Of a stretch of 64,000 bases of DNA, positions 1 to 64,000 are shown piece by piece. Source of the stretch: Obrimoposthia wandeli (lineage: Eukaryota); NCBI GenBank assembly GCA_977020255.1, contig CDROCS010003914.1, positions 248,001 through 312,000 of the forward strand, in the 5' to 3' direction. How positions within the stretch are numbered: position 1 is the stretch's first letter; each line of letters begins with the position of its first letter. The notes beneath the pieces were generated by a model. That model had not been told where the DNA came from. It did not search any database and worked only from the letters and a program-made list of their open reading frames with translations. Made by a program: the position numbers and the translations under genes.

Positions 1-167
1 CATTCTGCTAGTGCAACGTTAGCTGGTATTAAATTGGCTCACATGATGAGAAAGAAAAAATTCAAGAACCCTGATCTTTCGGATTAACATCAATTTTTAG
101 AATTTGTTGCATAAATACGTCTAGAATTTAGTGCTTTTTGCTTAATTTAAAACTTTGCGACACAACC
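1..167 (+). mobile_element. IS6-family element, 3' remnant (transposase C-terminus pseudogene plus right inverted repeat)
   Basis: Frame 1 reads HSASATLAGIKLAHMMRKKKF, like the IS6 Tnp C-terminus, with an internal stop. Bases 151-167 (aactttgcgacacaacc) resemble the IS6-type terminal IR GGTTGTGTCGCAAAGTT. Confidence 0.7.
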
Positions 168-205
168 GGAGGGCTGTTAGTGCTTATAGGGTTCTGCAAA
201 TGACG

Positions 206-356
206 CAGACTGTGTGAAAACTCCCAAAAGTATCCAAAATACGCCTTTCTTATGTATGTTTTAAATTACCAGATTAACAAAATTAATAACTTAGATAGCA
301 CCTGTTTTCTTAGAAACGGGAAATTAACAGGTTGGTCTGAGTTCTCGCACAGCCTG
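206..356. mobile_element. 151-bp MITE with IS1182-type terminal inverted repeats (copy 1)
   Basis: Ends are cagactgtgtgaaaactc and gagttctcgcacagcctg, the same as the IS at 10419-12131. Near-TSD gacg/gaca. Same length as, and clearly similar to, the copy at 7700-7850. Confidence 0.85.
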
Positions 357-414
357 GACACAAAGCAGCCATTTTACTATGGAGGTTAACTACGAAAATA
401 ACAGCACTCTGTTT

Positions 415-960
415 TTAGCCCTTGCTAATTTTATTGTCAGGCATCAACTTGTTTATAACCTCATTGAAGTTATTACAAAATACTATTTTAGCATTATGTT
501 CCAAGGTAAAGTCTAGAACCCGAAGCATATTATCGTTATCAAATTTTTGATTCCACCAAAACATTTTCATAAATGAAGCAAAGGTTTCTTTACGGAATTG
601 ACCCTGAAAAAATTTACGTTTGAAGAAGCGTTTGAATATAAGCCATTGCCTAAGTAAAACGGATGGAGTTAGGATAACAATAATATCAGCATCACGAAAA
701 GAGTCGTCAAGCCATTTAAAATATACACCTTCAACTATCCAATTATCTTGAGACAATACTTGATTCAATTTTTCAGTCCTAGACTCTTCACTAGATCGAA
801 CATAAGTATTCTTGTCTTGATCCCAAAAAATTTTATCAAGATCGTAAGCATTTGTACTTGTTAATTCTTGAAGCTTAGTAGAGCTAAAAGTTTTACCACT
901 ACCAGGATCTCCAATGATGTGAATTTTACGATACTGCAAACGTGTACCCCATTGATTCAT
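415..960 (-). CDS. P-loop kinase, FlaR/topology-modulation protein (adenylate kinase-like) family
   Basis: KIHIIGDPGSGKT Walker A, DLDKIFW and WIVEGVY motifs typical of the family. Confidence 0.8.
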   Translation of the reverse strand: MNQWGTRLQYRKIHIIGDPGSGKTFSSTKLQELTSTNAYDLDKIFWDQDKNTYVRSSEESRTEKLNQVLSQDNWIVEGVYFKWLDDSFRDADIIVILTPSVLLRQWLIFKRFFKRKFFQGQFRKETFASFMKMFWWNQKFDNDNMLRVLDFTLEHNAKIVFCNNFNEVINKLMPDNKISKG

Positions 961-1351
961 AACTCTATAGTGTGGCAGTTTTACTAGAACCAGAGTGTGA
1001 AGCTACCTATATAGTCGGAGGAGGCTAAAATCATACTTTTGTAAGGAGTGGCTCTAGTTAAATAAGCTCATTTTAGACAGTATTGACACCAAGCAGACAT
1101 TTATTGGGGAGAATAACATCGCAGACTAATACCGCAAGGAGCAGAGGATATCATTACTAATTCGTAAGATAGTAACGTCTGGATCCCAATCTTGTTAGTA
1201 CTACCCCTGAGGTTGATTCGCAGTGCATTTAAAATACAGGCTAAAATATGATTTGAGCTCTTTTTTAGATGAATATTATTTACTATCAAAGCCACTAATA
1301 TCATAAAAGCAATTTTTACTTACTCCTTTAAATTTTTCTAGACACTCTTGA

Positions 1352-1797
1352 GTGCTGCCCCAGCCATTACTGCTATCACCACCATTAATTTCACATAAAT
1401 TGCTAACTGAATTTCTGAATGCGAATTTAGCTTCCACCGAAGATACAGAGGAAGAAGGTATAGATCATATTTACGCAACGGCTGTGGACATAGCGGCACA
1501 AGATCATGGTGATACCATTTCACTGGAGAATAAAGTAACCCTTTCTATTGCTATACGGCTCAAAGCTGAAGAGTTTATGTGGCGATACGTTGCTGATAGT
1601 AGTGAAATTGGAGGGAGCCAAACAGGTAGACTTTTGATCGTTTATGCAAGGAGAATTCAGACCTTAATAATGCCTTTGCTCCTATACGCAAAGTGCTAAG
1701 TCAGGTGTCTTTGATGACATTAGAAAATATTCATCTTAATTCGTTTATGTATGAGCCTTTAATGGATATGTCCATCTATCATTTAAGCGGCACATAG
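1352..1797 (+). pseudogene. C-terminal fragment of an AAA/ABC-type ATPase-like protein of the kind found near restriction-modification loci
   Basis: LENKVTLSIAIRLKAEEFM, then after a frameshift MTLENIHLNSFMYEPLMDMS ending at TAG 1795-1797. Recalled as a conserved C-terminal signature of that family. The N-terminus is missing. Confidence 0.45.
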
Positions 1798-1799
1798 CG

Positions 1800-1915
1800 C
1801 GTCGTAAAGACTGTATTATTTGGCGCACTCAAGGGGCTGGCAAAAGCTTAACTATGGTGTGACTGGCTAAATGGATTCGTGAGCATATTAAAAATGCGGG
1901 TGTAATTGTTGTTGA
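1800..1915 (+). pseudogene. hsdR: Type I restriction endonuclease subunit R (HsdR) fragment around helicase motif I
   Basis: Translates as RRKDCIIWRTQGAGKSLTMV*LAKWIREHIKNAGVIVV, matching the HsdR IWHTQGSGKSLTMVWLAKWIRE signature with an in-frame stop. Confidence 0.75.
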
Positions 1916-1999
1916 TTTTATCATAGATGATAATTTTATTGTGACCGTTAATTCAAAGTCATCGCTTATTGGAGACTATGCCATTTGTAGCGCCAGGAA

Positions 2000-2290
2000 T
2001 TAATCACTAGTGGATATGAATCTCCCTACTTAGCTTCAAGTTCATCAAGCGCTAACTCGGCTGCTTCCTTTGTGGCTGCGCGGTAAACAGTTTTTAAATC
2101 GGCCATAAATTCTTTTTGATTCTTTGAAGCCACATACTTCATTGAATTACGTATTTGATGAACAATGCACAGTTGCGCTTCCGTTTCAGGAAAAATGGCA
2201 GCGATTGCTTCAGGAAAGCCTGTCAGATCATCAATACAGGCAATGAGGATATCTTTAGCCCCACGGTTTTTATAAGTCAGTAAGCACGGT
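2000..2290 (-). pseudogene. IS256-family (Mutator) transposase internal fragment
   Basis: NRGAKDILIACIDDLTGFPEAIAAIFPETEAQLCIVHQIRNSMKYVASKNQKEFMADLKTVYRAATKEAAELALDELEAK*GDSYPLVI, a classic IS256 segment with a stop. Confidence 0.85.
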
Positions 2291-2560
2291 TAATTGCGTT
2301 TTTCAATCCTGGATCAATTCCCGAAATATTTTCCATAATATATAACTCTCCAGATATTATATATTATTATACAGTAAAATATAAATTAAATACATAAACA
2401 TAATTTTTTAGTTGTTACTCATAGGCTGAATTGTTAACTGCATTCTTCTTTAAAATTAAAAATATCTTGAAAATTATATAATATTTATATGATTAAATAC
2501 TTCGTTGTTTTTTACATTTACAAGCTAAGTTCTAAAGCAAGTTGAAATGACTCGATAAAC

Positions 2561-2589
2561 TTGACAATATTTACTTTTTTAAATATATT
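2561..2589 (+). promoter_or_regulatory. Near-consensus sigma70 promoter upstream of the rep-like gene
   Basis: TTGACA (2561-2566), 17-bp spacer, TATATT (2584-2589). Confidence 0.6.
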
Positions 2590-2657
2590 CTAATAAAAAC
2601 AGTGGTTTAATTGTGATTTATAATTGGCTAATTAATTCCCAAAATAGAGAGTTTTTA

Positions 2658-2714
2658 AGGGTCAGCTTTTCGAAACCTCCTTATATATATATTATTTATT
2701 TAAAAGCTGTCCCT
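2658..2714. repeat. 13-bp inverted repeat enclosing an AT-rich spacer (candidate origin or leader hairpin)
   Basis: agggtcagctttt (2658-2670) and aaaagctgtccct (2702-2714), one mismatch, around cgaaacctccttatatatatattatttattt. Confidence 0.7.
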
Positions 2715-2961
2715 AAATTTATTTTTATTTACCGCTTCGCGAAAAAAACAAACCCATTCCTCATTGCACTGCTAAATATAATGGATAAATTTAATTAACT
2801 TTTACATAAAAAAGATAAGTAATAAAAGTTAATTGAAACTAAAAATAATTTATTTACTTAAAAGTATGGAGCATAAGTTAAAAATGTATTACTATTAATG
2901 TACGTTAAAATAATGACCACTTTTAATGCTTAATCTACTACTTAAAAACAAAGAGAATATT

Positions 2962-5574
2962 ATGAAAACTACTAATAAGAGTGCTGCTAGAGCACCAAGA
3001 ATCTACATTACTAAAAGCGAAGAATTTAAAGAAAATGTTGAAGATTTAGTTATTGTTACTAAGTTCACAGAATTTGAAATTGAAAAACAGATTAATAGCA
3101 ATATTAAGAAATCTACTATAATTTTAGTTACTAGTAAAAACGATGCGTACAGAGATTCTTTTATTGCACGAAATTTTAAAATTAAAATGCAACTAGAAGA
3201 TGTTGTACATAACTACGCTAGCTTAAGTAAATTAGCAGTAAGCATAGCGCAAGCATCATTTATACAAGGCGAAATAAGTTTAGATAAGTCTTTTAACTTC
3301 ATTGTTAACACTCTTATAGATCAAATTCCTTCAAAAATTATTCTTGCAAATGCGGTTGAAATATTTAAAACATTTAGCACTGATACTAGTAAATATGAAA
3401 ACGAATTAAAGATAAAAATTGAAGAACGAAATATAAAGATCATAAATTCAGTGTCAGTTGATCCAAATAATCCAAACGCCGAATTTTTGGAGATGGATCA
3501 TGGACCAGAATTAGTAAATCACATGCTTAAAAGACCAGGTAATTACGCATTAACTGGAGGTTTGGGTACATTTAAAACAACTAATGCAATACTTCCTCTT
3601 TTTGAAAAGTTGTGTGGAAAAAGCAAGTTTCCGATTTTATGTACTGCTAAAAAAATATTGGTATCATCTCTTATTTCCGACAAAGACAGTCGACATTACC
3701 AGAATGCAAAGTATATTTTAGGTGAAAATAACTCAGTAAATATGCCAATCTCTGGCACGGTTGGTGTAGTAAACTCCATTTTTGGTGGTGATAAATACAA
3801 TTTTGGCGACTTCAACAAGGCAAGTAGTGCATTACTAGTAGAAGAAATTGAGGATGTGTTGGCGCAGATGTCAAGTAAGGCGGTTGGAAATGGCACACTT
3901 GATGAGCGTGCAGAGCTAATCGAAAATTTTTATAAACAAATGCAAAAATCAGAATTAAACGTAATTGCAGATAGCATGCTTAGTAATGCTACAGTTAATA
4001 AAATCGCAGAAATTACGGGCAAAAAAGTAATTATATGCAAACCAAAAAATGCAAAGAAAAATGACTTAACTGTTAATTATTTTCAATCCGAAAGTCAATC
4101 TGTCGATTCTACAATCCAAGCTTTAGAAGCAGATAAAAAAGTAGCCAGCTTTTGCGATGCTAGCCATAACGAAAACAGATCAAGATTTAATGAGTTGCAC
4201 GAAGCAGTATCAATGAATCTAGAAAATAGCTTAAAAATAGATGGAGAACTAACAGGAAAGGGTGGTTCAGGCGGATTTATTGATAATATAGATGCAGAAC
4301 TTAATAAATATCAACACGTAATGATCAGTCCTGTAATCAGTTCAGGCGTAAGTATTATGACTGATGAATACAGTAAAGTGTCACTTTTGGGTTACCAAAC
4401 TTTTGATCCAAAACAGCTTATACAAAGCATTAGAAGATTCAGAAAAGTCATAGACATCGATTTATGTATCACTAACACAAACCGAAAATTCCCTACATCT
4501 ACATCAGCGATTTTAGTTAACGAGCTAATGACAGAGCTAACAGATACTGAATTTACTGATGAAACATTCAATGAATTTTTTGGCAACAAAGCTATAAAAA
4601 CAGTAACAACCCAAATTGCACAACAAAACGAACTTAGACAAAACTACATAAACACTGTTTTAGTCATTCTTGAATTTTTAGGCTTTAAGATTAATTTAGT
4701 AAAAGAAGATATGAAAGCAAAGAAAAGAGGTGCTAAAGCAATTAAAGATGGTATGTGTGCAGCACGTGGCGAGCGTGCCAATAAAATTATATCATTGAAA
4801 AAAATAGCAAATGATGAAGCTAACAGAATAAGTAGCAATAAAGATTTTTCAACGCAACACGAAAAAAACAGCTTAGCTGCTTATAAAATGTACGATTTTT
4901 ATAAAGTAGATAAAATCGATCAGGAATTAATTGAATTTGATAGTGCAGGAAACGGCAAGATAATCATAGATAATATTCGTTATGCAAAAACCGATATCCC
5001 AAATTCTATAAAAAACGATGAGCTAATTAAGCGACATACAATAAAAAAAGTGTGTGAAATGTTAAACATTAACACTGATAAAATGAATGGAGAATTTTTT
5101 GAAAGTGATAGTAAAGAATTTTTCAATTGGGTAACGACAGGAAATTTAGAAATTGAAGGTTTAAAAAACATTACTGCAAAAACAGCAATAGAAATCACTT
5201 TTCCATTTGCAAGTATTAGCACACAGCCTGCACGTGTTGTTAAATCAATCTTAAGGAGTGGTTTTTATCTCGACACAAAACAAGAATGCAAAGAAAAAAA
5301 AGACATTGTATCGGCATGCGAGAAAAAATATTTTGTAGTGAAAAGCGAGAAGTTTGATATTGCTATAAGCTACTACAATGCAATAATTGAAAAAACTGCT
5401 AAAGCTACTACTATTATTACTAAGTGCAGCAACAAAAAAACCAAGGCTGAATTCCTGAACACAATAAATAACAAAAACAAGATAAGACTTGGTAAACCAG
5501 TTAAGCCAAAGAGCAAGAAGAAAAAGAAAGAATTGAAATTAAAAAACGGAGTGCCGCTTTTAGTAATTACTTAA
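2962..5574 (+). CDS. Putative replication protein, UL9-like/CyRepA1-family SF2 helicase domain (ORF open from 2926)
   Basis: Ordered SF2-like motifs: GGLGTFKTT (I), LLVEEIEDVL (II), VIADSML (III), SPVISSGVSI (V), QSIRRFR (VI). Basic C-terminal tail. Followed by a terminator. Confidence 0.6.
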   Translation: MKTTNKSAARAPRIYITKSEEFKENVEDLVIVTKFTEFEIEKQINSNIKKSTIILVTSKNDAYRDSFIARNFKIKMQLEDVVHNYASLSKLAVSIAQASFIQGEISLDKSFNFIVNTLIDQIPSKIILANAVEIFKTFSTDTSKYENELKIKIEERNIKIINSVSVDPNNPNAEFLEMDHGPELVNHMLKRPGNYALTGGLGTFKTTNAILPLFEKLCGKSKFPILCTAKKILVSSLISDKDSRHYQNAKYILGENNSVNMPISGTVGVVNSIFGGDKYNFGDFNKASSALLVEEIEDVLAQMSSKAVGNGTLDERAELIENFYKQMQKSELNVIADSMLSNATVNKIAEITGKKVIICKPKNAKKNDLTVNYFQSESQSVDSTIQALEADKKVASFCDASHNENRSRFNELHEAVSMNLENSLKIDGELTGKGGSGGFIDNIDAELNKYQHVMISPVISSGVSIMTDEYSKVSLLGYQTFDPKQLIQSIRRFRKVIDIDLCITNTNRKFPTSTSAILVNELMTELTDTEFTDETFNEFFGNKAIKTVTTQIAQQNELRQNYINTVLVILEFLGFKINLVKEDMKAKKRGAKAIKDGMCAARGERANKIISLKKIANDEANRISSNKDFSTQHEKNSLAAYKMYDFYKVDKIDQELIEFDSAGNGKIIIDNIRYAKTDIPNSIKNDELIKRHTIKKVCEMLNINTDKMNGEFFESDSKEFFNWVTTGNLEIEGLKNITAKTAIEITFPFASISTQPARVVKSILRSGFYLDTKQECKEKKDIVSACEKKYFVVKSEKFDIAISYYNAIIEKTAKATTIITKCSNKKTKAEFLNTINNKNKIRLGKPVKPKSKKKKKELKLKNGVPLLVIT

Positions 5575-5675
5575 TAGTAGCAGACAAAAATTCAGAAGAT
5601 CGCTTATACAACAGCTTAATCAATTTATCAAAGAACCAAATTAGCAATGAATGTAGAGTGTAAACTATAGACGAT

Positions 5676-5706
5676 AAAAAGCCCGCTTGTATAAAGCAGG
5701 CTTTTT
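5676..5706 (+). terminator. Intrinsic terminator after the rep-like gene
   Basis: aaaaagcccgctt-gtata-aagcaggcttttt hairpin with A and T tracts. Confidence 0.75.
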
Positions 5707-5827
5707 GTGTGGCTACCAAACCACTAACAAAGATTATGTAGGTGACCAAACCTACTTATAAAATTATAGTATATAACTGCTTAATTTGCAACCAAAAAAC
5801 CAAATTTCACACCAGATTCCACACTTA

Positions 5828-5874
5828 ATTACCTATCTAATAATATAAAAATTCAATATTTGTTGGTTGCAATA
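5828..5874 (+). repeat. 47-bp direct repeat, copy 1
   Basis: attacctatctaataatataaaaattcaatatttgttggttgcaata. Differs from 12311-12358 by two substitutions and one indel. Confidence 0.9.
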
Positions 5875-6186
5875 TCTGATGACATAAGTGAACAGAAAGA
5901 AAGGGAGCGGAGAATTGGCTGGCTTGGAGTGTTGATATTGGCTGGAGGTTTCTTTTTTCAGTTAATTCAAACTATCTTCTCCTTATAGATTGATCATCAC
6001 CATTACAAATGACCCAGTTTTATTTTTTAATTTTGTCCGTATAAAAATGTAACTAGGTGTCAGTGTCCGCTTTTACTATAAGCTACAGGGATCTAATACC
6101 CCATACCCTCACGCATATCAATTTGGTGTGGGTACATGATTATAGCTTAGTTTGTAAACCAAATTTGAAACTTGCGACACAGTCTC

Positions 6187-6513
6187 TTATCTTGTTTGAG
6201 CCTGCTGAAGAGGGCTAAGCACTTCTATCTCAATACTATCTGCTTGTATCAGCGATACTAGTTTATTAAAACTGTCTTTCTCTGCCACTAAGTGATTGGA
6301 ATCATGTGCTTGTTGTTCGGTTTTCCAATAATAAATGGCAAGCCATTCATTATTTCCTCGTTGGTATAGTGTTTGCTCAATAAAGCCAGGGAGGTTTTTT
6401 ACGTCATTACTTAGTGTCGTCATCGCTTGTATCATTTGCTGTTTATCCACCCCTTTATTGGCTGTCCAGCGAACGGTTTCATATACGGGTTGATTGATGG
6501 TTGAGTCTGACAT
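6187..6513 (-). CDS. Antibiotic-biosynthesis-monooxygenase-like (dimeric alpha-beta barrel) protein
   Basis: 108 aa with the LPGFIEQTLYQ..WLAIYYWKTEQQA pattern. Divergent from the LysR gene. Confidence 0.6.
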   Translation of the reverse strand: MSDSTINQPVYETVRWTANKGVDKQQMIQAMTTLSNDVKNLPGFIEQTLYQRGNNEWLAIYYWKTEQQAHDSNHLVAEKDSFNKLVSLIQADSIEIEVLSPLQQAQTR

Positions 6514-6618
6514 TATTTCTTCCTATTGTTTGTAGAGGATGTTTTAGATAATAACGGATTCATAAACGTTGATAATGCTATAAAATGTAAGATCACTCTT
6601 TCTCTGTGGGAATGAATC

Positions 6619-7506
6619 ATGGTTGTTTTTGATGATGCAACATTGTTTAAGCGTATTGTTGATTTAGGCTCATTGGCTAAGGCCGCTGAGAGTTTAGATA
6701 TAAGTGCATCGGCGGTAAGTAAGCATTTGGTTAGGCTAGAAAAAGCATTGAATGTGCAGTTGTTGAAGCGCACTACTCGGCGTCAACACCTTACTGAGGC
6801 TGGCCTGATCTTTTATCAGCGCCTCCACACGATAGAAGGTGATTGGTTAAGCAGTCTTGATGAAGTAAGAAATGTGCATGCGCAGCCAAAAGGACAATTA
6901 ACAATAGCCACACCGCAACCCATTGCGAGCCGTTTTTTAATGCCCTTGCTAGCAGCATTTCAGCATCGTTACCCTAAGATACAATTAACTATATTAAATC
7001 GAGCACTCGAATCTTTGCCATGTTCCGAAGCTGATATTTCCATTAGCCGCGAGCTAGAAAATTACCACTCGGCCATAATGGTGGCAGTACCATTTTACGA
7101 CTATCACAATAGTTTATTTGCCTCTCCCGAATTTATTCAAATCCACGGTCAGTTACAAAATATAGAAGACTTATCACGTATGCCCTGTGTAACCTATGGT
7201 GCTTTGGGTCATAATCCGATATGGCATTTTTATAAAGATATGGAGCAGGTGGCCTCTGTTACTCCTCAAATAATGTGTAAAGCGGATAATACAGAAGTGC
7301 TAATCAATGCCGCCGTTAATCATATCGGTATTACCTATCTGCCAGCAGCAATCGTAGAGCAAGAAGTAATCAGCAAGAGATTGGTTGCTGTGTTGCCTGA
7401 GTTCCACAGCCAAACCTATAAAACAGTGGCTTATTATCCTAAAATGGAATTTATGCCACGTAAAATACGATTATTTTTGGATATGCTAAAAACCTTTTAT
7501 CGATAA
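6619..7506 (+). CDS. LysR-family transcriptional regulator
   Basis: N-terminal HTH (GSLAKAAESLDISASAVSKHLVRLEKALNVQLLKRTTR) and a substrate-binding domain; 295 aa. Confidence 0.92.
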   Translation: MVVFDDATLFKRIVDLGSLAKAAESLDISASAVSKHLVRLEKALNVQLLKRTTRRQHLTEAGLIFYQRLHTIEGDWLSSLDEVRNVHAQPKGQLTIATPQPIASRFLMPLLAAFQHRYPKIQLTILNRALESLPCSEADISISRELENYHSAIMVAVPFYDYHNSLFASPEFIQIHGQLQNIEDLSRMPCVTYGALGHNPIWHFYKDMEQVASVTPQIMCKADNTEVLINAAVNHIGITYLPAAIVEQEVISKRLVAVLPEFHSQTYKTVAYYPKMEFMPRKIRLFLDMLKTFYR

Positions 7507-7699
7507 GGAGTTTCTTACGGGAAATCTAAAATTGATGATAGTAAAAAACGTTAGTATTGTTCAGTTTGTATTTTCTAGTCAATCTGAATAAAGCATACGC
7601 TTCTAAATTAAAACGTGTGCTTTTTAAAACACGTAAACTATGAGCCATATCGTTAAAATTTGTTCAAAACAAGCTCTAACGAAACGTCTGCTTTGTGTC

Positions 7700-7850
7700 C
7701 AGACTGTGTGAAAACTCACTAAAGTATGTAAATTACACTTTTTTCGCATATCTTTTAAATTATCAGGTTAATAAAATCAGTAACTTACATCGCACTTGTT
7801 TTCTTAGAAGCGGGAAATCAAAGATTTGATCTGAGTTTTAACACAGCCTG
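7700..7850. mobile_element. 151-bp MITE with IS1182-type TIRs (copy 2), 4-bp TSD TGTC
   Basis: cagactgtgtgaaaactc ... gagttttaacacagcctg, flanked by tgtc on both sides. Confidence 0.88.
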
Positions 7851-8023
7851 TGTCAATTCCTGCCTTTATCTCTATGAAGTAATAGAGGCGGGAAACGGGC
7901 AAAGGACTAAACCGCTAGCGCGGTAATGGTGCCAGCTTCAACTCTTTTATATTACCCAAGCTTATTAATAATCTCTTATCCTAGAACAGGGCAACATGAC
8001 CCTCTAAGATAGGAGTACCTAGC

Positions 8024-8900
8024 ATGAGTATCTCAACTGAACTCATTAGTCCACTGCGCCAGCGCATGATCGATGACATGATGATGCGTAAACTCGCAGC
8101 AAAAACACAACGCGCTTATATCTGCGCCGTCCTTAAACTCACCCATTTCTTAAAGCATTCTCCCGCGACAGCAACAGCAGAAGAACTACGGCTATTTCAG
8201 TTACAGCTTGTCGGCCAAGGTGCCTCAGCAATCACCATTAATGCCACTATCACAGGCTTGAAATTCCTGTTTGAAGTGACCTTACGAAGATAATATGCTG
8301 GCAAAGATGAGCACGATCACTGTCCCTAGGCATCTGCCTGAAGTACTAAAGTATCGATGGTAGCACGTTTCTGAAAGCGTAATAAAGAGCCTAAATACCG
8401 TGCTGCGCTGGCATCGCCTATGGTTCTGGGCTGCGTGTAAGTGAGATTGTAGTCCTTAAAATCAGTGATATTGACAGCCAGCGGATGGTCATCCGCGTCA
8501 ATCAGGGCAAAGGACACAAAGACAGGTACGCATTACTCTCTCCATTGTTGCTGCATCAGCTACGAGATTGGTGGAGCTTTGCTCATTCAAAGGGAAGAAT
8601 CTTGCATAATGGTTGGTTATTTCCAAGGGCTAATTTTACTGATCACTTATCCACTCGACAGTTAAGCCGAGTGTGCAGAACGACTGCCGATGCTGCTGGT
8701 ATCAGTAAACGTGTTTCGATGCATACTTTAAGGCATAGCTTTGCGACGCATTTACTCGAAGCTAAAGTCGGTATTCGGGTGATTCAAGTATTACTAGGGC
8801 ATAAAAAACTGGAGACGACAGCGTTGGCACAGAAGTAGCAACACCACAACTGCTTAGTGAAATGCCGTAGCCGCAGAATGCTCTAGAATTGTCAACGTGA
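8024..8900 (+). pseudogene. Tyrosine recombinase (phage integrase SAM4 N-domain plus catalytic domain), broken by stop and frameshifts
   Basis: SPLRQRMIDDMMMRKLAAKTQRAYI (8024-8293). GLRVSE-like segment near 8430. VNQGKGHKDRY and HTLRHSFATHLLE..IQVLLGHKKLETT (8485-8838). Confidence 0.85.
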
Positions 8901-8910
8901 TACTGATGTT

Positions 8911-10079
8911 ATGTCTAACACTCACTTAGAAATGGCAGATATTTTTCGCCTCTACGGTAAAACTTGGCGTACAGCACATGCAAGGCATATTTCATTGGCT
9001 CAACTAAAAGTGATGTCAGCGATAGAGAACTGCCGCACTCAAGCTTTGGGTGGCCATCTGTTGTGTTGTGAATCCTGTCACCGCAAGCATATCTCTTACA
9101 ATTCTTGTCGCAACCGCCACTGTCCTAAATGTCAGGCAAGCTCTGCCAAACGTTGGTTGGAGGCTCGACAAGTTGAGTTATTGCCCGTTGATTATTATCA
9201 CTTGGTGTTCACGCTTCCCCAGCCCCTGAGTAATCTTGCCTATTACAATAAAACGTTGATGTACGGTTTGTTATTGCAGGCCGCTGCTGAAACATTACTG
9301 ACGATTGGCGCGGACCCAAAGCGCTTAGGCGCTCGCCTTGCGGTTACCTTTGTATTGCATACTTGGGGATCAGCTTTGACTCATCACCCACATGTGCACG
9401 GCATTGTTCCTGGTGGAGGTCTTTCTTTGGATGGTGAGCGTTGGATTCAGTGCCGCTCGGGGTATTTCTTACCTGTGCGGGTGCTATCGCGATTATTCAG
9501 GCGCCTATATTTACAGAAGCTTAGCCAATCACATGCACGATTGCAGTTTTTCGGGGAGTACTCAGCCCTGTGTGAAGAAGAAGCTTTTCACAAATGGCTG
9601 AATCCCTTAAAGCGTATTGAATGGGTAGTCTACGCCAAGAAACCTTTTGCGGGTCCCAAGGCAGTACTGGCTTATTTAGCACGCTATACTCATCGCGTTG
9701 CCATTGCTAATAGTCGCTTGGTGTCTGCTGATGCAGAAACGGTTAGCTTTCGCTGGAAAGATTACCGACTGAAAGGGATACAACGCTATCAGGTTATGAG
9801 CCTCGCGACAGGTCAGTTTATTCAGCGCTTCTTATTGCATGTATTACCCCGAGGCTTTCATCGCATTCGCCACTACGGTTTTATTGCCAATGTCGGGCAG
9901 CGAAAATTTAACCCGTGCGTGAGTTGTGCTGTCAAAGAAGAAATATTAAGATCAATATTGCCGTTATCTAAGGAAATAATGGAACATATGGCAGTTTTTA
10001 CTGCCCAGATTGTGGTAATCCAATGATTGTCCTTGAAGTATTAATGCGTAAGCAGCAACCGCGGGCTTCGCCTGTTTAG
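8911..10079 (+). pseudogene. IS91-family (HUH/Y2 rolling-circle) transposase with a frameshifted C-terminus
   Basis: Zn-binding CRTQALGGH..CESC..YNSCRNRHCPKCQ, HUH motif LHTWGSALTHHPHVH, and YLARYTHRVAI. The C-terminal CPDCGNPM..QPRASP lies in another frame ending at 10079. Confidence 0.88.
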
Positions 10080-10418
10080 TCTTGGGATTAGATAAAATAG
10101 TATTCGATTTCATCGGTTCGTTGCGATGAGAGGAGGCTGCGTGCTGAATCTCGTAAACACCAAAATTGGCTCGGTAATTAACTGACTAGAGTAAATAAGG
10201 TATGAAAATAGGCTTAGAAAATGGCATGATTATATGGAATAAGAAGGTGTATGGTAATCTGAGCATGACGGAGTTATTTCAAATCCCCATAGTTCGAAAC
10301 ATAGAACAAGCTTCAAAGTAACGTCCCGCGGTTTCCTCCCTTGAGGCCTATAAGACATCTGCTTCTAGCAATGCAGATATAGCTGATTCTGTGGTGGCAA
10401 ATATCTTATAACCCTAAA

Positions 10419-12131
10419 CAGACTGTGTGAAAACTCAGAATAAGACCATTAAACATCGTTAAGTATGCTATTTAACCTGTCAAATGACTTAACCACCGAA
10501 TATTAACATTTGAACGGAATATTAGTTTTATAAGGCTTAGGTGAGCTAATAATGATAAATATGCTGTTTTGAGGTGTTTTATGGCGTAATTTGAAGCTAA
10601 ATGTACCTTTATTGTCTGATCGCTTCCATTAACCCAGTTGTTCCCAGTATCGCCATCATGCGTTTTAGGTTGTAAGCCAGCACATGCAAATTCATTTCTA
10701 TACTCACATTCTTTTTGCGCTTCATTAAGAAGTGTGTCGCACCCATCCACATTTTAATCGTGCCAAACGGATGCTCTGAATCATCATCGAGTCGCTGTTG
10801 CATAGCGTCAATTTCTGCTTCATAAATCCAGCGCCTCATTTCCTAGAGCTCCTTTAATGTGCCGTGCATTTATCCCCTAATCGTTCGTCACGGCAAGCAG
10901 CTGGGTTAACGTAAACTTTCTGTTCGAGGCCTTTCTCCTGTCGCACTCGACGATAGGGTAATGCCTGCCCGCAAAACATATAGATATCTTGGCCCTTGTC
11001 GTATTTGAATAACGATTTGTTGAATATGCCTTTCTTTGCCGCACCTGATGTATCGATTTGCGGAACATTTACCGTCATGCCTAAGTCTTGTGTCGCCTTG
11101 ATATCAATTCGGCTGAAATAGCCTTTATCAGCAATAATGGTGATATCTTTTTTACATAATGTTTCTTGAACCTGCTCTGCTACTAAAGTCAGTTGGCCTC
11201 TGTCAGTTGTCATCACGATATCGTGTGCAACAATCAAGTGATGCTTTGTATCTACAGCACTTTGCACATTATAACAAACCTGCCTTTGCATGTGATGTGT
11301 CTTCATCAAACGGGCATCAGGGTCAGTTCGTGATATCTGCTTGTCTGGATGTGCATTCACTTCTACTTCAAGCGCTTTAAGCTCCACTAATCGCTGTTCA
11401 AGCCATGCTAACTTTGAGGTTGAGACAGTGTTTGACGTCTCCTTTTCATCTTTGTCTTTGCTATCCATTTGACTTAAGTATTTTTGGATATTCTTCTCAA
11501 CGCGGTCAATATGGAACTGCACTTTGCTGGGTGTGTAATTCTTTGATTTGTTGTTGACGGCCTTGAATTTACTGCCGTCAATAGCGAAGAGTGATTCGCT
11601 GAACATATTCATCTGGCGACACATCTCTACAAACTGACGGCACACGCTTCTTATACCTTTGCCATTATCCTTTCTGAAGTCTGCAATTGTTTTAAAGTCT
11701 GGCATTAATCGACCCAGCAGGCACATCAATTCAACGTTGCGATGACTTTCTTTTTCTAAGCGCCGAGAAGATTGAATACGGTTGAGATAACCATAGATAT
11801 AGAGTTTTAGGAGGATGGCTGGGTGGGCCAGTATCCTTAGCTATAACGCGCTTAAACCCAAGTGTTTCAAGGTTTAAACTTTCTACAAATACATCCACGA
11901 CTCGAACGGAATTATCTTCAGTAACAAAGTCATCAAGTACTTCGGGGAACAAGGTGGTTTACGTTCCTGACTGGCCTAAAATATGATGTGCCATCACGTT
12001 TACCCTATGGTTTGGCTGACCATATCATTATACTAAAAGTGATGGTTTAATAGGCGATAACATTAAGATTGATCGATCATAAGTAGCTAGAGCTTAGATC
12101 AAAAGGTAATCAATAGTTTTCACACAGCCTG
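10419..12131 (-). mobile_element. IS1182-family insertion sequence (1713 bp), transposase inactivated
   Basis: TIRs cagactgtgtgaaaactc and tagttttcacacagcctg. The transposase is split over several ORFs. Confidence 0.9.
10609..11994 (-). pseudogene. IS1182-family transposase (fragmented)
   Basis: FPEVLDDFVTEDNSVRVVDVFV; LLGRLMPDFKTIADFRKDN; FAIDGSKFKAVN; TDPDARLM; ADKGYF; EHPFGTIKMWMGATHFL. Confidence 0.9.
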
Positions 12132-12204
12132 TATCACGTCCTTCCAAGGGCAGCTAGAATTCCTCGCGGAATTAAATGAACACAACATTAAAATGAGTGC
12201 AAAC

Positions 12205-12302
12205 CATTTCATTATTTATGAGATTTCTCGGAGTGCTGGAATCTCATATAAGATGAAACGGCCCCGTGTTTCCAAACCTCATCGTTTCACTACTTATGAG
12301 AT
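12205..12302. repeat. Three 20-bp CRTTTCA-N6-ATGAGAT motifs (forward, reverse, forward); res-site-like
   Basis: 12205-12224 catttcattatttatgagat; 12241-12260 reverse complement cgtttcatcttatatgagat; 12283-12302 cgtttcactacttatgagat. Confidence 0.75.
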
Positions 12303-12310
12303 CTGACACG

Positions 12311-12358
12311 ATTACCTATCAAATAATATAAAAAATTCAATATTTATTGGTTGCAATA
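12311..12358 (+). repeat. 47-bp direct repeat, copy 2
   Basis: attacctatcaaataatataaaaaattcaatatttattggttgcaata. Confidence 0.9.
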
Positions 12359-12406
12359 AACGAGCACTATATAACCAGCTTGATATACTTATAGTTAGCA
12401 ATACAA

Positions 12407-12643
12407 TTGTTTGTAAGCAAAAAAATTTTGTGGCAAAAAATGAATGATGTAAATGTGGATCCTAAAGAATTATTTGAGGAGGTTGAGAAGCAAAGAGAGG
12501 CGGGTACGGTAAGCGATGGTATAACTAGTAGTCCTTTTAAGTTTCAAGGGTCGGAAGGTTTTCCAGGATTTATAGAGCGAATTGATGAAAATGGGAATGT
12601 AGAGGTGGGTAGATTTAGGGATGAGGTTTTCGAAAAGAGGTAA
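12407..12643 (+). CDS. Small acidic hypothetical protein; resembles the C-terminal half of long ParD-like antitoxins
   Basis: VDPKELFEEVEKQREAG...FQGSEGFPGFIERIDENGNVEVGRF, recalled similarity only. Followed by a terminator. Confidence 0.4.
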   Translation: MFVSKKILWQKMNDVNVDPKELFEEVEKQREAGTVSDGITSSPFKFQGSEGFPGFIERIDENGNVEVGRFRDEVFEKR

Positions 12644-12662
12644 CTAAATGCAAAAGTTAAAC

Positions 12663-12695
12663 AAAAAAAAGCCGGTCAAGTTGACCGGCTTTTTT
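12663..12695. terminator. Bidirectional intrinsic terminator
   Basis: aaaaaaaagccggtcaa-g-ttgaccggctttttt, a perfect palindrome. Confidence 0.85.
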
Positions 12696-12885
12696 AATGG
12701 AAATTCGGTAAAAAATCTCGGGGTACAGAATCTAGGGTACAAAAAGGGGATATTTAGTGCAGTAAATATTATTTAATAGAGTAAATATTACTCATTAAAA
12801 ATATATATTACTGTAAATAAAATTTTTCCTTTTTGTCTAAATCCTTGTTTTATTGTACCTTTTAAATATTTTACCGTTAACAAAG

Positions 12886-13242
12886 TGGTGGAGGTGGCGG
12901 GTTTCGAACCCGCGTCCGCCAATCCGCTGCCTCAAGATCTACATGCTTAGACACTTCTACTAAGTTAACCCAGCACGGCCCGAAGGTCAGGGCGTTTAGG
13001 GCGAGCCTCTTTAGTTTTAACCGTTCAGCTTGAGACAAAGCTTCCGGGCGATCCCATCTCATATGACACAACAAATCCTCTAGTTATAGGCACCTGAAGG
13101 TGTTGCGTAGCAGGCTTAAGCTGCTAGTGCGTAGTTATCGTCGTTTGCAACTATAACTTTGTAGTAAGGGATTAACGTGATTCACTACACTCACGACATG
13201 CACTTAAGGTTTTGTAATCGGCGTCGAATCCAAGTCACCCCC
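12886..13242 (-). ncRNA. ssrA: tmRNA, tag peptide ANDDNYALAA
   Basis: 5' GGGGGTGACTTGGATTCGAC; 3' GGGTTCGAAACCCGCCACCTCCACCA; resume frame gca aac gac gat aac tac gca cta gca gct taa. Confidence 0.97.
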
Positions 13243-13386
13243 AAGTAGGATCATTATAGTGCTTAGAGGTCAGATGGAAAGCGTTATCTTTCAAATAGTT
13301 TAATTCTTTAATAGAAACAAGCTATATGTGCTCAAAGGGTTAATAAACGTACTGTTAGGATACTAAACGTTATTGAAAATACAGCT

Positions 13387-14748
13387 TTAACGGATAGCGA
13401 TTAATAGCATTTGCCCATCACGTTTTACTTGTAAGAACATGGTGTTACTACTGCGCTTTAGTGCTTGCTTGAAATCTTTTAAATTACGAATGGTAATTCG
13501 GTTAGCTTGAATAATTAAATCTCCAGGTTCTAACCCGTTATAAGCGGCAACAGAATCTTGTGTTAATGAAACGACCAAAATACCTTGCTCGTTACGGCTT
13601 TTTTTGAAAGTTGCACCAGCAAGCAGTGGGTGAAAATTATCTTTTATTGCTCTATGGGTACCTCGGCTACCAAACTGCTTAGGGTTGCCGACCTCAAGCT
13701 TGAATGTACGGTTACGACCATCGCGAAGTGCGATTAAGGTGATTTTGTCGCCAATGTTTTTGATGCCTATTTGGCTGCGCAATTGGCTTGAGGAATTAGT
13801 GCTAGCTCCATCAACAGAGATGATAATATCACCGGCTTGTATACCTGCTCTAAGTGCCGGTGTGTTGTTGCCTATGCCGGTTATTAATACACCTTGTTGG
13901 CCGTTTTTTAAATTGAAAGCTTGGCGTAAATCATCAGTAATATCTTGAATACTCACACCGATTTGACCGCGTTTAACTTCACCGTATTTTAGAATTTGTT
14001 GCATGCTGGCTTTAGCCATGTTGATCGGAATAGCAAAACCAATACCCACATTGCCACCAGTAGGTGCAATGATGGCAGAATTGATGCCAATTAAACGACC
14101 CGCTAAGTCCACCAATGCACCACCAGAATTACCGGGGTTAATTGAGGCGTCTGTTTGTATATAATTTTCGTAACCTTTTAAGCCCAGCCCTGAGCGGCCT
14201 AGTGCACTGACGATACCGGTAGTGACTGTTTGGCCTAATCCAAATGGGTTTCCTATTGCTACTGCAAAATCACCGACTTGTACTCTTGATGAATCGGCCA
14301 ATTTAACTTCGTTTAGATTTTTGGCATTAAGCTTTAATATAGCAATGTCTAAATCGGGATCTGAGCCTAGCAGTTGCGCTTTAAAGTTACGGCCATCTAT
14401 CAAGGATATCCGTATTTCGTCAGCTTTTTCAATGACATGATAGTTTGTCATTACAATCCCCTTACTTGCGTCAATGATAACGCCAGATCCTGCACTGCTA
14501 CTTCGCTGCGGTGATTGCTGCTGTCTTTGAGAGTCAAAGAAACGTCTAAAAAAAGGATCTCTCATTAAAGGGTTTTGTTGAGTTTTCCCATTATAGAAAG
14601 TAGATATGCTTACTACAGCAGCATTAACTTGACTTAACATGGGGGCTAAAGAGGGGAGTATTTTACCCTGTGAATCTGTGGCAGGTAATCCGGCGTAGCT
14701 AGTCGCATTAAAAAAAAATAAAAAAAGTAAAAAGAATTTTGTTTTCAT
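13387..14748 (-). CDS. Do/DegQ-family periplasmic serine protease with two PDZ domains
   Basis: Signal peptide, SLAPML, TNYHVI, IQTDASINPGNSGGAL, two PDZ repeats. Confidence 0.93.
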   Translation of the reverse strand: MKTKFFLLFLFFFNATSYAGLPATDSQGKILPSLAPMLSQVNAAVVSISTFYNGKTQQNPLMRDPFFRRFFDSQRQQQSPQRSSSAGSGVIIDASKGIVMTNYHVIEKADEIRISLIDGRNFKAQLLGSDPDLDIAILKLNAKNLNEVKLADSSRVQVGDFAVAIGNPFGLGQTVTTGIVSALGRSGLGLKGYENYIQTDASINPGNSGGALVDLAGRLIGINSAIIAPTGGNVGIGFAIPINMAKASMQQILKYGEVKRGQIGVSIQDITDDLRQAFNLKNGQQGVLITGIGNNTPALRAGIQAGDIIISVDGASTNSSSQLRSQIGIKNIGDKITLIALRDGRNRTFKLEVGNPKQFGSRGTHRAIKDNFHPLLAGATFKKSRNEQGILVVSLTQDSVAAYNGLEPGDLIIQANRITIRNLKDFKQALKRSSNTMFLQVKRDGQMLLIAIR

Positions 14749-14878
14749 GGTTGCCCCAGAATATTGAATATTGAATATCGCAATATTTGAGTGTAAAGCA
14801 CAAGAAAGGTTCTATGTGGGATAATAAATTTTGCAGGAGGTATATGCCTTGCTACTTTAAGCAAGGCTATTGAAGAGG

Positions 14879-15355
14879 TTATCTAGTGCTAAGAACACGT
14901 TGCTTTTGACGGCTCCAATCTTTCTCTTTTTCAGTGGCACGTTTATCGTGTTGTTGCTTACCGCGCACAAGAGCGATTTCACACTTTACATGATCATCTT
15001 TCCAATAAAGCGCTAAGGCAATACAAGAAAAGCCTTTAGCTTCTACCGCAAATGCTAGATTGGATATCTGTCTGCTGTGTAGCAACAGCTTTCGCGGCTT
15101 GCGAGGTTCAGTAACATAATGAGTAGAGGCTTGTTTTAACGGAGTCATTGTGGCATTAAGCAGCCAAGCTTCACCATCTTTAAACATTACGTATGAGTCA
15201 GTTAACTGGGCACGACCGTCTCTTAGGCTTTTTACTTCCCAACCGACCAGCACGAGTCCTGCTTCTATTTTTTCATCGATATGGTACTCATGTCTTGCGC
15301 GCTTATTTAGACATATAGTATTACCGGAATTTTTTGCTTTTTTCTTTTTAGCCAT
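14879..15355 (-). CDS. smpB: SsrA-binding protein (start adjusted from 15424)
   Basis: [37 protein letters not shown]. Confidence 0.97.
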
Positions 15356-15791
15356 GCCGGCAAGTATAAACCATGCAGATAAGTTTTCGATAGTTAATGG
15401 CTTGGAAAATGCGATTTTACGCAATTAATTGAATCAGTTTAGATTTTCTATCTAAAAATGAATATGAATCAATATGTTTGGTTGATTTTTGAACATTTTG
15501 CTGGCAACTTATAATCTTTGATCAATAAGTAAATGTTAGTTGGATAAAGTGTTTACCTGTCATTTTTTATAAAACAGTACAGTTAAGGTTATTTAATATA
15601 AGAAATAAAAATATTATGTCGTTTGTTTTAGTGTTAATAGAGATAAATGGCCCCATTAAGCAACAGTAAATCGCAAAAGCTGATAGCTAAACAAGAGTAA
15701 TTTAAAGGCATTAGGATTACGCATACTTTATGTGGTTATTAAAGTTAGCAGTGTTCAAAACTAAGAGGTGGGGAAAGCATTTTGGTGAAGG

Positions 15792-17168
15792 TTGATGAAT
15801 AGTATAAGTAATCACGTATGGTCAAGTCGTTGGGTGTTTTTTGTAGCAGCGACTGCAGGTACTGTTGGGTTAGGTAATATTTGGAACTTCCCCATCTATA
15901 TGGCAGAAAATGGAGGCAGTGCTTTTGTCGTATTATATCTGTTGTGTATTGTTCTAATGGGAGTGCCTATGATGCTTAGTGAAGTAGCCATTGGGCATAT
16001 AGGCAGGGCTAATTCGGTGTTTTCGATACGTGATACAGCGCTGCGCTCAGGTGCTTCAGGGCATTGGTCCTTGATGGGGTATTTAGGTTTGCTGGCTGGG
16101 CTATGCATTTGCGTATTACTGAGTGTCGTTGGTAGTTGGTCAATTAGTTATTTGCTTGAGATGTATCAAGGCTCTTTTGTCGATATTGGTCGTACTAAAG
16201 CACTGTCTGTATATAGTGAAATAAAGATTAATAGTAATGCGTTGTTTCAATATCAAACGGCTTTTATTGCGACAATTGTAGTTATTTTAGGTTTCGGTGT
16301 TAATAAAGGTTTAGGCAGAGGGCTTATGTATTTAGTGCCTATGTCGTTGATTGTTTTATTCATATTACTTTTCCATTCTTTTAGTAGCGGTTTTGTTGAC
16401 CAAGCTTTTGAGTATATGTTTCGCTTCGATGCTAGCAAGCTAACTATTGGTTCCTTTTTACTTGCTTTCGAACATGCCTTTTATACTTTATCCATTGGTA
16501 TTGGCTCGTTAATGGTATTTGGTGCTTATTTACCTAAAAGGGGAGGCATAGGGCCTATTGTATTTAGTGTCGCTCTGGTTGATATTATAATTTCAGGGTT
16601 AGTGGGATTAGTTATTATTCCAAGCTTGTTTTTAAGCCAAATAGACCCTGCAGGTGGATATGAGTTATTATTTGTCGCTTTGCCAATGGCTTACGGTGAT
16701 GTCCTCAATGGCCAATATCTAGGTACTTTGTTCTTTATATTCGTCATGCTTACAGCCCTCTCCTCAGCTTTAGTGTTATTAGAGCCTGCAATTTCTTGGT
16801 GCTCTGAGCGGTTTTCTACAGGGCGTTGGAATGCCGTTATCATGGTGGGCTTTGTTGTTTGGTTACTTAGTTTAGCCAGCATGGATCATTGGGATTATAT
16901 TCGCGAAATTACTGGTTATCGATATAAGCTGTTTGATTTACTTAATTTGTTGACAGCACAATTTATTCTCCCCTTGGCAGGTTTGCTAGTGGCTATTTAT
17001 GCCGGTTGGGTATTAAAGCCTTCGCTAGTTAGGGATGAAATGGCAAATACCGGTATGGGTGGGTTATATTTGTGGTACTTTTTGATTCGCTTTGTCGTAC
17101 CCAGCTTATTCGTTTTAGTTTTAGTATTAAATCAGCTAGATATTAAATCTATTAAGTTATTTTTTTAG
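15792..17168 (+). CDS. Sodium-dependent transporter, NSS/SNF family
   Basis: WSSRWVFFVAATAGTVGLGNIWNFP signature; multiple TM segments. Confidence 0.9.
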   Translation: MMNSISNHVWSSRWVFFVAATAGTVGLGNIWNFPIYMAENGGSAFVVLYLLCIVLMGVPMMLSEVAIGHIGRANSVFSIRDTALRSGASGHWSLMGYLGLLAGLCICVLLSVVGSWSISYLLEMYQGSFVDIGRTKALSVYSEIKINSNALFQYQTAFIATIVVILGFGVNKGLGRGLMYLVPMSLIVLFILLFHSFSSGFVDQAFEYMFRFDASKLTIGSFLLAFEHAFYTLSIGIGSLMVFGAYLPKRGGIGPIVFSVALVDIIISGLVGLVIIPSLFLSQIDPAGGYELLFVALPMAYGDVLNGQYLGTLFFIFVMLTALSSALVLLEPAISWCSERFSTGRWNAVIMVGFVVWLLSLASMDHWDYIREITGYRYKLFDLLNLLTAQFILPLAGLLVAIYAGWVLKPSLVRDEMANTGMGGLYLWYFLIRFVVPSLFVLVLVLNQLDIKSIKLFF

Positions 17169-17323
17169 TATAATGCGTTTTTGCTCGGTGCTGAGCTGAG
17201 TCATTAGCAAACTATTGTTGAAAAATAGCGTTAACATGGTCGTTTCTAAAGGTATCTGAAGCTTGATATTTGATATTATTACCTCGTAAGATCAACAAAT
17301 ATTATATTGGTAATTTAATTTAC

Positions 17324-17758
17324 ATGACACAAATTGACAGAAGTGCTTTGGTATTTCATACCAACCAGCAAATGTACGATATTGTAAACGACGTTCATTT
17401 GTATCCTGATTTTTTGCCTTGGTGCGCCTCTTCCGAAGTGCTCTCCCATACAGAACAAGTAATGGTAGCAAGCATGCAATTGGCGAAAGCAGGCTTGAAA
17501 TATAGCTTTACCACGCGCAATAGATTATCGAGCGGCAATAAAATTGAGTTTGAGTTGGTAGAAGGTCCTTTTAAACATTTATTTGGTGCATGGGATTTTT
17601 CTGTTTTAGGCAAAGATGCTTGCAAGGTTAGTTTAATTCTAAATTTTGAATTCTCCGGTAAATTTGCATCTTTTGCCATGACTAAAGTATTTTCCCAAGT
17701 AGCGAATACCATGGTTGAAGCTTTTGTGCAGCGCGCTGATGATTTATACGATAAGTGA
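17324..17758 (+). CDS. ratA: RatA/PasT (START-domain, Coq10-like) protein
   Basis: MYDIVNDVHLYPDFLPWC; FTTRN; LVEGPFKHL.GAWDF. Confidence 0.92.
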   Translation: MTQIDRSALVFHTNQQMYDIVNDVHLYPDFLPWCASSEVLSHTEQVMVASMQLAKAGLKYSFTTRNRLSSGNKIEFELVEGPFKHLFGAWDFSVLGKDACKVSLILNFEFSGKFASFAMTKVFSQVANTMVEAFVQRADDLYDK

Positions 17759-17767
17759 GTGTTAGCA

Positions 17768-18070
17768 ATGATTAAAGTAGAAGTAGCATTCGCAGGTCCT
17801 AAAGTGCAAAAAATTATTTCCGTCGAAATAGAAGAAGGCACTTCGGTTTATGATGCTGTACTTGCTTCAAATATTGATAAAGTTTTTCCTGAAATTGATG
17901 TGAAAACCATCCCAATGGGGATTTTTGGTAAAGGTATTCGCAAACCAAAAGAAGAAATTTTACGAGAAGGTGATAGGGTTGAGTTGTACCGCCCATTGGT
18001 TGCTGATCCTAAAGTAATTAGAGCGCGAAGAGCTGCAAAACTAAAAGAATCGGAATCCAATGCAAGTTAG
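17768..18070 (+). CDS. ratB: RnfH/RatB ubiquitin-like protein
   Basis: GIFGK..LREGDRVELYRPLVADPKVIRARRA. Confidence 0.92.
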   Translation: MIKVEVAFAGPKVQKIISVEIEEGTSVYDAVLASNIDKVFPEIDVKTIPMGIFGKGIRKPKEEILREGDRVELYRPLVADPKVIRARRAAKLKESESNAS

Positions 18071-18161
18071 TTTGAAAAAATATAGAGTTTACTTATAAAA
18101 TATTAAGTGATAATAAGTTAAAAATAAACTCAATAGTCTGTTGTTTCAAACGAGTTGATAA

Positions 18162-18482
18162 TTATTCAGGTTTTAAGTCACCTTGGATATTTGATAGCGC
18201 ACCGTTGGTGAAAAGCACAGTAACCCTTGAAAGTGTAGGTGTTTGGTTTGCCTTTTTCATGGTATAAATGTAATCCCAGCGGTTATTGTTGAAAGTGTCT
18301 TCAACAATTGGGGTACCCATAATAAATTGAACTTGTCGGGGGGTCATTCCAGGTTGTAACTGATTGACTTGCTCCTGCGTAATAATGTTACCTTGAGGAA
18401 TGTCTAATTTATAGACTCCCGGAAATTGAGTACAACCTGAGATTAGCATTACAGCAGTAATTAGTAATAAGAATTTTCGCAT
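18162..18482 (-). CDS. bamE: Outer membrane protein assembly factor BamE
   Basis: Lipobox ISGC; YKLDIPQGN; LQPGMT..QVQFIMGTP; RWDYIY. Confidence 0.95.
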   Translation of the reverse strand: MRKFLLLITAVMLISGCTQFPGVYKLDIPQGNIITQEQVNQLQPGMTPRQVQFIMGTPIVEDTFNNNRWDYIYTMKKANQTPTLSRVTVLFTNGALSNIQGDLKPE

Positions 18483-18567
18483 GGGTAAGTATTTTCCACT
18501 ATTATCCAACATTTAAGTTAATATAGTTTAGCATCCACTCGCTAGAATCCAATAGAGAAAAATAATT

Positions 18568-18993
18568 ATGGCTCTTGAAAATCAAGAATTACGTAAAGTA
18601 GGCCTAAAAGTTACCTTGCCAAGGGTAAAGATATATCAAATATTAGAAAAAGCAGGAGAAGGTGACCATTTTAGCGCTGAAGATATTTACAAGCTATTAA
18701 TGGAATTGGGTGAGGATGTTGGGCTAGCAACTGTATATCGAGTATTAACACAATTTGAATCTGCAGGATTAGTGTCTAGACATCACTTTGAAGGTGGGCA
18801 TTCCGTTTTCGAATTATCTAGAGATGACGAGCATGATCATATAGTTTGTGTAAAATGCGGAAAAGTAAAAGAGTTTGTTGATGAAGACCTTGTTAGACGT
18901 CAAAGCGCAATTGCTGAAAAATTGGGTTATAACTTAACAGATAGAACTTTATATTTGTATGGAACTTGTGCAGAAGGGTGTGAAGCTACTTAA
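18568..18993 (+). CDS. fur: Ferric uptake regulator
   Basis: GLKVTLPRVKI; GLATVYRVLTQFESAG; HDHIVCVKCG. Confidence 0.97.
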   Translation: MALENQELRKVGLKVTLPRVKIYQILEKAGEGDHFSAEDIYKLLMELGEDVGLATVYRVLTQFESAGLVSRHHFEGGHSVFELSRDDEHDHIVCVKCGKVKEFVDEDLVRRQSAIAEKLGYNLTDRTLYLYGTCAEGCEAT

Positions 18994-19011
18994 AGTTTAG
19001 TTGTAGATTGT

Positions 19012-19040
19012 AAAAAAACCAGCTTATGCTGGTTTTTTTT
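19012..19040. terminator. Bidirectional terminator between fur and recN
   Basis: aaaaaaaccagc-ttat-gctggtttttttt. Confidence 0.85.
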
Positions 19041-19106
19041 GACTATCTATTTGTTGTTATTCATCAGTGTATTGGCACTGTTTCAAGCTTTAAAGTTATG
19101 GCGCAA

Positions 19107-20777
19107 TTAAAGGGAAACGCCGAGCATTTCTTTGGCGTGATCTAAAGTGCGCTGAGTAATGTCGACCCCTCCCAGCATGCGCGCAATTTCTTTAATACGC
19201 ACGTTAGTGTCTATTGTTTGTACTTGCGTGTGAGTCTTGTCACTATCAGATTTTTTGCTCACGTATAAATGTTGGTGTCCTTGGGAGGCCACTTGCGGCT
19301 GATGGGTGATGCATAGTATTTGGCTCTTTTCGCCGAGTTCGCGTAGCAACCTGCCTACAACTTCGGCAATAGCTCCGCCGATACCCACATCAACTTCATC
19401 GAACATTAGTGTTGCTGTAGGGTTGCTTTGCGCAGTGACAACCTGGATAGCCAAGCTGATACGGGATAATTCACCCCCTGATGCTATTTTTACAAGTGGC
19501 TTGGCTTCTTGGCCTTTGTTGGTTTTAATGATGAATTCAATTTCTTCCAGGCCGTTAGCATTTGGTTGCTCTTGTGGATATGGTATTAAACTAACGATGA
19601 ATTCTGCATCTGGCATCCCTAGCATATTTAACTGGGCGTTAATTTGCTTGTTAAGGCCTTTAGCCGCTACGGTACGTTGTTTGCTTAGTTTTTTTGCAAA
19701 ACGCATAAAATGTTGCTGGGCTTTATCAACTTCGATTGCGAGTTTGTCGATTGCTGCGTCAGAGCCGTTTATCATAGTGAGTTCTTGAATTAAATTGGCA
19801 TGTAGGCTCACTAATTCATTGGGCTCAACTTTGTGCTTGCGCGCTAAGTTAAAAATGGTGGAAAGGCGTTCTTCTACTTCTTGAAGGCGATGCGGATTTA
19901 TTTCAATATTATTTAAATAATGGCGTATTTCGTTGCCTGCTTCTTCTACTTGGATTAGTGCGGAATTTAATAATTCATCAACTTGGGTGACACGGCTGTT
20001 TTGTTGAGGGAGTAGTGAATGCATCTGTAAGCACTTATTCAGCATTTGTTGAATTTGCTGATGTTCGTCTTCATCAATTAAATTGAGTAGCTGTCGGCCG
20101 TTGTGAAGTATATCTGTTGCTTGGCTTAGATCTTTTTGTTCGTTTTCAAGATCAATGACTTCATCAGTTTGTAGGCCGAGTAAATCTAATTCTTCGACTT
20201 GATAGCTTAATAATTGTACTTTTGCTTGCAGTTCTGAACTTTGAGTTGTTAATTGCAATAAAGATTTATTCAGTTGGCGGTACTTCTTGTAGTGAATTAC
20301 GGTATCGGCTTGTAAGCGGTTATGATCTGCAAAATTATCTAATAGCACGCGGTGGTGTTCTTTTTGCATCAGGCTTTGATGTTCGTGCTGGCCGTGAATC
20401 GCGACTAAAAAAATAGCGAGTTCTCGCTGTGAGCTTAAGGGGCAGTTACGGCCATTAATAAAACTGCGAGAACGTCCTTCAGCGGTAATAATACGGCGTA
20501 AAATGCATTCTCCGTCTTGGCTCAGTTCATGGGCATCTAGCCAGGCTTGAGCACGAGGCAAGCAATCAATATCAAAATTGGCGATGATTTCAGCTTTCTT
20601 TGCGCCGGCTCTCACTGCTCCACTATCAGCTCTACCTCCCAGGGTAAGTTGTAAGGCATCAATCATAATAGATTTACCTGCGCCTGTTTCACCGCTGACA
20701 ACTGTCATGCCTTTCTCTAGCTCTAATTCTAGGCTTTCAACGATGGCAAAATTGCGAATACTAAGATGTGTAAGCAT
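19107..20777 (-). CDS. recN: DNA repair protein RecN
   Basis: SGETGAGKS; ASGGELSRISLAI; FDEVDVGIGG; CITHQPQVA. Confidence 0.97.
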   Translation of the reverse strand: MLTHLSIRNFAIVESLELELEKGMTVVSGETGAGKSIMIDALQLTLGGRADSGAVRAGAKKAEIIANFDIDCLPRAQAWLDAHELSQDGECILRRIITAEGRSRSFINGRNCPLSSQRELAIFLVAIHGQHEHQSLMQKEHHRVLLDNFADHNRLQADTVIHYKKYRQLNKSLLQLTTQSSELQAKVQLLSYQVEELDLLGLQTDEVIDLENEQKDLSQATDILHNGRQLLNLIDEDEHQQIQQMLNKCLQMHSLLPQQNSRVTQVDELLNSALIQVEEAGNEIRHYLNNIEINPHRLQEVEERLSTIFNLARKHKVEPNELVSLHANLIQELTMINGSDAAIDKLAIEVDKAQQHFMRFAKKLSKQRTVAAKGLNKQINAQLNMLGMPDAEFIVSLIPYPQEQPNANGLEEIEFIIKTNKGQEAKPLVKIASGGELSRISLAIQVVTAQSNPTATLMFDEVDVGIGGAIAEVVGRLLRELGEKSQILCITHQPQVASQGHQHLYVSKKSDSDKTHTQVQTIDTNVRIKEIARMLGGVDITQRTLDHAKEMLGVSL

Positions 20778-20793
20778 AATTGGAACTCGATAT

Positions 20794-20809
20794 CTGATAA
20801 TTTATACAG
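20794..20809. promoter_or_regulatory. LexA (SOS) box upstream of recN
   Basis: CTG-ataatttata-CAG (CTG-N10-CAG) just upstream of recN, a known SOS gene. Confidence 0.8.
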
Positions 20810-21093
20810 TACTTTATAGAGTGTTTTTTAGGCGCTGGCAAGTGTTTTTTTATTAGCTATCGAAAATGCGCTGTATTTAGATAGCTAATGAAGCTCGATG
20901 ATTAAATGCACTAATCGTGAAAAATTTTGAATTTCAATGCAATCTCAGTAAATGGCTATCCCTGGTTTATTTAAATCATCCGATAGGCGCTATTAAGCGG
21001 GTTTTAAAAGGTTATCAGCGTCAATAATTACATTTACTTAACGGCCTAGGTCTATATTAAGTAAAAAGTGTAGCAGCTTTTTTTATCAAAACA

Positions 21094-21119
21094 CTTGAAG
21101 AGCTTTGCCATATCCCCAT
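21094..21119 (+). promoter_or_regulatory. sigma32 heat-shock promoter of grpE
   Basis: CTTGAA-N14-CCCCAT. Confidence 0.85.
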
Positions 21120-21181
21120 ATACAAAACAAATACAAATTAGCACTCTATTTAGATTGAAAATATAGAACGCGGAGAAAAGC

Positions 21182-21811
21182 ATGAGCGATCAGCAAGACA
21201 AGCCAGCAAATACAGCAGACGAAGATATTATCAACCCAGTTGATAGCGAGCAGACAGGTAATGCTGAAGCGCCCAAAACTGTTAATGAGGAGTTAGTAGA
21301 AGCGATTGATGCAGAATTTATTGCAAAAGAAGCTGATCCGTTAGCAGGACTGGATATGATTAAACAGCTAAGCGAAGCACAAGCTGAAATTGCTAATCTA
21401 AAAGATCAAATGTTACGTATTGTCGCCGATGCACAAAATACTAAACGCCGTGCTGAGCAAGATGTTACTAAAGCACATAAGTTTGGCACAGAGAAGTTTG
21501 CTAACGAAATGCTACCTATAGTTGATTCTTTGGCGATGGCATTGTTAAGCAATGCTGATGATGAAGCATCTAAAGGGATTAAAGAAGGTGTTGAAATGAC
21601 ACTGAATATGCTTATTACAGCACTAGAAAAATTTAATGTCGTGCAAGTTGATCCGCAAGCAGGCGATGTTTTTGATCCTTCTATACATCAAGCCATGTCA
21701 ATGATTGATGGTGGAGAAATTGCAAGTAACAGTGTTGTTGCTGCAATGCAAAAAGGCTTTACCATAAACGGTCGGTTATTGCGCCCTGCCATGGTCATGG
21801 TCGCTAAGTAA
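21182..21811 (+). CDS. grpE: Nucleotide exchange factor GrpE
   Basis: LRIVADAQNTKRR; FDPSIHQAM; QKGFTINGRLLRPAMVMVAK. Confidence 0.97.
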   Translation: MSDQQDKPANTADEDIINPVDSEQTGNAEAPKTVNEELVEAIDAEFIAKEADPLAGLDMIKQLSEAQAEIANLKDQMLRIVADAQNTKRRAEQDVTKAHKFGTEKFANEMLPIVDSLAMALLSNADDEASKGIKEGVEMTLNMLITALEKFNVVQVDPQAGDVFDPSIHQAMSMIDGGEIASNSVVAAMQKGFTINGRLLRPAMVMVAK

Positions 21812-21966
21812 ACTTGCGATAGCATTTTTAAAAGGTGTTTCTGGGCATATAAAACTGTTTTCATACTTCTATATCTAGAGATTGCTAAATAGTTAGTGCC
21901 GGAAATAGTTAAGATCTGAATTGAGTTAAAAAAACTTGAAAAAGTTGCAGATCATCTCGAAAAGTA

Positions 21967-21992
21967 CTTGAAATAGCTTAATTCGTATCCAT
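21967..21992 (+). promoter_or_regulatory. sigma32 promoter of dnaK
   Basis: CTTGAA-N14-ATCCAT. Confidence 0.7.
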
Positions 21993-22056
21993 ATACAGGT
22001 TAAGCGGTCAGAACAGAATTAAGCACAGCCTGAGGGCGTGCAATTGGAGAGAAATA

Positions 22057-23991
22057 ATGGGCAGAATAATTGGTATCGATTTAGGAACAACTAACTCTTG
22101 TGTTGCGGTTTTAGATGGCGGTAGCGCCAAAGTAATAGAGAACGCAGAGGGTGATCGTACTACCCCTTCGATCATCGCATACACTGATGATAATGAAATT
22201 TTAGTAGGCCAGCCTGCTAAACGTCAATCGGTTACTAACCCTGTTAACACTTTATTTGCTATCAAGCGTTTAATTGGACGTCAATTTAAAGATAAAGTTG
22301 TTCAAAAAGATATTAAAATGGTTCCTTACAAAATCGTAGCAGCTGATAACGGCGATGCTTGGGTTTCAGTAAGAGAGAACAAATTAGCAGCACCACAAAT
22401 AGCCGCTGAAATCTTGAAAAAGATGAAGAAAACAGCCGAAGACTATCTAGGTGAAAGTGTTACTGAAGCGGTAATTACCGTTCCAGCATATTTCAACGAT
22501 GCACAGCGTCAAGCAACTAAAGATGCGGGCCGTATTGCTGGTTTAGAAGTTAAGCGTATTATCAATGAGCCGACAGCCGCAGCACTTGCTTACGGTATGG
22601 ACAAGTCTAAAGGCGATAAAACAATTGCTGTATACGATCTAGGTGGTGGTACTTTTGATATCTCTATCATTGAGATTGCAGAAGTTGATGGTGAGCACCA
22701 GTTTGAAGTATTAGCGACAAATGGTGATACTTTCTTAGGTGGTGAAGATTTTGACTTACGTTTAATTGAATTTTTGTCAGGTGAGTTCAAGAAAGATACA
22801 GGTATCGATTTACACACAGATCCTCTGGCTCTCCAGCGTCTAAAAGAAGCTGCTGAAAAAGCAAAAGTTGAGCTTTCATCAGCGCAACATACAGATGTTA
22901 ATCTACCTTACATCACAGCAGATGCGACAGGCCCTAAGCATTTAAATGTTAAGTTAACACGCGCTAAATTAGAGTCATTAGTTGAAGATTTGGTTAAAGC
23001 GACTATTGCACCTTGTAAGCAAGCTTTAGAAGATGCTGATTTGAGTGCTTCTGAAATTGACGAAGTAATCTTGGTGGGTGGTCAAACACGTATGCCAATG
23101 GTTCAAGCACAAGTCGCTGAGTTCTTCGGTAAAGATCCTCGTAAAGATGTTAACCCTGATGAAGCAGTTGCGGTTGGCGCGTCTATTCAAGGTGCAGTAC
23201 TTTCTGGTGATGTTAAAGACGTACTATTACTAGATGTTACGCCATTAACTTTAGGTATCGAAACAGCCGGCGGTGTTGCTACTGCTCTTATCGAGAAGAA
23301 CACCACTATACCGACTAAAAAGTCTCAAGTATTCTCAACTTATGAAGATAACCAGTCAGCGGTAACTATTCATGTAATTCAAGGTGAGCGTAAGCAAGCT
23401 AACTTGAATAAGTCGCTAGGTCGTTTTGATTTACAAGAAATTCCATCAGCACCACGTGGTATGCCGCAAATTGAAGTTGCTTTCGATTTAGATGCTAACG
23501 GTATCTTAAACGTATCTGCTAAAGATAAAGCGACGGGTAAAGAGCAATCTATCGTAATCAAAGCTTCTTCAGGTTTATCTGATGAAGAGATCGATGCAAT
23601 GGTAGCGGATGCTGAAGCGAATGCTGAAGAAGATAAGAAATTCGAAGAGTTAACCGCTGCTCGTAACCAAGGCGATGCCATGGTTCACTCTGCTAAGAAA
23701 GCTCTAGAAGAAGCTGGCGAAGCGGCCGGTGCTGATGAGAAATCAGCTATTGAAGGCGCTATCGAAGCTTTAGAAGCTTCTTTAAAAGCAGATGATAAAG
23801 AAGAGATCGAAGCGAAAACAGCTGCGTTAACAGAAGCGATGGGTCCATTAGCTGAAAAAATGCAAGCACAAGCTCAAGCAGGTGCTGCTGCAGAAAGTGA
23901 ACCAGCGCAAGCAGGCGATGATGCTGTTGATGCTGAATTTGAAGAAGTTAAAGAAGCAGACGTAGTAGAAGAAGCAAACGAAAAGAAATAA
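22057..23991 (+). CDS. dnaK: Chaperone DnaK
   Basis: [12 protein letters not shown]; DLGGGTFD; full-length Hsp70. Confidence 0.99.
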
Positions 23992-24178
23992 TAATGGCTT
24001 ATTCATAAGTTATTAGGCGAGGTATAATGCTCGCCGTATCTTTTTATCTTAAGCCTCTGCTCAATTATATTGTCAGGGGCTTATCGCGTTATTGCCAAGC
24101 TTAAAACCGCCACAATAATTATTTAGTGTTCGTATATTAAATATTTGATCATTAAATAATGCCAATCAGAGTTAGAAT

Positions 24179-25300
24179 ATGTCAAAGCAAGATTACTATG
24201 AAATCCTTGGTGTAGATAAAAACGCCAGTGATCGTGATATTAAAAAGGCTTACCGTCGCCAGGCGATGAAGTTTCACCCAGATCGCAATCCTGGTGACGC
24301 TGAAGCTGAAGCTAAATTTAAAGAATTAAATGAAGCTAATGAGGTTTTATCTGATTCACAAAAACGCGGTGCTTACGATCAATACGGACATGCAGGTCTT
24401 GAGCAAGGCATGGGCGGAGGACGTGGAGGACAGCAAGGTTTTGGTGATGTTTTTGGTGACGTATTCGGCGATATTTTTGGTGGCGGTGGTGGAGGTGGGC
24501 GTCAAAGTTCAGTTCAACGTGGTGCTGATTTAAGATACACCATGTCACTTTCCTTAGAAGAAGCCATACGCGGTGTCGAAAAAACTATCAAAGTAAATAC
24601 TTTGGTAGGTTGTGAGCCTTGTGATGGCAGTGGCGCAAAACCAGGTACAAGCAGTACTGCTTGCCAAACTTGCGGTGGTGTTGGCCAAGTACGTATGCAG
24701 CAAGGGTTTTTCTCTGTGCAGCAAACTTGTCCTAGCTGTCGTGGTGAAGGGCGTACCATTAGTGATCCTTGTACAAGTTGTCGTGGCCAAGGTCGTGTTA
24801 ACAAAGATAAGAAATTATCAGTTAAAATTCCAGCGGGAGTAGACACTGGCGATAGAGTTAGGCTAACTGGTGAAGGTGAAGCGGGCGCTAACGGTGGCCC
24901 TGCCGGTGATCTATACGTGCAAGTAGATGTCAAAGCACATGATATTTTTGAAAGAGATGGTAGTCATTTGTATTGTGAAGTGCCGATTTCTTTCCATGAT
25001 GCAGCTTTAGGTGGTCAGCTAGAAGTGCCAACTTTAGATGGACGTGTGAAGTTGAAAATCCCTGCAGAAACGCAAACAGGTAAAATGTTTAGGTTGCGAG
25101 CCAAGGGGGTTACGCCAGTTCGCGGTGGCGGTGTAGGTGATTTAATGGTTAAAGTTTTGGTAGAAACGCCAGTTAATTTAAATAGCCGTCAAAAAGAACT
25201 ATTACGTGAGTTTCAAGACACGACAGATGAGGGGCAGAAAAAGCACAGCCCCAAAAAGCAGTCCTTTTTTGACTCGGTAAAAAAACTTTTCGAAGATTAG
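24179..25300 (+). CDS. dnaJ: Chaperone DnaJ
   Basis: J-domain HPD, G/F region, four CxxCxGxG repeats. Confidence 0.99.
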
Positions 25301-25311
25301 TTAAAATGAAT

Positions 25312-25336
25312 AAAAGGCCGCTTAGCGGCCTTTTTT
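25312..25336 (+). terminator. Terminator after dnaJ
   Basis: aaaaggccgc-tta-gcggcctttttt. Confidence 0.85.
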
Positions 25337-25404
25337 GATGCTAGATCTGTATAATATTTTCTGTGTATATGCTTGAAACAACTATTTGTAAGTTAGGTAT
25401 TAAT

Positions 25405-26193
25405 ATGGGTAATTTAGAAGCAACACCTGAACAGTTATGGTGTGTAATCCAAGAAGAGGCTCGCGCTGAAATGATTGACGAGCCAATGCTGGCTAGTTTT
25501 TATCATTCGAGTGTCATTAATCATTCTACCATTAAATCGGCTTTGTCGTTTTTGCTGGCGATGAAATTGTCTGATGATGTTATGTCTCCGGTGTTGTTAC
25601 GTGAAATTTTAGAGCAGGCAATGCAAGCAGAGCCCAGTATGTTAAATTCTGCTTGCATGGATTTAATTGCGGTTCGCAATAGAGATCCTGCCGTTGAGCG
25701 TAGCTTGAATGTACTGCTTTATTTAAAAGGCTTTCAAGCATTGCAAGCACATAGAGTGGCACATTGGATGTGGCAAAATAACCGACGTTCTATGGCGTTA
25801 TATATTCAACATCGCGTGAGTTCAGTGTTTCAAGTTGATATTCATCCAGCAGCTAAAATAGGTTGCGGTGTAATGTTTGATCATGCAACTGGCATTGTAA
25901 TTGGCGAAACCTGCGTGATTGAAAATGATGTATCTATTTTACAAGGTGTTACTTTAGGCGGTACTGGTAATGAGAGTGGCGATCGGCATCCTAAAGTACG
26001 CGAAGGTGTAATGATTGGCGCAGGTGCTAAGATTTTTGGTAACATAGAGGTTGGTAAAGGGTCGAAGGTGGGTGGCGGAAGTGTGGTCGTCAATGATGTA
26101 CCTGCTTGTAAAACAGTTGTGGGTGTACCGGCAAAAGTTGTTGGTTCTTCTGGCTGTGATAAGCCTGCTTTAAATATGGATCAGCAGCTATAG
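25405..26193 (+). CDS. cysE: Serine O-acetyltransferase
   Basis: DPAV; KGFQALQAHRVAH; DIHPAAKIG; DHATGIVIGET; RHPKV. Confidence 0.95.
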   Translation: MGNLEATPEQLWCVIQEEARAEMIDEPMLASFYHSSVINHSTIKSALSFLLAMKLSDDVMSPVLLREILEQAMQAEPSMLNSACMDLIAVRNRDPAVERSLNVLLYLKGFQALQAHRVAHWMWQNNRRSMALYIQHRVSSVFQVDIHPAAKIGCGVMFDHATGIVIGETCVIENDVSILQGVTLGGTGNESGDRHPKVREGVMIGAGAKIFGNIEVGKGSKVGGGSVVVNDVPACKTVVGVPAKVVGSSGCDKPALNMDQQL

Positions 26194-27024
<831 letters not shown>

Positions 27025-27181
27025 TACCATTAGTTTTGCTTAGGATTCGAGCAAGTTGTTTGGATTAATGTGTCAAATATAGAGCTATTTCATTCATCTA
27101 GGTTTATTATTTATATAAATGAGTTAGAGCAAACACTTAAAAAGTGTTTTTGATTTTTTTAAACGATTACAGGAGTTAAAA

Positions 27182-27571
27182 ATGGCTGTGGAAAAATTTC
27201 CCGCTCTAGTAGAGATGGGTTTTGAAGATCCAAGTGACATCGATCGTTACGTTATACGTATTGAAGGTGATGTTGATATTTTAAAAGTTTATCATCGTCG
27301 TCATCAAGGCGAGTGGATGAATAAAAGTAAGAAATTTAAATTTAAGCGCTTACATAAGAAACTGCGTGTAAATGAAGGTCTTACTGCTTATCGTGATACA
27401 ACAGAGTCATCTCCTTTCTTTTTGAAAGCGGTAGGTGAACTTGATAAAATAGTTGCTGGTGAGAAAACTAGTAAAGCTAAGAAAGAAGATATCTTAGAAG
27501 AAATGGAACACCTAAATAAGGTTGTTTCACGTAAGATTGAAGATCTTAGACGACAGATTGAAGAGTTATAA
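27182..27571 (+). CDS. DUF3461 (YaeH-like) family protein
   Basis: MG..DPSDIDRY.IR.EG.VDILKVY..KSKKFKF pattern; coiled-coil C-terminus. Confidence 0.7.
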   Translation: MAVEKFPALVEMGFEDPSDIDRYVIRIEGDVDILKVYHRRHQGEWMNKSKKFKFKRLHKKLRVNEGLTAYRDTTESSPFFLKAVGELDKIVAGEKTSKAKKEDILEEMEHLNKVVSRKIEDLRRQIEEL

Positions 27572-27763
27572 TAGAGTTTAACCAAGCGCACAAGCGTTTA
27601 TTTGAGTCTATATTTTATTAAAACACTTGTTGGTCTTAAGATTGCAGGTGTTTTTTTTCAACTGTGATATTTGGCCATTATTGAATCAATCAACTTTGCG
27701 ATGATGAGTATTTAATTTTGAAGAGGTGCAAAGTAGTTATTAAAATATGACTATGAATTATCA

Positions 27764-28345
27764 ATGTTAGATTTAATAAAGAAACGATTAGTTAATCATA
27801 AACCCCGATTGCTTGATTTAGATCTGCAAGAAGCAGGTGTTTTAATCGCCATTACTGATGAAGTTGAACCTAAGGTGGTATTAACTAAAAGAGCGTTTCA
27901 ATTATCTAGCCATGGTGGGGAAATAGCCTTCCCTGGTGGCAAGCGTGATGATACAGACACTGATATTATATTTACTGCATTGCGTGAAGCAGAGGAAGAA
28001 ATTGACTTAAATCCCGATAAAGTACAAGTTATTTGCAGTATGGATGACAATATTTCGCTACATAAACTAAAGGTTTCTACTTGTGTCGGGGTTATTGCAG
28101 CAGATATTGAATTGAGTGCGAATCCGGACGAGTTGGAATGCCTTTTCAAAGTTCCGCTTAAATTTTTTCTCGATAATAATAATCGATCAGATCATCAGCC
28201 CCAATACCAAATGAAAGCAAAGTATGCGCCCTGTTTTGTTTTTAAAGGACATTTAATTTGGGGGTTGACATCTTATATTTTGATGGATTTTTTGAATGTT
28301 GCGTTAGATGCTAATATTCAATTGAAAACTCGCCCGAGACACTAG
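27764..28345 (+). CDS. Nudix CoA pyrophosphatase (NudL/PCD1-like)
   Basis: LTKRA..LSSHGGEIAFPGGK; TALREAEEEI Nudix box; IWGLT. Confidence 0.88.
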   Translation: MLDLIKKRLVNHKPRLLDLDLQEAGVLIAITDEVEPKVVLTKRAFQLSSHGGEIAFPGGKRDDTDTDIIFTALREAEEEIDLNPDKVQVICSMDDNISLHKLKVSTCVGVIAADIELSANPDELECLFKVPLKFFLDNNNRSDHQPQYQMKAKYAPCFVFKGHLIWGLTSYILMDFLNVALDANIQLKTRPRH

Positions 28346-28760
28346 CCATTTATGTAACTCTTAGCCTTCCCAATAGTTTTATGTTCTACATATGTAAATC
28401 CAACTTTTCTAGTGGCATCTGTATAATTTGATAATCGGACGTTGGGTATTGATGAATATATAAATATATTTTTGTTTCATCTGCGTATTGCTGGTGATTG
28501 AGGAAAGTAATCTATAACCATGTTAGTAATATATAGAAAAGTATTAATGATAGTTTCAGATGAAAAATTCAGGCCATAAAAATTGATAATTGAAAGTGGT
28601 GTATGCACAGCGAAGCCGGGATGTTAACTATTATTAATATCATGAGGTTTGGGCTGTTTGAAAGCTATGCTTAAAAAATGCGCTTAAAGCGTGTATATTT
28701 AAGCTAGATTGATCAACGATTGTTTAATCTTTGATTAAGAATGAGTTTCTTAAATAACTC

Positions 28761-28909
28761 CATTGCTGTCCGATTAAAAAGAGTAAGCTCTCTAACTTAT
28801 TGATTTGTGTTCTTCTAGCACGGTTAATTGGACTTTCAGCCAATTAATACTTATAGCTAAAGTAAACCAATCAGTTAAAGAACAACACAAATTAAACCGG
28901 ACACTAATG
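28761..28909. mobile_element. ~150-bp MITE family B, copy 1
   Basis: TIRs cattgctgtccgattaa and ttaaaccggacactaatg; degenerate 9-bp TSD aaataactc/atataacta. Confidence 0.8.
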
Positions 28910-28954
28910 ATATAACTAACGAAAAACTAGTTTGTTTACTTTGGATAATGATTA

Positions 28955-30124
28955 ATGGATATTAAGAAATACTTGACTGAATTGGCGACTAAAGATGGAT
29001 CTGATTTATATCTGTCTACGGGAGCCTCGCCCTGTGCAAAATTTCAAGGCGAATTAATTCCATTAAGTGATGAAAAAGTAGCTGTGGGTGAAATCGAGAC
29101 TGTTGCGCGTGAACTCATGGATGATAAACAATGGGAAGTGTTTGAACAAGAATTGGAAATGAACATCGCAATTTCCATTGCACAAGTTGGACGCTTTCGG
29201 GTAAATATTTTCAAGCAGCGTAATCAGTTCGCTATCGTTGCGCGCAACATTAAAGGGGATATTCCAGCGTTAAGTGATTTAGGTTTACCTGAAAGCCTTA
29301 AAGAAGTTGTTATGAACAAGCGCGGTTTGATCCTTTTTGTTGGAGCAACGGGTTCCGGTAAATCCACTTCATTGGCCGCATTAATTGATCATAGGAATGC
29401 TAACTCTGGTGGTCATATCATCACAATTGAAGATCCCATAGAGTTTATTCATCGACACAAAAAATCGATAGTGAATCAACGAGAAGTAGGTGTAGATACG
29501 CGTAGTTTTCATAGTGCGCTGATTAACACTTTACGCCAAGCACCAGATGTTATCTTAATTGGTGAAATTCGTGATCGTGAAACCATGGAGCATTGTTTAA
29601 CTTTTTCGGAAACAGGTCATTTAGCTATATCCACTTTACATGCTAATAATGCTAACCAAGCTTTAGATCGAATTATTAACTTTTTTCCTGAAGATCGCCA
29701 GCAGCAAGTGTTAACGGATTTATCTTTAAATATAAAAGCTATTGTTTCCCAGCGTTTAGTTAAAACTTCAGATGGTAAGCGTACGGCCGCGATTGAAATT
29801 TTAATTAATACTTCAACGATACGTGACCTAATTGCTAAAGGTGATATTGACGGAATTAAGGAAATAATGAATAAATCGGAAAACTTGGGCATGAAGACTT
29901 TTGACTCTTCCTTGTATGAGCTCGCTAAATCCGGACGTATTAGTAATGAAGAGGCTTTAAGAAACGCTGATTCTGTAAATAATTTACGGTTACGCCTAAA
30001 ATTAGCGGATACTGATTCGCAGAAAATCAAACCGGAGAATAAGCGTCAAGCGAGTGAAGTTGAAGAGGTAAAGCATAAGGAAGTTAAGGTAGATCGCCCG
30101 GCAAGTAAGTTCGAATTATTATAA
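28955..30124 (+). CDS. PilT/PilU-family type IV pilus retraction ATPase (PilU-like)
   Basis: GATGSGKSTSLAA; ITIEDPIEF; LRQAPDVILIGEIRD; TLHANNANQALDRI. Confidence 0.9.
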   Translation: MDIKKYLTELATKDGSDLYLSTGASPCAKFQGELIPLSDEKVAVGEIETVARELMDDKQWEVFEQELEMNIAISIAQVGRFRVNIFKQRNQFAIVARNIKGDIPALSDLGLPESLKEVVMNKRGLILFVGATGSGKSTSLAALIDHRNANSGGHIITIEDPIEFIHRHKKSIVNQREVGVDTRSFHSALINTLRQAPDVILIGEIRDRETMEHCLTFSETGHLAISTLHANNANQALDRIINFFPEDRQQQVLTDLSLNIKAIVSQRLVKTSDGKRTAAIEILINTSTIRDLIAKGDIDGIKEIMNKSENLGMKTFDSSLYELAKSGRISNEEALRNADSVNNLRLRLKLADTDSQKIKPENKRQASEVEEVKHKEVKVDRPASKFELL

Positions 30125-30139
30125 TTTTTTGGAATATAA

Positions 30140-30547
30140 ATGAACGAAATAGCTGAACAGTTAAGAGAAAAAAATCAAGATAGATTCGGTTCTATTGAAT
30201 TACCAAATGAAGATGATTTAGTGGTTATTCAAGAGCAGCTGTTATTGCATTTACCTGCTGATTTAAAGGATTTTTTACTTAATGTAAGTGATGTGGCCTT
30301 CGGCTCTATACAGCCTGTTACCGCGACCGATGATTTTGCAGCAAGTCATTTGCCTGAGGTCGCCGCCGTTGCATGGGATCGCGGTTTGCCCCGTGAATTT
30401 ATTCCTATCTGTGAGTATTCAGAGGGCTATTACTATATTGCTGAAACAGGTTATATTAGCGTCTGGCTACCAAGAGTAGGTCTTGATGAGGATTTTCATT
30501 GGGATTCAATTTGGCATTGGTGTGAAGAGGTATGGTTAAAAAGCTAA
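30140..30547 (+). CDS. SMI1/KNR4-family protein
   Basis: LP.EDDLVVIQEQL...LP.DLKDFLL; FIPICE; W.SIWHWCEEVW. Confidence 0.75.
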   Translation: MNEIAEQLREKNQDRFGSIELPNEDDLVVIQEQLLLHLPADLKDFLLNVSDVAFGSIQPVTATDDFAASHLPEVAAVAWDRGLPREFIPICEYSEGYYYIAETGYISVWLPRVGLDEDFHWDSIWHWCEEVWLKS

Positions 30548-30574
30548 CGCTATTTAACCATTAGTAGAGCTATT

Positions 30575-32062
30575 CTAAACTTTTTTATAGATAAAATTAC
30601 GCCAGCCTAAACCGAAAATAATTAATAAATAACTGCCAATAAAAGGCCATTGTCCAAGCCTTTGATAAGGAGTAAGTCCTTGCATTGGCAGTACTTCTCC
30701 TTTTAAAACTGCTTGGGTATAGCGTTTAGCTATTTTAACTACTTCTCCTTGTGGGTTTACAATAGCGCTAATACCGTTGTTGGAACTGCGTACTAACCAT
30801 CGCCCGTTTTCGATAGCCCGCATTCGCGCAATTTGAAAATGCTGATCAGGTCCAATTGAATGGCTAAACCAAGTATCATTTGATAACGTTAAAATTAAAT
30901 CAGCGGTTTTACTGTATTGGCGGACCAATTCCGGATAAGCTATTTCGTAGCAAATGGCAGTGCTATAGTGATATCCACCCACCTTCATTAAAGGTTGCGG
31001 GTTAGTTTTTGGGACGCTAAAAGTGAAATCTGGAATGTTTAAAAAATTGAATAAGTCTCTAAACTCATTTTGCCAAGGAATGTATTCACCGAATGGGACT
31101 AGGCGTTGTTTATGATAACTGGTTTGTTCCGTTAAATTCAAAATTGAATTATGGATGCGTCTACCTAAAGGGTGATCAGAGTCTGACACTTTCATAGGGA
31201 CACCGCTAATTAAAGAGCCTCCAGCTTTTATTTGCTGATCAATCAAAGGTGTGAAGTATGGGTCAATATTATCGTACAGGCTTGGGATAGCTGTTTCTGG
31301 CCAAATGATCACACTATCTCCCAGCAAAGGCTGAGTGATTTTATAATACTTATCTAATATTTCGGCTAGATGGCTGCTTTGCCATTTGGTTTCTTGAGCA
31401 ATGTTAGGTTGTACTATGCTGATTTTTATCGGATCACCTGAGGGCGCTGTCCAGCTATTGGGTAAGAAGTAGCTGATCACTAATGCGGTACTTAAGATGA
31501 CAGTGCTAAGAAAGCAGTATTGTTTATTGCGGCTGTGTAAGTATTTAGCAAAAGTGACACTAAAACCGACAATGACTAAAGATAGCAGCCATATGCCCCC
31601 TATAGAAGCCAGCGGTGACAAAGGAGTATCAAGTGCTGCATAGCCTAGGTAAAGCCACGGAAAGCCGGTAAATAGCCAGCTACGGAGCCATTCAAATAAC
31701 AACCATACAATGGTAAAGCTAAGTGCCGTATAGCGCTGGCTAAAAAATTTTTGATAACACCAAATTTGTAAAAAAAATAGTAACGCGAGAGCGGCACAAA
31801 AAGCAAACGTGAGTAAAGCGGCGGGAATTGCGCTGGTATTGCCGTAGGTATGAATACTTACATAAACCCAAGATACGCCGCTACCAAAAAAGCCTAAACC
31901 AAACAACCAGCCTAAGCTCGCCGCTTTTTTAACACTTTGGTTTTGTAATAATAGATAGAGTAACCCCGGTGTGACGAGAGCAAATACCCAAAGATCAAAT
32001 GGCGCAAACGATAAAGTAGTGCTAGCGCCCCCAAGCAGCGCAAGTAATGTCCGTTTTCCCAT
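30575..32062 (-). CDS. lnt: Apolipoprotein N-acyltransferase
   Basis: GFPWLYLGY; IWPETA; KQRLVPFGEY; ICYEI; SNDTWF; SSNNGIS. Confidence 0.96.
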   Translation of the reverse strand: MGKRTLLALLGGASTTLSFAPFDLWVFALVTPGLLYLLLQNQSVKKAASLGWLFGLGFFGSGVSWVYVSIHTYGNTSAIPAALLTFAFCAALALLFFLQIWCYQKFFSQRYTALSFTIVWLLFEWLRSWLFTGFPWLYLGYAALDTPLSPLASIGGIWLLSLVIVGFSVTFAKYLHSRNKQYCFLSTVILSTALVISYFLPNSWTAPSGDPIKISIVQPNIAQETKWQSSHLAEILDKYYKITQPLLGDSVIIWPETAIPSLYDNIDPYFTPLIDQQIKAGGSLISGVPMKVSDSDHPLGRRIHNSILNLTEQTSYHKQRLVPFGEYIPWQNEFRDLFNFLNIPDFTFSVPKTNPQPLMKVGGYHYSTAICYEIAYPELVRQYSKTADLILTLSNDTWFSHSIGPDQHFQIARMRAIENGRWLVRSSNNGISAIVNPQGEVVKIAKRYTQAVLKGEVLPMQGLTPYQRLGQWPFIGSYLLIIFGLGWRNFIYKKV

Positions 32063-32065
32063 CGA

Positions 32066-32902
32066 TTAATTGGCGACTCTTTGTACTTGCAGTAATCTAA
32101 TACGCCGATTTTCAGAGGAGAGTACTTTAAATTTAAAGTTGTCGATGACGATTTCTTCATCTTTTTGCGGTAGATGTCCGAAACGCTGTGTGACTATTCC
32201 GCCAACGGTATCGAACTCGTAATTGTCGAATTTAGTATTGAAGTACTCATCAAAATCTTCTAGTTCAGTTAGCGCTTTGACTAAGAAAGCATTGTCATCA
32301 AAAGGTCTGATGTTGCCGTCATCGTCAATTTGATCGTGTTCATCTTCTATGTCACCAACGATCTGTTCTAAAACATCCTCAATAGTAATTAAGCCAGCTA
32401 TGCCGCCGTATTCATCAACAACAATTGCTAAGTGGCTGCGGGTGGCGCGAAATTCTTTTAATAGAATGTTGAGCCTTTTGCTTTCAGGAATGAAAGCAAC
32501 CTTGCGCACTTTATCTTGCACAGTAAATTCTGCATCATCCTCTAATAACATAGGAAGTAAATCTTTAGCTAAAATCACCCCGATAATTTCATCAGGATTT
32601 TTGCCGACAACTGGAAACCTTGAGTGAGCACTGGAGATTATCGTAGGAAGGAATTCTTTAAGAGTCTGATCTGCTTCTACAATAACCATTTTTGAGCGAG
32701 GAACCATGATGTCTCGCACTTGAAGCTCAGCTACTTGCATGGCTCCTTGGATAATCGCCAACGCTTCTTTATCTAGTAAATTATCCTCAGCAGCTTCTTG
32801 GATAACATCTAATACTTCCTGTTTTGTTTTTGGATCAAACGATAATGCTTGGGCTATACGCCCAAAGATACTTCGTGATTTTTCCGGTCGATCTTCGTTC
32901 AT
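32066..32902 (-). CDS. corC: Mg/Co transport CBS-domain protein CorC
   Basis: VRDIMVPRS; HSRFPV; AIVVDEYGG; EDVLEQIVGDIEDE. Confidence 0.93.
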   Translation of the reverse strand: MNEDRPEKSRSIFGRIAQALSFDPKTKQEVLDVIQEAAEDNLLDKEALAIIQGAMQVAELQVRDIMVPRSKMVIVEADQTLKEFLPTIISSAHSRFPVVGKNPDEIIGVILAKDLLPMLLEDDAEFTVQDKVRKVAFIPESKRLNILLKEFRATRSHLAIVVDEYGGIAGLITIEDVLEQIVGDIEDEHDQIDDDGNIRPFDDNAFLVKALTELEDFDEYFNTKFDNYEFDTVGGIVTQRFGHLPQKDEEIVIDNFKFKVLSSENRRIRLLQVQRVAN

Positions 32903-32935
32903 TGGTTCTTGAGCTCCAAGCTTAAGACTGTGTAA

Positions 32936-33397
32936 TTAATTTTCTATATAAGGGTCTGAAATGGCAAGTTTTGTAAGTATATCTCGCTCTAATTGTTCCA
33001 TTTCTAAGGCTTCTTCTTCCTTTATATGGTCGAACCCTAAAAGATGCAAGGTTCCATGAATAATCATATGTGCCCAATGATCTAATAATTGCTTATTTTG
33101 TGCCAATGCTTCTTGTGAAACAACTGCAGCACAAACCACTAAATCACCTAAAATCTCTGTTTCGGCTTCGACGCATTCTGGCATTTCAAACGGAAAAGAA
33201 AGCACATTAGTCGGTTTGTGTTTGCCTCGATAATCGCCGTTCAACGTTTGGCTTTCAGTTTCGTCCACAATGCGTATACACATTGAAAAGTGCTGAGTGT
33301 ATTGGGTGAGGGTAATGTCTACCCAAGTTTGTATCTGCGCTTGGGTAGGGAGGCTGTCGCTATCAATTGCGTATTGTACTTCTAAATCAGTTGTCAT
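32936..33397 (-). CDS. ybeY: rRNA maturation endoribonuclease YbeY
   Basis: YRGKHKPTNVLSFP; HMIIHGTLHLLGFDH. Confidence 0.96.
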   Translation of the reverse strand: MTTDLEVQYAIDSDSLPTQAQIQTWVDITLTQYTQHFSMCIRIVDETESQTLNGDYRGKHKPTNVLSFPFEMPECVEAETEILGDLVVCAAVVSQEALAQNKQLLDHWAHMIIHGTLHLLGFDHIKEEEALEMEQLERDILTKLAISDPYIEN

Positions 33398-34401
33398 CTA
33401 TTTACGGCTAATTTGTGAGGTGGGTTAGAAGTTTTTAAATCGTAACGATCATAAGCTTCAACAATATGCTGTACTAAATGATGTCTAACAACATCCTTAG
33501 AGGAGAAATAGTTAAAGCCAATTCCTTCAACGCCATCTAGTACTTCTGCTGCATGGCGTAATCCTGAAGGCGTGCCTTTGGGTAAATCAACTTGCGTGAT
33601 GTCACCAGTAATAACGGCTGTTGTACCAAAACCAATACGTGTTAGAAACATCTTCATTTGTTCTCGCGTCGTGTTTTGGCTTTCATCAAGAATGACAAAA
33701 GAGTTATTCAAAGTTCGCCCACGCATATAAGCCAGTGGCGCTATTTCAATTACTTGCTTTTCAATTAGCTTTGTAACTCGCTCGGATCCGAGCATTTCAA
33801 ATAAAGCATCGTAAAGTGGGCGAAGATATGGGTCAACTTTTTGTGCTAAGTCTCCAGGTAAAAAGCCAAGTTTCTCACCCGCTTCAACCGCTGGACGAAC
33901 TAGTAAAATACGCTCAATTTCGTCACGTTCTAGTGCTTCTACTGCACAGGCAACTGCTAGATAAGTTTTTCCTGTGCCGGCAGGACCTATGCCAAAGTTT
34001 ATATCGTGAGTTAAAATGCAACGCGCGTATTTTTGCTGATTAGGGCCACGGGGTTTAACTAGTACTTTGCGCGTTCGGATAACAATACCAGCATCCGCTG
34101 AACCTTCAGTAGTGCTGTTATCTTGCTCTATGCCTGATTGTTGTAAGCATAAGTGAACTTGCTCTAAATCGAGTTGTTTTCCTTCACAAGCTTGGCTATA
34201 AAGCTGCTTTAATAAATCGACAACTTTAGCGGCTAAAGTAGGGTCGCCTGTTACTTGAAAGTCTATGGCACGGTTATTAATGATAACGTTAAGGCGTTTT
34301 TCAATAAGTTTAAGATGTTCGTTGTACTGACCACAAAGACTAGCAAGCGCTGCTGTATCACTGTGGGACAAAGTGAAACTTAGTGATTCACTACTATTCA
34401 A
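33394..34401 (-). CDS. ybeZ: PhoH-family protein (YbeZ)
   Basis: GPAGTGKTYLA; RPAVEAGE.LGFLPGD; YMRGRTL. Confidence 0.95.
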   Translation of the reverse strand: MNSSESLSFTLSHSDTAALASLCGQYNEHLKLIEKRLNVIINNRAIDFQVTGDPTLAAKVVDLLKQLYSQACEGKQLDLEQVHLCLQQSGIEQDNSTTEGSADAGIVIRTRKVLVKPRGPNQQKYARCILTHDINFGIGPAGTGKTYLAVACAVEALERDEIERILLVRPAVEAGEKLGFLPGDLAQKVDPYLRPLYDALFEMLGSERVTKLIEKQVIEIAPLAYMRGRTLNNSFVILDESQNTTREQMKMFLTRIGFGTTAVITGDITQVDLPKGTPSGLRHAAEVLDGVEGIGFNYFSSKDVVRHHLVQHIVEAYDRYDLKTSNPPHKLAVNR

Positions 34402-34605
34402 TAGGTATCTCCTTTATCCAATTGTTTAGCTAAATTATAGCATAGACGAATTGTTGATTATGACTGACCATTACTAAAACATTAGTACTATAGTGTATCT
34501 GAAATTAGTCAAATTAATACTCAGCTTACTTTAAGTTGATATTTTGTATTGGAATACTAAGCTTACAATTCAAAGTAAATATGAGCATTAAAAGATTTCA
34601 ATTAT

Positions 34606-35973
34606 TTATGCGCCAACCGCCATGGGTTGAAAGCCATCTAATTCAGAGCTAAGTAGCTTGCCGATTAATGAATTGGTATAAGCTTGTATTACTTCTATGT
34701 CTGCAAATTTACCAATTAGGCTTGGGTCGTCACAGCGAAAGTTAACGACTCTGTTATTCTCAGTTCGACCCGAAAGCATGCCGGGATCTTTTTTAGAGTA
34801 GCTATTTACCAAAATACGCTGTGTAGAACCAACCATTTGTCGGCTAATAAGCTGCGCATTTTGAGTGATCCGGTCTTGTAATATAGCTAATCGTTCTTTT
34901 TTAGTTTCATCAGTGACAGAATCAGGGATGTCAGAGGCAGGTGTACCTGGTCTGCGGCTATAGATAAAGCTGTATGAAATATCAAATCCGATTTGATCGA
35001 TGAGCTTCATTGTTTGCTCAAAATCAAATTCAGTTTCACCAGGGAAGCCTATAATAAAATCAGATGAGAAACAGATATCTGGACGAATTTTTTTAATGCG
35101 ACGCATCTTAGATTTATACTCAAGTACAGTATGGCCACGTTTCATTGCCATTAGAATGCTATCTGAGCCTGACTGCACAGGTAAGTGGAGGTGACTCACC
35201 AACTCTGGTACTTGTGCATATACTTCAATTAACGAATCTGTAAATTCAACAGGGTGAGAAGTGGTGAAACGAATACGATCAATACCATCGATAGCGGCTA
35301 CTGTGCGTATTAGCTCAGCTAAATCTGCCATTTCACCATCTTCTAATGCACCTTGGTAGGCGTTTACATTTTGGCCTAACAAGTTAACTTCGCGTACACC
35401 TTGCTCGGCTAGCTCAATGCACTCTGCCATTACGCTATCGAGCGGGCGGCTAACTTCTTCACCACGAGTATAAGGAACAACGCAAAAAGTGCAGTATTTA
35501 CTACAACCCTCCATCACAGAAACAAATGCTTCAGCACCCGTTGCAATAGGCGTAGGTAATACATCGAATTTCTCGATCTCAGGGAAGCTGACATCGACAA
35601 CACCTATTTTGCCTTGGTCAGTTAAATCAATCATTTCAGGCAAGCGGTGCAGCGTTTGCGGGCCAAAAACCATATCGACAAAAGGAGCACGCTGAAGTAC
35701 CTTGTCGCCTTCTTGGCTGGCAACGCAACCGCCGACTCCAATTTTTAAATTAGGATTTTTCTCTTTAAGCTTACGCCATCTTCCTAGCTGATGAAAAACT
35801 TTTTCTTGTGCTCTTTCTCTAATAGAACAAGTGTTTAGCAACAATACATCGGCGTCTTCAGGTCGATCAGTTAATTCTAATTCGTGGCTTTCACCTAGTA
35901 AATCGGCCATTCGTGAAGAATCATATTCATTCATTTGACAACCGTGAGTTTTGATAAATAACTTTTTCGCCAT
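34606..35973 (-). CDS. miaB: tRNA ms2i6A37 methylthiotransferase
   Basis: [11 protein letters not shown]; [12 protein letters not shown] radical-SAM motif; TRAM domain. Confidence 0.98.
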
Positions 35974-36340
35974 CGTGCACCTTGCTCTATCTTGTTGCTA
36001 TTAGCAGTGTGCTAATAAACTGTATTAAATATATTTTAATCGCCCTAAATCTATAGCGCCTACTTAATTTTGCAGGCATAAAAAGAGTGATGTCTGAATT
36101 TATTAATTGCTGGGTGTTAAATAGTGCAAATATGGTAATACCAAACGTTTGCTAAAATTGTTTTTAACACGCTATTTTTTGAATGTTGCAATTGAATCGC
36201 TAATAGCTCAGATTATACTTTGCTTGATGATTTATAGCTATTTTGCTGGCTAAAATATATTGCATTAGTCACGGCTATACTTGTAATAAATAGTGCTAGC
36301 CCCAATTGAGAGAATATCTATTAACTGTTGAGAGTGTGTT

Positions 36341-36664
36341 ATGGCAAAAGATGATGCTATCTACCGTGTTACTTTTATCAATCAAGATAAAGTCGTAGAA
36401 GTTTTTGTGAGTCATGTTTACCAAAGTGACATTTGGGGATTTATTCAGCTGGAAGGGTTTATCTTTGGGCAGCGTTCAGAGTTATTGGTCGATCCAGGCG
36501 AAGAAAAGGTTAAGCAGTTATTTAATGAGGTGATCAGTTCTTTTATTCCCACCCAGTCTATTTTGCGTATTGACGAAGTCGAAAGGTCTGGTGTGGCAAA
36601 ACTAACTGAGGTAAAAGGTAATTTAGCGCATTTCCCTATGGCACCACCCCCTAGAAAGAATTAG
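36341..36664 (+). CDS. DUF1820-family protein
   Basis: IYRVTFINQDKVVE; VDPGEEK; IP.QSILRIDEV. Confidence 0.75.
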   Translation: MAKDDAIYRVTFINQDKVVEVFVSHVYQSDIWGFIQLEGFIFGQRSELLVDPGEEKVKQLFNEVISSFIPTQSILRIDEVERSGVAKLTEVKGNLAHFPMAPPPRKN

Positions 36665-36671
36665 ATAATCA

Positions 36672-36824
36672 CATTAGTGTCCGGTTAAATTTTTATTATT
36701 CTCTAACTCATTGATTTTACGTTAGCCACAAGTGTTATTTGGCTAAAAATAATCCAATTAACTATGCTAGGAAACCACAAATCAATAAATTAGAGAATTT
36801 ATGTTTTTTAACCGGACAGCAATG
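36672..36824. mobile_element. MITE family B, copy 2 (reverse orientation), perfect 9-bp TSD AGATAATCA
   Basis: cattagtgtccggttaaa ... ttaaccggacagcaatg; agataatca at 36663-36671 and 36825-36833. Confidence 0.9.
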
Positions 36825-36977
36825 AGATAATCAATAACACAAGGTTTAGTTACGCTAAACCTTGTGTTATTGATAAACGGTTATGTGACACAGTACTTAT
36901 CGACAAGATCTTCGATGCGTCGTCTTGGAGCTTTGTTACCAAGTTGCTTTATCTATCAGAGCAAAGTTTTAAAATAA

Positions 36978-37439
36978 TTAAATACAAGTCTGACTAGCTT
37001 GGTTATTAAGTAAACGGCTACCGCTGGCTGTTTCAATACTACCGTCCATGAAGATCAGCTCTACTTCATCTAAATTGATGCATTGTATGTCTTTATTAGC
37101 CCAAGTATTTGTCCAGATCGTACTTTTAGTTTGCCCAGGTGTGATTGGGCCGGCAAGACGAACATAAGCACTATCACGAACACCTTTCTTAGGTTTAACA
37201 CTGTTACCGACACTGTTATAAGCCGTTAGTTTAAATCTAGCGTAGTTGTAATCGGCTTGGGCGATATTCTCAAAATTTATTCTCACCCCAATTGAACGTT
37301 TTGAAGACGATAATACAGGAACTGCATCCGCAATGATTAGCGGTGGGTTGGCAACGACCACAACTTTTTCTTGTTTTTGCGCACAGCCTACTATCGTGAA
37401 AGCTATTAGTGACAGTAGAACGGATTTACAAATATTCAT
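36978..37439 (-). CDS. Hypothetical lipoprotein
   Basis: Signal peptide with lipobox IVGC; 153 aa. Confidence 0.65.
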   Translation of the reverse strand: MNICKSVLLSLIAFTIVGCAQKQEKVVVVANPPLIIADAVPVLSSSKRSIGVRINFENIAQADYNYARFKLTAYNSVGNSVKPKKGVRDSAYVRLAGPITPGQTKSTIWTNTWANKDIQCINLDEVELIFMDGSIETASGSRLLNNQASQTCI

Positions 37440-37667
37440 GTTTCTTCCTTGTATTAAAAACTGCGGTTATTTCCCTATTATATTGCCATAGATGAAGCCA
37501 TGAACAGAAGAGATTTTTCTAATTATTGATAATATATTTAACAACGCTATCCTTTTAATACATTACTGGGCCACCGCACTTAAATGTACCTGTTAGAGTT
37601 AGGTTAGATGATCGTGAAACACAGCGCAGCGGGGTAACTTCAGCTTATAGCTGCTATTTAATAGCAT

Positions 37668-38699
37668 TTAACTTCCCAGTGGCAATAGCGTTTTATTAGG
37701 TTTGCCTGCGATTTCTCGCGCTAGTTTTGGTACTAAATAACCGGGCAGTTCTCTTTGCAACTCGGTGACAAGTTGTTGAGCCTGTATATCGCTTATATCA
37801 AAGTGTGCTGCACCTTGGACGGGGTCTAATACAAACAAATAGTATGGAAGCGCACCCGCTTTAAAAGAAGCAGTGTGCAATGCTTTTTGCAGTGTAACGC
37901 TATCGTTAATCCCTTTAAGTAATACCGCTTGGTTTAACACAGTAACATCTGCATCTTTCAGTTTGGTTAGAGCTTGTTTCACAGTGTCATCAAATTCATT
38001 GGCATGATTAGCATGAATAACTAGCACTGTTTGTAAGTTTGTATTACGTAAAATATCACAAAGATCAGAAGTAATTCGCTGAGGAATAACAACCGGTAAT
38101 CTGCTATGGATACGCAAGCGTTGTAGCTGCTTGAGAGCAGATAAATCACTAATATAATTGCTGAGCCTTTTGTCTGACACTGCTAAGGGATCGCCGCCTG
38201 AAAAAATAACCTCTTCAATACTTGCATCTGCATGAATATATTCAAGGATTTGTTGCCATTGAGTAGAACCCACTTTGTTTTTTGTATAGGGGAAATGGCG
38301 TCGAAAGCAGTACCGGCAATTAATAGCGCAAGCGCCGCTTAAAGTGATCAGCACTCTGTTTTTATATTTGTGAATTAAGCCTGTTATTTGATTTGCTGCT
38401 GCTTCTTGTAAAGGGTCAGTACTGAACCCTGCAATATGTTCTAATTCACGTGGGTCAGGTAATACTTGTTGTAATAAAGGATCGTGAATATTGCCTTTTT
38501 GCATGCGCTGCGCATAAGGCAACGGAACCTTTAAGGCAAATTGCTGATTGGCAAGTTCAGAAAATGCGAGCTGTTTGGGCTCTATTTGTAAGTATACGCA
38601 TAAGCTTTTAAAGTCGTTTATACAGTGGCTTAGTTGGTGTTGCCAATCTACTGATGAGTTAAGTTGAACAGATGCTATTTTGTTTTCGCTAGTTATCAC
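37668..38699 (-). CDS. epmB: EF-P beta-lysylation lysine 2,3-aminomutase
   Basis: GACAINCRYCFRRHFPY; FSGGDPL; divergent from efp. Confidence 0.95.
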   Translation of the reverse strand: MITSENKIASVQLNSSVDWQHQLSHCINDFKSLCVYLQIEPKQLAFSELANQQFALKVPLPYAQRMQKGNIHDPLLQQVLPDPRELEHIAGFSTDPLQEAAANQITGLIHKYKNRVLITLSGACAINCRYCFRRHFPYTKNKVGSTQWQQILEYIHADASIEEVIFSGGDPLAVSDKRLSNYISDLSALKQLQRLRIHSRLPVVIPQRITSDLCDILRNTNLQTVLVIHANHANEFDDTVKQALTKLKDADVTVLNQAVLLKGINDSVTLQKALHTASFKAGALPYYLFVLDPVQGAAHFDISDIQAQQLVTELQRELPGYLVPKLAREIAGKPNKTLLPLGS

Positions 38700-38908
38700 T
38701 AATAAGTCTTCAATTAAGTATGGGTGTTTGTTTTTGCAGGGCTATCGAAAAACAGTAAAGCAACAAAGTGATATGCAGCAGAGCACAATGTTTATGCTTG
38801 CATTGTGCTTTCAACTGGAATAACTGTCAAATAACCACAAATATATTTTTCTTTGTAGTAGAATGCTGGGCATATATTTCCCAATTATTTTTGAAGTAGA
38901 GAAAATCA

Positions 38909-39475
38909 ATGTCATATTCAGCGAATCAGCTTAAAAACGGTTTAAAAGTAATGATCGACGGTGATCCTTGTTCTATGCAGCAAGTTGAATTTGTCAAGCC
39001 AGGAAAAGGACAAGCCTTTACTCGTGTAAAAATGCGCAACTTGTTAACTGCGCGTGTTTGGGAGCGTACTTTTAAATCCAACGAATCTTTGGAAGCTGCT
39101 GATGTAGTTGAAATGGATATGGAATATTTGTACAGTGATGGAGAAATGTTTCACTTTATGGTACCTGTTACTTTTGAGCAGTATGCTGTTGAATCCAGTG
39201 CTGTTGGTGAAAGTGCCAAATGGTTGAAAGATAATACTACTTGTATTATTACACTATGGAATGACCGAGCAATTGTGGTTACTCCTCCTAATTTTGTTGA
39301 GCTAGATGTTACTGAAACAGACCCTGGTTTAAAGGGTGATACAGCGCAAGGTGGATCTAAGCCGGCGACTTTAAGTACGGGTGCTGTTGTACGTGTACCA
39401 TTATTTATTGAACAGGGTGAAATGCTTAAAATTGACACTCGCACCGGTGAATATGTCAGCCGTGCAGCTAAATAA
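38909..39475 (+). CDS. efp: Elongation factor P
   Basis: [10 protein letters not shown]; [10 protein letters not shown]; [10 protein letters not shown]. Confidence 0.98.
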
Positions 39476-39559
39476 TTAGTTCGTTATTAAGGCAGTCTAA
39501 ACATCGGTTTATCAGTAAAAAACTAAGTAGATTTTTGATGATTTAGCCCTATATGCTTT

Positions 39560-39587
39560 AAAAAAGGCCCGTTAAGGCCTTTTTTTT
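39560..39587 (+). terminator. Terminator after efp
   Basis: aaaaaaggcc-cgttaa-ggcctttttttt. Confidence 0.75.
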
Positions 39588-39611
39588 AATCTACTCAAAA
39601 GTAAATTTGTT

Positions 39612-40577
39612 GTGAATACAGAACTTTGGCAGCCCAGTGCGACAATTGAAACCCTTAAGCAGCGCGCTGCAATACTGGCCAATATCAGAGCTTTTTTTAG
39701 CGAGCGCTCTGTATTGGAAGTAGACACACCAGTGCTCTCATCTGCTGCAGTGTGCGATCCTTTTATCGATGCGATGACCGTTGAGTATCGACATTTCCCC
39801 AGTGATGATGCCCAGCATTATTATTTACAAAGCTCTCCTGAATATGCCATGAAGCGCTTGTTAGCTGCAGGCAGTGGTTGTATTTATCAAATGTCTAAGG
39901 TGTTTCGTAACGGCGAAGTTGGGCGCAAGCACAATCCTGAATTTACAATGTTGGAATGGTATCGATTAGGTTTTGATGAGCATCAGTTAATGGACGAAGT
40001 GGCAGCGGTAGTGACTGTTGCAACCGGTATTTGCGATTTTAAAAAAATTAGTTATCAACAACTGTTTTTGCAATATTTAGCTGTGGATATCGATAGTGCT
40101 AATGACCAAGTACTAGCAGACAAAATGGCCGAGTATATTGAAGTGAGTGGTGATTTTGATCGCGATGGTTGGTTAAACTTATTGATGTCTCATTGTATTG
40201 AGCCGCAATTGACAGGTGCTGTATTTGTTTATAATTATCCTGCAAGTCAAGCGGCGCTGGCTAAAGTGAAGTTGGATGCAGATGGTAATGCAGTAGCAGC
40301 AAGATTTGAGTTGTTTATCGAGGGTGTTGAATTGGCTAATGGCTATCATGAGTTAACAGATGCTGTTGAACAGAAACAACGTTTTAATTTTGATCAACAG
40401 CAGCGAGCGAGTTTGTCACTGCCGCAACGGCCTTTAGATAGTCATCTAGTTGCAGCGCTTAAACAGGGTATGCCCGATTGTGCTGGAGTAGCGTTGGGTA
40501 TTGATCGGTTAGTTATGTTGGCGCTAAAAAAACAAAATATCAGTGAAATTTTACCTTTTGATTTTATTAGAGCTTAA
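39612..40577 (+). CDS. epmA: EF-P lysine(34) ligase
   Basis: LQSSPEYAMKRLLAAG; FRNGEVGRKHNPEFTMLEWY; ELANGYHEL; GVALGIDRL. Confidence 0.96.
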   Translation: MNTELWQPSATIETLKQRAAILANIRAFFSERSVLEVDTPVLSSAAVCDPFIDAMTVEYRHFPSDDAQHYYLQSSPEYAMKRLLAAGSGCIYQMSKVFRNGEVGRKHNPEFTMLEWYRLGFDEHQLMDEVAAVVTVATGICDFKKISYQQLFLQYLAVDIDSANDQVLADKMAEYIEVSGDFDRDGWLNLLMSHCIEPQLTGAVFVYNYPASQAALAKVKLDADGNAVAARFELFIEGVELANGYHELTDAVEQKQRFNFDQQQRASLSLPQRPLDSHLVAALKQGMPDCAGVALGIDRLVMLALKKQNISEILPFDFIRA

Positions 40578-40715
40578 GTGCGCCTTTTAAGCCTTCGTAA
40601 AGTGATTCTCTAAAAGTTAACTAACGCTTTATATACATGTTCAAATAGAGTGAGATAATTTAAAGCTAGATTTAGCAACCGTCTTTGTAAATTGATCTAG
40701 CTTTGTTGTAGAGGC

Positions 40716-41162
40716 TTACTGGTTGTTTATGACCCAAGCTTGTTGTAATTGGCTTTCGTTAAGCTCTAAAATTGTCGCGTATACATCATCTTGAATAGGG
40801 TATGATTTTACAACTTTTGCACCACGTACAATGCCTGCTACTGCCGTTTTAAAGTCATCGTTAACTAATACCATTTGCTGTACTGTACTGCTGCTCGTAA
40901 CGTACTGGCCATGTACCATAGCAGCGAGCTCTTGATAAGCACGTAGCTTTGAAGCGCGAATTGCATTAATTACTTTTTCACCGCGTGTGCGACCTGGTTG
41001 CTTACTTATAGGGGCATAACCTGTCGCGCGATAGTTTTGTGTACTTGATTGCGGCACCTTTGAGCCACCAAGACTGCTCATATTCTTAGAAATGGTTTCA
41101 CAACCCACTAGTGTTAAGGTCATTATTAACAAACTGCTTTTAACTAATACTTTAACTGTCAT
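40716..41162 (-). CDS. flgP: FlgP-like (LPP20-family) lipoprotein
   Basis: Lipobox LVGC; ATGYAPIS.Q; AIRASKLRAY.ELA..VHG; downstream of a flgO-like gene. Confidence 0.75.
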   Translation of the reverse strand: MTVKVLVKSSLLIMTLTLVGCETISKNMSSLGGSKVPQSSTQNYRATGYAPISKQPGRTRGEKVINAIRASKLRAYQELAAMVHGQYVTSSSTVQQMVLVNDDFKTAVAGIVRGAKVVKSYPIQDDVYATILELNESQLQQAWVINNQ

Positions 41163-41172
41163 TGCATCTATC

Positions 41173-41913
41173 CTACTGTGGTCCAATACCATTTTCGATT
41201 ATAAACCCTTTATTTAGAGCATCAACAGGGTCATATCCCGGTAATATACTCTCTAAACGCTTGTAGGCTATGTGTGATTGTCCTGTGGCAACTACTTGGC
41301 GAGTAATAACATCTAAAATACGTGCATTTAGCACAACTCCATCGCCATGTTTAGCATAAGTGCCTGTTAAAATATAATAAATTTTATATTGCTGCTGTAG
41401 AGTGGGTAAGGTGCCTTTAGTTACTCGTGCTTTATCGGTTGTTACTAAGCTTACCGCGCGATAATCAACCATATTATAACCGCGTTGTGTCATTGGAAAA
41501 ATAAAGCTTTCTGAAATTCTAGCGCCAAATAAATCGTCATGTACACTGTGACGTAAAGATTTGAAAGGTAACACAGCAACGGGTAAACGCTTGACTCTAT
41601 TTTGCTTTAAGCCCAGCATCATTTGATCAGCCATTTGTGCAACGGCTTCGCTGACAGGATCGAGATAATTTGGCTCAATAGGAGTGATTGCGGTAGGGGC
41701 TGGTTTTGCGAATTCAGATAAACTATCTATCTCAATTGCTTTTTCTACAATAGCTCGCGCCTCTTGAGCAGACATTTGATTAGAGAAAGGAGATTTTATA
41801 TCTCCAGTCTTACAGCCGCTTAGAATCACGGTTAATAACAGCAAGGCTGTTTTTGTAGATCTGTGCTTTAGCAATCTTTGTTCCTCTCGCCCTTGTTTCA
41901 TAAACCCTTGCAT
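41173..41913 (-). CDS. flgO: FlgO-family outer membrane lipoprotein
   Basis: Lipobox LSGC; QMADQM; ISESF.F.MTQRGYN.VDY; ILTGTY...DGVVLNARI. Confidence 0.75.
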   Translation of the reverse strand: MQGFMKQGREEQRLLKHRSTKTALLLLTVILSGCKTGDIKSPFSNQMSAQEARAIVEKAIEIDSLSEFAKPAPTAITPIEPNYLDPVSEAVAQMADQMMLGLKQNRVKRLPVAVLPFKSLRHSVHDDLFGARISESFIFPMTQRGYNMVDYRAVSLVTTDKARVTKGTLPTLQQQYKIYYILTGTYAKHGDGVVLNARILDVITRQVVATGQSHIAYKRLESILPGYDPVDALNKGFIIENGIGPQ

Positions 41914-42089
41914 ATTATTTCTCTTACACTTAATTGAAATACTACACTAAGACTGATCGCGACTCTATTCGCTATATCCCCTAAATGTATTATAGTGTCA
42001 AAATCAAAAGGTAAATTAGCGTAATATAGACTAAATCCAGTTTATTTATATCCTAATCAACGCTTTATTATATCGGTAAATTACTAATT

Positions 42090-43358
42090 ATGTTGAGATC
42101 CCTTAAAGTGCGGCTTAACCCGTCATCCTTAAAATTTGCAAATGCAGTGGCTAAAGCGAGTTGTATGCTATTGCTGTTAGGTACATTTAACGTGACGTCT
42201 GCATTAGCGCTTACCTTACAAGCAACAGGGCAAGCAGTTATTGTGGAAGGTGATTTAAGCAGTGCTCGAAATATAGCTATAAAGCGTGCCAAACAGCAAG
42301 CAGCATTACAAGCGAGTGCTTATATCAGCACTCAACAGACCTTAGAACAAGGGGTTATCGTTCAAGATAAGCTTTCTATCGAGTCTTTAGCAAGTGTTGG
42401 TAAAGCAAAGGTGCTCAGTGAAAGTGTTAACGGTAATGTTTTGAGTGTTCTGCTCTCTGTTAACATAACCAGTCACAATAAGTGTGAAAATGGAAATAGT
42501 GGTAGCCAATATCGAAAGCGCGTCGCCATAACGGCTTTTCCTATGATCGTTCCCAGTCAATCTAAAATCGGAAACTTACGTAATATAGAATCGAGCTTAG
42601 CTTCTGAAATTACTAAGAGATTACTTAGAGACTCAAATTTAGAAGCTTTAAATGCAGGTAATCTAATGCTGCAAGCTAATCCAAGTACCGCAGCATCAGC
42701 GCAGTTACCGCAGGGGGCCCTTACCACTGTATTGCAACAAACTAGGCAGCTAAAAGTGCAATATGTTATCTCCGGTGTGGTGCGTGATATCGGTATGCTT
42801 ACGCCCAGCGTGTATCGCCAAAAGAATTATTTCATTGATAAATATAATAAGTATGATTATTTAAGTAGTAAGTACTTACGTGCTTTTGAAGTGGAAGTGT
42901 TTATTCACGATGGCTTGACAGGTTCGCTAATGAGCCAAAAGAGTTTTACAACTGCAGGGCTATGGGGAAATAATGATCGTCAAAAAATGGGTTTTGCTAG
43001 CGCTCCGTTTTGGCAATTGGATTATGGTAAACAAGTTAGCGATGAAATTGATAATATGGCGGACGAAGTAATTGCTCAGTTACGTTGCAGTGAGTTTTCA
43101 GTAGTTATTACTCGCGCAAGTGAAAACAAAATTTGGTTTAAAGCGGGCAGAGCGGCTGGTATTAAAACAGGGGATAAGTTCAAGGTATATCGAAGAGCGA
43201 CGTTTTATGATTATCAACAGAATCCAACCGTTGAGCTCAATGCAACATCATTAGTTTTAACCGTTAAAAAAGTACAAGCTAACTCTGCGGAAGGTACTTT
43301 AAATGGGTTTGCAGAACAAAGTAATATTCAAGCTGGTGATGTGCTGATGTCTAACTAA
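42090..43358 (+). CDS. flgT: Flagellar assembly protein FlgT family
   Basis: ATGQAVI..GD...AR..AI..A..QA; VISGVVRD; F.SAPFW..DYG; G...GIKTGDKFKVY; divergent from flgOP. Confidence 0.75.
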   Translation: MLRSLKVRLNPSSLKFANAVAKASCMLLLLGTFNVTSALALTLQATGQAVIVEGDLSSARNIAIKRAKQQAALQASAYISTQQTLEQGVIVQDKLSIESLASVGKAKVLSESVNGNVLSVLLSVNITSHNKCENGNSGSQYRKRVAITAFPMIVPSQSKIGNLRNIESSLASEITKRLLRDSNLEALNAGNLMLQANPSTAASAQLPQGALTTVLQQTRQLKVQYVISGVVRDIGMLTPSVYRQKNYFIDKYNKYDYLSSKYLRAFEVEVFIHDGLTGSLMSQKSFTTAGLWGNNDRQKMGFASAPFWQLDYGKQVSDEIDNMADEVIAQLRCSEFSVVITRASENKIWFKAGRAAGIKTGDKFKVYRRATFYDYQQNPTVELNATSLVLTVKKVQANSAEGTLNGFAEQSNIQAGDVLMSN

Positions 43359-43463
43359 CGGTTTTTTAAAGGGAGTAAGCTCGGATATACAAGAAAAAAA
43401 GCCTACATATAACTATGTAGGTTATTTATGTGGATTACTTGTTCTTAATAGAAAAATGCTAAA

Positions 43464-44123
43464 TTAGCTGCCGATGCCTTGTACTAATAACTCTACTCTA
43501 CGGTTACGGCTTCGACCAACACTTGTTTCGTTTGTATCTCTAGGCTGCAACTCACCACGGCCTTGCGTGTTTAAGCGGTTCGTTGATACTCCTCCTCCTG
43601 ATAAAAAGCGTTGTACTGAAATCGCTCTGCGTTCAGACAAATCTTGATTGTGGCTTTCTGTCCCTCTAGAGTCGGTATGGCCAACTATAGTGATCTTAGA
43701 GCTATTGTAATGTGACAACACTTGATTAACCTTGTTTAAAGAAGAGTGGAAAGAAGGTTTAACCAGTGCAGAGTTAGAGTCAAATGAAACACTATCATTT
43801 AACACTAATCGTAACGTGTCATCTTTAATACGTTCAATTTCAATTTCATTGAGACGTCGCTCTCTTTCAAGCTGTGCACGCATCGCGGCTTCCTGGCGAT
43901 CCATATAATTACCAATAGCGCCTCCAGCTGCTGCGCCTGCTAACGCGCCAATAATAATACCTTTATCGCGATTGCCATCATCATCCAATTGGCTACCGAG
44001 TAAAGCACCCACTAGCGCTCCACCTATCGCTCCGTATGTTGCCTTGCCATTCTCACCTTGGGTTGTTGCACAACCGCTTAAAATAACCAAAGGTAGCATT
44101 AAAATTGCTAGTTTTTTGCTCAT
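43464..44123 (-). CDS. OmpA-family lipoprotein with glycine zipper (YiaD-like)
   Basis: Lipobox LSGC; GA..GAL.G repeats; VGHTDSRG...NQDLSERRA; GR..NRRVEL. Confidence 0.9.
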   Translation of the reverse strand: MSKKLAILMLPLVILSGCATTQGENGKATYGAIGGALVGALLGSQLDDDGNRDKGIIIGALAGAAAGGAIGNYMDRQEAAMRAQLERERRLNEIEIERIKDDTLRLVLNDSVSFDSNSALVKPSFHSSLNKVNQVLSHYNSSKITIVGHTDSRGTESHNQDLSERRAISVQRFLSGGGVSTNRLNTQGRGELQPRDTNETSVGRSRNRRVELLVQGIGS

Positions 44124-44679
44124 AAAAAAGATCCTTTTATTTTCGCTTAATAGGGCTTGCTATTAAGTTATAGCAAAGCTTTATTGTAACTAGTTACTAA
44201 CCTTGACAGGGCAATTGATAGAAATGCCGTTTGAAAAAAGCTAGGAACTGTGTTTGATAACTGCAATTGAGAATCGATTATTAAAGTGATAATCAATGTG
44301 ATTGAGCTCTACGCAGGTTGTTAATATACGTTTCGTTTACTACCAAATACATTTTATATCAGCTTTTAGTAGAACAGTAGTTATAGCATCTAATATAGTC
44401 AATTTTGTAGCATAAATATCCAAAATTTTTGATTACAGAGAGTGTACATGAAAAAAATCCACTTAAGCGCTAGCCACTGTTATAAGCAATCGCTAGAATA
44501 CGGTCTGCAATTTTTATTCAGTCGATCTTTCTATTTTAACAATAAATAGAGAAGAGCAATATTTAACACCAATTTTTTATATGATAAGTCTTTTACGTTT
44601 CACCTTAATTACAAATAATTATAGTGCAGCGCAAAGATAATTAGCTAGTTTATAAATCACCTTATTGAGGAGCGCTTTT

Positions 44680-46596
44680 TTGTCACATCTACCTATTATT
44701 GTTGGATTTGGTGGTATCAATCCAGCTGGAAGAAGCTCTTTTCACCACAGCTACCGACGCTTAATTATAGAAAAATTATCCGTTGAGGAACGCGCCGCTA
44801 CATTACTATCACTGGCGACTTTAAGTAATTTAGTGACAGTAATTCCAGGCGAAGATAGTTACCAAACCGCTCAAGGTGATTTTAGCTCTCTTGAAACGCT
44901 ACTGGAAAATATAAGTGAGCAGGTCTTGAATAACTCACTCATTAGAAGAATTGCTAAAGATCACTTTGATGTTGATGCCATAGTGCAAAATAAAGCCGTT
45001 TCTTTAAAAAGTGATGAGGCGATTACCTTTACGTTAACTAAGCGCCAGTTACCTAATGTAATTCCCAAGAATTGGCAAGTTGTGGAAAATTCAAAACACA
45101 ACTTTGACGTCACTGTAAATGGAGAGTTACCCGTAATATTACCCGACAGCAAGCCAAGTGCTGTAAAAACCGCTGGGCAATTGCCGACAGGGTTTGAACC
45201 TGGGAAATTGTATCAATCTCGCAACCATCCGCGTAATTTGCAGATGACTATATATGCAGCGTCCGATGCGGTTAGTTCTTGTGGTATCGATTTTCAAGTG
45301 ATTGCCGATGCTGTGTCCCCAGATGATATTGCTGTGTATGCCAGTAACTCTATCGGCCAGTTAGATGATTTAGGTTTTGGCGGGCTAACTAAATACCCAA
45401 GTATTGGCAAGCGTATTACTTCAAAACAAATGCCCTTAGGTTACGCGCAAATGCCAGCAGATTTTGTAAATGCCTATGTGATTGGTAATGTTGGTAGTAC
45501 AGGAGGGTCACTTGGAGCCTGTGCGACATTTCTTTATAACTTGCGCAACGCTGTGCAGGATATAAAAGAAGGGCGCAAAAAAGTGGTATTAGTGGGGGGT
45601 AGTGATGCACCTATTACACCAGAGGTGATTGAAGGTTTTCGTACCATGGGAGCACTAGCCGAAGATAAGGATTTAAAGATCTTAGATAATGTTGAAGAGC
45701 TTAGTGAACAGCATTATCGTGACTCATGTCGCCCTTTTGCTGAGAACTGCGGTTTCACCATAGGTGAGTCTAGTCAATTCGTATTGTTGATGAATGATGA
45801 ATTAGCGCTTGAGTTAGGTGCGCAGATTTATGGAGCAGTGCCTGATGTGTTTGTAAACGCAGACGGACATAAAAAATCAATTTCAGCGCCTGGCATTGGC
45901 AACTACATAACGTTAAGTAAGTCTGCGGCATTGATAAGTAGCCTGTTGGGAGAGGAGTCTCTACAGCAACGCTCATTTGTACAAGCACATGGCACTAGCA
46001 CACCGCAAAATAGAGTGACAGAATCACATGTTATTAATGAAGTAGCGAAAGCTTTCGCGATTAAGCAGTGGCCTGTGGCTGCGGTTAAATGTTATTTAGG
46101 GCATTCTCAAGGCACAGCGGGTGGCGATCAGTTAAGTAGTTCACTAGGTATCTGGAGTTACGGTTTTATACCCGGAATTGCGACGAGTCAGAGTTTTGCC
46201 AGCGATGTACATCAAAGTAATTTATTGTTATCAAAAGAGCATATCGAAGTTGGCGTGACAGGAATGGACGCGGTTATCCTGAACTCCAAAGGTTTTGGCG
46301 GTAATAATGCAAGTGCACCCGTTATCGGTCCACATATTGTTAAGCAAATGCTCGAACATAAATATGGCAGCGATAAGCTTGTATTGTGGCAAGAGTTAAA
46401 TAAGATTGTTGATGCTAAGGCACAGGCATATGATAAAAGTGCCATGCGGGGTGAAGTAGCACCTAGCTACAAGTTTAATCACAATGTACTAGAAGGTGCA
46501 GACCTGCATATTACCAATAGTAGTATCAGCATACCTGGTTATAAACAAAAGGTTGTAATCAATAAACCTCATTCTTTTAATGAATATTGCAAATAG
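44680..46596 (+). CDS. fabY: Beta-ketoacyl-ACP synthase, FabY type (TTG start after GAGGAG)
   Basis: LPIIVGFGGINPAGRSSFHH; GQLPTGFEPG.LY.SR.HPR; GACATFLYN; NADG.KKSISAPG; NSKGFGGNNAS, closely following recalled P. aeruginosa FabY. Confidence 0.85.
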   Translation: MSHLPIIVGFGGINPAGRSSFHHSYRRLIIEKLSVEERAATLLSLATLSNLVTVIPGEDSYQTAQGDFSSLETLLENISEQVLNNSLIRRIAKDHFDVDAIVQNKAVSLKSDEAITFTLTKRQLPNVIPKNWQVVENSKHNFDVTVNGELPVILPDSKPSAVKTAGQLPTGFEPGKLYQSRNHPRNLQMTIYAASDAVSSCGIDFQVIADAVSPDDIAVYASNSIGQLDDLGFGGLTKYPSIGKRITSKQMPLGYAQMPADFVNAYVIGNVGSTGGSLGACATFLYNLRNAVQDIKEGRKKVVLVGGSDAPITPEVIEGFRTMGALAEDKDLKILDNVEELSEQHYRDSCRPFAENCGFTIGESSQFVLLMNDELALELGAQIYGAVPDVFVNADGHKKSISAPGIGNYITLSKSAALISSLLGEESLQQRSFVQAHGTSTPQNRVTESHVINEVAKAFAIKQWPVAAVKCYLGHSQGTAGGDQLSSSLGIWSYGFIPGIATSQSFASDVHQSNLLLSKEHIEVGVTGMDAVILNSKGFGGNNASAPVIGPHIVKQMLEHKYGSDKLVLWQELNKIVDAKAQAYDKSAMRGEVAPSYKFNHNVLEGADLHITNSSISIPGYKQKVVINKPHSFNEYCK

Positions 46597-46618
46597 CAGA
46601 GCTAAAGGAAACAGCACC

Positions 46619-47062
46619 ATGAAACTTATTTTCACACAGGCTTCAGTCTTGATAAAACTACCTTTGTTGTTATTGATAGGGTTGCTAAGTGCTTGCAGCA
46701 TGTCACCTCAGCTGCTTAACAATGAGCCGTTTAATTTTTACATACTAAATTCACATACAGGATCATATTGCCAAGGATATGACAACCAAGAATTAAAAGG
46801 GCCATGTAAATCATTAACTCAAACAGCTTTCCATTACAGCGAAGTAAAAGTGATTGAAAATATTTACCAACAAAAAATTAAAGAACCGAATAGAGTCGGC
46901 AGCTTAATAGGTATTTTGCTTGCAGGAGATAACTTAAACTACCAAGTTACTGAACTTGAGCAAGAAGGTGTATTTCAACTCCCTATTAATCAACAAACGG
47001 ATACGGTTTGGAATGTGTTGGTGAAGATCGATTCTTTATTAAATAGAAAAAGCTCATATTAG
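46619..47062 (+). CDS. Hypothetical lipoprotein
   Basis: Hydrophobic leader and lipobox LSAC. Confidence 0.6.
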   Translation: MKLIFTQASVLIKLPLLLLIGLLSACSMSPQLLNNEPFNFYILNSHTGSYCQGYDNQELKGPCKSLTQTAFHYSEVKVIENIYQQKIKEPNRVGSLIGILLAGDNLNYQVTELEQEGVFQLPINQQTDTVWNVLVKIDSLLNRKSSY

Positions 47063-47079
47063 GTTCGGTTGCTAAAACA

Positions 47080-47880
47080 TTACCAACTCTTAGCTGCTAA
47101 ATCTTCTTTTAGATGAAGGCAACTACGAGTATTTAGCGCTACCTGTTCTGCTATTTCTAGTGCGGGCTCGTTACGTAATTTATAGAGTACATCTGCTATT
47201 TGCGAGATATTAGCGGGCTGGTTATATGTTTCTAACATGTTAATCAGCGGCATATCTGGAGAGTCGGTTTCTAAAACAATATCTGTTAACGGTAATTGAG
47301 CCGCTAAAGCGCGTAGTTTAGTGGCGCGTGGATGCGTAATAGCCCCACCAAACCCAAGTTTAAATCCAAAATCTTGCGTATAGCGATTCGCTTGCACAGT
47401 ACTGCCATTAAACGCGTGCACAATACCTCCTTCTGCAAAACCAGTCTTTTTAAGCATAGATAGCACTTGATCATGCGCTTTACGCACATGTAGTAAAATA
47501 GGTAATTTAAATCGCTTGGCGATTGTAAGCTGTGCGTTAAATAACTCAATTTGAGCACTCTTTGCATCATTATCAGAGGTTATAAAAAAATCTAAGCCTA
47601 TTTCTCCCACAGCACTCGGGCTGTGCATAGCTATATTGTCACTCAGTAGTGCTAGATGTTGTTGCTGGTGTTGGTGCATGAAACAAGGATGCATGCCTAA
47701 GGAAAAATGGATATTGTTATGTGCGTTTGCCAAATTAATCACGGCATTAAAATTATCGGCACTGACGCTGGGCACAACAAACTCGGTTACTTTTTGGTGA
47801 TAGGCTCGTTGTAGTATTTTCGTTAATTGATTGTGTAACACGGGAAAATCTAAGTGGCAGTGGCTATCAATAAACGACAT
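47080..47880 (-). CDS. TatD-family hydrolase (YjjV-like)
   Basis: IDSHCHLD; AVGEIGLDF; LHVRKAH; HAFNGS; LETDSPDM. Confidence 0.92.
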   Translation of the reverse strand: MSFIDSHCHLDFPVLHNQLTKILQRAYHQKVTEFVVPSVSADNFNAVINLANAHNNIHFSLGMHPCFMHQHQQQHLALLSDNIAMHSPSAVGEIGLDFFITSDNDAKSAQIELFNAQLTIAKRFKLPILLHVRKAHDQVLSMLKKTGFAEGGIVHAFNGSTVQANRYTQDFGFKLGFGGAITHPRATKLRALAAQLPLTDIVLETDSPDMPLINMLETYNQPANISQIADVLYKLRNEPALEIAEQVALNTRSCLHLKEDLAAKSW

Positions 47881-47962
47881 ATCTATTAACCTTGTACTTA
47901 AATATTGGTGGTAGGCAGATGATTTTCTGAAAAACTAAAAATAAGCCAGCTAGTTTATTAAC

Positions 47963-48125
47963 TAGTGCCCATCCAGAAACGGATGTCTACTGCGAACGCC
48001 TCACTAACTCAATCTACTCACTACTAGATATAGTTGTTTGGAATAACCAAACGCCCACATCTAGTAGTACGTATCTTGAATCATTGAGACGCTCTCGTGA
48101 CGACCCCGTTTCAGGATGAGCACTA
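47963..48125. other. 163-bp self-complementary element (MITE or structured RNA)
   Basis: 20-bp TIRs tagtgcccatccagaaacgg / ccgtttcaggatgagcacta (18/20); nested stems actactagat/atctagtagt and gtttgg/ccaaac. Confidence 0.7.
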
Positions 48126-48168
48126 ATTAGTTGGCTATAAAACGAGATTTATGAATAAACTAGGCTGG

Positions 48169-49755
48169 TTAATGCTCGCGTGTTGCTCTAAAGCGAACAT
48201 CGGGCCAGCGCTCTTCTGTCAAGCTAAGGTTGATACGCGTAGGTGCAAGGTAAGTTAGTAAACCACCTCCATCAATTGCCAAGTTATCGTTGGCTTTACG
48301 GTTTAGCTCTTCCAGCATTTTAGCATCGTCACATTCAACCCAACGTGCTGTTTGCACGGTAATGGTTTCATATAAACAATCTACTTTGTACTCATCTTTG
48401 AGGCGAAACATAACTACTTCAAACTGCAAAATACCGACAGCGCCTAACACCAAATCGTTATTCTTTAGTGGCTGAAACAACTGTACAGCGCCTTCTTCTG
48501 ATAACTGTTGTAAGCCTTTGCGCAATTGTTTCGCTTTGAGTGGATCAACCGAGCGTACCCGTTTAAATAACTCTGGTGCAAAATGTGGTATACCAGTGAA
48601 TTTTAGTTCTTCACCTTCAGTGAAAGTATCGCCTATTTGAATAGTACCGTGATTATGTAAACCAATAATATCCCCAGACCAAGCTTGATCAACGCTCTCG
48701 CGATCGCCAGCTAAGAAAGTTACCGCATCAGCAATTTTGACATCTTTCTTAATTCTGCAATGGCGCATCTTCATGCCTTTGCTGTAATTGCCGGAACAAA
48801 TGCGCATAAAGGCAATTCTATCGCGATGTTTTGGGTCCATATTCGCTTGAATCTTAAATATAAAGCCAGAAAACTTCTCTTCAGCGGCTTCAACAACTCG
48901 GCTCACTGTTGATCTAGAGATCGGTGGTGGAGCAAAGTTTGTATAACCATCGAGCATTTCTTTGACGCCGAAGTTACCTAAAGCCGTACCAAAAAATACA
49001 GGGGTTTGTTTGCCTGCTAAAAATAATTCACGATCAAATGTGTTAGTAGCGCCTTTAACGAGCTCTATTTCGTCAACAAAATCATCATATAAATCGCCAA
49101 GCAGTGCTCTAGCCTCATCAGAGTCAAGACCTTTAATACGCACATCTTCAGGCAAAATAGCGCCTTGACCTGCTTTGTAAACGTGAATTTCATCGTTAAC
49201 TAAATTGTACACGCCTTTAAAAAAGCTACTCATACCGATCGGCCAATTTATAGGCGCAGCCGCAATTTTTAAAACCTCTTCGATTTCATCAAGTAAATCG
49301 ATAGGGTCGCGTATGTCGCGGTCCATTTTGTTAACAAAAGAAAAGATCGGCGTATCACGTAAACGACAAACTTCCATTAACTTAATGGTTCGATCTTCTA
49401 CCCCTTTAGCACCATCAACCACCATTAAGGCGCTATCGACAGCAGTAAGAGTACGATAAGTATCTTCAGAGAAATCTTCGTGACCTGGAGTATCGAGTAA
49501 GTTTACAACTTTATTATTCCAGAAAAACTGCATAACAGATGAGGTGATGGATATCCCACGATCTTGCTCCATCGTCATCCAATCAGAGGTGGCATGTCTA
49601 TCGCTTTTCTTGCCCTTAACGGTACCTGCTTTTTGGATCAGGTTACCCAGCAGTATCAGTTTTTCGGTGATCGTTGTCTTACCCGCATCGGGGTGAGAAA
49701 TAATTGCGAACGTGCGTCTTAAGCTAACTTCGTTTGATGTTTCAGTATTAGTCAT
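48169..49755 (-). CDS. prfC: Peptide chain release factor 3
   Basis: [16 protein letters not shown]; [18 protein letters not shown]; start adjusted from 49836. Confidence 0.98.
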
Positions 49756-50157
49756 TTTTAAGTTCTTGGTATGTGTACACAGCATCGTACACAAATAAAA
49801 TGTAACTAAGGCTGAGAGGGAATTAGAAGGGTGCAATTATAATCAATTTTTGAGTACTTTGCGCCACTCTTTACACATCTATATAGGATAGTGTAGAACG
49901 AGCGTCAATATTTAGGATAAGTAGTGCGTTTAGGTAATTAGTTTGGGGCCGATGGTCAGTGTTTTAACACTAAAATTTAACTAAGGTAAATCAGCCTTTA
50001 TATTTTGTTTATGAATCCGGCTCTAATCGGCTTTGTTAGTTCAGAAAATTCTAATAGAGTTAAGATGAAAATAGTTTCATCGTGCAATAATACTCCAATC
50101 GCCATCTACTTGTGAACAGACATTGCTCTAAATCGATGCAATCTTTCTACCGAATAT

Positions 50158-50311
50158 CATTGCTGTCCGGTTAAAAAATGTAAGCCCTCTAACTCATTGA
50201 TTTGTGGTTTTCAATCATGGATAAATAGATGTTTTTTTAACTAAAGTGTATTTGCCGTTAACGTAAAATCAATGAGTTAGAGAGCAACAAAAATTAAACC
50301 GGACACTAATG
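50158..50311. mobile_element. MITE family B, copy 3, perfect 9-bp TSD ACCGAATAT
   Basis: cattgctgtccggttaa ... ttaaaccggacactaatg; accgaatat at 50149-50157 and 50312-50320. Confidence 0.9.
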
Positions 50312-50613
50312 ACCGAATATAATAGATTTGTGAAACTTATGCCGTGTAAATTCGACGTTATTCATGGTTCTTTGATGGCATAATATAAGCAGATGATAGT
50401 GTTGTGTTCCAAATAATTATCCGCCGACGACTTATTGTCGGTGCTCTAGCTCTTCGAGTATATTTTGCAGAGCGCTCCAGAAAAAAACCAATATACGTCT
50501 TTATCATTTCTTGAGAAATTCAAGCTCGCTATATAGCTGGTCTGCATTCAGAAGTCGTTAGATAATACTAGCGCCTCTCAAAATAAAAACCACAGATGTT
50601 AAAGAATAGTGAT

Positions 50614-50907
50614 TCATGCAGGGTCATTAATACAGCATTCATCTTTAAGGAAATCAATCAGCTCATCAAGTTCGTTAAATTGCGGTACACAAAAAAGAGT
50701 GCGTCCTTCGCGGCGTTGTTTAACTAACCCAACGGATACAAGGCGTGTTATATGGTGGGATAGTGTAGAGGCGGGAATATCAAGTGCGACTTGAATTTCA
50801 CCAACAGGGACGCCTTGATGTCCCCCTTTTACTAAGTAGCGGAAAATTCCCAAGCGAGTAGCGTGCCCTAATTCAGCTAATCGTTTAGCTGCAGTATCAA
50901 TTATCAT
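50614..50907 (-). CDS. ArsR/SmtB-family regulator
   Basis: LAELGHATRLGIFRYLV; STLSHHI; C-terminal DECC. Confidence 0.9.
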   Translation of the reverse strand: MIIDTAAKRLAELGHATRLGIFRYLVKGGHQGVPVGEIQVALDIPASTLSHHITRLVSVGLVKQRREGRTLFCVPQFNELDELIDFLKDECCINDPA

Positions 50908-50926
50908 TGTATTGTCCTATAAAAAT

Positions 50927-51002
50927 ATATTTCCATAATACTCGAAATATATTGACTTGGCAAAGTACTTGAAACATTATAGTTCGACAATTACGGAAGT
51001 AT
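50927..51002. promoter_or_regulatory. Two related 24-bp imperfect palindromes, probable ArsR operators
   Basis: atatttccataatactcgaaatat (50927-50950); the reverse complement matches atagttcgacaattacggaagtat (50979-51002) at 19/24. Confidence 0.6.
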
Positions 51003-51111
51003 TATTAAGCAACTGTGCTTGAAGATGCAGTTACTCAATAGTGTTTGTGCAAAATTAATTCTATATTATTGGAATTATAGAAGTATATGGTAATAGGGAG
51101 GAGGTCAAAAA

Positions 51112-52059
51112 ATGTACGATTTTTTAACAGATGAAAACTTTCAAACGATGCTGTGGAGCAGCGCTGAAATGTTTATAAAATTATTTGCTGAGTTGACCGT
51201 GCTGTTTTTAGTAATAAGTTATGCTGTGGCATTAATAAACCAACAGTTGCCTGCACAGAAAATTCAGCGCTTGCTGGGTGGCCGTAACGGTCGAGGCTAT
51301 TTAACAGCAGCTGGGCTAGGGGCTTTGACGCCATTTTGTAGTTGCTCAACTATACCTATGTTGATTGGGTTATTAAAAGCGAGGGCGGGATTTGGACCTA
51401 CCATGACCTTTTTGTTCACCTCTCCTTTATTGAATCCTATCGTTATTGCATTGTTTATCCCAGTATTGGGATTACAAGTAACAATATGGTATGCAATATT
51501 AGCGTTAAGTACATCAATCATGGCGGGAATACTTTTACAGTTTTTAGGGTTTGATCGTTATATTAAGCAATCTATGTTGGAAGGTCCAAAGGGTAGCTGT
51601 AGTACCAAGTCTAGTGAAGGTTGTGGGGAATCGAAAACAGTGATTCAGTCTAAGTGGAAAATAGCGTGGCAAGAAAGTAGTTCACTGTTTGTTTCAATGT
51701 TTCCTTACATGTTCATTGCGATGCTAATTGGTTCGTTAGTACACGGTTTTGTACCTGCTAACTTCTTTGCACAAGTTGCTAGTGCCGATAATCCAGCGGC
51801 GATACCCACTGCTGCGCTTATCGGTATACCTTTATATATTAGAGTCACTGCACTGCTACCATTAGTTGGCTCTTTCATAGCTAAAGGAGTCAGTATGGGG
51901 GCCATTATTGCGCTAGTTATAGGCAGTGGCGGGGCTAGCCTTCCAGAAATGATTTTACTTAAGCGCTTATTCTACTGGCCTTTGATGATAGCTTTCCTAT
52001 TGGTTATTTTTAGCATGGCGGTAATTGGTGGTTTTTCTTTCAACTACTTTTTTAGTTAA
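51112..52059 (+). CDS. Permease, DUF318/ArsP family
   Basis: TPFCSCSTIP; FLFTSPLLNP; IGIPLY; GASLPE. Confidence 0.85.
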   Translation: MYDFLTDENFQTMLWSSAEMFIKLFAELTVLFLVISYAVALINQQLPAQKIQRLLGGRNGRGYLTAAGLGALTPFCSCSTIPMLIGLLKARAGFGPTMTFLFTSPLLNPIVIALFIPVLGLQVTIWYAILALSTSIMAGILLQFLGFDRYIKQSMLEGPKGSCSTKSSEGCGESKTVIQSKWKIAWQESSSLFVSMFPYMFIAMLIGSLVHGFVPANFFAQVASADNPAAIPTAALIGIPLYIRVTALLPLVGSFIAKGVSMGAIIALVIGSGGASLPEMILLKRLFYWPLMIAFLLVIFSMAVIGGFSFNYFFS

Positions 52060-52105
52060 GTGTACTCACTTGTGATGAAACTTAATATCTAGTTTTTCAG
52101 TTGGA

Positions 52106-52152
52106 TTTAGAGTATCGGTTTAGTTTTCGTTACTCTCTAACTCATTGATTTT
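52106..52152. repeat. Degenerate half copy of MITE family B
   Basis: ttagagtatcggtttagttttcgttactctctaactcattgatttt resembles one MITE-B end (ttagtgtccggtttaatttttgttgctctctaactcattgatttt). Confidence 0.55.
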
Positions 52153-52598
52153 GCTTTAACGAAAAGTATTATGATACTGGCAGAGAGTGCCGACTTAAGC
52201 ATGACAGAGAGTCATAGGCCATGAGATAGAGGGCTAACATTTTTACTGAAGAGTAATGAAAAGATTATCTGCTTTAATGGTAGTGTTGAAAATAGAGTTT
52301 CTATTCCCTAGTTTCCTTGATTTTTATGCTGCCTGAAATATTTTGGTAATAATGCTCAAAAATCACCTAAAAATGATGATATTTCCAAAACCTTAATGAG
52401 TTTTGGTTAAGCCTAGTAAGTTTAAGCTAATATATAAAACAATTGTTTATAACTAATGATGTATTTATTAATAATTAGATGGAAAAATAATCGGTAATTT
52501 AATAAATTGTTGGTAGGTAGTATCTATAGCAGGGAAATAGACCTTCCCGAATATTTGTTTTACAGCAAGTCTTCAAAGAAAAAAACTAGGGAAAGTTA

Positions 52599-53048
52599 GT
52601 GAGAAAAGTGTTCATGTTTAACGCCAAAAATATACAAAAAGGGCTTGTAGTTACCATTATCGTATCGTTGATCGTTTTTTTTAGTGTTATTAGTTGGGAA
52701 TATAAGGTCGATGTGGACCCCAAACCTTTAGCAAGTATAGAGCAACCGGCAAATTTAAGGAATATGACTATCTATTACTACCCATCTCGATTGCAGGCTG
52801 CAAAGGCATTAACTTTCTATTTCACAGAGCAAGGACATGTTGTGAAAATGCTACCGGCAGAATCCTCACCAGAAGTATCTAACTCTAATTATATAGAAAG
52901 CTATATCTTTTTTAATCAAGAGCAGTTTGGAGCGGCAATGGATATAAAAGCTTCTGTTGAAAAAGTACTGAAATCGCCAGTTAATGCTTACCGCTTTCAA
53001 AATTATCAAGTTAAACCTGCTATTAAGCTAGTGTTTACCGATGCGTAG
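52599..53048 (+). CDS. Hypothetical membrane-anchored protein
   Basis: Single N-terminal TM segment, 149-aa ORF; weak LytR_C-like appearance only. Confidence 0.55.
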   Translation: MRKVFMFNAKNIQKGLVVTIIVSLIVFFSVISWEYKVDVDPKPLASIEQPANLRNMTIYYYPSRLQAAKALTFYFTEQGHVVKMLPAESSPEVSNSNYIESYIFFNQEQFGAAMDIKASVEKVLKSPVNAYRFQNYQVKPAIKLVFTDA

Positions 53049-53216
53049 TTAAGAAACTTATTAGCATTCACTCTACATAATATGCAAATAGATTTCTCGT
53101 GTTGAGATCTAAATAGCGGGTTGCTGTGGTGTTCAGCGGAGAGCAACTGAGGTTAACGAGAAAAGTAGATATTTACGTTTCTCGTTAATTTATGCTGAAA
53201 TTGCTTTAAGACATGT

Positions 53217-54149
53217 TTAGAAACCGACTTTATCTGCTCCTTTTAAGGCTAAAATATTTCTCGCATCTTTAGGGGTTGCCACGTTTAGGCTAAGTCCTTC
53301 AATAATTTTTTTGACTTTTTCTACTTGCTGAGCATTGGTTTTGGCAAGCTCGCCAGGTGCAATCCATAGTGAATCTTCTAAACCGACGCGTACATTGCCT
53401 CCCATAGATGCGCCCATCGCTGCGATCGACATTTGCTTGCTACCGGCACCTAAAACAGACCAGCGGTATTGATCGCCAAACAAGCGATCTGCAGTGCGCT
53501 TCATATGTAAAACATCATCGGGGTGAGTGCTAATACCGCCTAGTAATCCAAAGACTGTTTGAATGAAAAAGGGTGGTTTTAGCAAACCTCTTTCTGCAAA
53601 GTGCGCCAATGTATATAAATGGGAGGTGTCATAGCATTCTATTTCAAAGCGGGTGTCATTTTCAGCGCAGGTTCTTAGAATATACTCAATGTCGGCAAAA
53701 GTGTTGCGAAACAAACTTGAGCGCGATCCTTCTAAATACTCTTCTTCCCATGCGAACTTAAATTCTTTTTGGCGCTTAAGCATGGGAAATAAACCAAAAT
53801 TCATGGTGCCCATATTAAGTGACGCTATTTCAGGTTTATGTTGCTGTGCTGGGCGAACACGCTCATCAACTAGCATACGAGGTGATCCACCGGTAGTGAT
53901 GTTAATAATTACATCACTGCGCTGCTTTATGCTCTCAAGGATAGGCTCAAATGCTTCGGCTGTTTGTACCGGCCTTCCATCGATAGGGTCACGAGCGTGT
54001 AAATGAACTATTGCTGCACCGGCATCAGCTGCTTCAACTGCTGCATCAGCAATTTCTTGTGCAGTAATAGGTAAGTAAGGGGACATTGAAGGAGTGTGAA
54101 TAGCACCTGTAACAGCACATGTGATGATGACTTTGTTGCTTTTTGACAT
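53217..54149 (-). CDS. Beta-keto acid cleavage enzyme (BKACE/DUF849, 3-keto-5-aminohexanoate cleavage family)
   Basis: IITCAVTGAIHTPSMSP; AGAAIVHLHARDP; FEIECYD; GGNVRVGLED. Confidence 0.92.
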   Translation of the reverse strand: MSKSNKVIITCAVTGAIHTPSMSPYLPITAQEIADAAVEAADAGAAIVHLHARDPIDGRPVQTAEAFEPILESIKQRSDVIINITTGGSPRMLVDERVRPAQQHKPEIASLNMGTMNFGLFPMLKRQKEFKFAWEEEYLEGSRSSLFRNTFADIEYILRTCAENDTRFEIECYDTSHLYTLAHFAERGLLKPPFFIQTVFGLLGGISTHPDDVLHMKRTADRLFGDQYRWSVLGAGSKQMSIAAMGASMGGNVRVGLEDSLWIAPGELAKTNAQQVEKVKKIIEGLSLNVATPKDARNILALKGADKVGF

Positions 54150-54395
54150 TGCTTGGCCTCTAATTATTATTGTGATATGGGATATAGCTTATAAGTAACT
54201 GTTTATAGTTAACTAATTTAGCACATGAAAATGTACTTACCTTGAATATTTAAGCCTTAGCTCAGAATAAATGTAGAGTGAGTTTTTGTTTACTGGCAGT
54301 AGTACTAAAATAGCCGTTGCTGGTGGGAAAAGAAGTGGGTTTTGTGTTATTTACTTAGTGCGTTGTTATTCGAAAAAGCAGGTCTAAATAATATT

Positions 54396-54427
54396 AAAAA
54401 AAGTGCCTGTTAATTAGGCACTCTTTT
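54396..54427 (-). terminator. Terminator after hutU
   Basis: aaaaaaagtgcct-gttaatt-aggcactctttt. Confidence 0.7.
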
Positions 54428-54445
54428 AAGGTGAAAAGCTACAAG

Positions 54446-56455
54446 CTAGTTAACTATTTTATCGATAAGTGAATCATCCGCAACATTTGGAATGGTTACT
54501 TTCAATCTAGGTTCAGCGGCCATCGCGCGTTTAATCGCAAAGATAGCGCCGTCATTTCTCGCCCAGTTTCTTCTTGAGATACCGTTGTTTACATCCCAAT
54601 GCAGCATAGATTTTAAACGTCTATCGCAATCATCAGAGCCATCAAGCATCATACCAAAGCCGCCGTTGATAACTTCGCCCCAACCAACACCACCACCGTT
54701 GTGAATACTGACCCAAGTGGCGCCTCTAAATGAATCGCCAATCACGTTTTGAATCGCCATGTCAGCGGTGTATCTAGAGCCATCATAAATGTTTGATGTT
54801 TCTCTGTAAGGAGAATCGGTGCCAGATACATCGTGGTGATCTCGGCCCAATATGATAGGCGCAGAAATCTTGCCATCTCTAATCGCATTATTGAACGCTT
54901 CAGCTATTTTCATACGTCCTTCAGCATCTGCGTATAAGATTCGCGCTTGTGATCCAACCACCATTTTATTGGCTTTTGCTTCTTTAATCCAAAGTAGGTT
55001 GTCGGCAATTTGCTCTTTAATTTCATCAGGTGCATCTTTAAGCATCGCTTCTAATACATCTGCTGCAATTTTGTCAGTTGCATCTAAATCTGCTGGATCT
55101 GATGAAGAACAGACCCATCTGAAAGGTCCAAAACCATAGTCAAAGCACATAGGGCCCATAATATCTTGCACATAAGATGGATACTTAAAGTCTTCCTCAT
55201 CTTTCATGATATCAGCGCCAGCACGGCTTGCTTCTAGTAAGAATGCATTGCCATAATCAAAGAAATACATGCCTTTTGCAGTTAGCTTATTAATTGCATT
55301 TACATGCCTGATTAAAGTTGTTTGCACTGCTTCTTTAAAGCCAGTAGGGTCGTTAACCATCATCTCATTAGCTTCTTCAAAGCTATGGCCAACTGGATAG
55401 TAACCGCCTGCCCAAGGGTTGTGCAAAGAGGTTTGATCAGAGCCTAAATCAATAGTGATATCTTCAAGGGTAAAGCGCTCCCAAAGATCAACAATGTTGC
55501 CGACATAAGCTAGCGATACAGGAACGTTTTCAACCAGCGCCAATTTAATTCTGGCGATGATTTCATCCATGTTTTCAAACACTTCATCAACCCAACCTTG
55601 CTGATGTCTCTTGTAAGCCGCTTTAGGGTTTATCTCTGCTATCACACCAATGGTTTTAGCAATAACCGCTGCTTTTGGCTGTGCGCCACTCATGCCGCCT
55701 AAACCTGATGTTACAAAAATAGGCAGTTTAGATTGATCGCGATTTTTTTGCATTCTAGCGGCGTTTAATACCGTAATAGTAGTGCCATGTACTATCCCTT
55801 GTGGACCAATGTACATGAAAGATCCAGCAGTCATTTGGCCGTATTGAGTAACACCTAAAGCACTGAATTTTTCTAAATCATCAGGCTTAGAATAGTTAGG
55901 AATCATCATGCCGTTAGTCACCACAACTCTAGGTGCATCTTTATGAGATGGATACAAACCCATCGGATGTCCTGAGTATAAAACTAACGTTTGCTCATCG
56001 GTCATTTGCGCTAAATATTGCATGGTTAAGCGATATTGAACCCAGTTAGAAAATACTCCGCCGTTGCCTCCGTAAGTGATTAACTCTTCAGGATGTTGCG
56101 CAATAGCATCATCTAAATTGTTATTCAGCATTAGCATGATTCCAGCCGCTTGCTTGCATTGATATGGGAAATCTTCGAGTGATTTAGCGGTGATTTTATA
56201 GCTAGGCATAAACCGATACATATAAATTCTGCCGTAAGCTTCTAGCTCTTCATAGAACTCTTGCGCTAACACTGCGTGGTGTTGGGGTTCAAAATAACGT
56301 AGCGCGTTTTTAACCGCCAATTTCTTCTCGTTCTTGTTGAGAATATCTTTACGATTAGGTGCATGACTTATGCTGTCACTTCTTTCTCTTTTTGGTGGTA
56401 AAACTTGCGGGATACCTTGTAAAACCAATTCTTTAAAACTCATATCGCTCATCAC
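54446..56455 (-). CDS. hutU: Urocanate hydratase, long (669 aa) form
   Basis: LITYGGNG; GSFMYIGPQGIVHG; GRDHHDVSGTDSPYRET; IHNGGGVGWG. Confidence 0.95.
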   Translation of the reverse strand: MMSDMSFKELVLQGIPQVLPPKRERSDSISHAPNRKDILNKNEKKLAVKNALRYFEPQHHAVLAQEFYEELEAYGRIYMYRFMPSYKITAKSLEDFPYQCKQAAGIMLMLNNNLDDAIAQHPEELITYGGNGGVFSNWVQYRLTMQYLAQMTDEQTLVLYSGHPMGLYPSHKDAPRVVVTNGMMIPNYSKPDDLEKFSALGVTQYGQMTAGSFMYIGPQGIVHGTTITVLNAARMQKNRDQSKLPIFVTSGLGGMSGAQPKAAVIAKTIGVIAEINPKAAYKRHQQGWVDEVFENMDEIIARIKLALVENVPVSLAYVGNIVDLWERFTLEDITIDLGSDQTSLHNPWAGGYYPVGHSFEEANEMMVNDPTGFKEAVQTTLIRHVNAINKLTAKGMYFFDYGNAFLLEASRAGADIMKDEEDFKYPSYVQDIMGPMCFDYGFGPFRWVCSSSDPADLDATDKIAADVLEAMLKDAPDEIKEQIADNLLWIKEAKANKMVVGSQARILYADAEGRMKIAEAFNNAIRDGKISAPIILGRDHHDVSGTDSPYRETSNIYDGSRYTADMAIQNVIGDSFRGATWVSIHNGGGVGWGEVINGGFGMMLDGSDDCDRRLKSMLHWDVNNGISRRNWARNDGAIFAIKRAMAAEPRLKVTIPNVADDSLIDKIVN

Positions 56456-56473
56456 AAATCTCTCATGTTCTTA

Positions 56474-57286
56474 TTAAATACAAAATTCTTTAGTATCAAC
56501 CGCTAATAATCTTTCTATCAACTGTTGCAGAAGGGGGCTAATTAGGCTCTTTTTATCACTATCTAATTGATAGTCTTTGATATTGTCTGTTAAGTAAGTT
56601 GCCTGAGACAATTCAAGTTGTATCGCGTGGATATTGTTTGCAGGCTGGCCAAAGCAGCGGGTAATAAAACCGCCTTTAAAGCGACCGTTACTGACATGGC
56701 TATATTCAGAGCTTTCAATAATGTCAGCGAGCAAAGAAAGTAGCTTAGGTGCACAAGCGGCACCGTCATTATTGCCAAAATTGAAATCTAATAGCTTTCC
56801 TTCAAATAGCATTGGCACTTGTGCAGCGATGCTGTGCGCATCAAACAAAATGGCAAAGCCAAACTGCGCTTTAATGCGGGCTAATTCACTGGCTATTTTT
56901 TGGTGATAAGCTTGCCATATATCAAGTTTGATTTGCTCTTTAAGCGCTTGAGTATGTTGCTGACCTGCTAAAAACACCGGCTTATCAGTGAATAAAATAT
57001 CGGGAAAAAGCCCGGTTGTTTTAGTGGCATAGAGGGGCTTATCATCAACAGGGCGATTCAAATCAACTACATAGCGTGAATAGTTGGCACTGATCACGCT
57101 AACACCTAAATCGGGTAAAAAATCATATAGCTGTGGGATATACCAATCAGTATCGGGTAACGGCTTAGCGTCATCCGTTAATGTTTCATCCATACCGGCT
57201 AAAAGAGAGAGGCCAGAGTGTGGCATGCTCACTAAAATAGGGCTGTTTCCCTGATGAAACTCAAAAGGATTTTCTATATTAGACAT
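56474..57286 (-). CDS. hutG: N-formylglutamate deformylase
   Basis: ILVSMPHSG; PDTDWYI; [10 protein letters not shown]; DAHSI; NGRFKGG.IT; AIQLELSQ. Confidence 0.93.
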
Positions 57287-58508
57287 TACTTTCTTTACCT
57301 GCTTTAACGCGCGTTTTAACAAGATCACCGCCAAGCCAATAACTTAGCTCGCCTGGGCTATCGACATCCCAGCACACAAAATCAGCCATTTTACCTAAGC
57401 TTAAATCACCGTGGCTCTCTGCTAACCCTAATGCTTTCGCAGCGTGATAAGTACAACCCGCTAATGCTTCTTCAGGGGTTAAGCCAAACAGTGTGCAGGC
57501 CATGTTCATCATTAAACGCAATGAAAGTGCAGGAGAGGTGCCAGGGTTTGCATCTGTGGCAATGGCCATAGGTACGTTATAGCGGCGCAGTAATTCAACC
57601 GGCGGCTTTTGCGTTTCTTTTAACACATAAAAAGCACCGGGTAATAGCACCGCAACTGTCCCTGATTTTGCAATAGCAGCAACATCTTGTTCGGTAACAA
57701 ACTCTATATGATCAACCGACAACGCGTTAAAACGTGCCGCAAGTGAAGTACCACCCAAAGATGAGAGCTGTTCAGCATGTAGCTTTACAGGTAGGCCAAG
57801 TGATTGAGCCGTTTTAAAATAGCGCTCAACCTGCGCGGTGCTAAAACCGATACCCTCACAAAAAGCATCGACAGCATCGGCTAAGCCAGATTTGGCAATT
57901 TCGGGCAGTACTTGCTCGCAAAGATAGTCGATATATTCATCGGGCTGTGCGGCAAACTCAGGGGGTAAAGCATGGGCGGCTAAACAAGTTGTTTTGATTT
58001 CAACAACGCTGCTATCAGCGAGTGAACGTGCAACTTGTAGCATTTTGCTTTCATGCTCAAGTGATAAACCATAGCCAGATTTAATCTCTAAGGTGGTGAC
58101 GCCATCTTTCATTAAAGAGCGTAACCTGCGTTTAGCAGAAACGGTTAACTGCTCAACGCTCTCTTGGCGAGTCGATTTAACTGAAGAGGCAATACCGCCG
58201 CCATTTGCAGATATTTGCTGATAACTAACGCCATTTAAGCGCTGTTCAAACTCATTGGCACGATTGCCCCCAAACACGATATGGGTATGACAATCGATTA
58301 GGCCAGGTGTAACCCAACCTCCTTTTAGGTCGAACTCAGCTTGCGCGTTATATACCGGTATTTCTGCGTGCTTGCCAATCCAGCATATACGTTGATCTTT
58401 AACACCAATAGCAGCATCGTAAATGCAGCTATAAGTACCATCAACCATAGTGGCGCTATGAAAACCGAACCAAAGAGAATCTAAATTTAGGCTATCGTTC
58501 ATACTCAT
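57279..58508 (-). CDS. hutI: Imidazolonepropionase
   Basis: PGLIDCHTH; [11 protein letters not shown]; KLHAEQLS; ATDANPG. Confidence 0.96.
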
Positions 58509-58523
58509 CTCGTGTCTTGTTAA

Positions 58524-58664
58524 AGAGGGTGTCGTAAAACTACTGCGCTCAATAATCCGGCGTTAAAAACCGGCTCAACATGCTCATTTATAATTATAAA
58601 CTCTGCTATTTCGCCGATTTTTGCCTTGTCTTATTATCGCTCGCTACCTTTTACGGCATCCTCT
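58524..58664. mobile_element. 141-bp MITE-like palindromic element between hutH and hutI
   Basis: TIRs agagggtgtcgtaaaa / ttttacggcatcctct (14/16); partly self-complementary interior. Confidence 0.65.
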
Positions 58665-58700
58665 AAGGGGCTATTATAGGGCTTAGTTAAACGCGGATAA

Positions 58701-60233
58701 TTACCAACTAGGCAGTAAACCAACAGGCATTAGATCGTTGTGTACTGCAAGTGCTAGTAAGTCGTTTGCACTTTCAATATCCGTTGCGAAATAGCGATCC
58801 TTATCGTAAAAAGGCACACAAGCACGCAGCTCTGCTTTAACTTGTTCAAGCTTATCTGTGGTTTTAAGCGGTGCACGAAAGTCTAAACCTTGTACTGCAG
58901 ATAGAATTTCAACCGCTAAAATGCCACGAGTGTTTTCAGACATATCTCTTAAACGACGCGCTGCAAAAGTCGCCATTGATACATGATCTTCTTGGTTAGC
59001 AGAAGTTGGCAAACTATCAACAGAGGCAGGATGTGCAAAGGTTTTGTTTTCGCTGGCTAAAGCTGCAGCAGTCACTTGGGCAATCATGAAACCAGAGTTA
59101 ACGCCGCCATTGTCGACCAAGAACGGTGGTAATTTACTTAGGTTGCTATCAATCAGCAATGCCATGCGACGCTCAGATAAACTGCCGATTTCAGCAATGG
59201 CTAAAGCTAAATTATCAGCGGCAAAAGCCACAGGCTCTGCGTGGAAGTTACCACCTGAAATGATATCTCCATCTTCTGCAAACACTAATGGGTTGTCAGA
59301 AACAGAGTTAGCTTCAACCAGTAATGTTTTAGCAGAGTTGCGTATTTGATCTAAACAAGCGCCCATTACCTGTGGCTGGCAACGTAAAGAATAAGGGTCT
59401 TGAACTTTTTCACAATCAGTATGAGACAAGCTGATATCGCTTTGCTCAGTAAGCAAATGGCGATAAGCGGCAGCGGCATCAATTTGTGTTTGGTGACCAC
59501 GTACTTGATGAACACGATCATCAAAAGGACGACGGCTACCTAATGCAGCTTCAACCGATAATGCACCGCAAACCGTTGCTGATGCATACAGATCTTCGGC
59601 ATGAAAAAGGCCTTCTAATGCTAAAGCAGTTGAAGCTTGAGTACCATTAAGTAAAGCTAAGCCTTCTTTTGGTGCTAATGTGATTGGCTCTAATCCGGCA
59701 ATCGCTAATGCTGCTTTTCCTGAAATTACTTCACCTTTATAACGTGCTTTACCTTCACCTAACAGTATCGCGCTCATATGCGCTAAGGGTGCTAAATCAC
59801 CAGAAGCGCCGACTGAGCCTTTTTCAGGAATAGTAGGATAAACTTCTTTGTTGATTAAAGTAATTAACGCTTCAATCACCAGTAATCTAAGGCCTGAAAA
59901 GCCGCGTGCTAAGCTGTTTACTTTTAGTGTCATCATCAGCTTAACGGTGTCATCGCTCATTAATTTACCAATGCCCGCTGCATGAGATAAAACAATACTG
60001 CGTTGTAAAGTATCCAGGTCTTCTGCTGCAATACGCGTGTTTGCCAATAAGCCAAAGCCGGTATTAATGCCATAAACGGTGCGATCTTGGGCAATAACAT
60101 CATTCACAACTTGTGTACTTGCGTGAATGCCAGCAACTGCACTGGTGGCTAATGATAGTTTAACTTTACTACGGCTGATCTTGCGCAGTTCTGGCAAAGT
60201 GATTTCACCAGGGGATATTGTTAGTTCGAACAT
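58701..60233 (-). CDS. hutH: Histidine ammonia-lyase
   Basis: VYGINTGFG; [12 protein letters not shown] (MIO); [12 protein letters not shown]; NQEDHVSM. Confidence 0.98.
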
Positions 60234-60432
60234 AGGTAGTGTGCTCCGTAGCGCTTATTACTTTTTACTGTTGATTTGTTTAAATCCAACGATTGATAGT
60301 TAGGTATTCTAGGGCGGTCGTCGGTTGAATTGGGTGTCGCTATCAAGCCTTTAAAAAACTTTTTAATGGCTTAATCTAGTATGTTTAGAGAAGTAATTAA
60401 TATCAGTTCAGTCAGTTTCTACACAAGCTAAT

Positions 60433-60452
60433 ATATACATATCTATACAAGT
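60433..60452. promoter_or_regulatory. HutC operator upstream of hutH
   Basis: The reverse strand reads acttgtatagatatgtatat, similar to the known CTTGTATAGACAAG-type operator. Confidence 0.6.
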
Positions 60453-60610
60453 TGATTAACAATAGAAGTAAATTGAATTTAGCGCAAGTTTTTTCAAATA
60501 AAAAGGAAAATTTGCTTATAAATATAGCTAAAAAACAGTACTTGTTAAAAGTACTATTCGATTTATATAGCAGTTATAAGAAGCAAATCATAAAAACGGT
60601 TAAAAAACAG

Positions 60611-61366
60611 CTATCTACCAAAATGACCAAATAACTGAAATCTAGCCCCCGGAGATATTAGCCGAGCGATAGTAATAAGTTGGCCTTTAGACCAAGTACG
60701 GCGCTTGATTTGCAAGCAAGGTGCGTTTTTTTCGATTTGCAGTAATTCACATTCATTGGCGTCAGCAGTAACCGATTCAACGAGATGCTCGCCTTCTGTC
60801 AACGGCGCTACTTTCATTAAGTAGTCATAAGCGGTAGTGGATTGGAAATCTTGCTTGTCGTAATCAGGGACTAAACTGGCATTAACCACTCGGTATTCAA
60901 GTTGAATAGGTAGCTCGTTTTCAAAGTGCAATATGACTGAGCGATAAATACTGTGATTAGTGCGAACACCTAAATTCATCGCCTCTTCCATATTGGCTCT
61001 AGCTGTTGATAGATCTAGTAATTCAGCTCTGTGCTGGTGGCCGCGTGCTCTAATTTCATCTGCAATATTATGTACTTCAAAAAGTGCAGATTTAGATTTT
61101 TTTTGTGCCACAAAGGTACCAACACCTTGTTGGCGTATTAGTACGCCTTCAGAGGTAAGCTCTCGCAGAGCGCGGTTGACAGTCATCCTACTTATATTCA
61201 AAGCTTTAACAATTTCGGATTCAGAAGGTACTCTTTGATCGACCTCCCATTCGCCACTATTAATTTTTTGCGAAATAACCTTTTTTACTTTGGCATAAAT
61301 AGGTGCTGGCGAATCGTCAAATGACTGAGATAGGCTGTTGATCATACTCTCGGCTGTCTCTGTCAT
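60611..61366 (-). CDS. hutC: Histidine utilization repressor (GntR/UTRA)
   Basis: VPSESE..SRMTVNRALREL; GVGTFVA; HNIADEI..RGH; RRTWS. Confidence 0.96.
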   Translation of the reverse strand: MTETAESMINSLSQSFDDSPAPIYAKVKKVISQKINSGEWEVDQRVPSESEIVKALNISRMTVNRALRELTSEGVLIRQQGVGTFVAQKKSKSALFEVHNIADEIRARGHQHRAELLDLSTARANMEEAMNLGVRTNHSIYRSVILHFENELPIQLEYRVVNASLVPDYDKQDFQSTTAYDYLMKVAPLTEGEHLVESVTADANECELLQIEKNAPCLQIKRRTWSKGQLITIARLISPGARFQLFGHFGR

Positions 61367-61481
61367 GTTTTACCTTTAAGAAAGTGTGGTTAATAAAATT
61401 AAGCACAATTATACTCAGTAATGACAAAGTATCATAGTTTTTTGTAGTGGTAGTGCTGCTGCTTGTATAGTTAATAATCTT

Positions 61482-61494
61482 CTTGTATATACAA
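61482..61494. promoter_or_regulatory. HutC operator between hutC and hutF
   Basis: c-ttgtatatacaa, a perfect TGTA-N2-TACA palindrome; a second cttgtata half-site at 61462. Confidence 0.8.
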
Positions 61495-61544
61495 TATAAG
61501 ATCGGCTACACTCAAATTTATGATAACTCACTTTTAGGATTTTT

Positions 61545-62915
61545 ATGACCAAACAAATATATTTTGCAAAACAAGCTTATTTGATACAAGGTTGGTCAAA
61601 AAATGTGCGCATTGAAGTTGATAATGGGGTAATTACATCAATAACGGCTAATGCAGAAGGATCACAAGCAATTGAATTATCTGGACCCGTTGTACCGACT
61701 ATCGCCAATCTTCACTCCCATGCTTTTCAACGTGCGATGGCAGGCCTAGCAGAAGTAAGTTTAAATCCCAACGACAGCTTTTGGAGCTGGCGTGATCTGA
61801 TGTACAAAATGGTGCAAAAGTTAACCCCGCAAGACGTTTGCATCATTGCTAAACAGCTCTATATCGATATGCTCAAAGCGGGTTATTCGCAAGTAGCAGA
61901 ATTCCACTACCTTCATCATCAAGCAGATGGCAGCCAATATAGCCAGCTTAATGAAATGGCCATGCAAATAACACAAGCTGCCAACACCGCTGGCATTGGT
62001 TTAACCTTACTACCAGTGCTTTATAGTCACTCTGGTTTTGGCGGCCAAGCACCTGTGGCTGGGCAAGGCAGATTTGTGAATAGCACCGAGCAATATTTAA
62101 CGCTACATAAAAGCTGCGAAGCGATGTTGGCGGATAATCCATTGCATCAATTAGGGGTGTGCTTTCATTCATTAAGAGCCGTTACACAACAGCAAATAGA
62201 AGCAGTGTTAGCGCAAACAGCTAAAGACATTCCTATTCATATCCACATTTCAGAGCAGCAAAAAGAAGTAAAAGACTGCATAACCTGGAGCAAACAACGC
62301 CCCGTGCAGTGGCTAGCCAATGAAATAGGACTAAATGAGCGCTGGTGCTTAATTCACGCCACGCATCTTGATAATGAAGAATTGCAAGCGATAACAAATA
62401 ACCAAGTAGTCGCGGGATTATGCCCCACCACAGAAGCAAATTTAGGCGATGGTATCTTCCCCGCCACGGAGTTTATTCAAGCGCAAGGTCGCTGGGGGAT
62501 CGGCTCAGATAGTCATGTAAGCTTATCAATTGTTGAAGAGTTAAGAACATTAGAGTACGGGCAACGATTGAGAGACCAGCAACGTAATCGATTGTATAGC
62601 GAGCAACAAAATCATATTGGCGATTTCTTATTTGAACAAGCTCTGCAAGGTGGAAATCAAGCAACACAAGTTAAGCTTGGTTTAGCGGTGGGTAATCGAG
62701 CAGATTTCATGGTACTTGATCATTTAAATCCGTTTATTGGCTCTAGTAAGGATGAAGATATTTTAAATCGTTGGTTATTTGCTTGTAATGAAAACGTGAT
62801 ACGCCACGTTTATGTGGCAGGTAAACCTGTCGTTATTGATTTCAGACATAGCCAAGAAGAGCGGGCCAATGTTGAGTTTAGTGCACTGCTAAAACGTTTA
62901 TTTAATAATGTTTAG
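61545..62915 (+). CDS. hutF: Formimidoylglutamate deiminase
   Basis: NLHSHAFQRAMAGLAE; DSFWSWRDLMY; VAEFHYLHH; HIHISEQ; CPTTEANLGDG; GSDSH. Confidence 0.96.
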   Translation: MTKQIYFAKQAYLIQGWSKNVRIEVDNGVITSITANAEGSQAIELSGPVVPTIANLHSHAFQRAMAGLAEVSLNPNDSFWSWRDLMYKMVQKLTPQDVCIIAKQLYIDMLKAGYSQVAEFHYLHHQADGSQYSQLNEMAMQITQAANTAGIGLTLLPVLYSHSGFGGQAPVAGQGRFVNSTEQYLTLHKSCEAMLADNPLHQLGVCFHSLRAVTQQQIEAVLAQTAKDIPIHIHISEQQKEVKDCITWSKQRPVQWLANEIGLNERWCLIHATHLDNEELQAITNNQVVAGLCPTTEANLGDGIFPATEFIQAQGRWGIGSDSHVSLSIVEELRTLEYGQRLRDQQRNRLYSEQQNHIGDFLFEQALQGGNQATQVKLGLAVGNRADFMVLDHLNPFIGSSKDEDILNRWLFACNENVIRHVYVAGKPVVIDFRHSQEERANVEFSALLKRLFNNV

Positions 62916-63519
62916 AACACTAGAGAGCCAAATGACAAATCATAAAGTACTCACGCGCGAGCAGTTTGTTCGTATGCCTTGGAAAAACGGTAAAGGCGAA
63001 ACCTTAGAATTATTACATATACAAGATGAAGCAGGTACTATCTTGCGCATTAGCCAGGCTATGGTCGTTGAAGCCGGTGAGTTTTCAGATTTCAGCGCTT
63101 TAGAGCGCCATTTAGTATTGATTAAAGGCAATGGCATAGACCTCAAGCATACATCAGAAAATACAATTAAGCGGCATGAACTTAGGCATATACTCGATAT
63201 AGCGGTATTTGATGGAGGCGATATTACTTATGCAGAGCTCAAAGATGGTCCAATTACTGATTTAAATATCATGGTAAGGGCACAAGATCATAGAGTTCAG
63301 GTCTGTTCTGTCTACGCGAGTGAAAGGCCTTTAAATGCAAGTGCTTCCCAGCGCTATTTTTATGCTAATCAAGAATCTGTAATGTCGTGTAATACAACAG
63401 AGGCAGGCTTACGATTACCTAAAAATAGCTTGCTGACGATGGATGAAGTTTGTAACTATTCTCTTCGTTCAGGTAATGGAGTGTTAATTTCATTCGTTGC
63501 AAAAGAGCAGTTAGCTTAA
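62908..63519 (+). CDS. hutD: HutD-family protein
   Basis: MPWKNGKGET; RISQA.V...GEFSDF; DLNIM. Confidence 0.88.
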   Translation: MFRTLESQMTNHKVLTREQFVRMPWKNGKGETLELLHIQDEAGTILRISQAMVVEAGEFSDFSALERHLVLIKGNGIDLKHTSENTIKRHELRHILDIAVFDGGDITYAELKDGPITDLNIMVRAQDHRVQVCSVYASERPLNASASQRYFYANQESVMSCNTTEAGLRLPKNSLLTMDEVCNYSLRSGNGVLISFVAKEQLA

Positions 63520-63616
63520 ATGACAAGGTGCAAGCAGTACAATTGAGTAAATTGTTCTCTCGATTCTAGCTAAGTCATAACTAATTACACAGCGATGACA
63601 AGTTAGAACTGCAAAA

Positions 63617-64000
63617 TTAGGCGGGGTAAAAATAGTCTATAGGCATTGGTCTACTGACTAAATAGCCTTGTATCATATCGGCTCCCCAATCAGTGACCAT
63701 TGAATACTGCTGCGATGTTTCTATTCCTTCACAGATCACAATCATGTTGAGTTCATGTGCCAATTTAATCATGCTGCTGGCGATAATGGCATAGCCGTCA
63801 TTACTATTACTATGATCAATAAAGCTCTTATCAATTTTCAAATATTCGAAAGAAAAATTCAGAAGGTAACTGAGGGAGGAATAACCAGTGCCAAAATCAT
63901 CCACGGCAAGTTTGAAACCAATATTTTTAAGTTCTCGAAACCTTAGCTTTGTAAGTTCGGGGTCTAACATGGCTGCAGTTTCAGTGACTTCGAAAGTAAT
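63617..64000 (-). CDS. EAL-domain (c-di-GMP phosphodiesterase-like) protein, C-terminal part; runs off the window
   Basis: FEVTETA; LAVDDFGTGYSSLSYL; LKIDKSF; ICEGIET; IQGYLVSRP. Confidence 0.92.
   Translation of the reverse strand: MTFEVTETAAMLDPELTKLRFRELKNIGFKLAVDDFGTGYSSLSYLLNFSFEYLKIDKSFIDHSNSNDGYAIIASSMIKLAHELNMIVICEGIETSQQYSMVTDWGADMIQGYLVSRPMPIDYFYPA

Follow-up and report, generated by a model that had tools for sequence, protein, structure and literature searches.

We find that three short motifs in the window (the whole 64,000-nucleotide stretch of DNA that was analyzed) belong to a family of ~30-bp sites in which two arms surround a conserved spacer. Sequence comparisons make it probable that these sites, which delimit accessory genes, are of a lox/dif-like kind and are recombined in double-stranded form by a 207-amino-acid (aa) tyrosine recombinase encoded elsewhere, with an Int+IS91 element and IS1182-type elements acting as parasites that insert into the sites. 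Part of a site array survives in the window in decayed form, three of the four clear sites being interrupted (Table 1).

Table 1. Features of the window; scores are those of the arm-spacer profile
Feature	Position	Strand	Remark
End of IS6-type element	150..167	-	copy from about -623 to 167
Site 1, right half	186..205	-	target duplication with one change, then right arm
IS1182-type MITE, 151 bp	206..356		in spacer of site 1
Site 1, left arm and spacer	357..375	-	TGTGTC type; 26.5 bits
FlaR-like/AAA_18 kinase-fold gene	415..960	-	cargo between sites 2 and 1; matches below curated cutoffs
Site 2, uninterrupted	1073..1103	-	spacer variant GGTGTCA; 20.8 bits (arm and spacer, 1085-1103)
CyRepA1-like replication protein	2926..5574	+	E 1.9e-41, below cutoff; no bounding family sites
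Separate noncoding repeat with 6063 motif	6013..6108	+	nonmember of site family by tests run
Divergent 108-aa ORF (-) and LysR regulator (+)	6187..7506		cargo upstream of site 3
Site 3, left arm and spacer	7681..7699	+	TGTGTC type; 24.7 bits
Second IS1182-type MITE	7700..7850		4-bp duplication TGTC
Duplication, site 3 right half, short linker of two-site joint	7851..7882	+	matches empty joint G000:C3321
Site 4, left half	7883..7900	+	CGGCC-type spacer with one change; split by Int+IS91 element
Int+IS91 element	7901..10419	+
Integron-like tyrosine recombinase of the element	8024 to about 8870		broken as assembled
Y2 HUH transposase of the element	8911-10026		C terminus frameshifted as assembled
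Right-end hairpin of the element	10349..10412	+	holds 10355 motif
IS1182-family element	10419..12131	-	frameshifted as assembled
Likely right half of further TGTGTC-type site	12132..12145	+	left half apparently gone
tmRNA gene	12886..13242	-	right border of 71-kb island

Three motifs belong to a site family found in accessory DNA

A preliminary description of this DNA had listed five related motifs, at 357, 1085, 6063, 7684 and 10355, and its observations are partly confirmed. The coordinates were right or off by 1 to 2 bases, and canonical attC sites were indeed lacking, with 0 RYYYAAC...GTTRRRY pairs in 1-12900. The proposed common motif did not hold up: GTCYGCTT was found only at 1091(-), 6065(+), 7686(+) and 23954(-), so it is missing from the motifs at 357 and 10355, and the looser 8-mer GKCHGCTT was not enriched in the window (15 found versus 12.8 expected). 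We scored the motifs with an arm-spacer profile trained on 25 sites from another genome, G002; a caveat is that these training sites had been gathered by means of a pattern based on the motif of the window (26 matches versus 2 reversed in G002; 2 versus 2 in G001). The motifs at 357, 1085 and 7684 scored as members, but those at 6063 and 10355 did not (-7.9 and -2.7 bits). The direct orientation claimed for the set applies to 357 and 1085, both on the minus strand around the FlaR-like gene, but not to 7684, on the plus strand. A fourth site, at 7883-7900, had been missed.

At a threshold of at least 14 bits, the profile found 8 matches in 201,568 bases of the contig, as opposed to 0 to 3 in 20 Markov controls. 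All eight fell within a 71-kb tmRNA island (window coordinates -57990..12886; limits defined by a direct repeat), with 0 in the ~131 kb outside. Motif frequency thus differs between the island and the DNA outside it, so that the equality named by the preliminary description as evidence against itself was not observed. These results support the view that 357, 1085 and 7684 are recombination-type sites restricted to accessory DNA.

The family has two main spacer types, TGTGTC and T/CGGCC, which face the same way in arrays and are often paired as ~90-bp joints. Since the inner arms are degenerate, the site palindrome is imperfect. Three rebuilt sites had folding energies of 0.0, -0.2 and -2.2 kcal/mol; two of the three barely fold, which counts against the suggestion that short hairpins serve as single-strand signals. 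Many sites of the family carry no IS. Listings from an open-access literature library contained no description of these sites.

The 11-mer at 6063 differs from the site arm by one change, but the motif is unlikely to be a family site with another spacer, given its score below zero and the variation of its repeat copies at the spacer position. A distinct repeat of ~95 bp (6013-6108), also present in G002, G113 and G129, contains the motif, and five copies aligned with it differ exactly at the would-be spacer.

Some shared segments end at sites on one side

Of the three modules said to be bracketed by motifs, the FlaR-like gene does lie between sites 2 and 1. The "ABM"+LysR pair and the Int+IS91 unit do not lie between two family sites, since 6063 and 10355 fall outside the family; the left border of the former cargo is an IS6-type end at 6164-6184. 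The "ABM" label (6187-6513) found no Pfam or NCBIfam match, and this 108-aa ORF has two relatives at 42 to 45% among 190 genomes. The one intact close relative of the FlaR-like protein (57%) among 151 genomes is an integron cassette without family sites; more distant relatives occur at 1 metagenome locus and in 17 plasmid records.

Module ends in relatives had been expected to coincide with the motifs, and in part of the pairs they do so, at one end only. For nine of 24 IS-masked shared segments, the end fell no more than 25 nt from a site in each of the two sequences, compared with a maximum of 2 in 2,000 shifted controls; six of these nine pairs came from a single assembly, and one LysR module is common to two of the nine. 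All nine breakpoints were single ended, with sites on both sides in 0 of the 24 pairs. The set covered pairs remaining after exclusion of IS-masked, tandem, <250-nt or <75% pairs. In the FlaR module, a 148-nt 3' end shares 91% identity with a copy in G129 and terminates at the spacer of site 1; the 5' part of that copy breaks off within the gene rather than at a site.

Same-facing sites numbered 48, 18 and 10 in G002, G129 and G053 (reversed-pattern controls, 0, 0 and 1), and those in G002:C1 span about 48 kb. Joints recur as a repeat in G002, and remnants of the Int+IS91 element are present within its array. In G000:C5945, each interval between sites holds one ORF. One sequencing run contains this stretch and may be from the source sample; its contigs, in which rare forms are dropped, showed no joint at any site.

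Tn7-like elements have TGT...ACA termini, repeats of ~20 bp and a 5-bp target duplication. Some site arrays, on contigs other than the window's, lie between ends of this kind, with TGT...ACA termini and repeated ~20-bp sites. The duplication was a perfect 5 bp at L039 and matched at 4 of 5 positions at C1143 and C5945. By eye, no tnsABC-type ORFs were recognized within 1.5 kb of 11 Tn7-like ends.

Two unrelated transposons insert into the spacer

The tyrosine recombinase Int lies upstream of the HUH transposase, within a mobile element that has its own ends. Among solved structures, Int is closest to IntI4, and it belongs to the integron-like subgroup. It has 19 residues between matched stretches as opposed to 55 in IntI4, the IntI-specific insertion being absent, and scores 175 bits against TIGR02249, below the cutoff of 265. 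The Y2 HUH transposase carries a zinc-binding domain (PF04986 and PF14319); the copy on contig C1143 matches NF033538 with 414 bits (cutoff, 125). In 58 of 80 loci the left anchor precedes the transposase by about 1.0 kb, and the misses are mostly short contigs. In this assembly, the element is represented beside family sites by four copies or remnants.

The empty form of site 4 is a two-site joint on contig C3321 (G000). The element follows the last C of the spacer. In 38 relatives, the site arm was in register at the element in 27 (shifted controls, 1, 9, 8 and 2) and the right arm lay beside it in 34 (control, 12). Four junctions were dropped from these sets (the window itself, two miscalled ends and one tandem). 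The first junction base was equal on both sides in 26 of 33 cases, counted without 5 Rhodobacteraceae copies, and the next two were equal in 10 and 15. In a second set, a fixed spacer list scored 5 of 19 left junctions; the register test, made after this one, found the arm in register in 9 of 11 further close relatives (controls, 0, 1, 0 and 1). In distant relatives (41 to 50% identity), 5/5 junctions are at GTT/ATT and lack an arm. Thus, the insertion target is a trait of the element's clade.

The CTGC-N10-GCAG string noted at 10355 is present, but it lies inside the right end of the element and is not the covarying pairing. The right end holding 10355-10378 is common to the C1143 copy; across 30 relatives the pairing that is kept involves a distal arm near 10398-10412, with compensatory change in 8 of 11 pairs. 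The hairpin as originally drawn was rejected: it is energy favored solely in the window copy, whose distal arm has a mismatch. Elements of the IS91 family transpose by rolling circle from oriIS to terIS; no circle joint of the present element was seen in contigs of one sequencing run, contigs that drop rare forms.

IS1182 elements, recognized by a DDE transposase, terminal inverted repeats and a 4-bp duplication, cut the spacer as well. Thirteen of 14 two-ended insertions of these elements or their MITEs abut an arm plus spacer, and IS1182 duplicates 4 bp of the spacer; nine loose inverted-repeat matches were judged to be noise and dropped. The C1004 copy scores above the NF033551 cutoff. Because of the fixed register (27/38 and 9/11) and the cut spacer (13/14), Int+IS91 and IS1182 look like site-hunting parasites. 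That two unrelated transposons converge on one spacer argues independently for the sites being genuine targets bound by proteins.

A small tyrosine recombinase is encoded between sites

The likelier candidate for the engine of the site system is the 207-aa tyrosine recombinase, which is encoded between intact sites. Its gene is located inside a two-site joint; in G000:C4649 it is flanked on one side by an intact TGTGTC site and on the other by a site of CGGC type. An inward arm was found upstream of the gene at 19 of 32 loci (background, 85/502; P = 3e-7) and downstream at 20 of 32 (84/816; P = 7e-12), and at five loci (L238, L263, L264, L258 and L214) the upstream arm was absent even on a loose pattern. 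The residues R-K-HxxR-H-Y are kept in the family. The three copies in this assembly, on contigs that may not be those of the window bacterium, show a Tyr for the His of the LGH motif, a stop, and a cut by the contig end, respectively.

The recombinase was found in 27 of 190 family genomes, in 7 of 301 in a class-wide search, and in 73 plasmid records at ≥60% identity. Its co-occurrence with TGTGTC sites was at chance level (6/40 versus 21/150, P = 0.80). Of 10 family genomes with at least three sites, three had it (P = 0.16) and seven yielded none; nor was it found in G129 or G053. The Int+IS91 element gave no match at E ≤ 1e-60 in 8 of these 10 genomes, many of them incomplete. Genome-level co-occurrence did not separate the two enzymes. 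They co-occur with each other (7/18 versus 20/172, P = 0.006), which may reflect mere mobile-element load.

Discussion

In the mechanism that we favor, the small recombinase would act on double-stranded arm-spacer-arm sites. Like spacers would recombine with like, which would permit excision or insertion of modules and their exchange between arrays, and a two-site joint would be kept stable by having unlike spacers. For Int+IS91, the HUH enzyme may make a single-stranded circle, the end hairpin of which would fold and be joined by the integron-like Int to a double-stranded site across the shared C-N dinucleotide.

Alternatively, the sites may be ends of small selfish units, a recombinase joint and a ~90-bp miniature, that pile up in islands with passive cargo and occasional exchange. 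The inward arms flanking the recombinase gene itself, the repeated joints of G002 and the 0/24 cargo pairs with sites at both ends fit such units. However, single sites without joints flank single ORFs in one orientation (357/1085 in the window; C5945), and cargo stays linked to a site while its far side changes; we consider this account unlikely. The preliminary interpretation, partly supported as a whole, had Int of the element also recombine site with site, whether or not the HUH enzyme took part, and so move modules. Insertion requires Int to recognize the sites, the enzyme belongs to the integron-like subgroup (10.1101/542381), and element copies or remnants lie beside sites both here and in the G002 array. 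Mobilization of modules by this pair is nevertheless quite improbable: the element splits, and so destroys, the site that it enters at a fixed base, it was not found in 8/10 site-rich genomes, its distant relatives end armless at GTT/ATT, and the sites lack its conserved hairpin.

Last, the motifs could be chance matches or mere preferred IS1182 targets, that is, terminator-like palindromes. Two of the three real motifs adjoin IS1182 MITEs, two of the five listed are unrelated, and IS1272, of the IS1182 family, targets hairpins (PMC4923244). Yet many sites lack an IS, the sites fold poorly, they show a conserved sequence and spacer in contrast to the consensus-free targets of IS1272, and an unrelated element uses the same register. 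Given also the island-only profile matches and the breakpoints, this explanation is largely refuted and very improbable.

The site system appears to work like the pdif modules of Acinetobacter and is not an integron. The pdif sites carry XerC and XerD boxes around a 6-bp spacer. According to PMC13141974 and PMC10132070, pdif modules lie between sites whose spacer identity decides partners, and IS1202-family elements home to pdif sites, inserting 5 bp from the XerC box. Both systems have modules between ~30-bp tyrosine-recombinase-type sites and an IS family homing to them, and partner choice by spacer identity, shown for pdif, is presumed here. In contrast to pdif, the sites described here face the same way and are linked to a dedicated 207-aa recombinase, and two unrelated parasites insert inside the spacer rather than 5 bp from the XerC box. 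By eye, no XerC/XerD box was seen in the arms, and the consensus arms showed no resemblance to dif boxes.

Integrons comprise IntI, attC sites with a folding bottom strand, and an attI next to the integrase at which cassettes are added. Class 1 integrons are carried in Tn402, and some arrays here likewise lie within transposon ends. Further likenesses to integrons are the same-facing arrays of small accessory modules and the similarity of the element's Int to IntI4. Unlike integrons, the region 1-12900 has no attC, the sites barely fold, modules may hold divergent or several genes, and Int lacks the IntI insertion (10.1101/542381).

As in other IS91-family elements, Int is followed by a Y2 HUH transposase and there is no fixed-length target duplication, but members of the clade here enter lox-like sites at a fixed register. 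Recombinase-carrying members of the family include ISSod25, ISWz1 and ISAzo26. A covarying right-end hairpin and two variable junction bases, both seen in this clade, are not known as features of IS91 or IS1294. IS91-family elements with an upstream tyrosine recombinase are described in 10.1101/542381. Palindromic targets are shared with the IS1182 family, but IS1272 deletes part of the hairpin and has no target consensus (PMC4923244), whereas the elements here show a target consensus and a 4-bp duplication. The Tn6022 XerC-like/dif-like system of Tn7-like elements is proposed to diversify cargo (PMC11014353). There too, a site for a tyrosine recombinase is located within a Tn7-like element, but that system has one hybrid dif site needing host XerD rather than arrays of non-dif sites.

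We suggest, tentatively, that Proteobacteria possess a second, nonintegron cassette platform: multispacer lox-like sites plus a minimal recombinase in Tn7-like mini-transposons, old enough for site-hunting parasites of its own to have arisen. The Int+IS91 family might then be split between a clade homing to integron GTT cores and one homing to these sites, a single IntI-like enzyme family bridging both cassette systems. If the favored mechanism holds, a very common but unstudied 207-aa recombinase, overlooked by annotation pipelines, would shuffle accessory genes as pdif does in Acinetobacter. With empty and filled sites defined, the long-unexplained recombinase of IS91-type elements becomes directly testable, and natural spacer variants could yield orthogonal recombination sites for engineering.

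Edges of the array in the window

The right half of site 1 is also present after four other IS1182-cut sites. Next to it, the end at 150..167, which we take to be of IS6 type from its end motif and 193-aa ORFs, removes sequence that elsewhere leads from such a site into a Tn7-like right end. An Rfam search matched tmRNA alone. The half site at 12132..12145 resembles the right halves at C5945:16486 and G001:1862157.

Three classes of motif

All five motif strings on which the preliminary description rested (at 357, 1085, 6063, 7684 and 10355) were found in the window, where they fell into three classes rather than one kind. Motifs 357, 1085 and 7684 have in common the arm AAYGKCHGCWW and a TGTGTC-type spacer, and scored 20.8 to 26.5 bits against a profile built from 25 sites of another genome, G002. 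The profile matched eight times in 201,568 bases, as opposed to zero to three times in each of 20 controls, and all eight matches lay inside the tmRNA island, as expected of a motif commoner there than in core DNA. Since the training sites were collected with a window-derived pattern, the profile test is only partly independent; the element-insertion data (Int+IS91 and IS1182) are independent of that pattern. Motif 6063 is part of another repeat, possibly the end of another element, which is present in three other genomes, frequently as inverted pairs. Motif 10355 lies inside the right end of the Int+IS91 element (an integron-like tyrosine recombinase, Int, with a Y2 HUH transposase). This end is common to the window and C1143 copies through 10419 and contains a long hairpin covarying across 30 relatives.

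Sites and module borders

The site pattern matched 136 times in 40 of 190 family genomes, with a maximum of 48 per genome and 0 or 1 in most; the reversed-pattern control gave 0 to 2. Over 48 kb of G002, sites of two spacer types face the same way, frequently forming pairs between genes as joints of about 90 bp; on C5945, C3321 and C2866 of the window's own assembly, same-facing sites alternate with single ORFs. A third spacer type was also seen. With insertion sequences masked, 9 of 24 shared segments had an end no more than 25 nt from a site in each of the two sequences (shifted-site control, at most 2 in 2000 trials). All nine, three of them between genomes, were one-ended. The last 148 nt of the window FlaR module recur in G129 with 91% identity as far as the site 1 arm, beyond which lie a variant spacer and unrelated DNA. 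Rebuilt sites hardly folded as single strands, consistent with arm-spacer-arm sites that are double-stranded.

Among intact relatives, the one nearest to the FlaR-like gene (57%; L160, G078:C22) is a cassette of an integron, with attC upstream. Because the window gene starts directly after GTT and resembles L160 in its DNA, it may have started out as an integron cassette before coming to lie between lox-like sites.

Elements that invade the sites

Int+IS91 ends were mapped on 80 loci. From the flanks of 38 elements a site can be rebuilt, consisting of an arm, a spacer with GGCC or TGTC at its end and the right arm. The arm was in register in 27 of the 38 and, among 11 additional close relatives, in 9. 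In distant relatives, five junctions lacked the arm and ended in GTT or ATT; L229, L231, L232 and L235 are such relatives, a second target class. The window element comes directly after the left half of site 4, and an empty version of the same joint lies on C3321. One remnant in G002 and another 5.9 kb beyond the window's left edge directly follow TGTGTC. The first base after the spacer C was the same on both sides at 26 of 33 junctions, the following two bases at 10 and 15; we infer that a dinucleotide is shared and two bases are carried over, rather than any sequence being duplicated. In one Rhodobacteraceae genome, seven copies of one element (L109-L115), one a head-to-tail tandem, vary in their two junction bases. 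Int resembles IntI but has no IntI insertion, as 10.1101/542381 describes for IS91 recombinases. The window copy as assembled has three indel-rich patches. In a contig from the one sequencing run that contains this stretch, 131 letters replace the first, 127-letter patch between exact flanks, so some of the breaks may be assembly errors.

All 22 exact IS1182-type end matches in the assembly were examined. Thirteen of 14 two-ended insertions abutted arm and spacer, with a 4-bp duplication; beyond the fourteenth, in the window, only a probable right half of a site follows. Two single ends lay directly after GGCC. The transposase is of the IS1182 family, for which PMC4923244 reports palindromic targets without sequence consensus, whereas here the target is arm plus spacer.

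Several site arrays terminate in Tn7-like ends, for which no transposase was found nearby. One 5.9-kb unit (L039), with a perfect 5-bp duplication, holds three small ORFs, a RAYT-like gene and an Int+IS91 element in its last site. To the left of site 1, the window sequence matches what leads into such a Tn7-like right end elsewhere, until an IS6-type end at 167 interrupts it.

The probable recombinase of the sites

The Int+IS91 pair had been proposed to mobilize the modules. This is less likely, as split sites surround the pair and intact sites surround another, 207-aa tyrosine recombinase. The gene of this small recombinase adjoins one site and has three copies in the assembly; at C4649 its neighbours are an intact TGTGTC site on one side and a CGGC-type site on the other. 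Among 32 loci of the family, inward arms occur upstream in 19 (background, 17%) and downstream in 20 (background, 10%), with widely varying spacers. Catalytic residues are kept in the family; of the local copies, one is altered, one has a stop and one is cut. Neither enzyme co-occurred significantly with TGTGTC sites at the genome level, and G129 and G053 yielded neither. The assignment therefore rests on local anatomy, which points to the small recombinase as the likelier engine. On balance, the window probably contains real module-bounding sites to which the wrong engine was most likely assigned; the original observation and its interpretation each stand in part.

By analogy, the system would work similarly to Acinetobacter pdif modules with IS1202 site hunters, as outlined in PMC13141974 and PMC10132070, and falls outside integrons by the tests applied. 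No description of the sites was found in the open-access literature searched.

Genomic setting

The host sequence is a 329-kb bacterial contig within a 1.35-Gb assembly; the window covers its bases 248001-312000. Its RecN is 73% identical to that of G002 and 71% to that of G001, genomes reached via loci titled Oceanospirillaceae and Nitrincola.

Coordinates of features in the window and on other sequences
Feature	Position	Remarks
71-kb island, right end	1-12885	Bordered by the tmRNA 3' end and, at -57990, its direct repeat
FlaR-like gene	415-963	DNA similarity to L160, 411-963
Larger-gene fragment	1191-1458	78% DNA match with G001:C1:24688; more gene debris to about 2340
CyRepA1-like replication protein	2926-5574	882 aa, low GC, within island
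47-bp direct repeat	5828-5874; 12311-12358	After CyRepA1-like gene; near tmRNA
Repeat of about 95 bp	6013-6108	Copies: G002:C3, C14, C23, C34; G113:C3; G129:C20; often inverted pairs flanking genes or short DNA
IS1182 insertion	10419-12131	
Non-autonomous Tn7-like units	L039:5668-11569; G000:C1143:300574-305395; C5945:15354-25250	5-bp duplications; interior wholly site array
Second short tyrosine recombinase family (L027)	G000:C2422:312957-313460	About 600 bp from site and Tn7-like end lead-in
Tandem repeats of about 395 bp	G000:C3914:324600-329568	Contig end; similar array in G001

The 47-bp repeat pair may mark stacked satellite-like units, and the tandem repeats at the contig end likely encode a large repetitive surface protein.

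What the first reader, a model, noticed from the sequence alone, without database searches (positions are those of the whole stretch)
2962..5574. Intact ~870-aa UL9/CyRepA1-like helicase replication protein with non-canonical motifs in an otherwise decayed island
Seen: this is the only large unbroken ORF in the visible island, with its own promoter and terminator. SF2-like motifs are in order but altered: Walker A GLGTFKT instead of GxGKT, Walker B EEIE instead of DExx, and motif VI QSIRRFR. The ~180-aa N-terminus has no recognisable primase apart from a weak TOPRIM-like IILVTSKND, and the tail is very lysine-rich. Known: CyRepA1-type proteins initiate replication of cyanobacterial plasmids. 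Inference: the replicon of a poorly characterised integrative element or satellite, or a helicase fold repurposed for DNA binding or defence.
Basis: partly seen in the sequence, partly recalled or inferred. Interest (0 to 1): 0.7.

Follow-up and report, generated by a model that had tools for sequence, protein, structure and literature searches.

The report
Primase-less UL9/CyRepA-like replication helicase
This is an intact gene for an origin-binding-type helicase, related to known plasmid and phage replication initiators, stranded in an insertion-riddled genomic island next to the tmRNA gene of a marine bacterium; it is an uncharacterised branch of a known family, not a new kind of system.

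Summary
The ORF is real (2962-5574, 870 aa; 882 aa from an upstream in-frame ATG) and every quoted motif is present. Its helicase core and C-terminal domain are homologous to CyRepA1-family plasmid replication proteins (NCBIfam E 2e-41, below the curated cutoff; hhalign probability 99.9% to the Rep of a 5.2-kb Acinetobacter plasmid) and to the middle of telomere-phage RepA. [quoted passage not shown] About 75 same-architecture clusters exist, mostly in aquatic Gammaproteobacteria, always in phage contigs or variable islands. Unlike CyRepA1 and N15-type RepA, they lack a TOPRIM domain.

The "altered motifs" are mostly family norms. EE in Walker B occurs in 45% of members and motif VI is canonical. 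Only Gly-to-Phe before the P-loop lysine is unusual, and non-Gly recurs in 12 of 64 members whose other catalytic residues are invariant.

The gene sits in a low-GC variable region starting exactly at the tmRNA 3' end, with broken IS genes and a defence-gene fragment nearby. Two ACCAAACC boxes plus an AT-rich stretch just downstream are conserved in the closest homolog's locus, a candidate origin.

Best reading: replication initiator of a phage- or satellite-derived integrative element. Function is untested. Interest is moderate.

The parts
2962..5574 (+). Helicase gene (870 aa; an in-frame ATG at 2926 would add 12 aa). Residue numbers in this report use the 882-aa frame from 2926.
   Evidence: Family alignment starts at M13. 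A GAGA-type ribosome-binding site lies before 2962 and none before 2926. GC is 31.5% against 42% for host genes.
2980..3450 (+). N-terminal alpha/beta domain (aa 19-175). It is family-specific and has no recognisable primase or TOPRIM signature.
   Evidence: AF2 pLDDT is about 87-95 here. No Pfam hit. Not aligned to the CyRepA1 N-terminus. No invariant residues.
3478..4485 (+). SF2 helicase core, two RecA-like domains (aa ~185-520).
   Evidence: NCBIfam CyRepA1 aa 211-705. PHROG 4913 aa 197-672. Profile hit to herpesvirus origin-binding protein RecA1. Foldseek.
3556..3579 (+). Walker A / motif I, GGLGTFKT (aa 211-218). Phe replaces the Gly that normally precedes the lysine.
   Evidence: position 216 is G in 52/64 and F in 2/64; K217 is invariant.: the 12 non-Gly members are scattered, 15-44% identical to each other.
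3832..3852 (+). Walker B / motif II, LLVEEIE (aa 303-309).
   Evidence: position 306 is D in 35 and E in 29; E307 is invariant; E309 is E in 58/64.
4423..4443 (+). Motif VI, QSIRRFR (aa 500-506).
   Evidence: Q500, R504 and R506 are invariant in 64/64.
4498..5478 (+). C-terminal mostly helical domain (aa ~525-851). It occupies the position of the origin-binding domain of UL9-type proteins and is homologous to the C-terminal part of plasmid CyRepA1 as far as aa ~785.
   Evidence: hhalign query 133-785 to template 240-877. AF2 confident to aa ~850. The Foldseek alignment to 9hgi spans 783 columns.
5479..5571 (+). Disordered lysine-rich tail (aa 852-882). It is the end of a ~55-aa extension absent from the seven closest relatives that end near aa 825-835.
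   Evidence: alignment; pLDDT below 50; K+R make up 32% of the last 50 aa.
2561..2589 (+). Best sigma-70-like promoter match (TTGACA-17-TATATT), inside a 640-nt intergenic region of 22.9% GC.
   Evidence: count not above shuffles.
5676..5708 (+). Intrinsic-terminator-like hairpin followed by TTTTT.
   Evidence: inverted repeat I3.
5709..5755 (+). Two related 16-18-nt boxes with internal dyad symmetry and a shared ACCAAACC core (5709-5724 and 5738-5755). Candidate initiator-binding sites.
   Evidence: Conserved in the locus of the closest homolog (L054, protein only 41% identical): blastn 74.6% over 67 nt, E 1.4e-4; alignment. The same core lies within 100 nt after the stop in L004 and L052.
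5756..5824 (+). AT-rich stretch (TTATAAAATTATAGTATATAA) followed by further AACCAAA-type repeats (12-nt period, 2.2 copies). Candidate unwinding element.
5828..5874 (.). Left copy of a 47-nt direct repeat.
   Evidence: about 96% identity to 12311-12358; identity confined to this core.
12311..12358 (.). Right copy of the 47-nt direct repeat, about 530 nt from the tmRNA 3' end. The two copies bracket a 6.4-kb IS-rich segment.
12886..13242 (-). tmRNA gene (ssrA). Its 3' end at 12886 is where similarity to related genomes stops.
   Evidence: ARAGORN; Rfam 198.6 bits; blastn to relatives.
1352..1699 (+). Remnant of a PDC-S46-like candidate defence gene. One truncated fragment covers about 12% of the profile (positions 586-670 of 719).
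   Evidence: PADLOC E 6.7e-15.
415..960 (-). Intact AAA_18 (nucleotide-kinase-like P-loop) ORF, 181 aa.
6187..7506 (.). Divergent pair: a 108-aa ORF (-) and a LysR-family regulator (+). Both are intact cargo genes.
8024..10026 (+). IS91-type unit. The tyrosine-recombinase gene is broken into two pieces (at least one interruption). It is followed by an unbroken Y2 rolling-circle transposase gene.
   Evidence: Pfam. The same integrase plus IS91 transposase pairing is annotated in many plasmids.
10418..12136 (-). DDE-transposase insertion sequence with terminal inverted repeats. The transposase frame is in four pieces (three interruptions).
   Evidence: inverted repeat I4.

Best explanation
The gene encodes the replication initiator of a mobile genetic element: an SF2 helicase of the UL9 / CyRepA1 / telomere-phage RepA lineage. 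The element derives from a phage, phage satellite or integrative island that entered the variable region at the 3' end of ssrA in an Oceanospirillales-type marine gammaproteobacterium.

Proposed mechanism (inferred, not shown):
1. The C-terminal domain recognises a cognate origin. The best candidate is the pair of ACCAAACC boxes and the adjoining AT-rich stretch directly 3' of the gene.
2. The two RecA-like domains use ATP to open and unwind that DNA.
3. Because this family lacks the TOPRIM primase domain carried by CyRepA1 and N15-type RepA, priming would be left to the host or a helper.

The surrounding island has since been remodelled by two insertion sequences and their MITEs, and no island integrase is visible in the window. 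The gene may therefore now be an intact but stranded replication module.
For: Shown:
- Homology to experimentally defined plasmid initiators: NCBIfam CyRepA1 E 1.9e-41, and 41 of 46 family members hit that model.
- The family profile aligns to the CyRepA1-family protein of the 5.2-kb plasmid pARA7 with probability 99.9% over 604 columns, including the C-terminal domain.
- tblastn finds only CyRepA1 genes in plasmids and RepA of the telomere phages VP882 and phiHAP-1. PHROG 4913 'replication' scores E 8e-27.
- Fold: the AF2 model has pLDDT 89.1 and pTM 0.87. [quoted passage not shown] The best viral matches are origin-binding-protein helicases, with TM up to 0.61. The family profile also hits the origin-binding protein by sequence, E 4e-6.
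- Catalytic residues K217, E307, Q500, R504 and R506 are invariant in 64 of 64 members.
- Every homolog context read is a mobile or variable one: phage contigs with portal/MuF or terminase genes, a large serine recombinase 2.5 kb away, tRNA-Arg adjacency plus SIR2-HerA, and flanking BREX, toxin-antitoxin or restriction genes.
- In the window, GC is 31.5% against 42% for host genes. Similarity to relatives stops at the tmRNA 3' end, and no relative carries the gene there.
- A non-coding block 3' of the gene is conserved with the locus of a homolog whose protein is only 41% identical. The same ACCAAACC core follows the gene in two further loci.

From the literature: CyRepA proteins support autonomous plasmid replication (PMC10079941). 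[quoted passage not shown]
Against: - No experiment bears on this protein or its ~800-aa family.
- It scores 142.7 bits against a CyRepA1 cutoff of 200 and lacks that family's N-terminal TOPRIM-related domain.
- The Gly before the P-loop lysine is Phe, whereas all eight closest relatives have Gly. This could impair ATP binding.
- The window shows no integrase, excisionase or att duplication of the tmRNA end belonging to the island.
- The candidate origin rests on four loci. It was absent in the one locus fetched afterwards as a test (L058) and in seven others, and the motif was chosen after looking. In L052 the core sits in the loop of what looks like an ordinary bidirectional terminator, as does a related CAACCAAA loop in L053.
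- No iteron array was found upstream or inside the gene.
Confidence: 0.6

Rival explanations
1. Intact-looking relic. The gene is the last unbroken piece of a dead element and no longer does anything. The Gly-to-Phe change in the P-loop and the C-terminal read-on into A-rich sequence would be the first signs of decay.
For: The neighbourhood is degraded: a truncated PDC-S46-like fragment, two broken IS genes and long stretches with only short ORFs. No island integrase is seen. Phe216 is absent from the eight closest relatives. The ~55-aa lysine-rich extension is missing in most close relatives and is modelled as disordered. No close relative (above 42% identity) exists in 1.84 billion representatives, so recent purifying selection cannot be measured.
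Against: 870 stop-free codons in 31% GC DNA have a chance probability of about 2e-34. All five invariant catalytic residues and all eight nearly invariant positions are kept. The protein aligns without gaps of note to homologs through aa ~830. Non-Gly at position 216 recurs in 12 of 64 scattered members that keep every other catalytic residue, including an unrelated member with the same GTFKT. This argues that the variant is tolerated.
Confidence: 0.2
2. Exapted helicase. The family, or this copy, works in phage or plasmid defence or counter-defence rather than replication, as a DNA-sensing or translocating motor that partners with neighbouring genes.
For: Homologs sit directly beside BREX in two unrelated loci, beside SIR2-HerA, and beside toxin-antitoxin and AcrVA2-like genes and GmrSD/HNH genes. 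Three diverged loci share a convergent module downstream of the helicase: an ADP-ribosylglycohydrolase plus one or two small conserved ORFs, and in two of the three a ~400-aa ORF. A defence-gene fragment lies 1.3 kb upstream in the window.
Against: The protein matches no PADLOC model at E <= 0.1. The partner genes differ from locus to locus, and the glycohydrolase module is absent from the window. Defence genes are typical cargo of mobile islands, so adjacency is expected under the replication reading. Two homologs sit in phage contigs next to packaging genes. The whole helicase plus C-terminal domain is homologous to proteins that are the only large gene of small plasmids.
Confidence: 0.12
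3. The conserved 3' boxes are not an origin. They would be a recombination (att) site or part of a transcription-termination or RNA element, and the true origin lies elsewhere or is lost.
For: The boxes have internal dyad symmetry and fold as small hairpins (z = -2.2 in the window). In L052 and L053 the same or a related core forms the loop of strong terminator-like hairpins (z = -4.9 and -3.8). A 47-nt direct repeat that brackets a 6.4-kb insertion begins only 4 nt after the box region. In N15-type phages the origin is reported to lie inside repA (own knowledge, not checked here).
Against: In the window a separate, better terminator precedes the boxes. The boxes lack a T-run. Repeated boxes next to an AT-rich stretch beside the initiator gene is the standard layout of theta-type origins (general knowledge). 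Rfam finds no known RNA there.
Confidence: 0.25

Closest known systems
CyRepA1 / CyRepA2 plasmid replication proteins (NCBIfam NF042913; Slr7037 of Synechocystis pSYSA; also annotated on Acinetobacter plasmids such as pARA7)
   Same: The SF2 helicase core and the following C-terminal domain are homologous: E 1.9e-41, and hhalign probability 99.9% over 604 columns. The motifs are the same: GxGK[TS], [DE]ExE, Q..R.R. These proteins are carried by mobile DNA.
   Different: It scores below the curated cutoff (142.7 against 200 bits). It has a ~130-175-aa unrelated N-terminal domain in place of the ~240-300-aa DUF3854/TOPRIM-related domain. It lies in a chromosomal island or phage rather than a plasmid, and no plasmid in PLSDB carries a member of the ~800-aa family.
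RepA of telomere (linear plasmid) phages: VP882, phiHAP-1, N15 type (PHROG 4913)
   Same: The central helicase region is homologous: PHROG E 8e-27 to profile positions 497-976 of 1290, and tblastn E 5e-10 to VP882 RepA. Some family members are themselves encoded in phage contigs.
   Different: RepA has about 1240-1320 aa with a Toprim_3 primase domain upstream of the helicase. That whole N-terminal part, and the last ~300 profile positions, are absent here.
Herpesvirus origin-binding protein UL9 (PDB 9hgi/9hgj; Pfam PF02399)
   Same: It is the best structural match in the PDB: E 1.6e-13 over 783 aligned columns. It is the top PDB sequence hit for the family profile. [quoted passage not shown] Motif II is DE-x-hydrophobic/E type.
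   Different: Identity is about 10% and global TM only 0.35-0.38. Pfam PF02399 does not report the window protein, and only 1 of 46 family members hits it. An extra N-terminal domain is present. I could not test whether the UL9 DNA-recognition motif or dimer interface is present.
Replication modules of phage satellites (P4 alpha, PICI Pri-Rep, PICMI primase)
   Same: The setting is similar: a single large replication gene with an adjacent origin, in small islands at tRNA/tmRNA-type sites that carry defence cargo (PMC10803314).
   Different: Those use SF3/D5-type (DUF3987/DUF5906) or other primase-helicases, not an SF2 UL9-like helicase. No integrase, AlpA or packaging-interference genes are seen in the window.

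Membership tests
CyRepA1 (NCBIfam NF042913, equivalog_domain) | Score at or above the curated cutoff of 200 bits | tested here: not met
   142.7 bits, E 1.9e-41, aa 211-705 to model positions 9-501 of 595.
CyRepA1 (NCBIfam NF042913, equivalog_domain) | N-terminal DUF3854 / TOPRIM-related domain preceding the DEXDc helicase (PMC10079941) | tested here: not met
   No Toprim or DUF3854 hit at E <= 1. The hhalign alignment to the pARA7 protein starts at query aa 133 and template aa 240.
CyRepA1 (NCBIfam NF042913, equivalog_domain) | Homologous helicase core plus C-terminal region | tested here: met
   hhalign probability 99.9%, E 8e-36, 604 columns. 41 of 46 relatives hit the model.
CyRepA1 (NCBIfam NF042913, equivalog_domain) | Supports autonomous replication of the DNA that carries it | not testable with these tools
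   Known only for cyanobacterial members.
UL9-like SF2 helicases / Pfam PF02399 Herpes_ori_bp | Pfam model match above the gathering score | tested here: not met
   Not reported for the window protein at E <= 1. 1 of 46 relatives hits at E 1e-3. Longer remote homologs do match.
UL9-like SF2 helicases / Pfam PF02399 Herpes_ori_bp | Fold closest to UL9 among solved structures | tested here: met
   9hgi_B E 1.6e-13 against 7.7e-8 for the next family. BFVD top hits are origin-binding-protein helicases.
UL9-like SF2 helicases / Pfam PF02399 Herpes_ori_bp | Sequence-specific origin binding by the C-terminal domain | not testable with these tools
   There is only a candidate site: the conserved ACCAAACC boxes.
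SF2 helicase (general) | Motifs I, II and VI with catalytic Lys, Glu and Arg fingers in order | tested here: met
   K217, E307, Q500, R504 and R506 are present and invariant in the family. The Gly before K217 is replaced by Phe.
N15-type phage RepA (PHROG 4913) | Primase (Toprim) plus helicase fusion of about 1200-1300 aa | tested here: not met
   Only profile positions 497-976 of 1290 are matched. VP882 RepA has Toprim_3 at aa 270-375, which is absent here.
tRNA/tmRNA-integrated genomic island | Begins at the 3' end of the RNA gene, with foreign composition and variable content among relatives | tested here: met
   Similarity to 10+ relatives ends at 12882-12886. The flank is not syntenic among relatives. 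GC is 23-34% near the helicase against 39.5% for the rest of the window.
tRNA/tmRNA-integrated genomic island | Own integrase next to the RNA gene and a direct repeat of its 3' end at the far border | tested here: inconclusive
   Neither is seen within the window. The only integrase remnant belongs to an IS91-type unit. The far border may lie beyond base 1.
Known anti-phage defence systems (PADLOC-DB 2.0) | Match to a defence-system protein model | tested here: not met
   No hit for the helicase at E <= 0.1.

The most novel reading that the evidence does not exclude
The ~800-aa, primase-less UL9/CyRepA-like helicases, with their own N-terminal domain and a cognate box-plus-AT-rich origin placed just 3' of the gene, would be the signature replication module of an unrecognised class of small integrative elements or phage satellites in aquatic Gammaproteobacteria. 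These elements would ferry defence cargo such as BREX, SIR2-HerA and PDC-S46-like genes. The window would hold one such element caught in decay at ssrA.
Probability: 0.2. Interest if true: 0.6.

Novelty: new variant of a known kind. Interest (0 to 1): 0.4.

Why it matters
Bacterial relatives of the herpesvirus origin-binding helicase are barely studied. The only functional data are for cyanobacterial CyRepA plasmids and, by inference, telomere-phage RepA. The recent UL9 structure papers that I searched for those terms mention no bacterial, phage or plasmid relatives.

This locus points to a distinct ~75-cluster branch that has shed the primase domain and lives in phages and chromosomal islands. 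If that branch is confirmed as an initiator with a defined origin, it would:
- give annotators a marker for a set of mobile islands that now read as "hypothetical protein";
- add a compact SF2-type initiator to the known repertoire of replication systems;
- supply bacterial comparators for UL9-type origin recognition.

For this window alone the practical outcome is modest: a better annotation of one gene and of an ssrA-linked island.

Tried and rejected
- **Single-sequence AlphaFold** gave an unusable model (pLDDT 33). The run with the 64-sequence alignment was used instead.
- **The word-indexed protein search** found only two relatives because low-complexity words saturated it. The exhaustive search was needed.
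- **Locus scans.** With alignments A2 and A3 they failed for lack of a conserved 7-10-column stretch. A single-protein scan of genome contigs found nothing. The viral-contig scans by protein and by the double-box DNA pattern found nothing. The metagenome scan returned only two loci.
- **The window's own proteins** are not in the protein collection, so strain-level comparison and dN/dS were impossible.
- **TOPRIM or primase in the N-terminus** was rejected.
- **Iterons.** No convincing array was found upstream of or inside the gene.
- **Neighbours shared** between the window island and homolog loci: none by tblastx or tblastn.
- **Small circular plasmid?** The closest homolog's 4.7-kb contig has no terminal overlap.
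- **Universality of the ACCAAACC box** was tested on a newly fetched locus (L058) and failed there.
- **Known RNA families** in the island: none credible.
- **PICMI-type satellite** was rejected because those use DUF3987/DUF5906 primases.
- **The integrase remnant as the island's own integrase** was rejected. It is the usual partner of IS91-type transposases.
Full report

Yes. An unbroken reading frame runs from 2926 to 5574 on the + strand (882 aa).
- Family alignments start at the second methionine. M13 is nearly invariant as first residue. A GAGA-type ribosome-binding site precedes it.
- The ORF has 31.5% GC and about 8.5% stop-codon probability per random codon. The chance of 870 open codons is about 2e-34.
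- All quoted strings are present.
- A terminator-like hairpin with a T-run follows the stop by about 105 nt.
- The promoter claim is weak. The best sigma-70-like match is 370 nt upstream, and such matches are no more frequent than in shuffles.
- The gene is the largest ORF in the island but not the only intact one. A LysR regulator, an IS91-type transposase and an AAA_18 ORF are also unbroken.

**2. What the protein is**

*Sequence searches.*
- Pfam reports nothing credible, and the PDB sequence search with the single protein found nothing.
- NCBIfam's CyRepA1 model matches aa 211-705 at E 1.9e-41. The score of 142.7 bits is under the curated 200.
- PHROG 4913 "replication" matches aa 197-672 at E 8e-27, on positions 497-976 of a 1290-position profile.
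- tblastn against plasmids finds only genes annotated as CyRepA1-family replication proteins, in Acinetobacter and cyanobacteria at 20-24% identity.
- tblastn against phages finds only RepA of the telomere phages VP882 and phiHAP-1.

*The family.* An exhaustive phmmer search of 1.84 billion representatives gave 176 hits.
- The best 75 or so are proteins of about 720-960 aa that align over nearly the full length.
- The closest relative is only 42% identical.
- The more remote hits are 1000-1290-aa proteins matched in their middle. A sample of these carries Toprim_3 plus Herpes_ori_bp domains, as VP882 RepA does.

*Profile comparison.* A profile of 64 family members aligns to the 979-aa CyRepA1-family protein of the 5.2-kb plasmid pARA7 with probability 99.9% over 604 columns, query aa 133-785 to template 240-877. 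Homology therefore covers the helicase and most of the C-terminal domain. It does not cover the N-terminal 132 aa, which replace the plasmid protein's 240-aa N-terminal region.

*Structure.*
- With the 64-sequence alignment AlphaFold gives pLDDT 89.1 and pTM 0.87. Only aa 1-18 and 852-882 are disordered.
[quoted passage not shown] All other SF2 helicases (Mfd, SecA, RecQ-like, Hel308) start at about 1e-7. Global TM is low (0.35-0.38), as expected for a multi-domain protein in another conformation.
- Against predicted viral structures the top hits are "origin-binding-protein" helicases of giant viruses, herpesviruses and phages, with TM up to 0.61.
- The family profile also hits the same origin-binding protein by sequence, E 4e-6.

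**3. The "non-canonical motifs"**

Column counts over 64 members:
- K217, E307, Q500, R504 and R506 are invariant.
- The residue before E307 is D in 35 members and E in 29, so EEIE is a normal family state.
- Motif VI is the family consensus.
- The one real oddity is Phe216 in place of the Gly that precedes the P-loop lysine. 52 of 64 members have Gly, including all eight closest relatives.
- The 12 non-Gly members (R, N, S, K, F) are only 15-44% identical to one another and keep every other catalytic residue. One member only 18% identical to the query has the same GTFKT.

I read this as a tolerated, recurrent variant rather than decay, but its effect on ATP binding is unknown.

The N-terminal alpha/beta domain (aa 19-175) is confidently modelled. 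It has no invariant residues, no conserved acidic pair and no Toprim or DUF3854 match. The TOPRIM suggestion is not supported.

The lysine-rich end belongs to a ~55-aa extension that most close relatives lack, and it is modelled as disordered.

**4. Where it sits**

- A tmRNA gene lies at 12886-13242 on the - strand, with smpB nearby.
- SmpB is 95% identical to that of an Oceanospirillales MAG and 82-91% identical to Nitrincolaceae/Oceanospirillaceae MAGs and Osedax-symbiont relatives.
- In more than ten of these genomes DNA similarity to the window ends at 12882-12886, the tmRNA 3' end. None carries the helicase there.
- The ssrA 3' flanks of the relatives are not syntenic with each other either. 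This is a variable hotspot.

Left of ssrA the window holds, in order:
- about 530 nt with two short ORFs;
- a DDE-type IS whose transposase is in four pieces;
- an IS91-type unit with a tyrosine-recombinase gene in two pieces and an unbroken Y2 transposase, a pairing annotated on many plasmids;
- a 151-nt MITE derived from the DDE IS;
- a LysR regulator with a small divergent ORF;
- the helicase gene;
- a 640-nt intergenic region of 22.9% GC;
- a fragment matching 12% of the PADLOC candidate defence protein PDC-S46;
- an AAA_18 ORF and a second MITE copy.

"Decayed island" is a fair description. No integrase attributable to the island is visible, and its far border may lie beyond base 1.

A 47-nt direct repeat (5828-5874 and 12311-12358, about 96% identical, identity confined to that core) brackets the 6.4-kb IS-rich segment. 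This fits a later site-specific insertion between the helicase gene and ssrA. I only describe this and did not join the flanks.

**5. Contexts of homologs**

I read 13 loci, about 10 distinct contexts:
- two phage-like contigs, one with portal, Mu-F and tail-terminator genes and one with large and small terminase genes;
- one locus with a large serine recombinase 2.5 kb away and umuDC;
- one next to tRNA-Arg and SIR2-HerA;
- two unrelated loci abutting BREX, Zobellella and a metagenome contig;
- Tolumonas with two paralogs 7 kb apart among ParE/Phd, AcrVA2-like and IS3 genes;
- Oceanisphaera beside an IS;
- the closest homolog beside an MqsA antitoxin;
- one beside methylase, GmrSD and HNH genes;
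- Thalassotalea in a ~7-kb insert between sugar-metabolism and efflux genes.

Three diverged loci share a convergent ADP-ribosylglycohydrolase module, which the window lacks. The helicase matches no PADLOC model.

**6. A candidate origin**

Immediately after the terminator lie two related boxes, GTGGCTACCAAACCAC (5709-5724) and GTAGGTGACCAAACCTAC (5738-5755). An AT-rich stretch and more AACCAAA repeats follow.
- The same two boxes, and part of the AT-rich stretch, follow the gene of the closest homolog. Its protein is only 41% identical and its contig has 46% GC. blastn gives 74.6% over 67 nt, E 1.4e-4, the only non-coding similarity between the loci.
- The ACCAAACC core also occurs within 100 nt after the stop in the Oceanisphaera locus and in L052. 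A related CAACCAAA loop occurs in L053.

Caveats:
- The motif was chosen after looking.
- In L052 and L053 it sits in the loop of strong terminator-like hairpins.
- It is missing from eight other loci, including L058, which was fetched afterwards as a test.

Different subclades may have different cognate sites, but that is an assumption.

**7. Mechanism**

The best-supported reading (about 0.6) is a replication initiator of a mobile element. The C-terminal domain would bind a cognate origin, possibly the 3' boxes. The RecA-like core would melt and unwind the adjoining AT-rich DNA using ATP. Priming would be left to host or helper enzymes, because the TOPRIM domain of its plasmid and phage relatives is absent.
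- Shown: homology, fold, motif conservation, mobile contexts, foreign composition and the conserved 3' block.
- Inferred: origin binding, ATPase competence of the Phe variant, and current activity.

Rivals:
- an intact relic (0.2);
- exaptation for defence (0.12);
- separately, the 3' boxes being an att or terminator element rather than an origin (0.25, not exclusive of the main reading).

**8. Novelty and score**

This is not a new kind of system. It is an uncharacterised, primase-less branch of the UL9 / CyRepA / phage-RepA helicase initiators, missed by Pfam and below NCBIfam's cutoff, living in phages and islands rather than plasmids. Hence "new variant of a known kind", interest 0.4.

- No herpesvirus sequence was fetched or used. 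One paper passage returned by a tool displayed viral origin oligonucleotides, and I made no use of them.
- Possible slip: my first notebook entry lists ORF-piece coordinates for the two broken IS genes, copied from the ORF table, before I applied the rule against listing break places.

Noticed in passing
window 206-356 and 7700-7851; related ends at 10418-10437 and 12115-12136: There are two ~151-nt MITE-like copies, 79% identical to each other. Their terminal inverted repeats (CAGACTGTGTGAAAACT...) match the ends of the broken DDE insertion sequence at 10418-12136, so they look like non-autonomous derivatives of that IS.
   Followed up: partly
window 5828-5874 and 12311-12358: A 47-nt direct repeat (~96% identical) brackets the 6.4-kb segment holding LysR, a MITE and both insertion sequences. 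It may be the att pair of a nested site-specific insertion. The left copy starts 4 nt after the candidate origin.
   Followed up: partly
window 1352-1699 (+): A 115-aa ORF matches positions 586-670 of the 719-position PADLOC model PDC-S46 (E 6.7e-15). It is a truncated remnant of a candidate anti-phage defence gene.
   Followed up: no
L047 12449-16133, L052 11023-13015, L053 12646-15813: In three diverged homolog loci the helicase gene is followed by a convergent module. It comprises an ADP-ribosylglycohydrolase (35-43% identical between loci) and one or two small conserved ORFs of ~125-140 aa. L047 and L053 also share a ~400-aa ORF (29% identical, weak SprT-like hit in L053 only). No PHROG match except the glycohydrolase. 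The linkage may be functional, or it may be the core of one element type.
   Followed up: partly
L002/L003 2777-5299 and 10001-12445: Tolumonas carries two diverged paralogs of the helicase 4.7 kb apart (gene starts 7.2 kb apart) in one island. They match the window protein at 27% and 34% identity. ParE/Phd, GGDEF and AcrVA2-like genes lie between and around them.
   Followed up: no
L001 3267-8192 and L057 7628-13526: BREX gene clusters lie directly next to helicase homologs in two unrelated loci, in opposite orientations. In L057 a WYL-domain regulator gene starts about 100 nt after the helicase stop.
   Followed up: no
window 13387-15424 (-): A DegP/HtrA-like serine protease gene (Trypsin_2 plus two PDZ domains) sits between smpB and ssrA. 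This arrangement is shared with the related Oceanospirillales genomes.
   Followed up: no
window 8024-10026: An IS91-family Y2 transposase is preceded by a tyrosine-recombinase gene, here broken. The same two-gene unit is annotated on many proteobacterial plasmids.
   Followed up: partly
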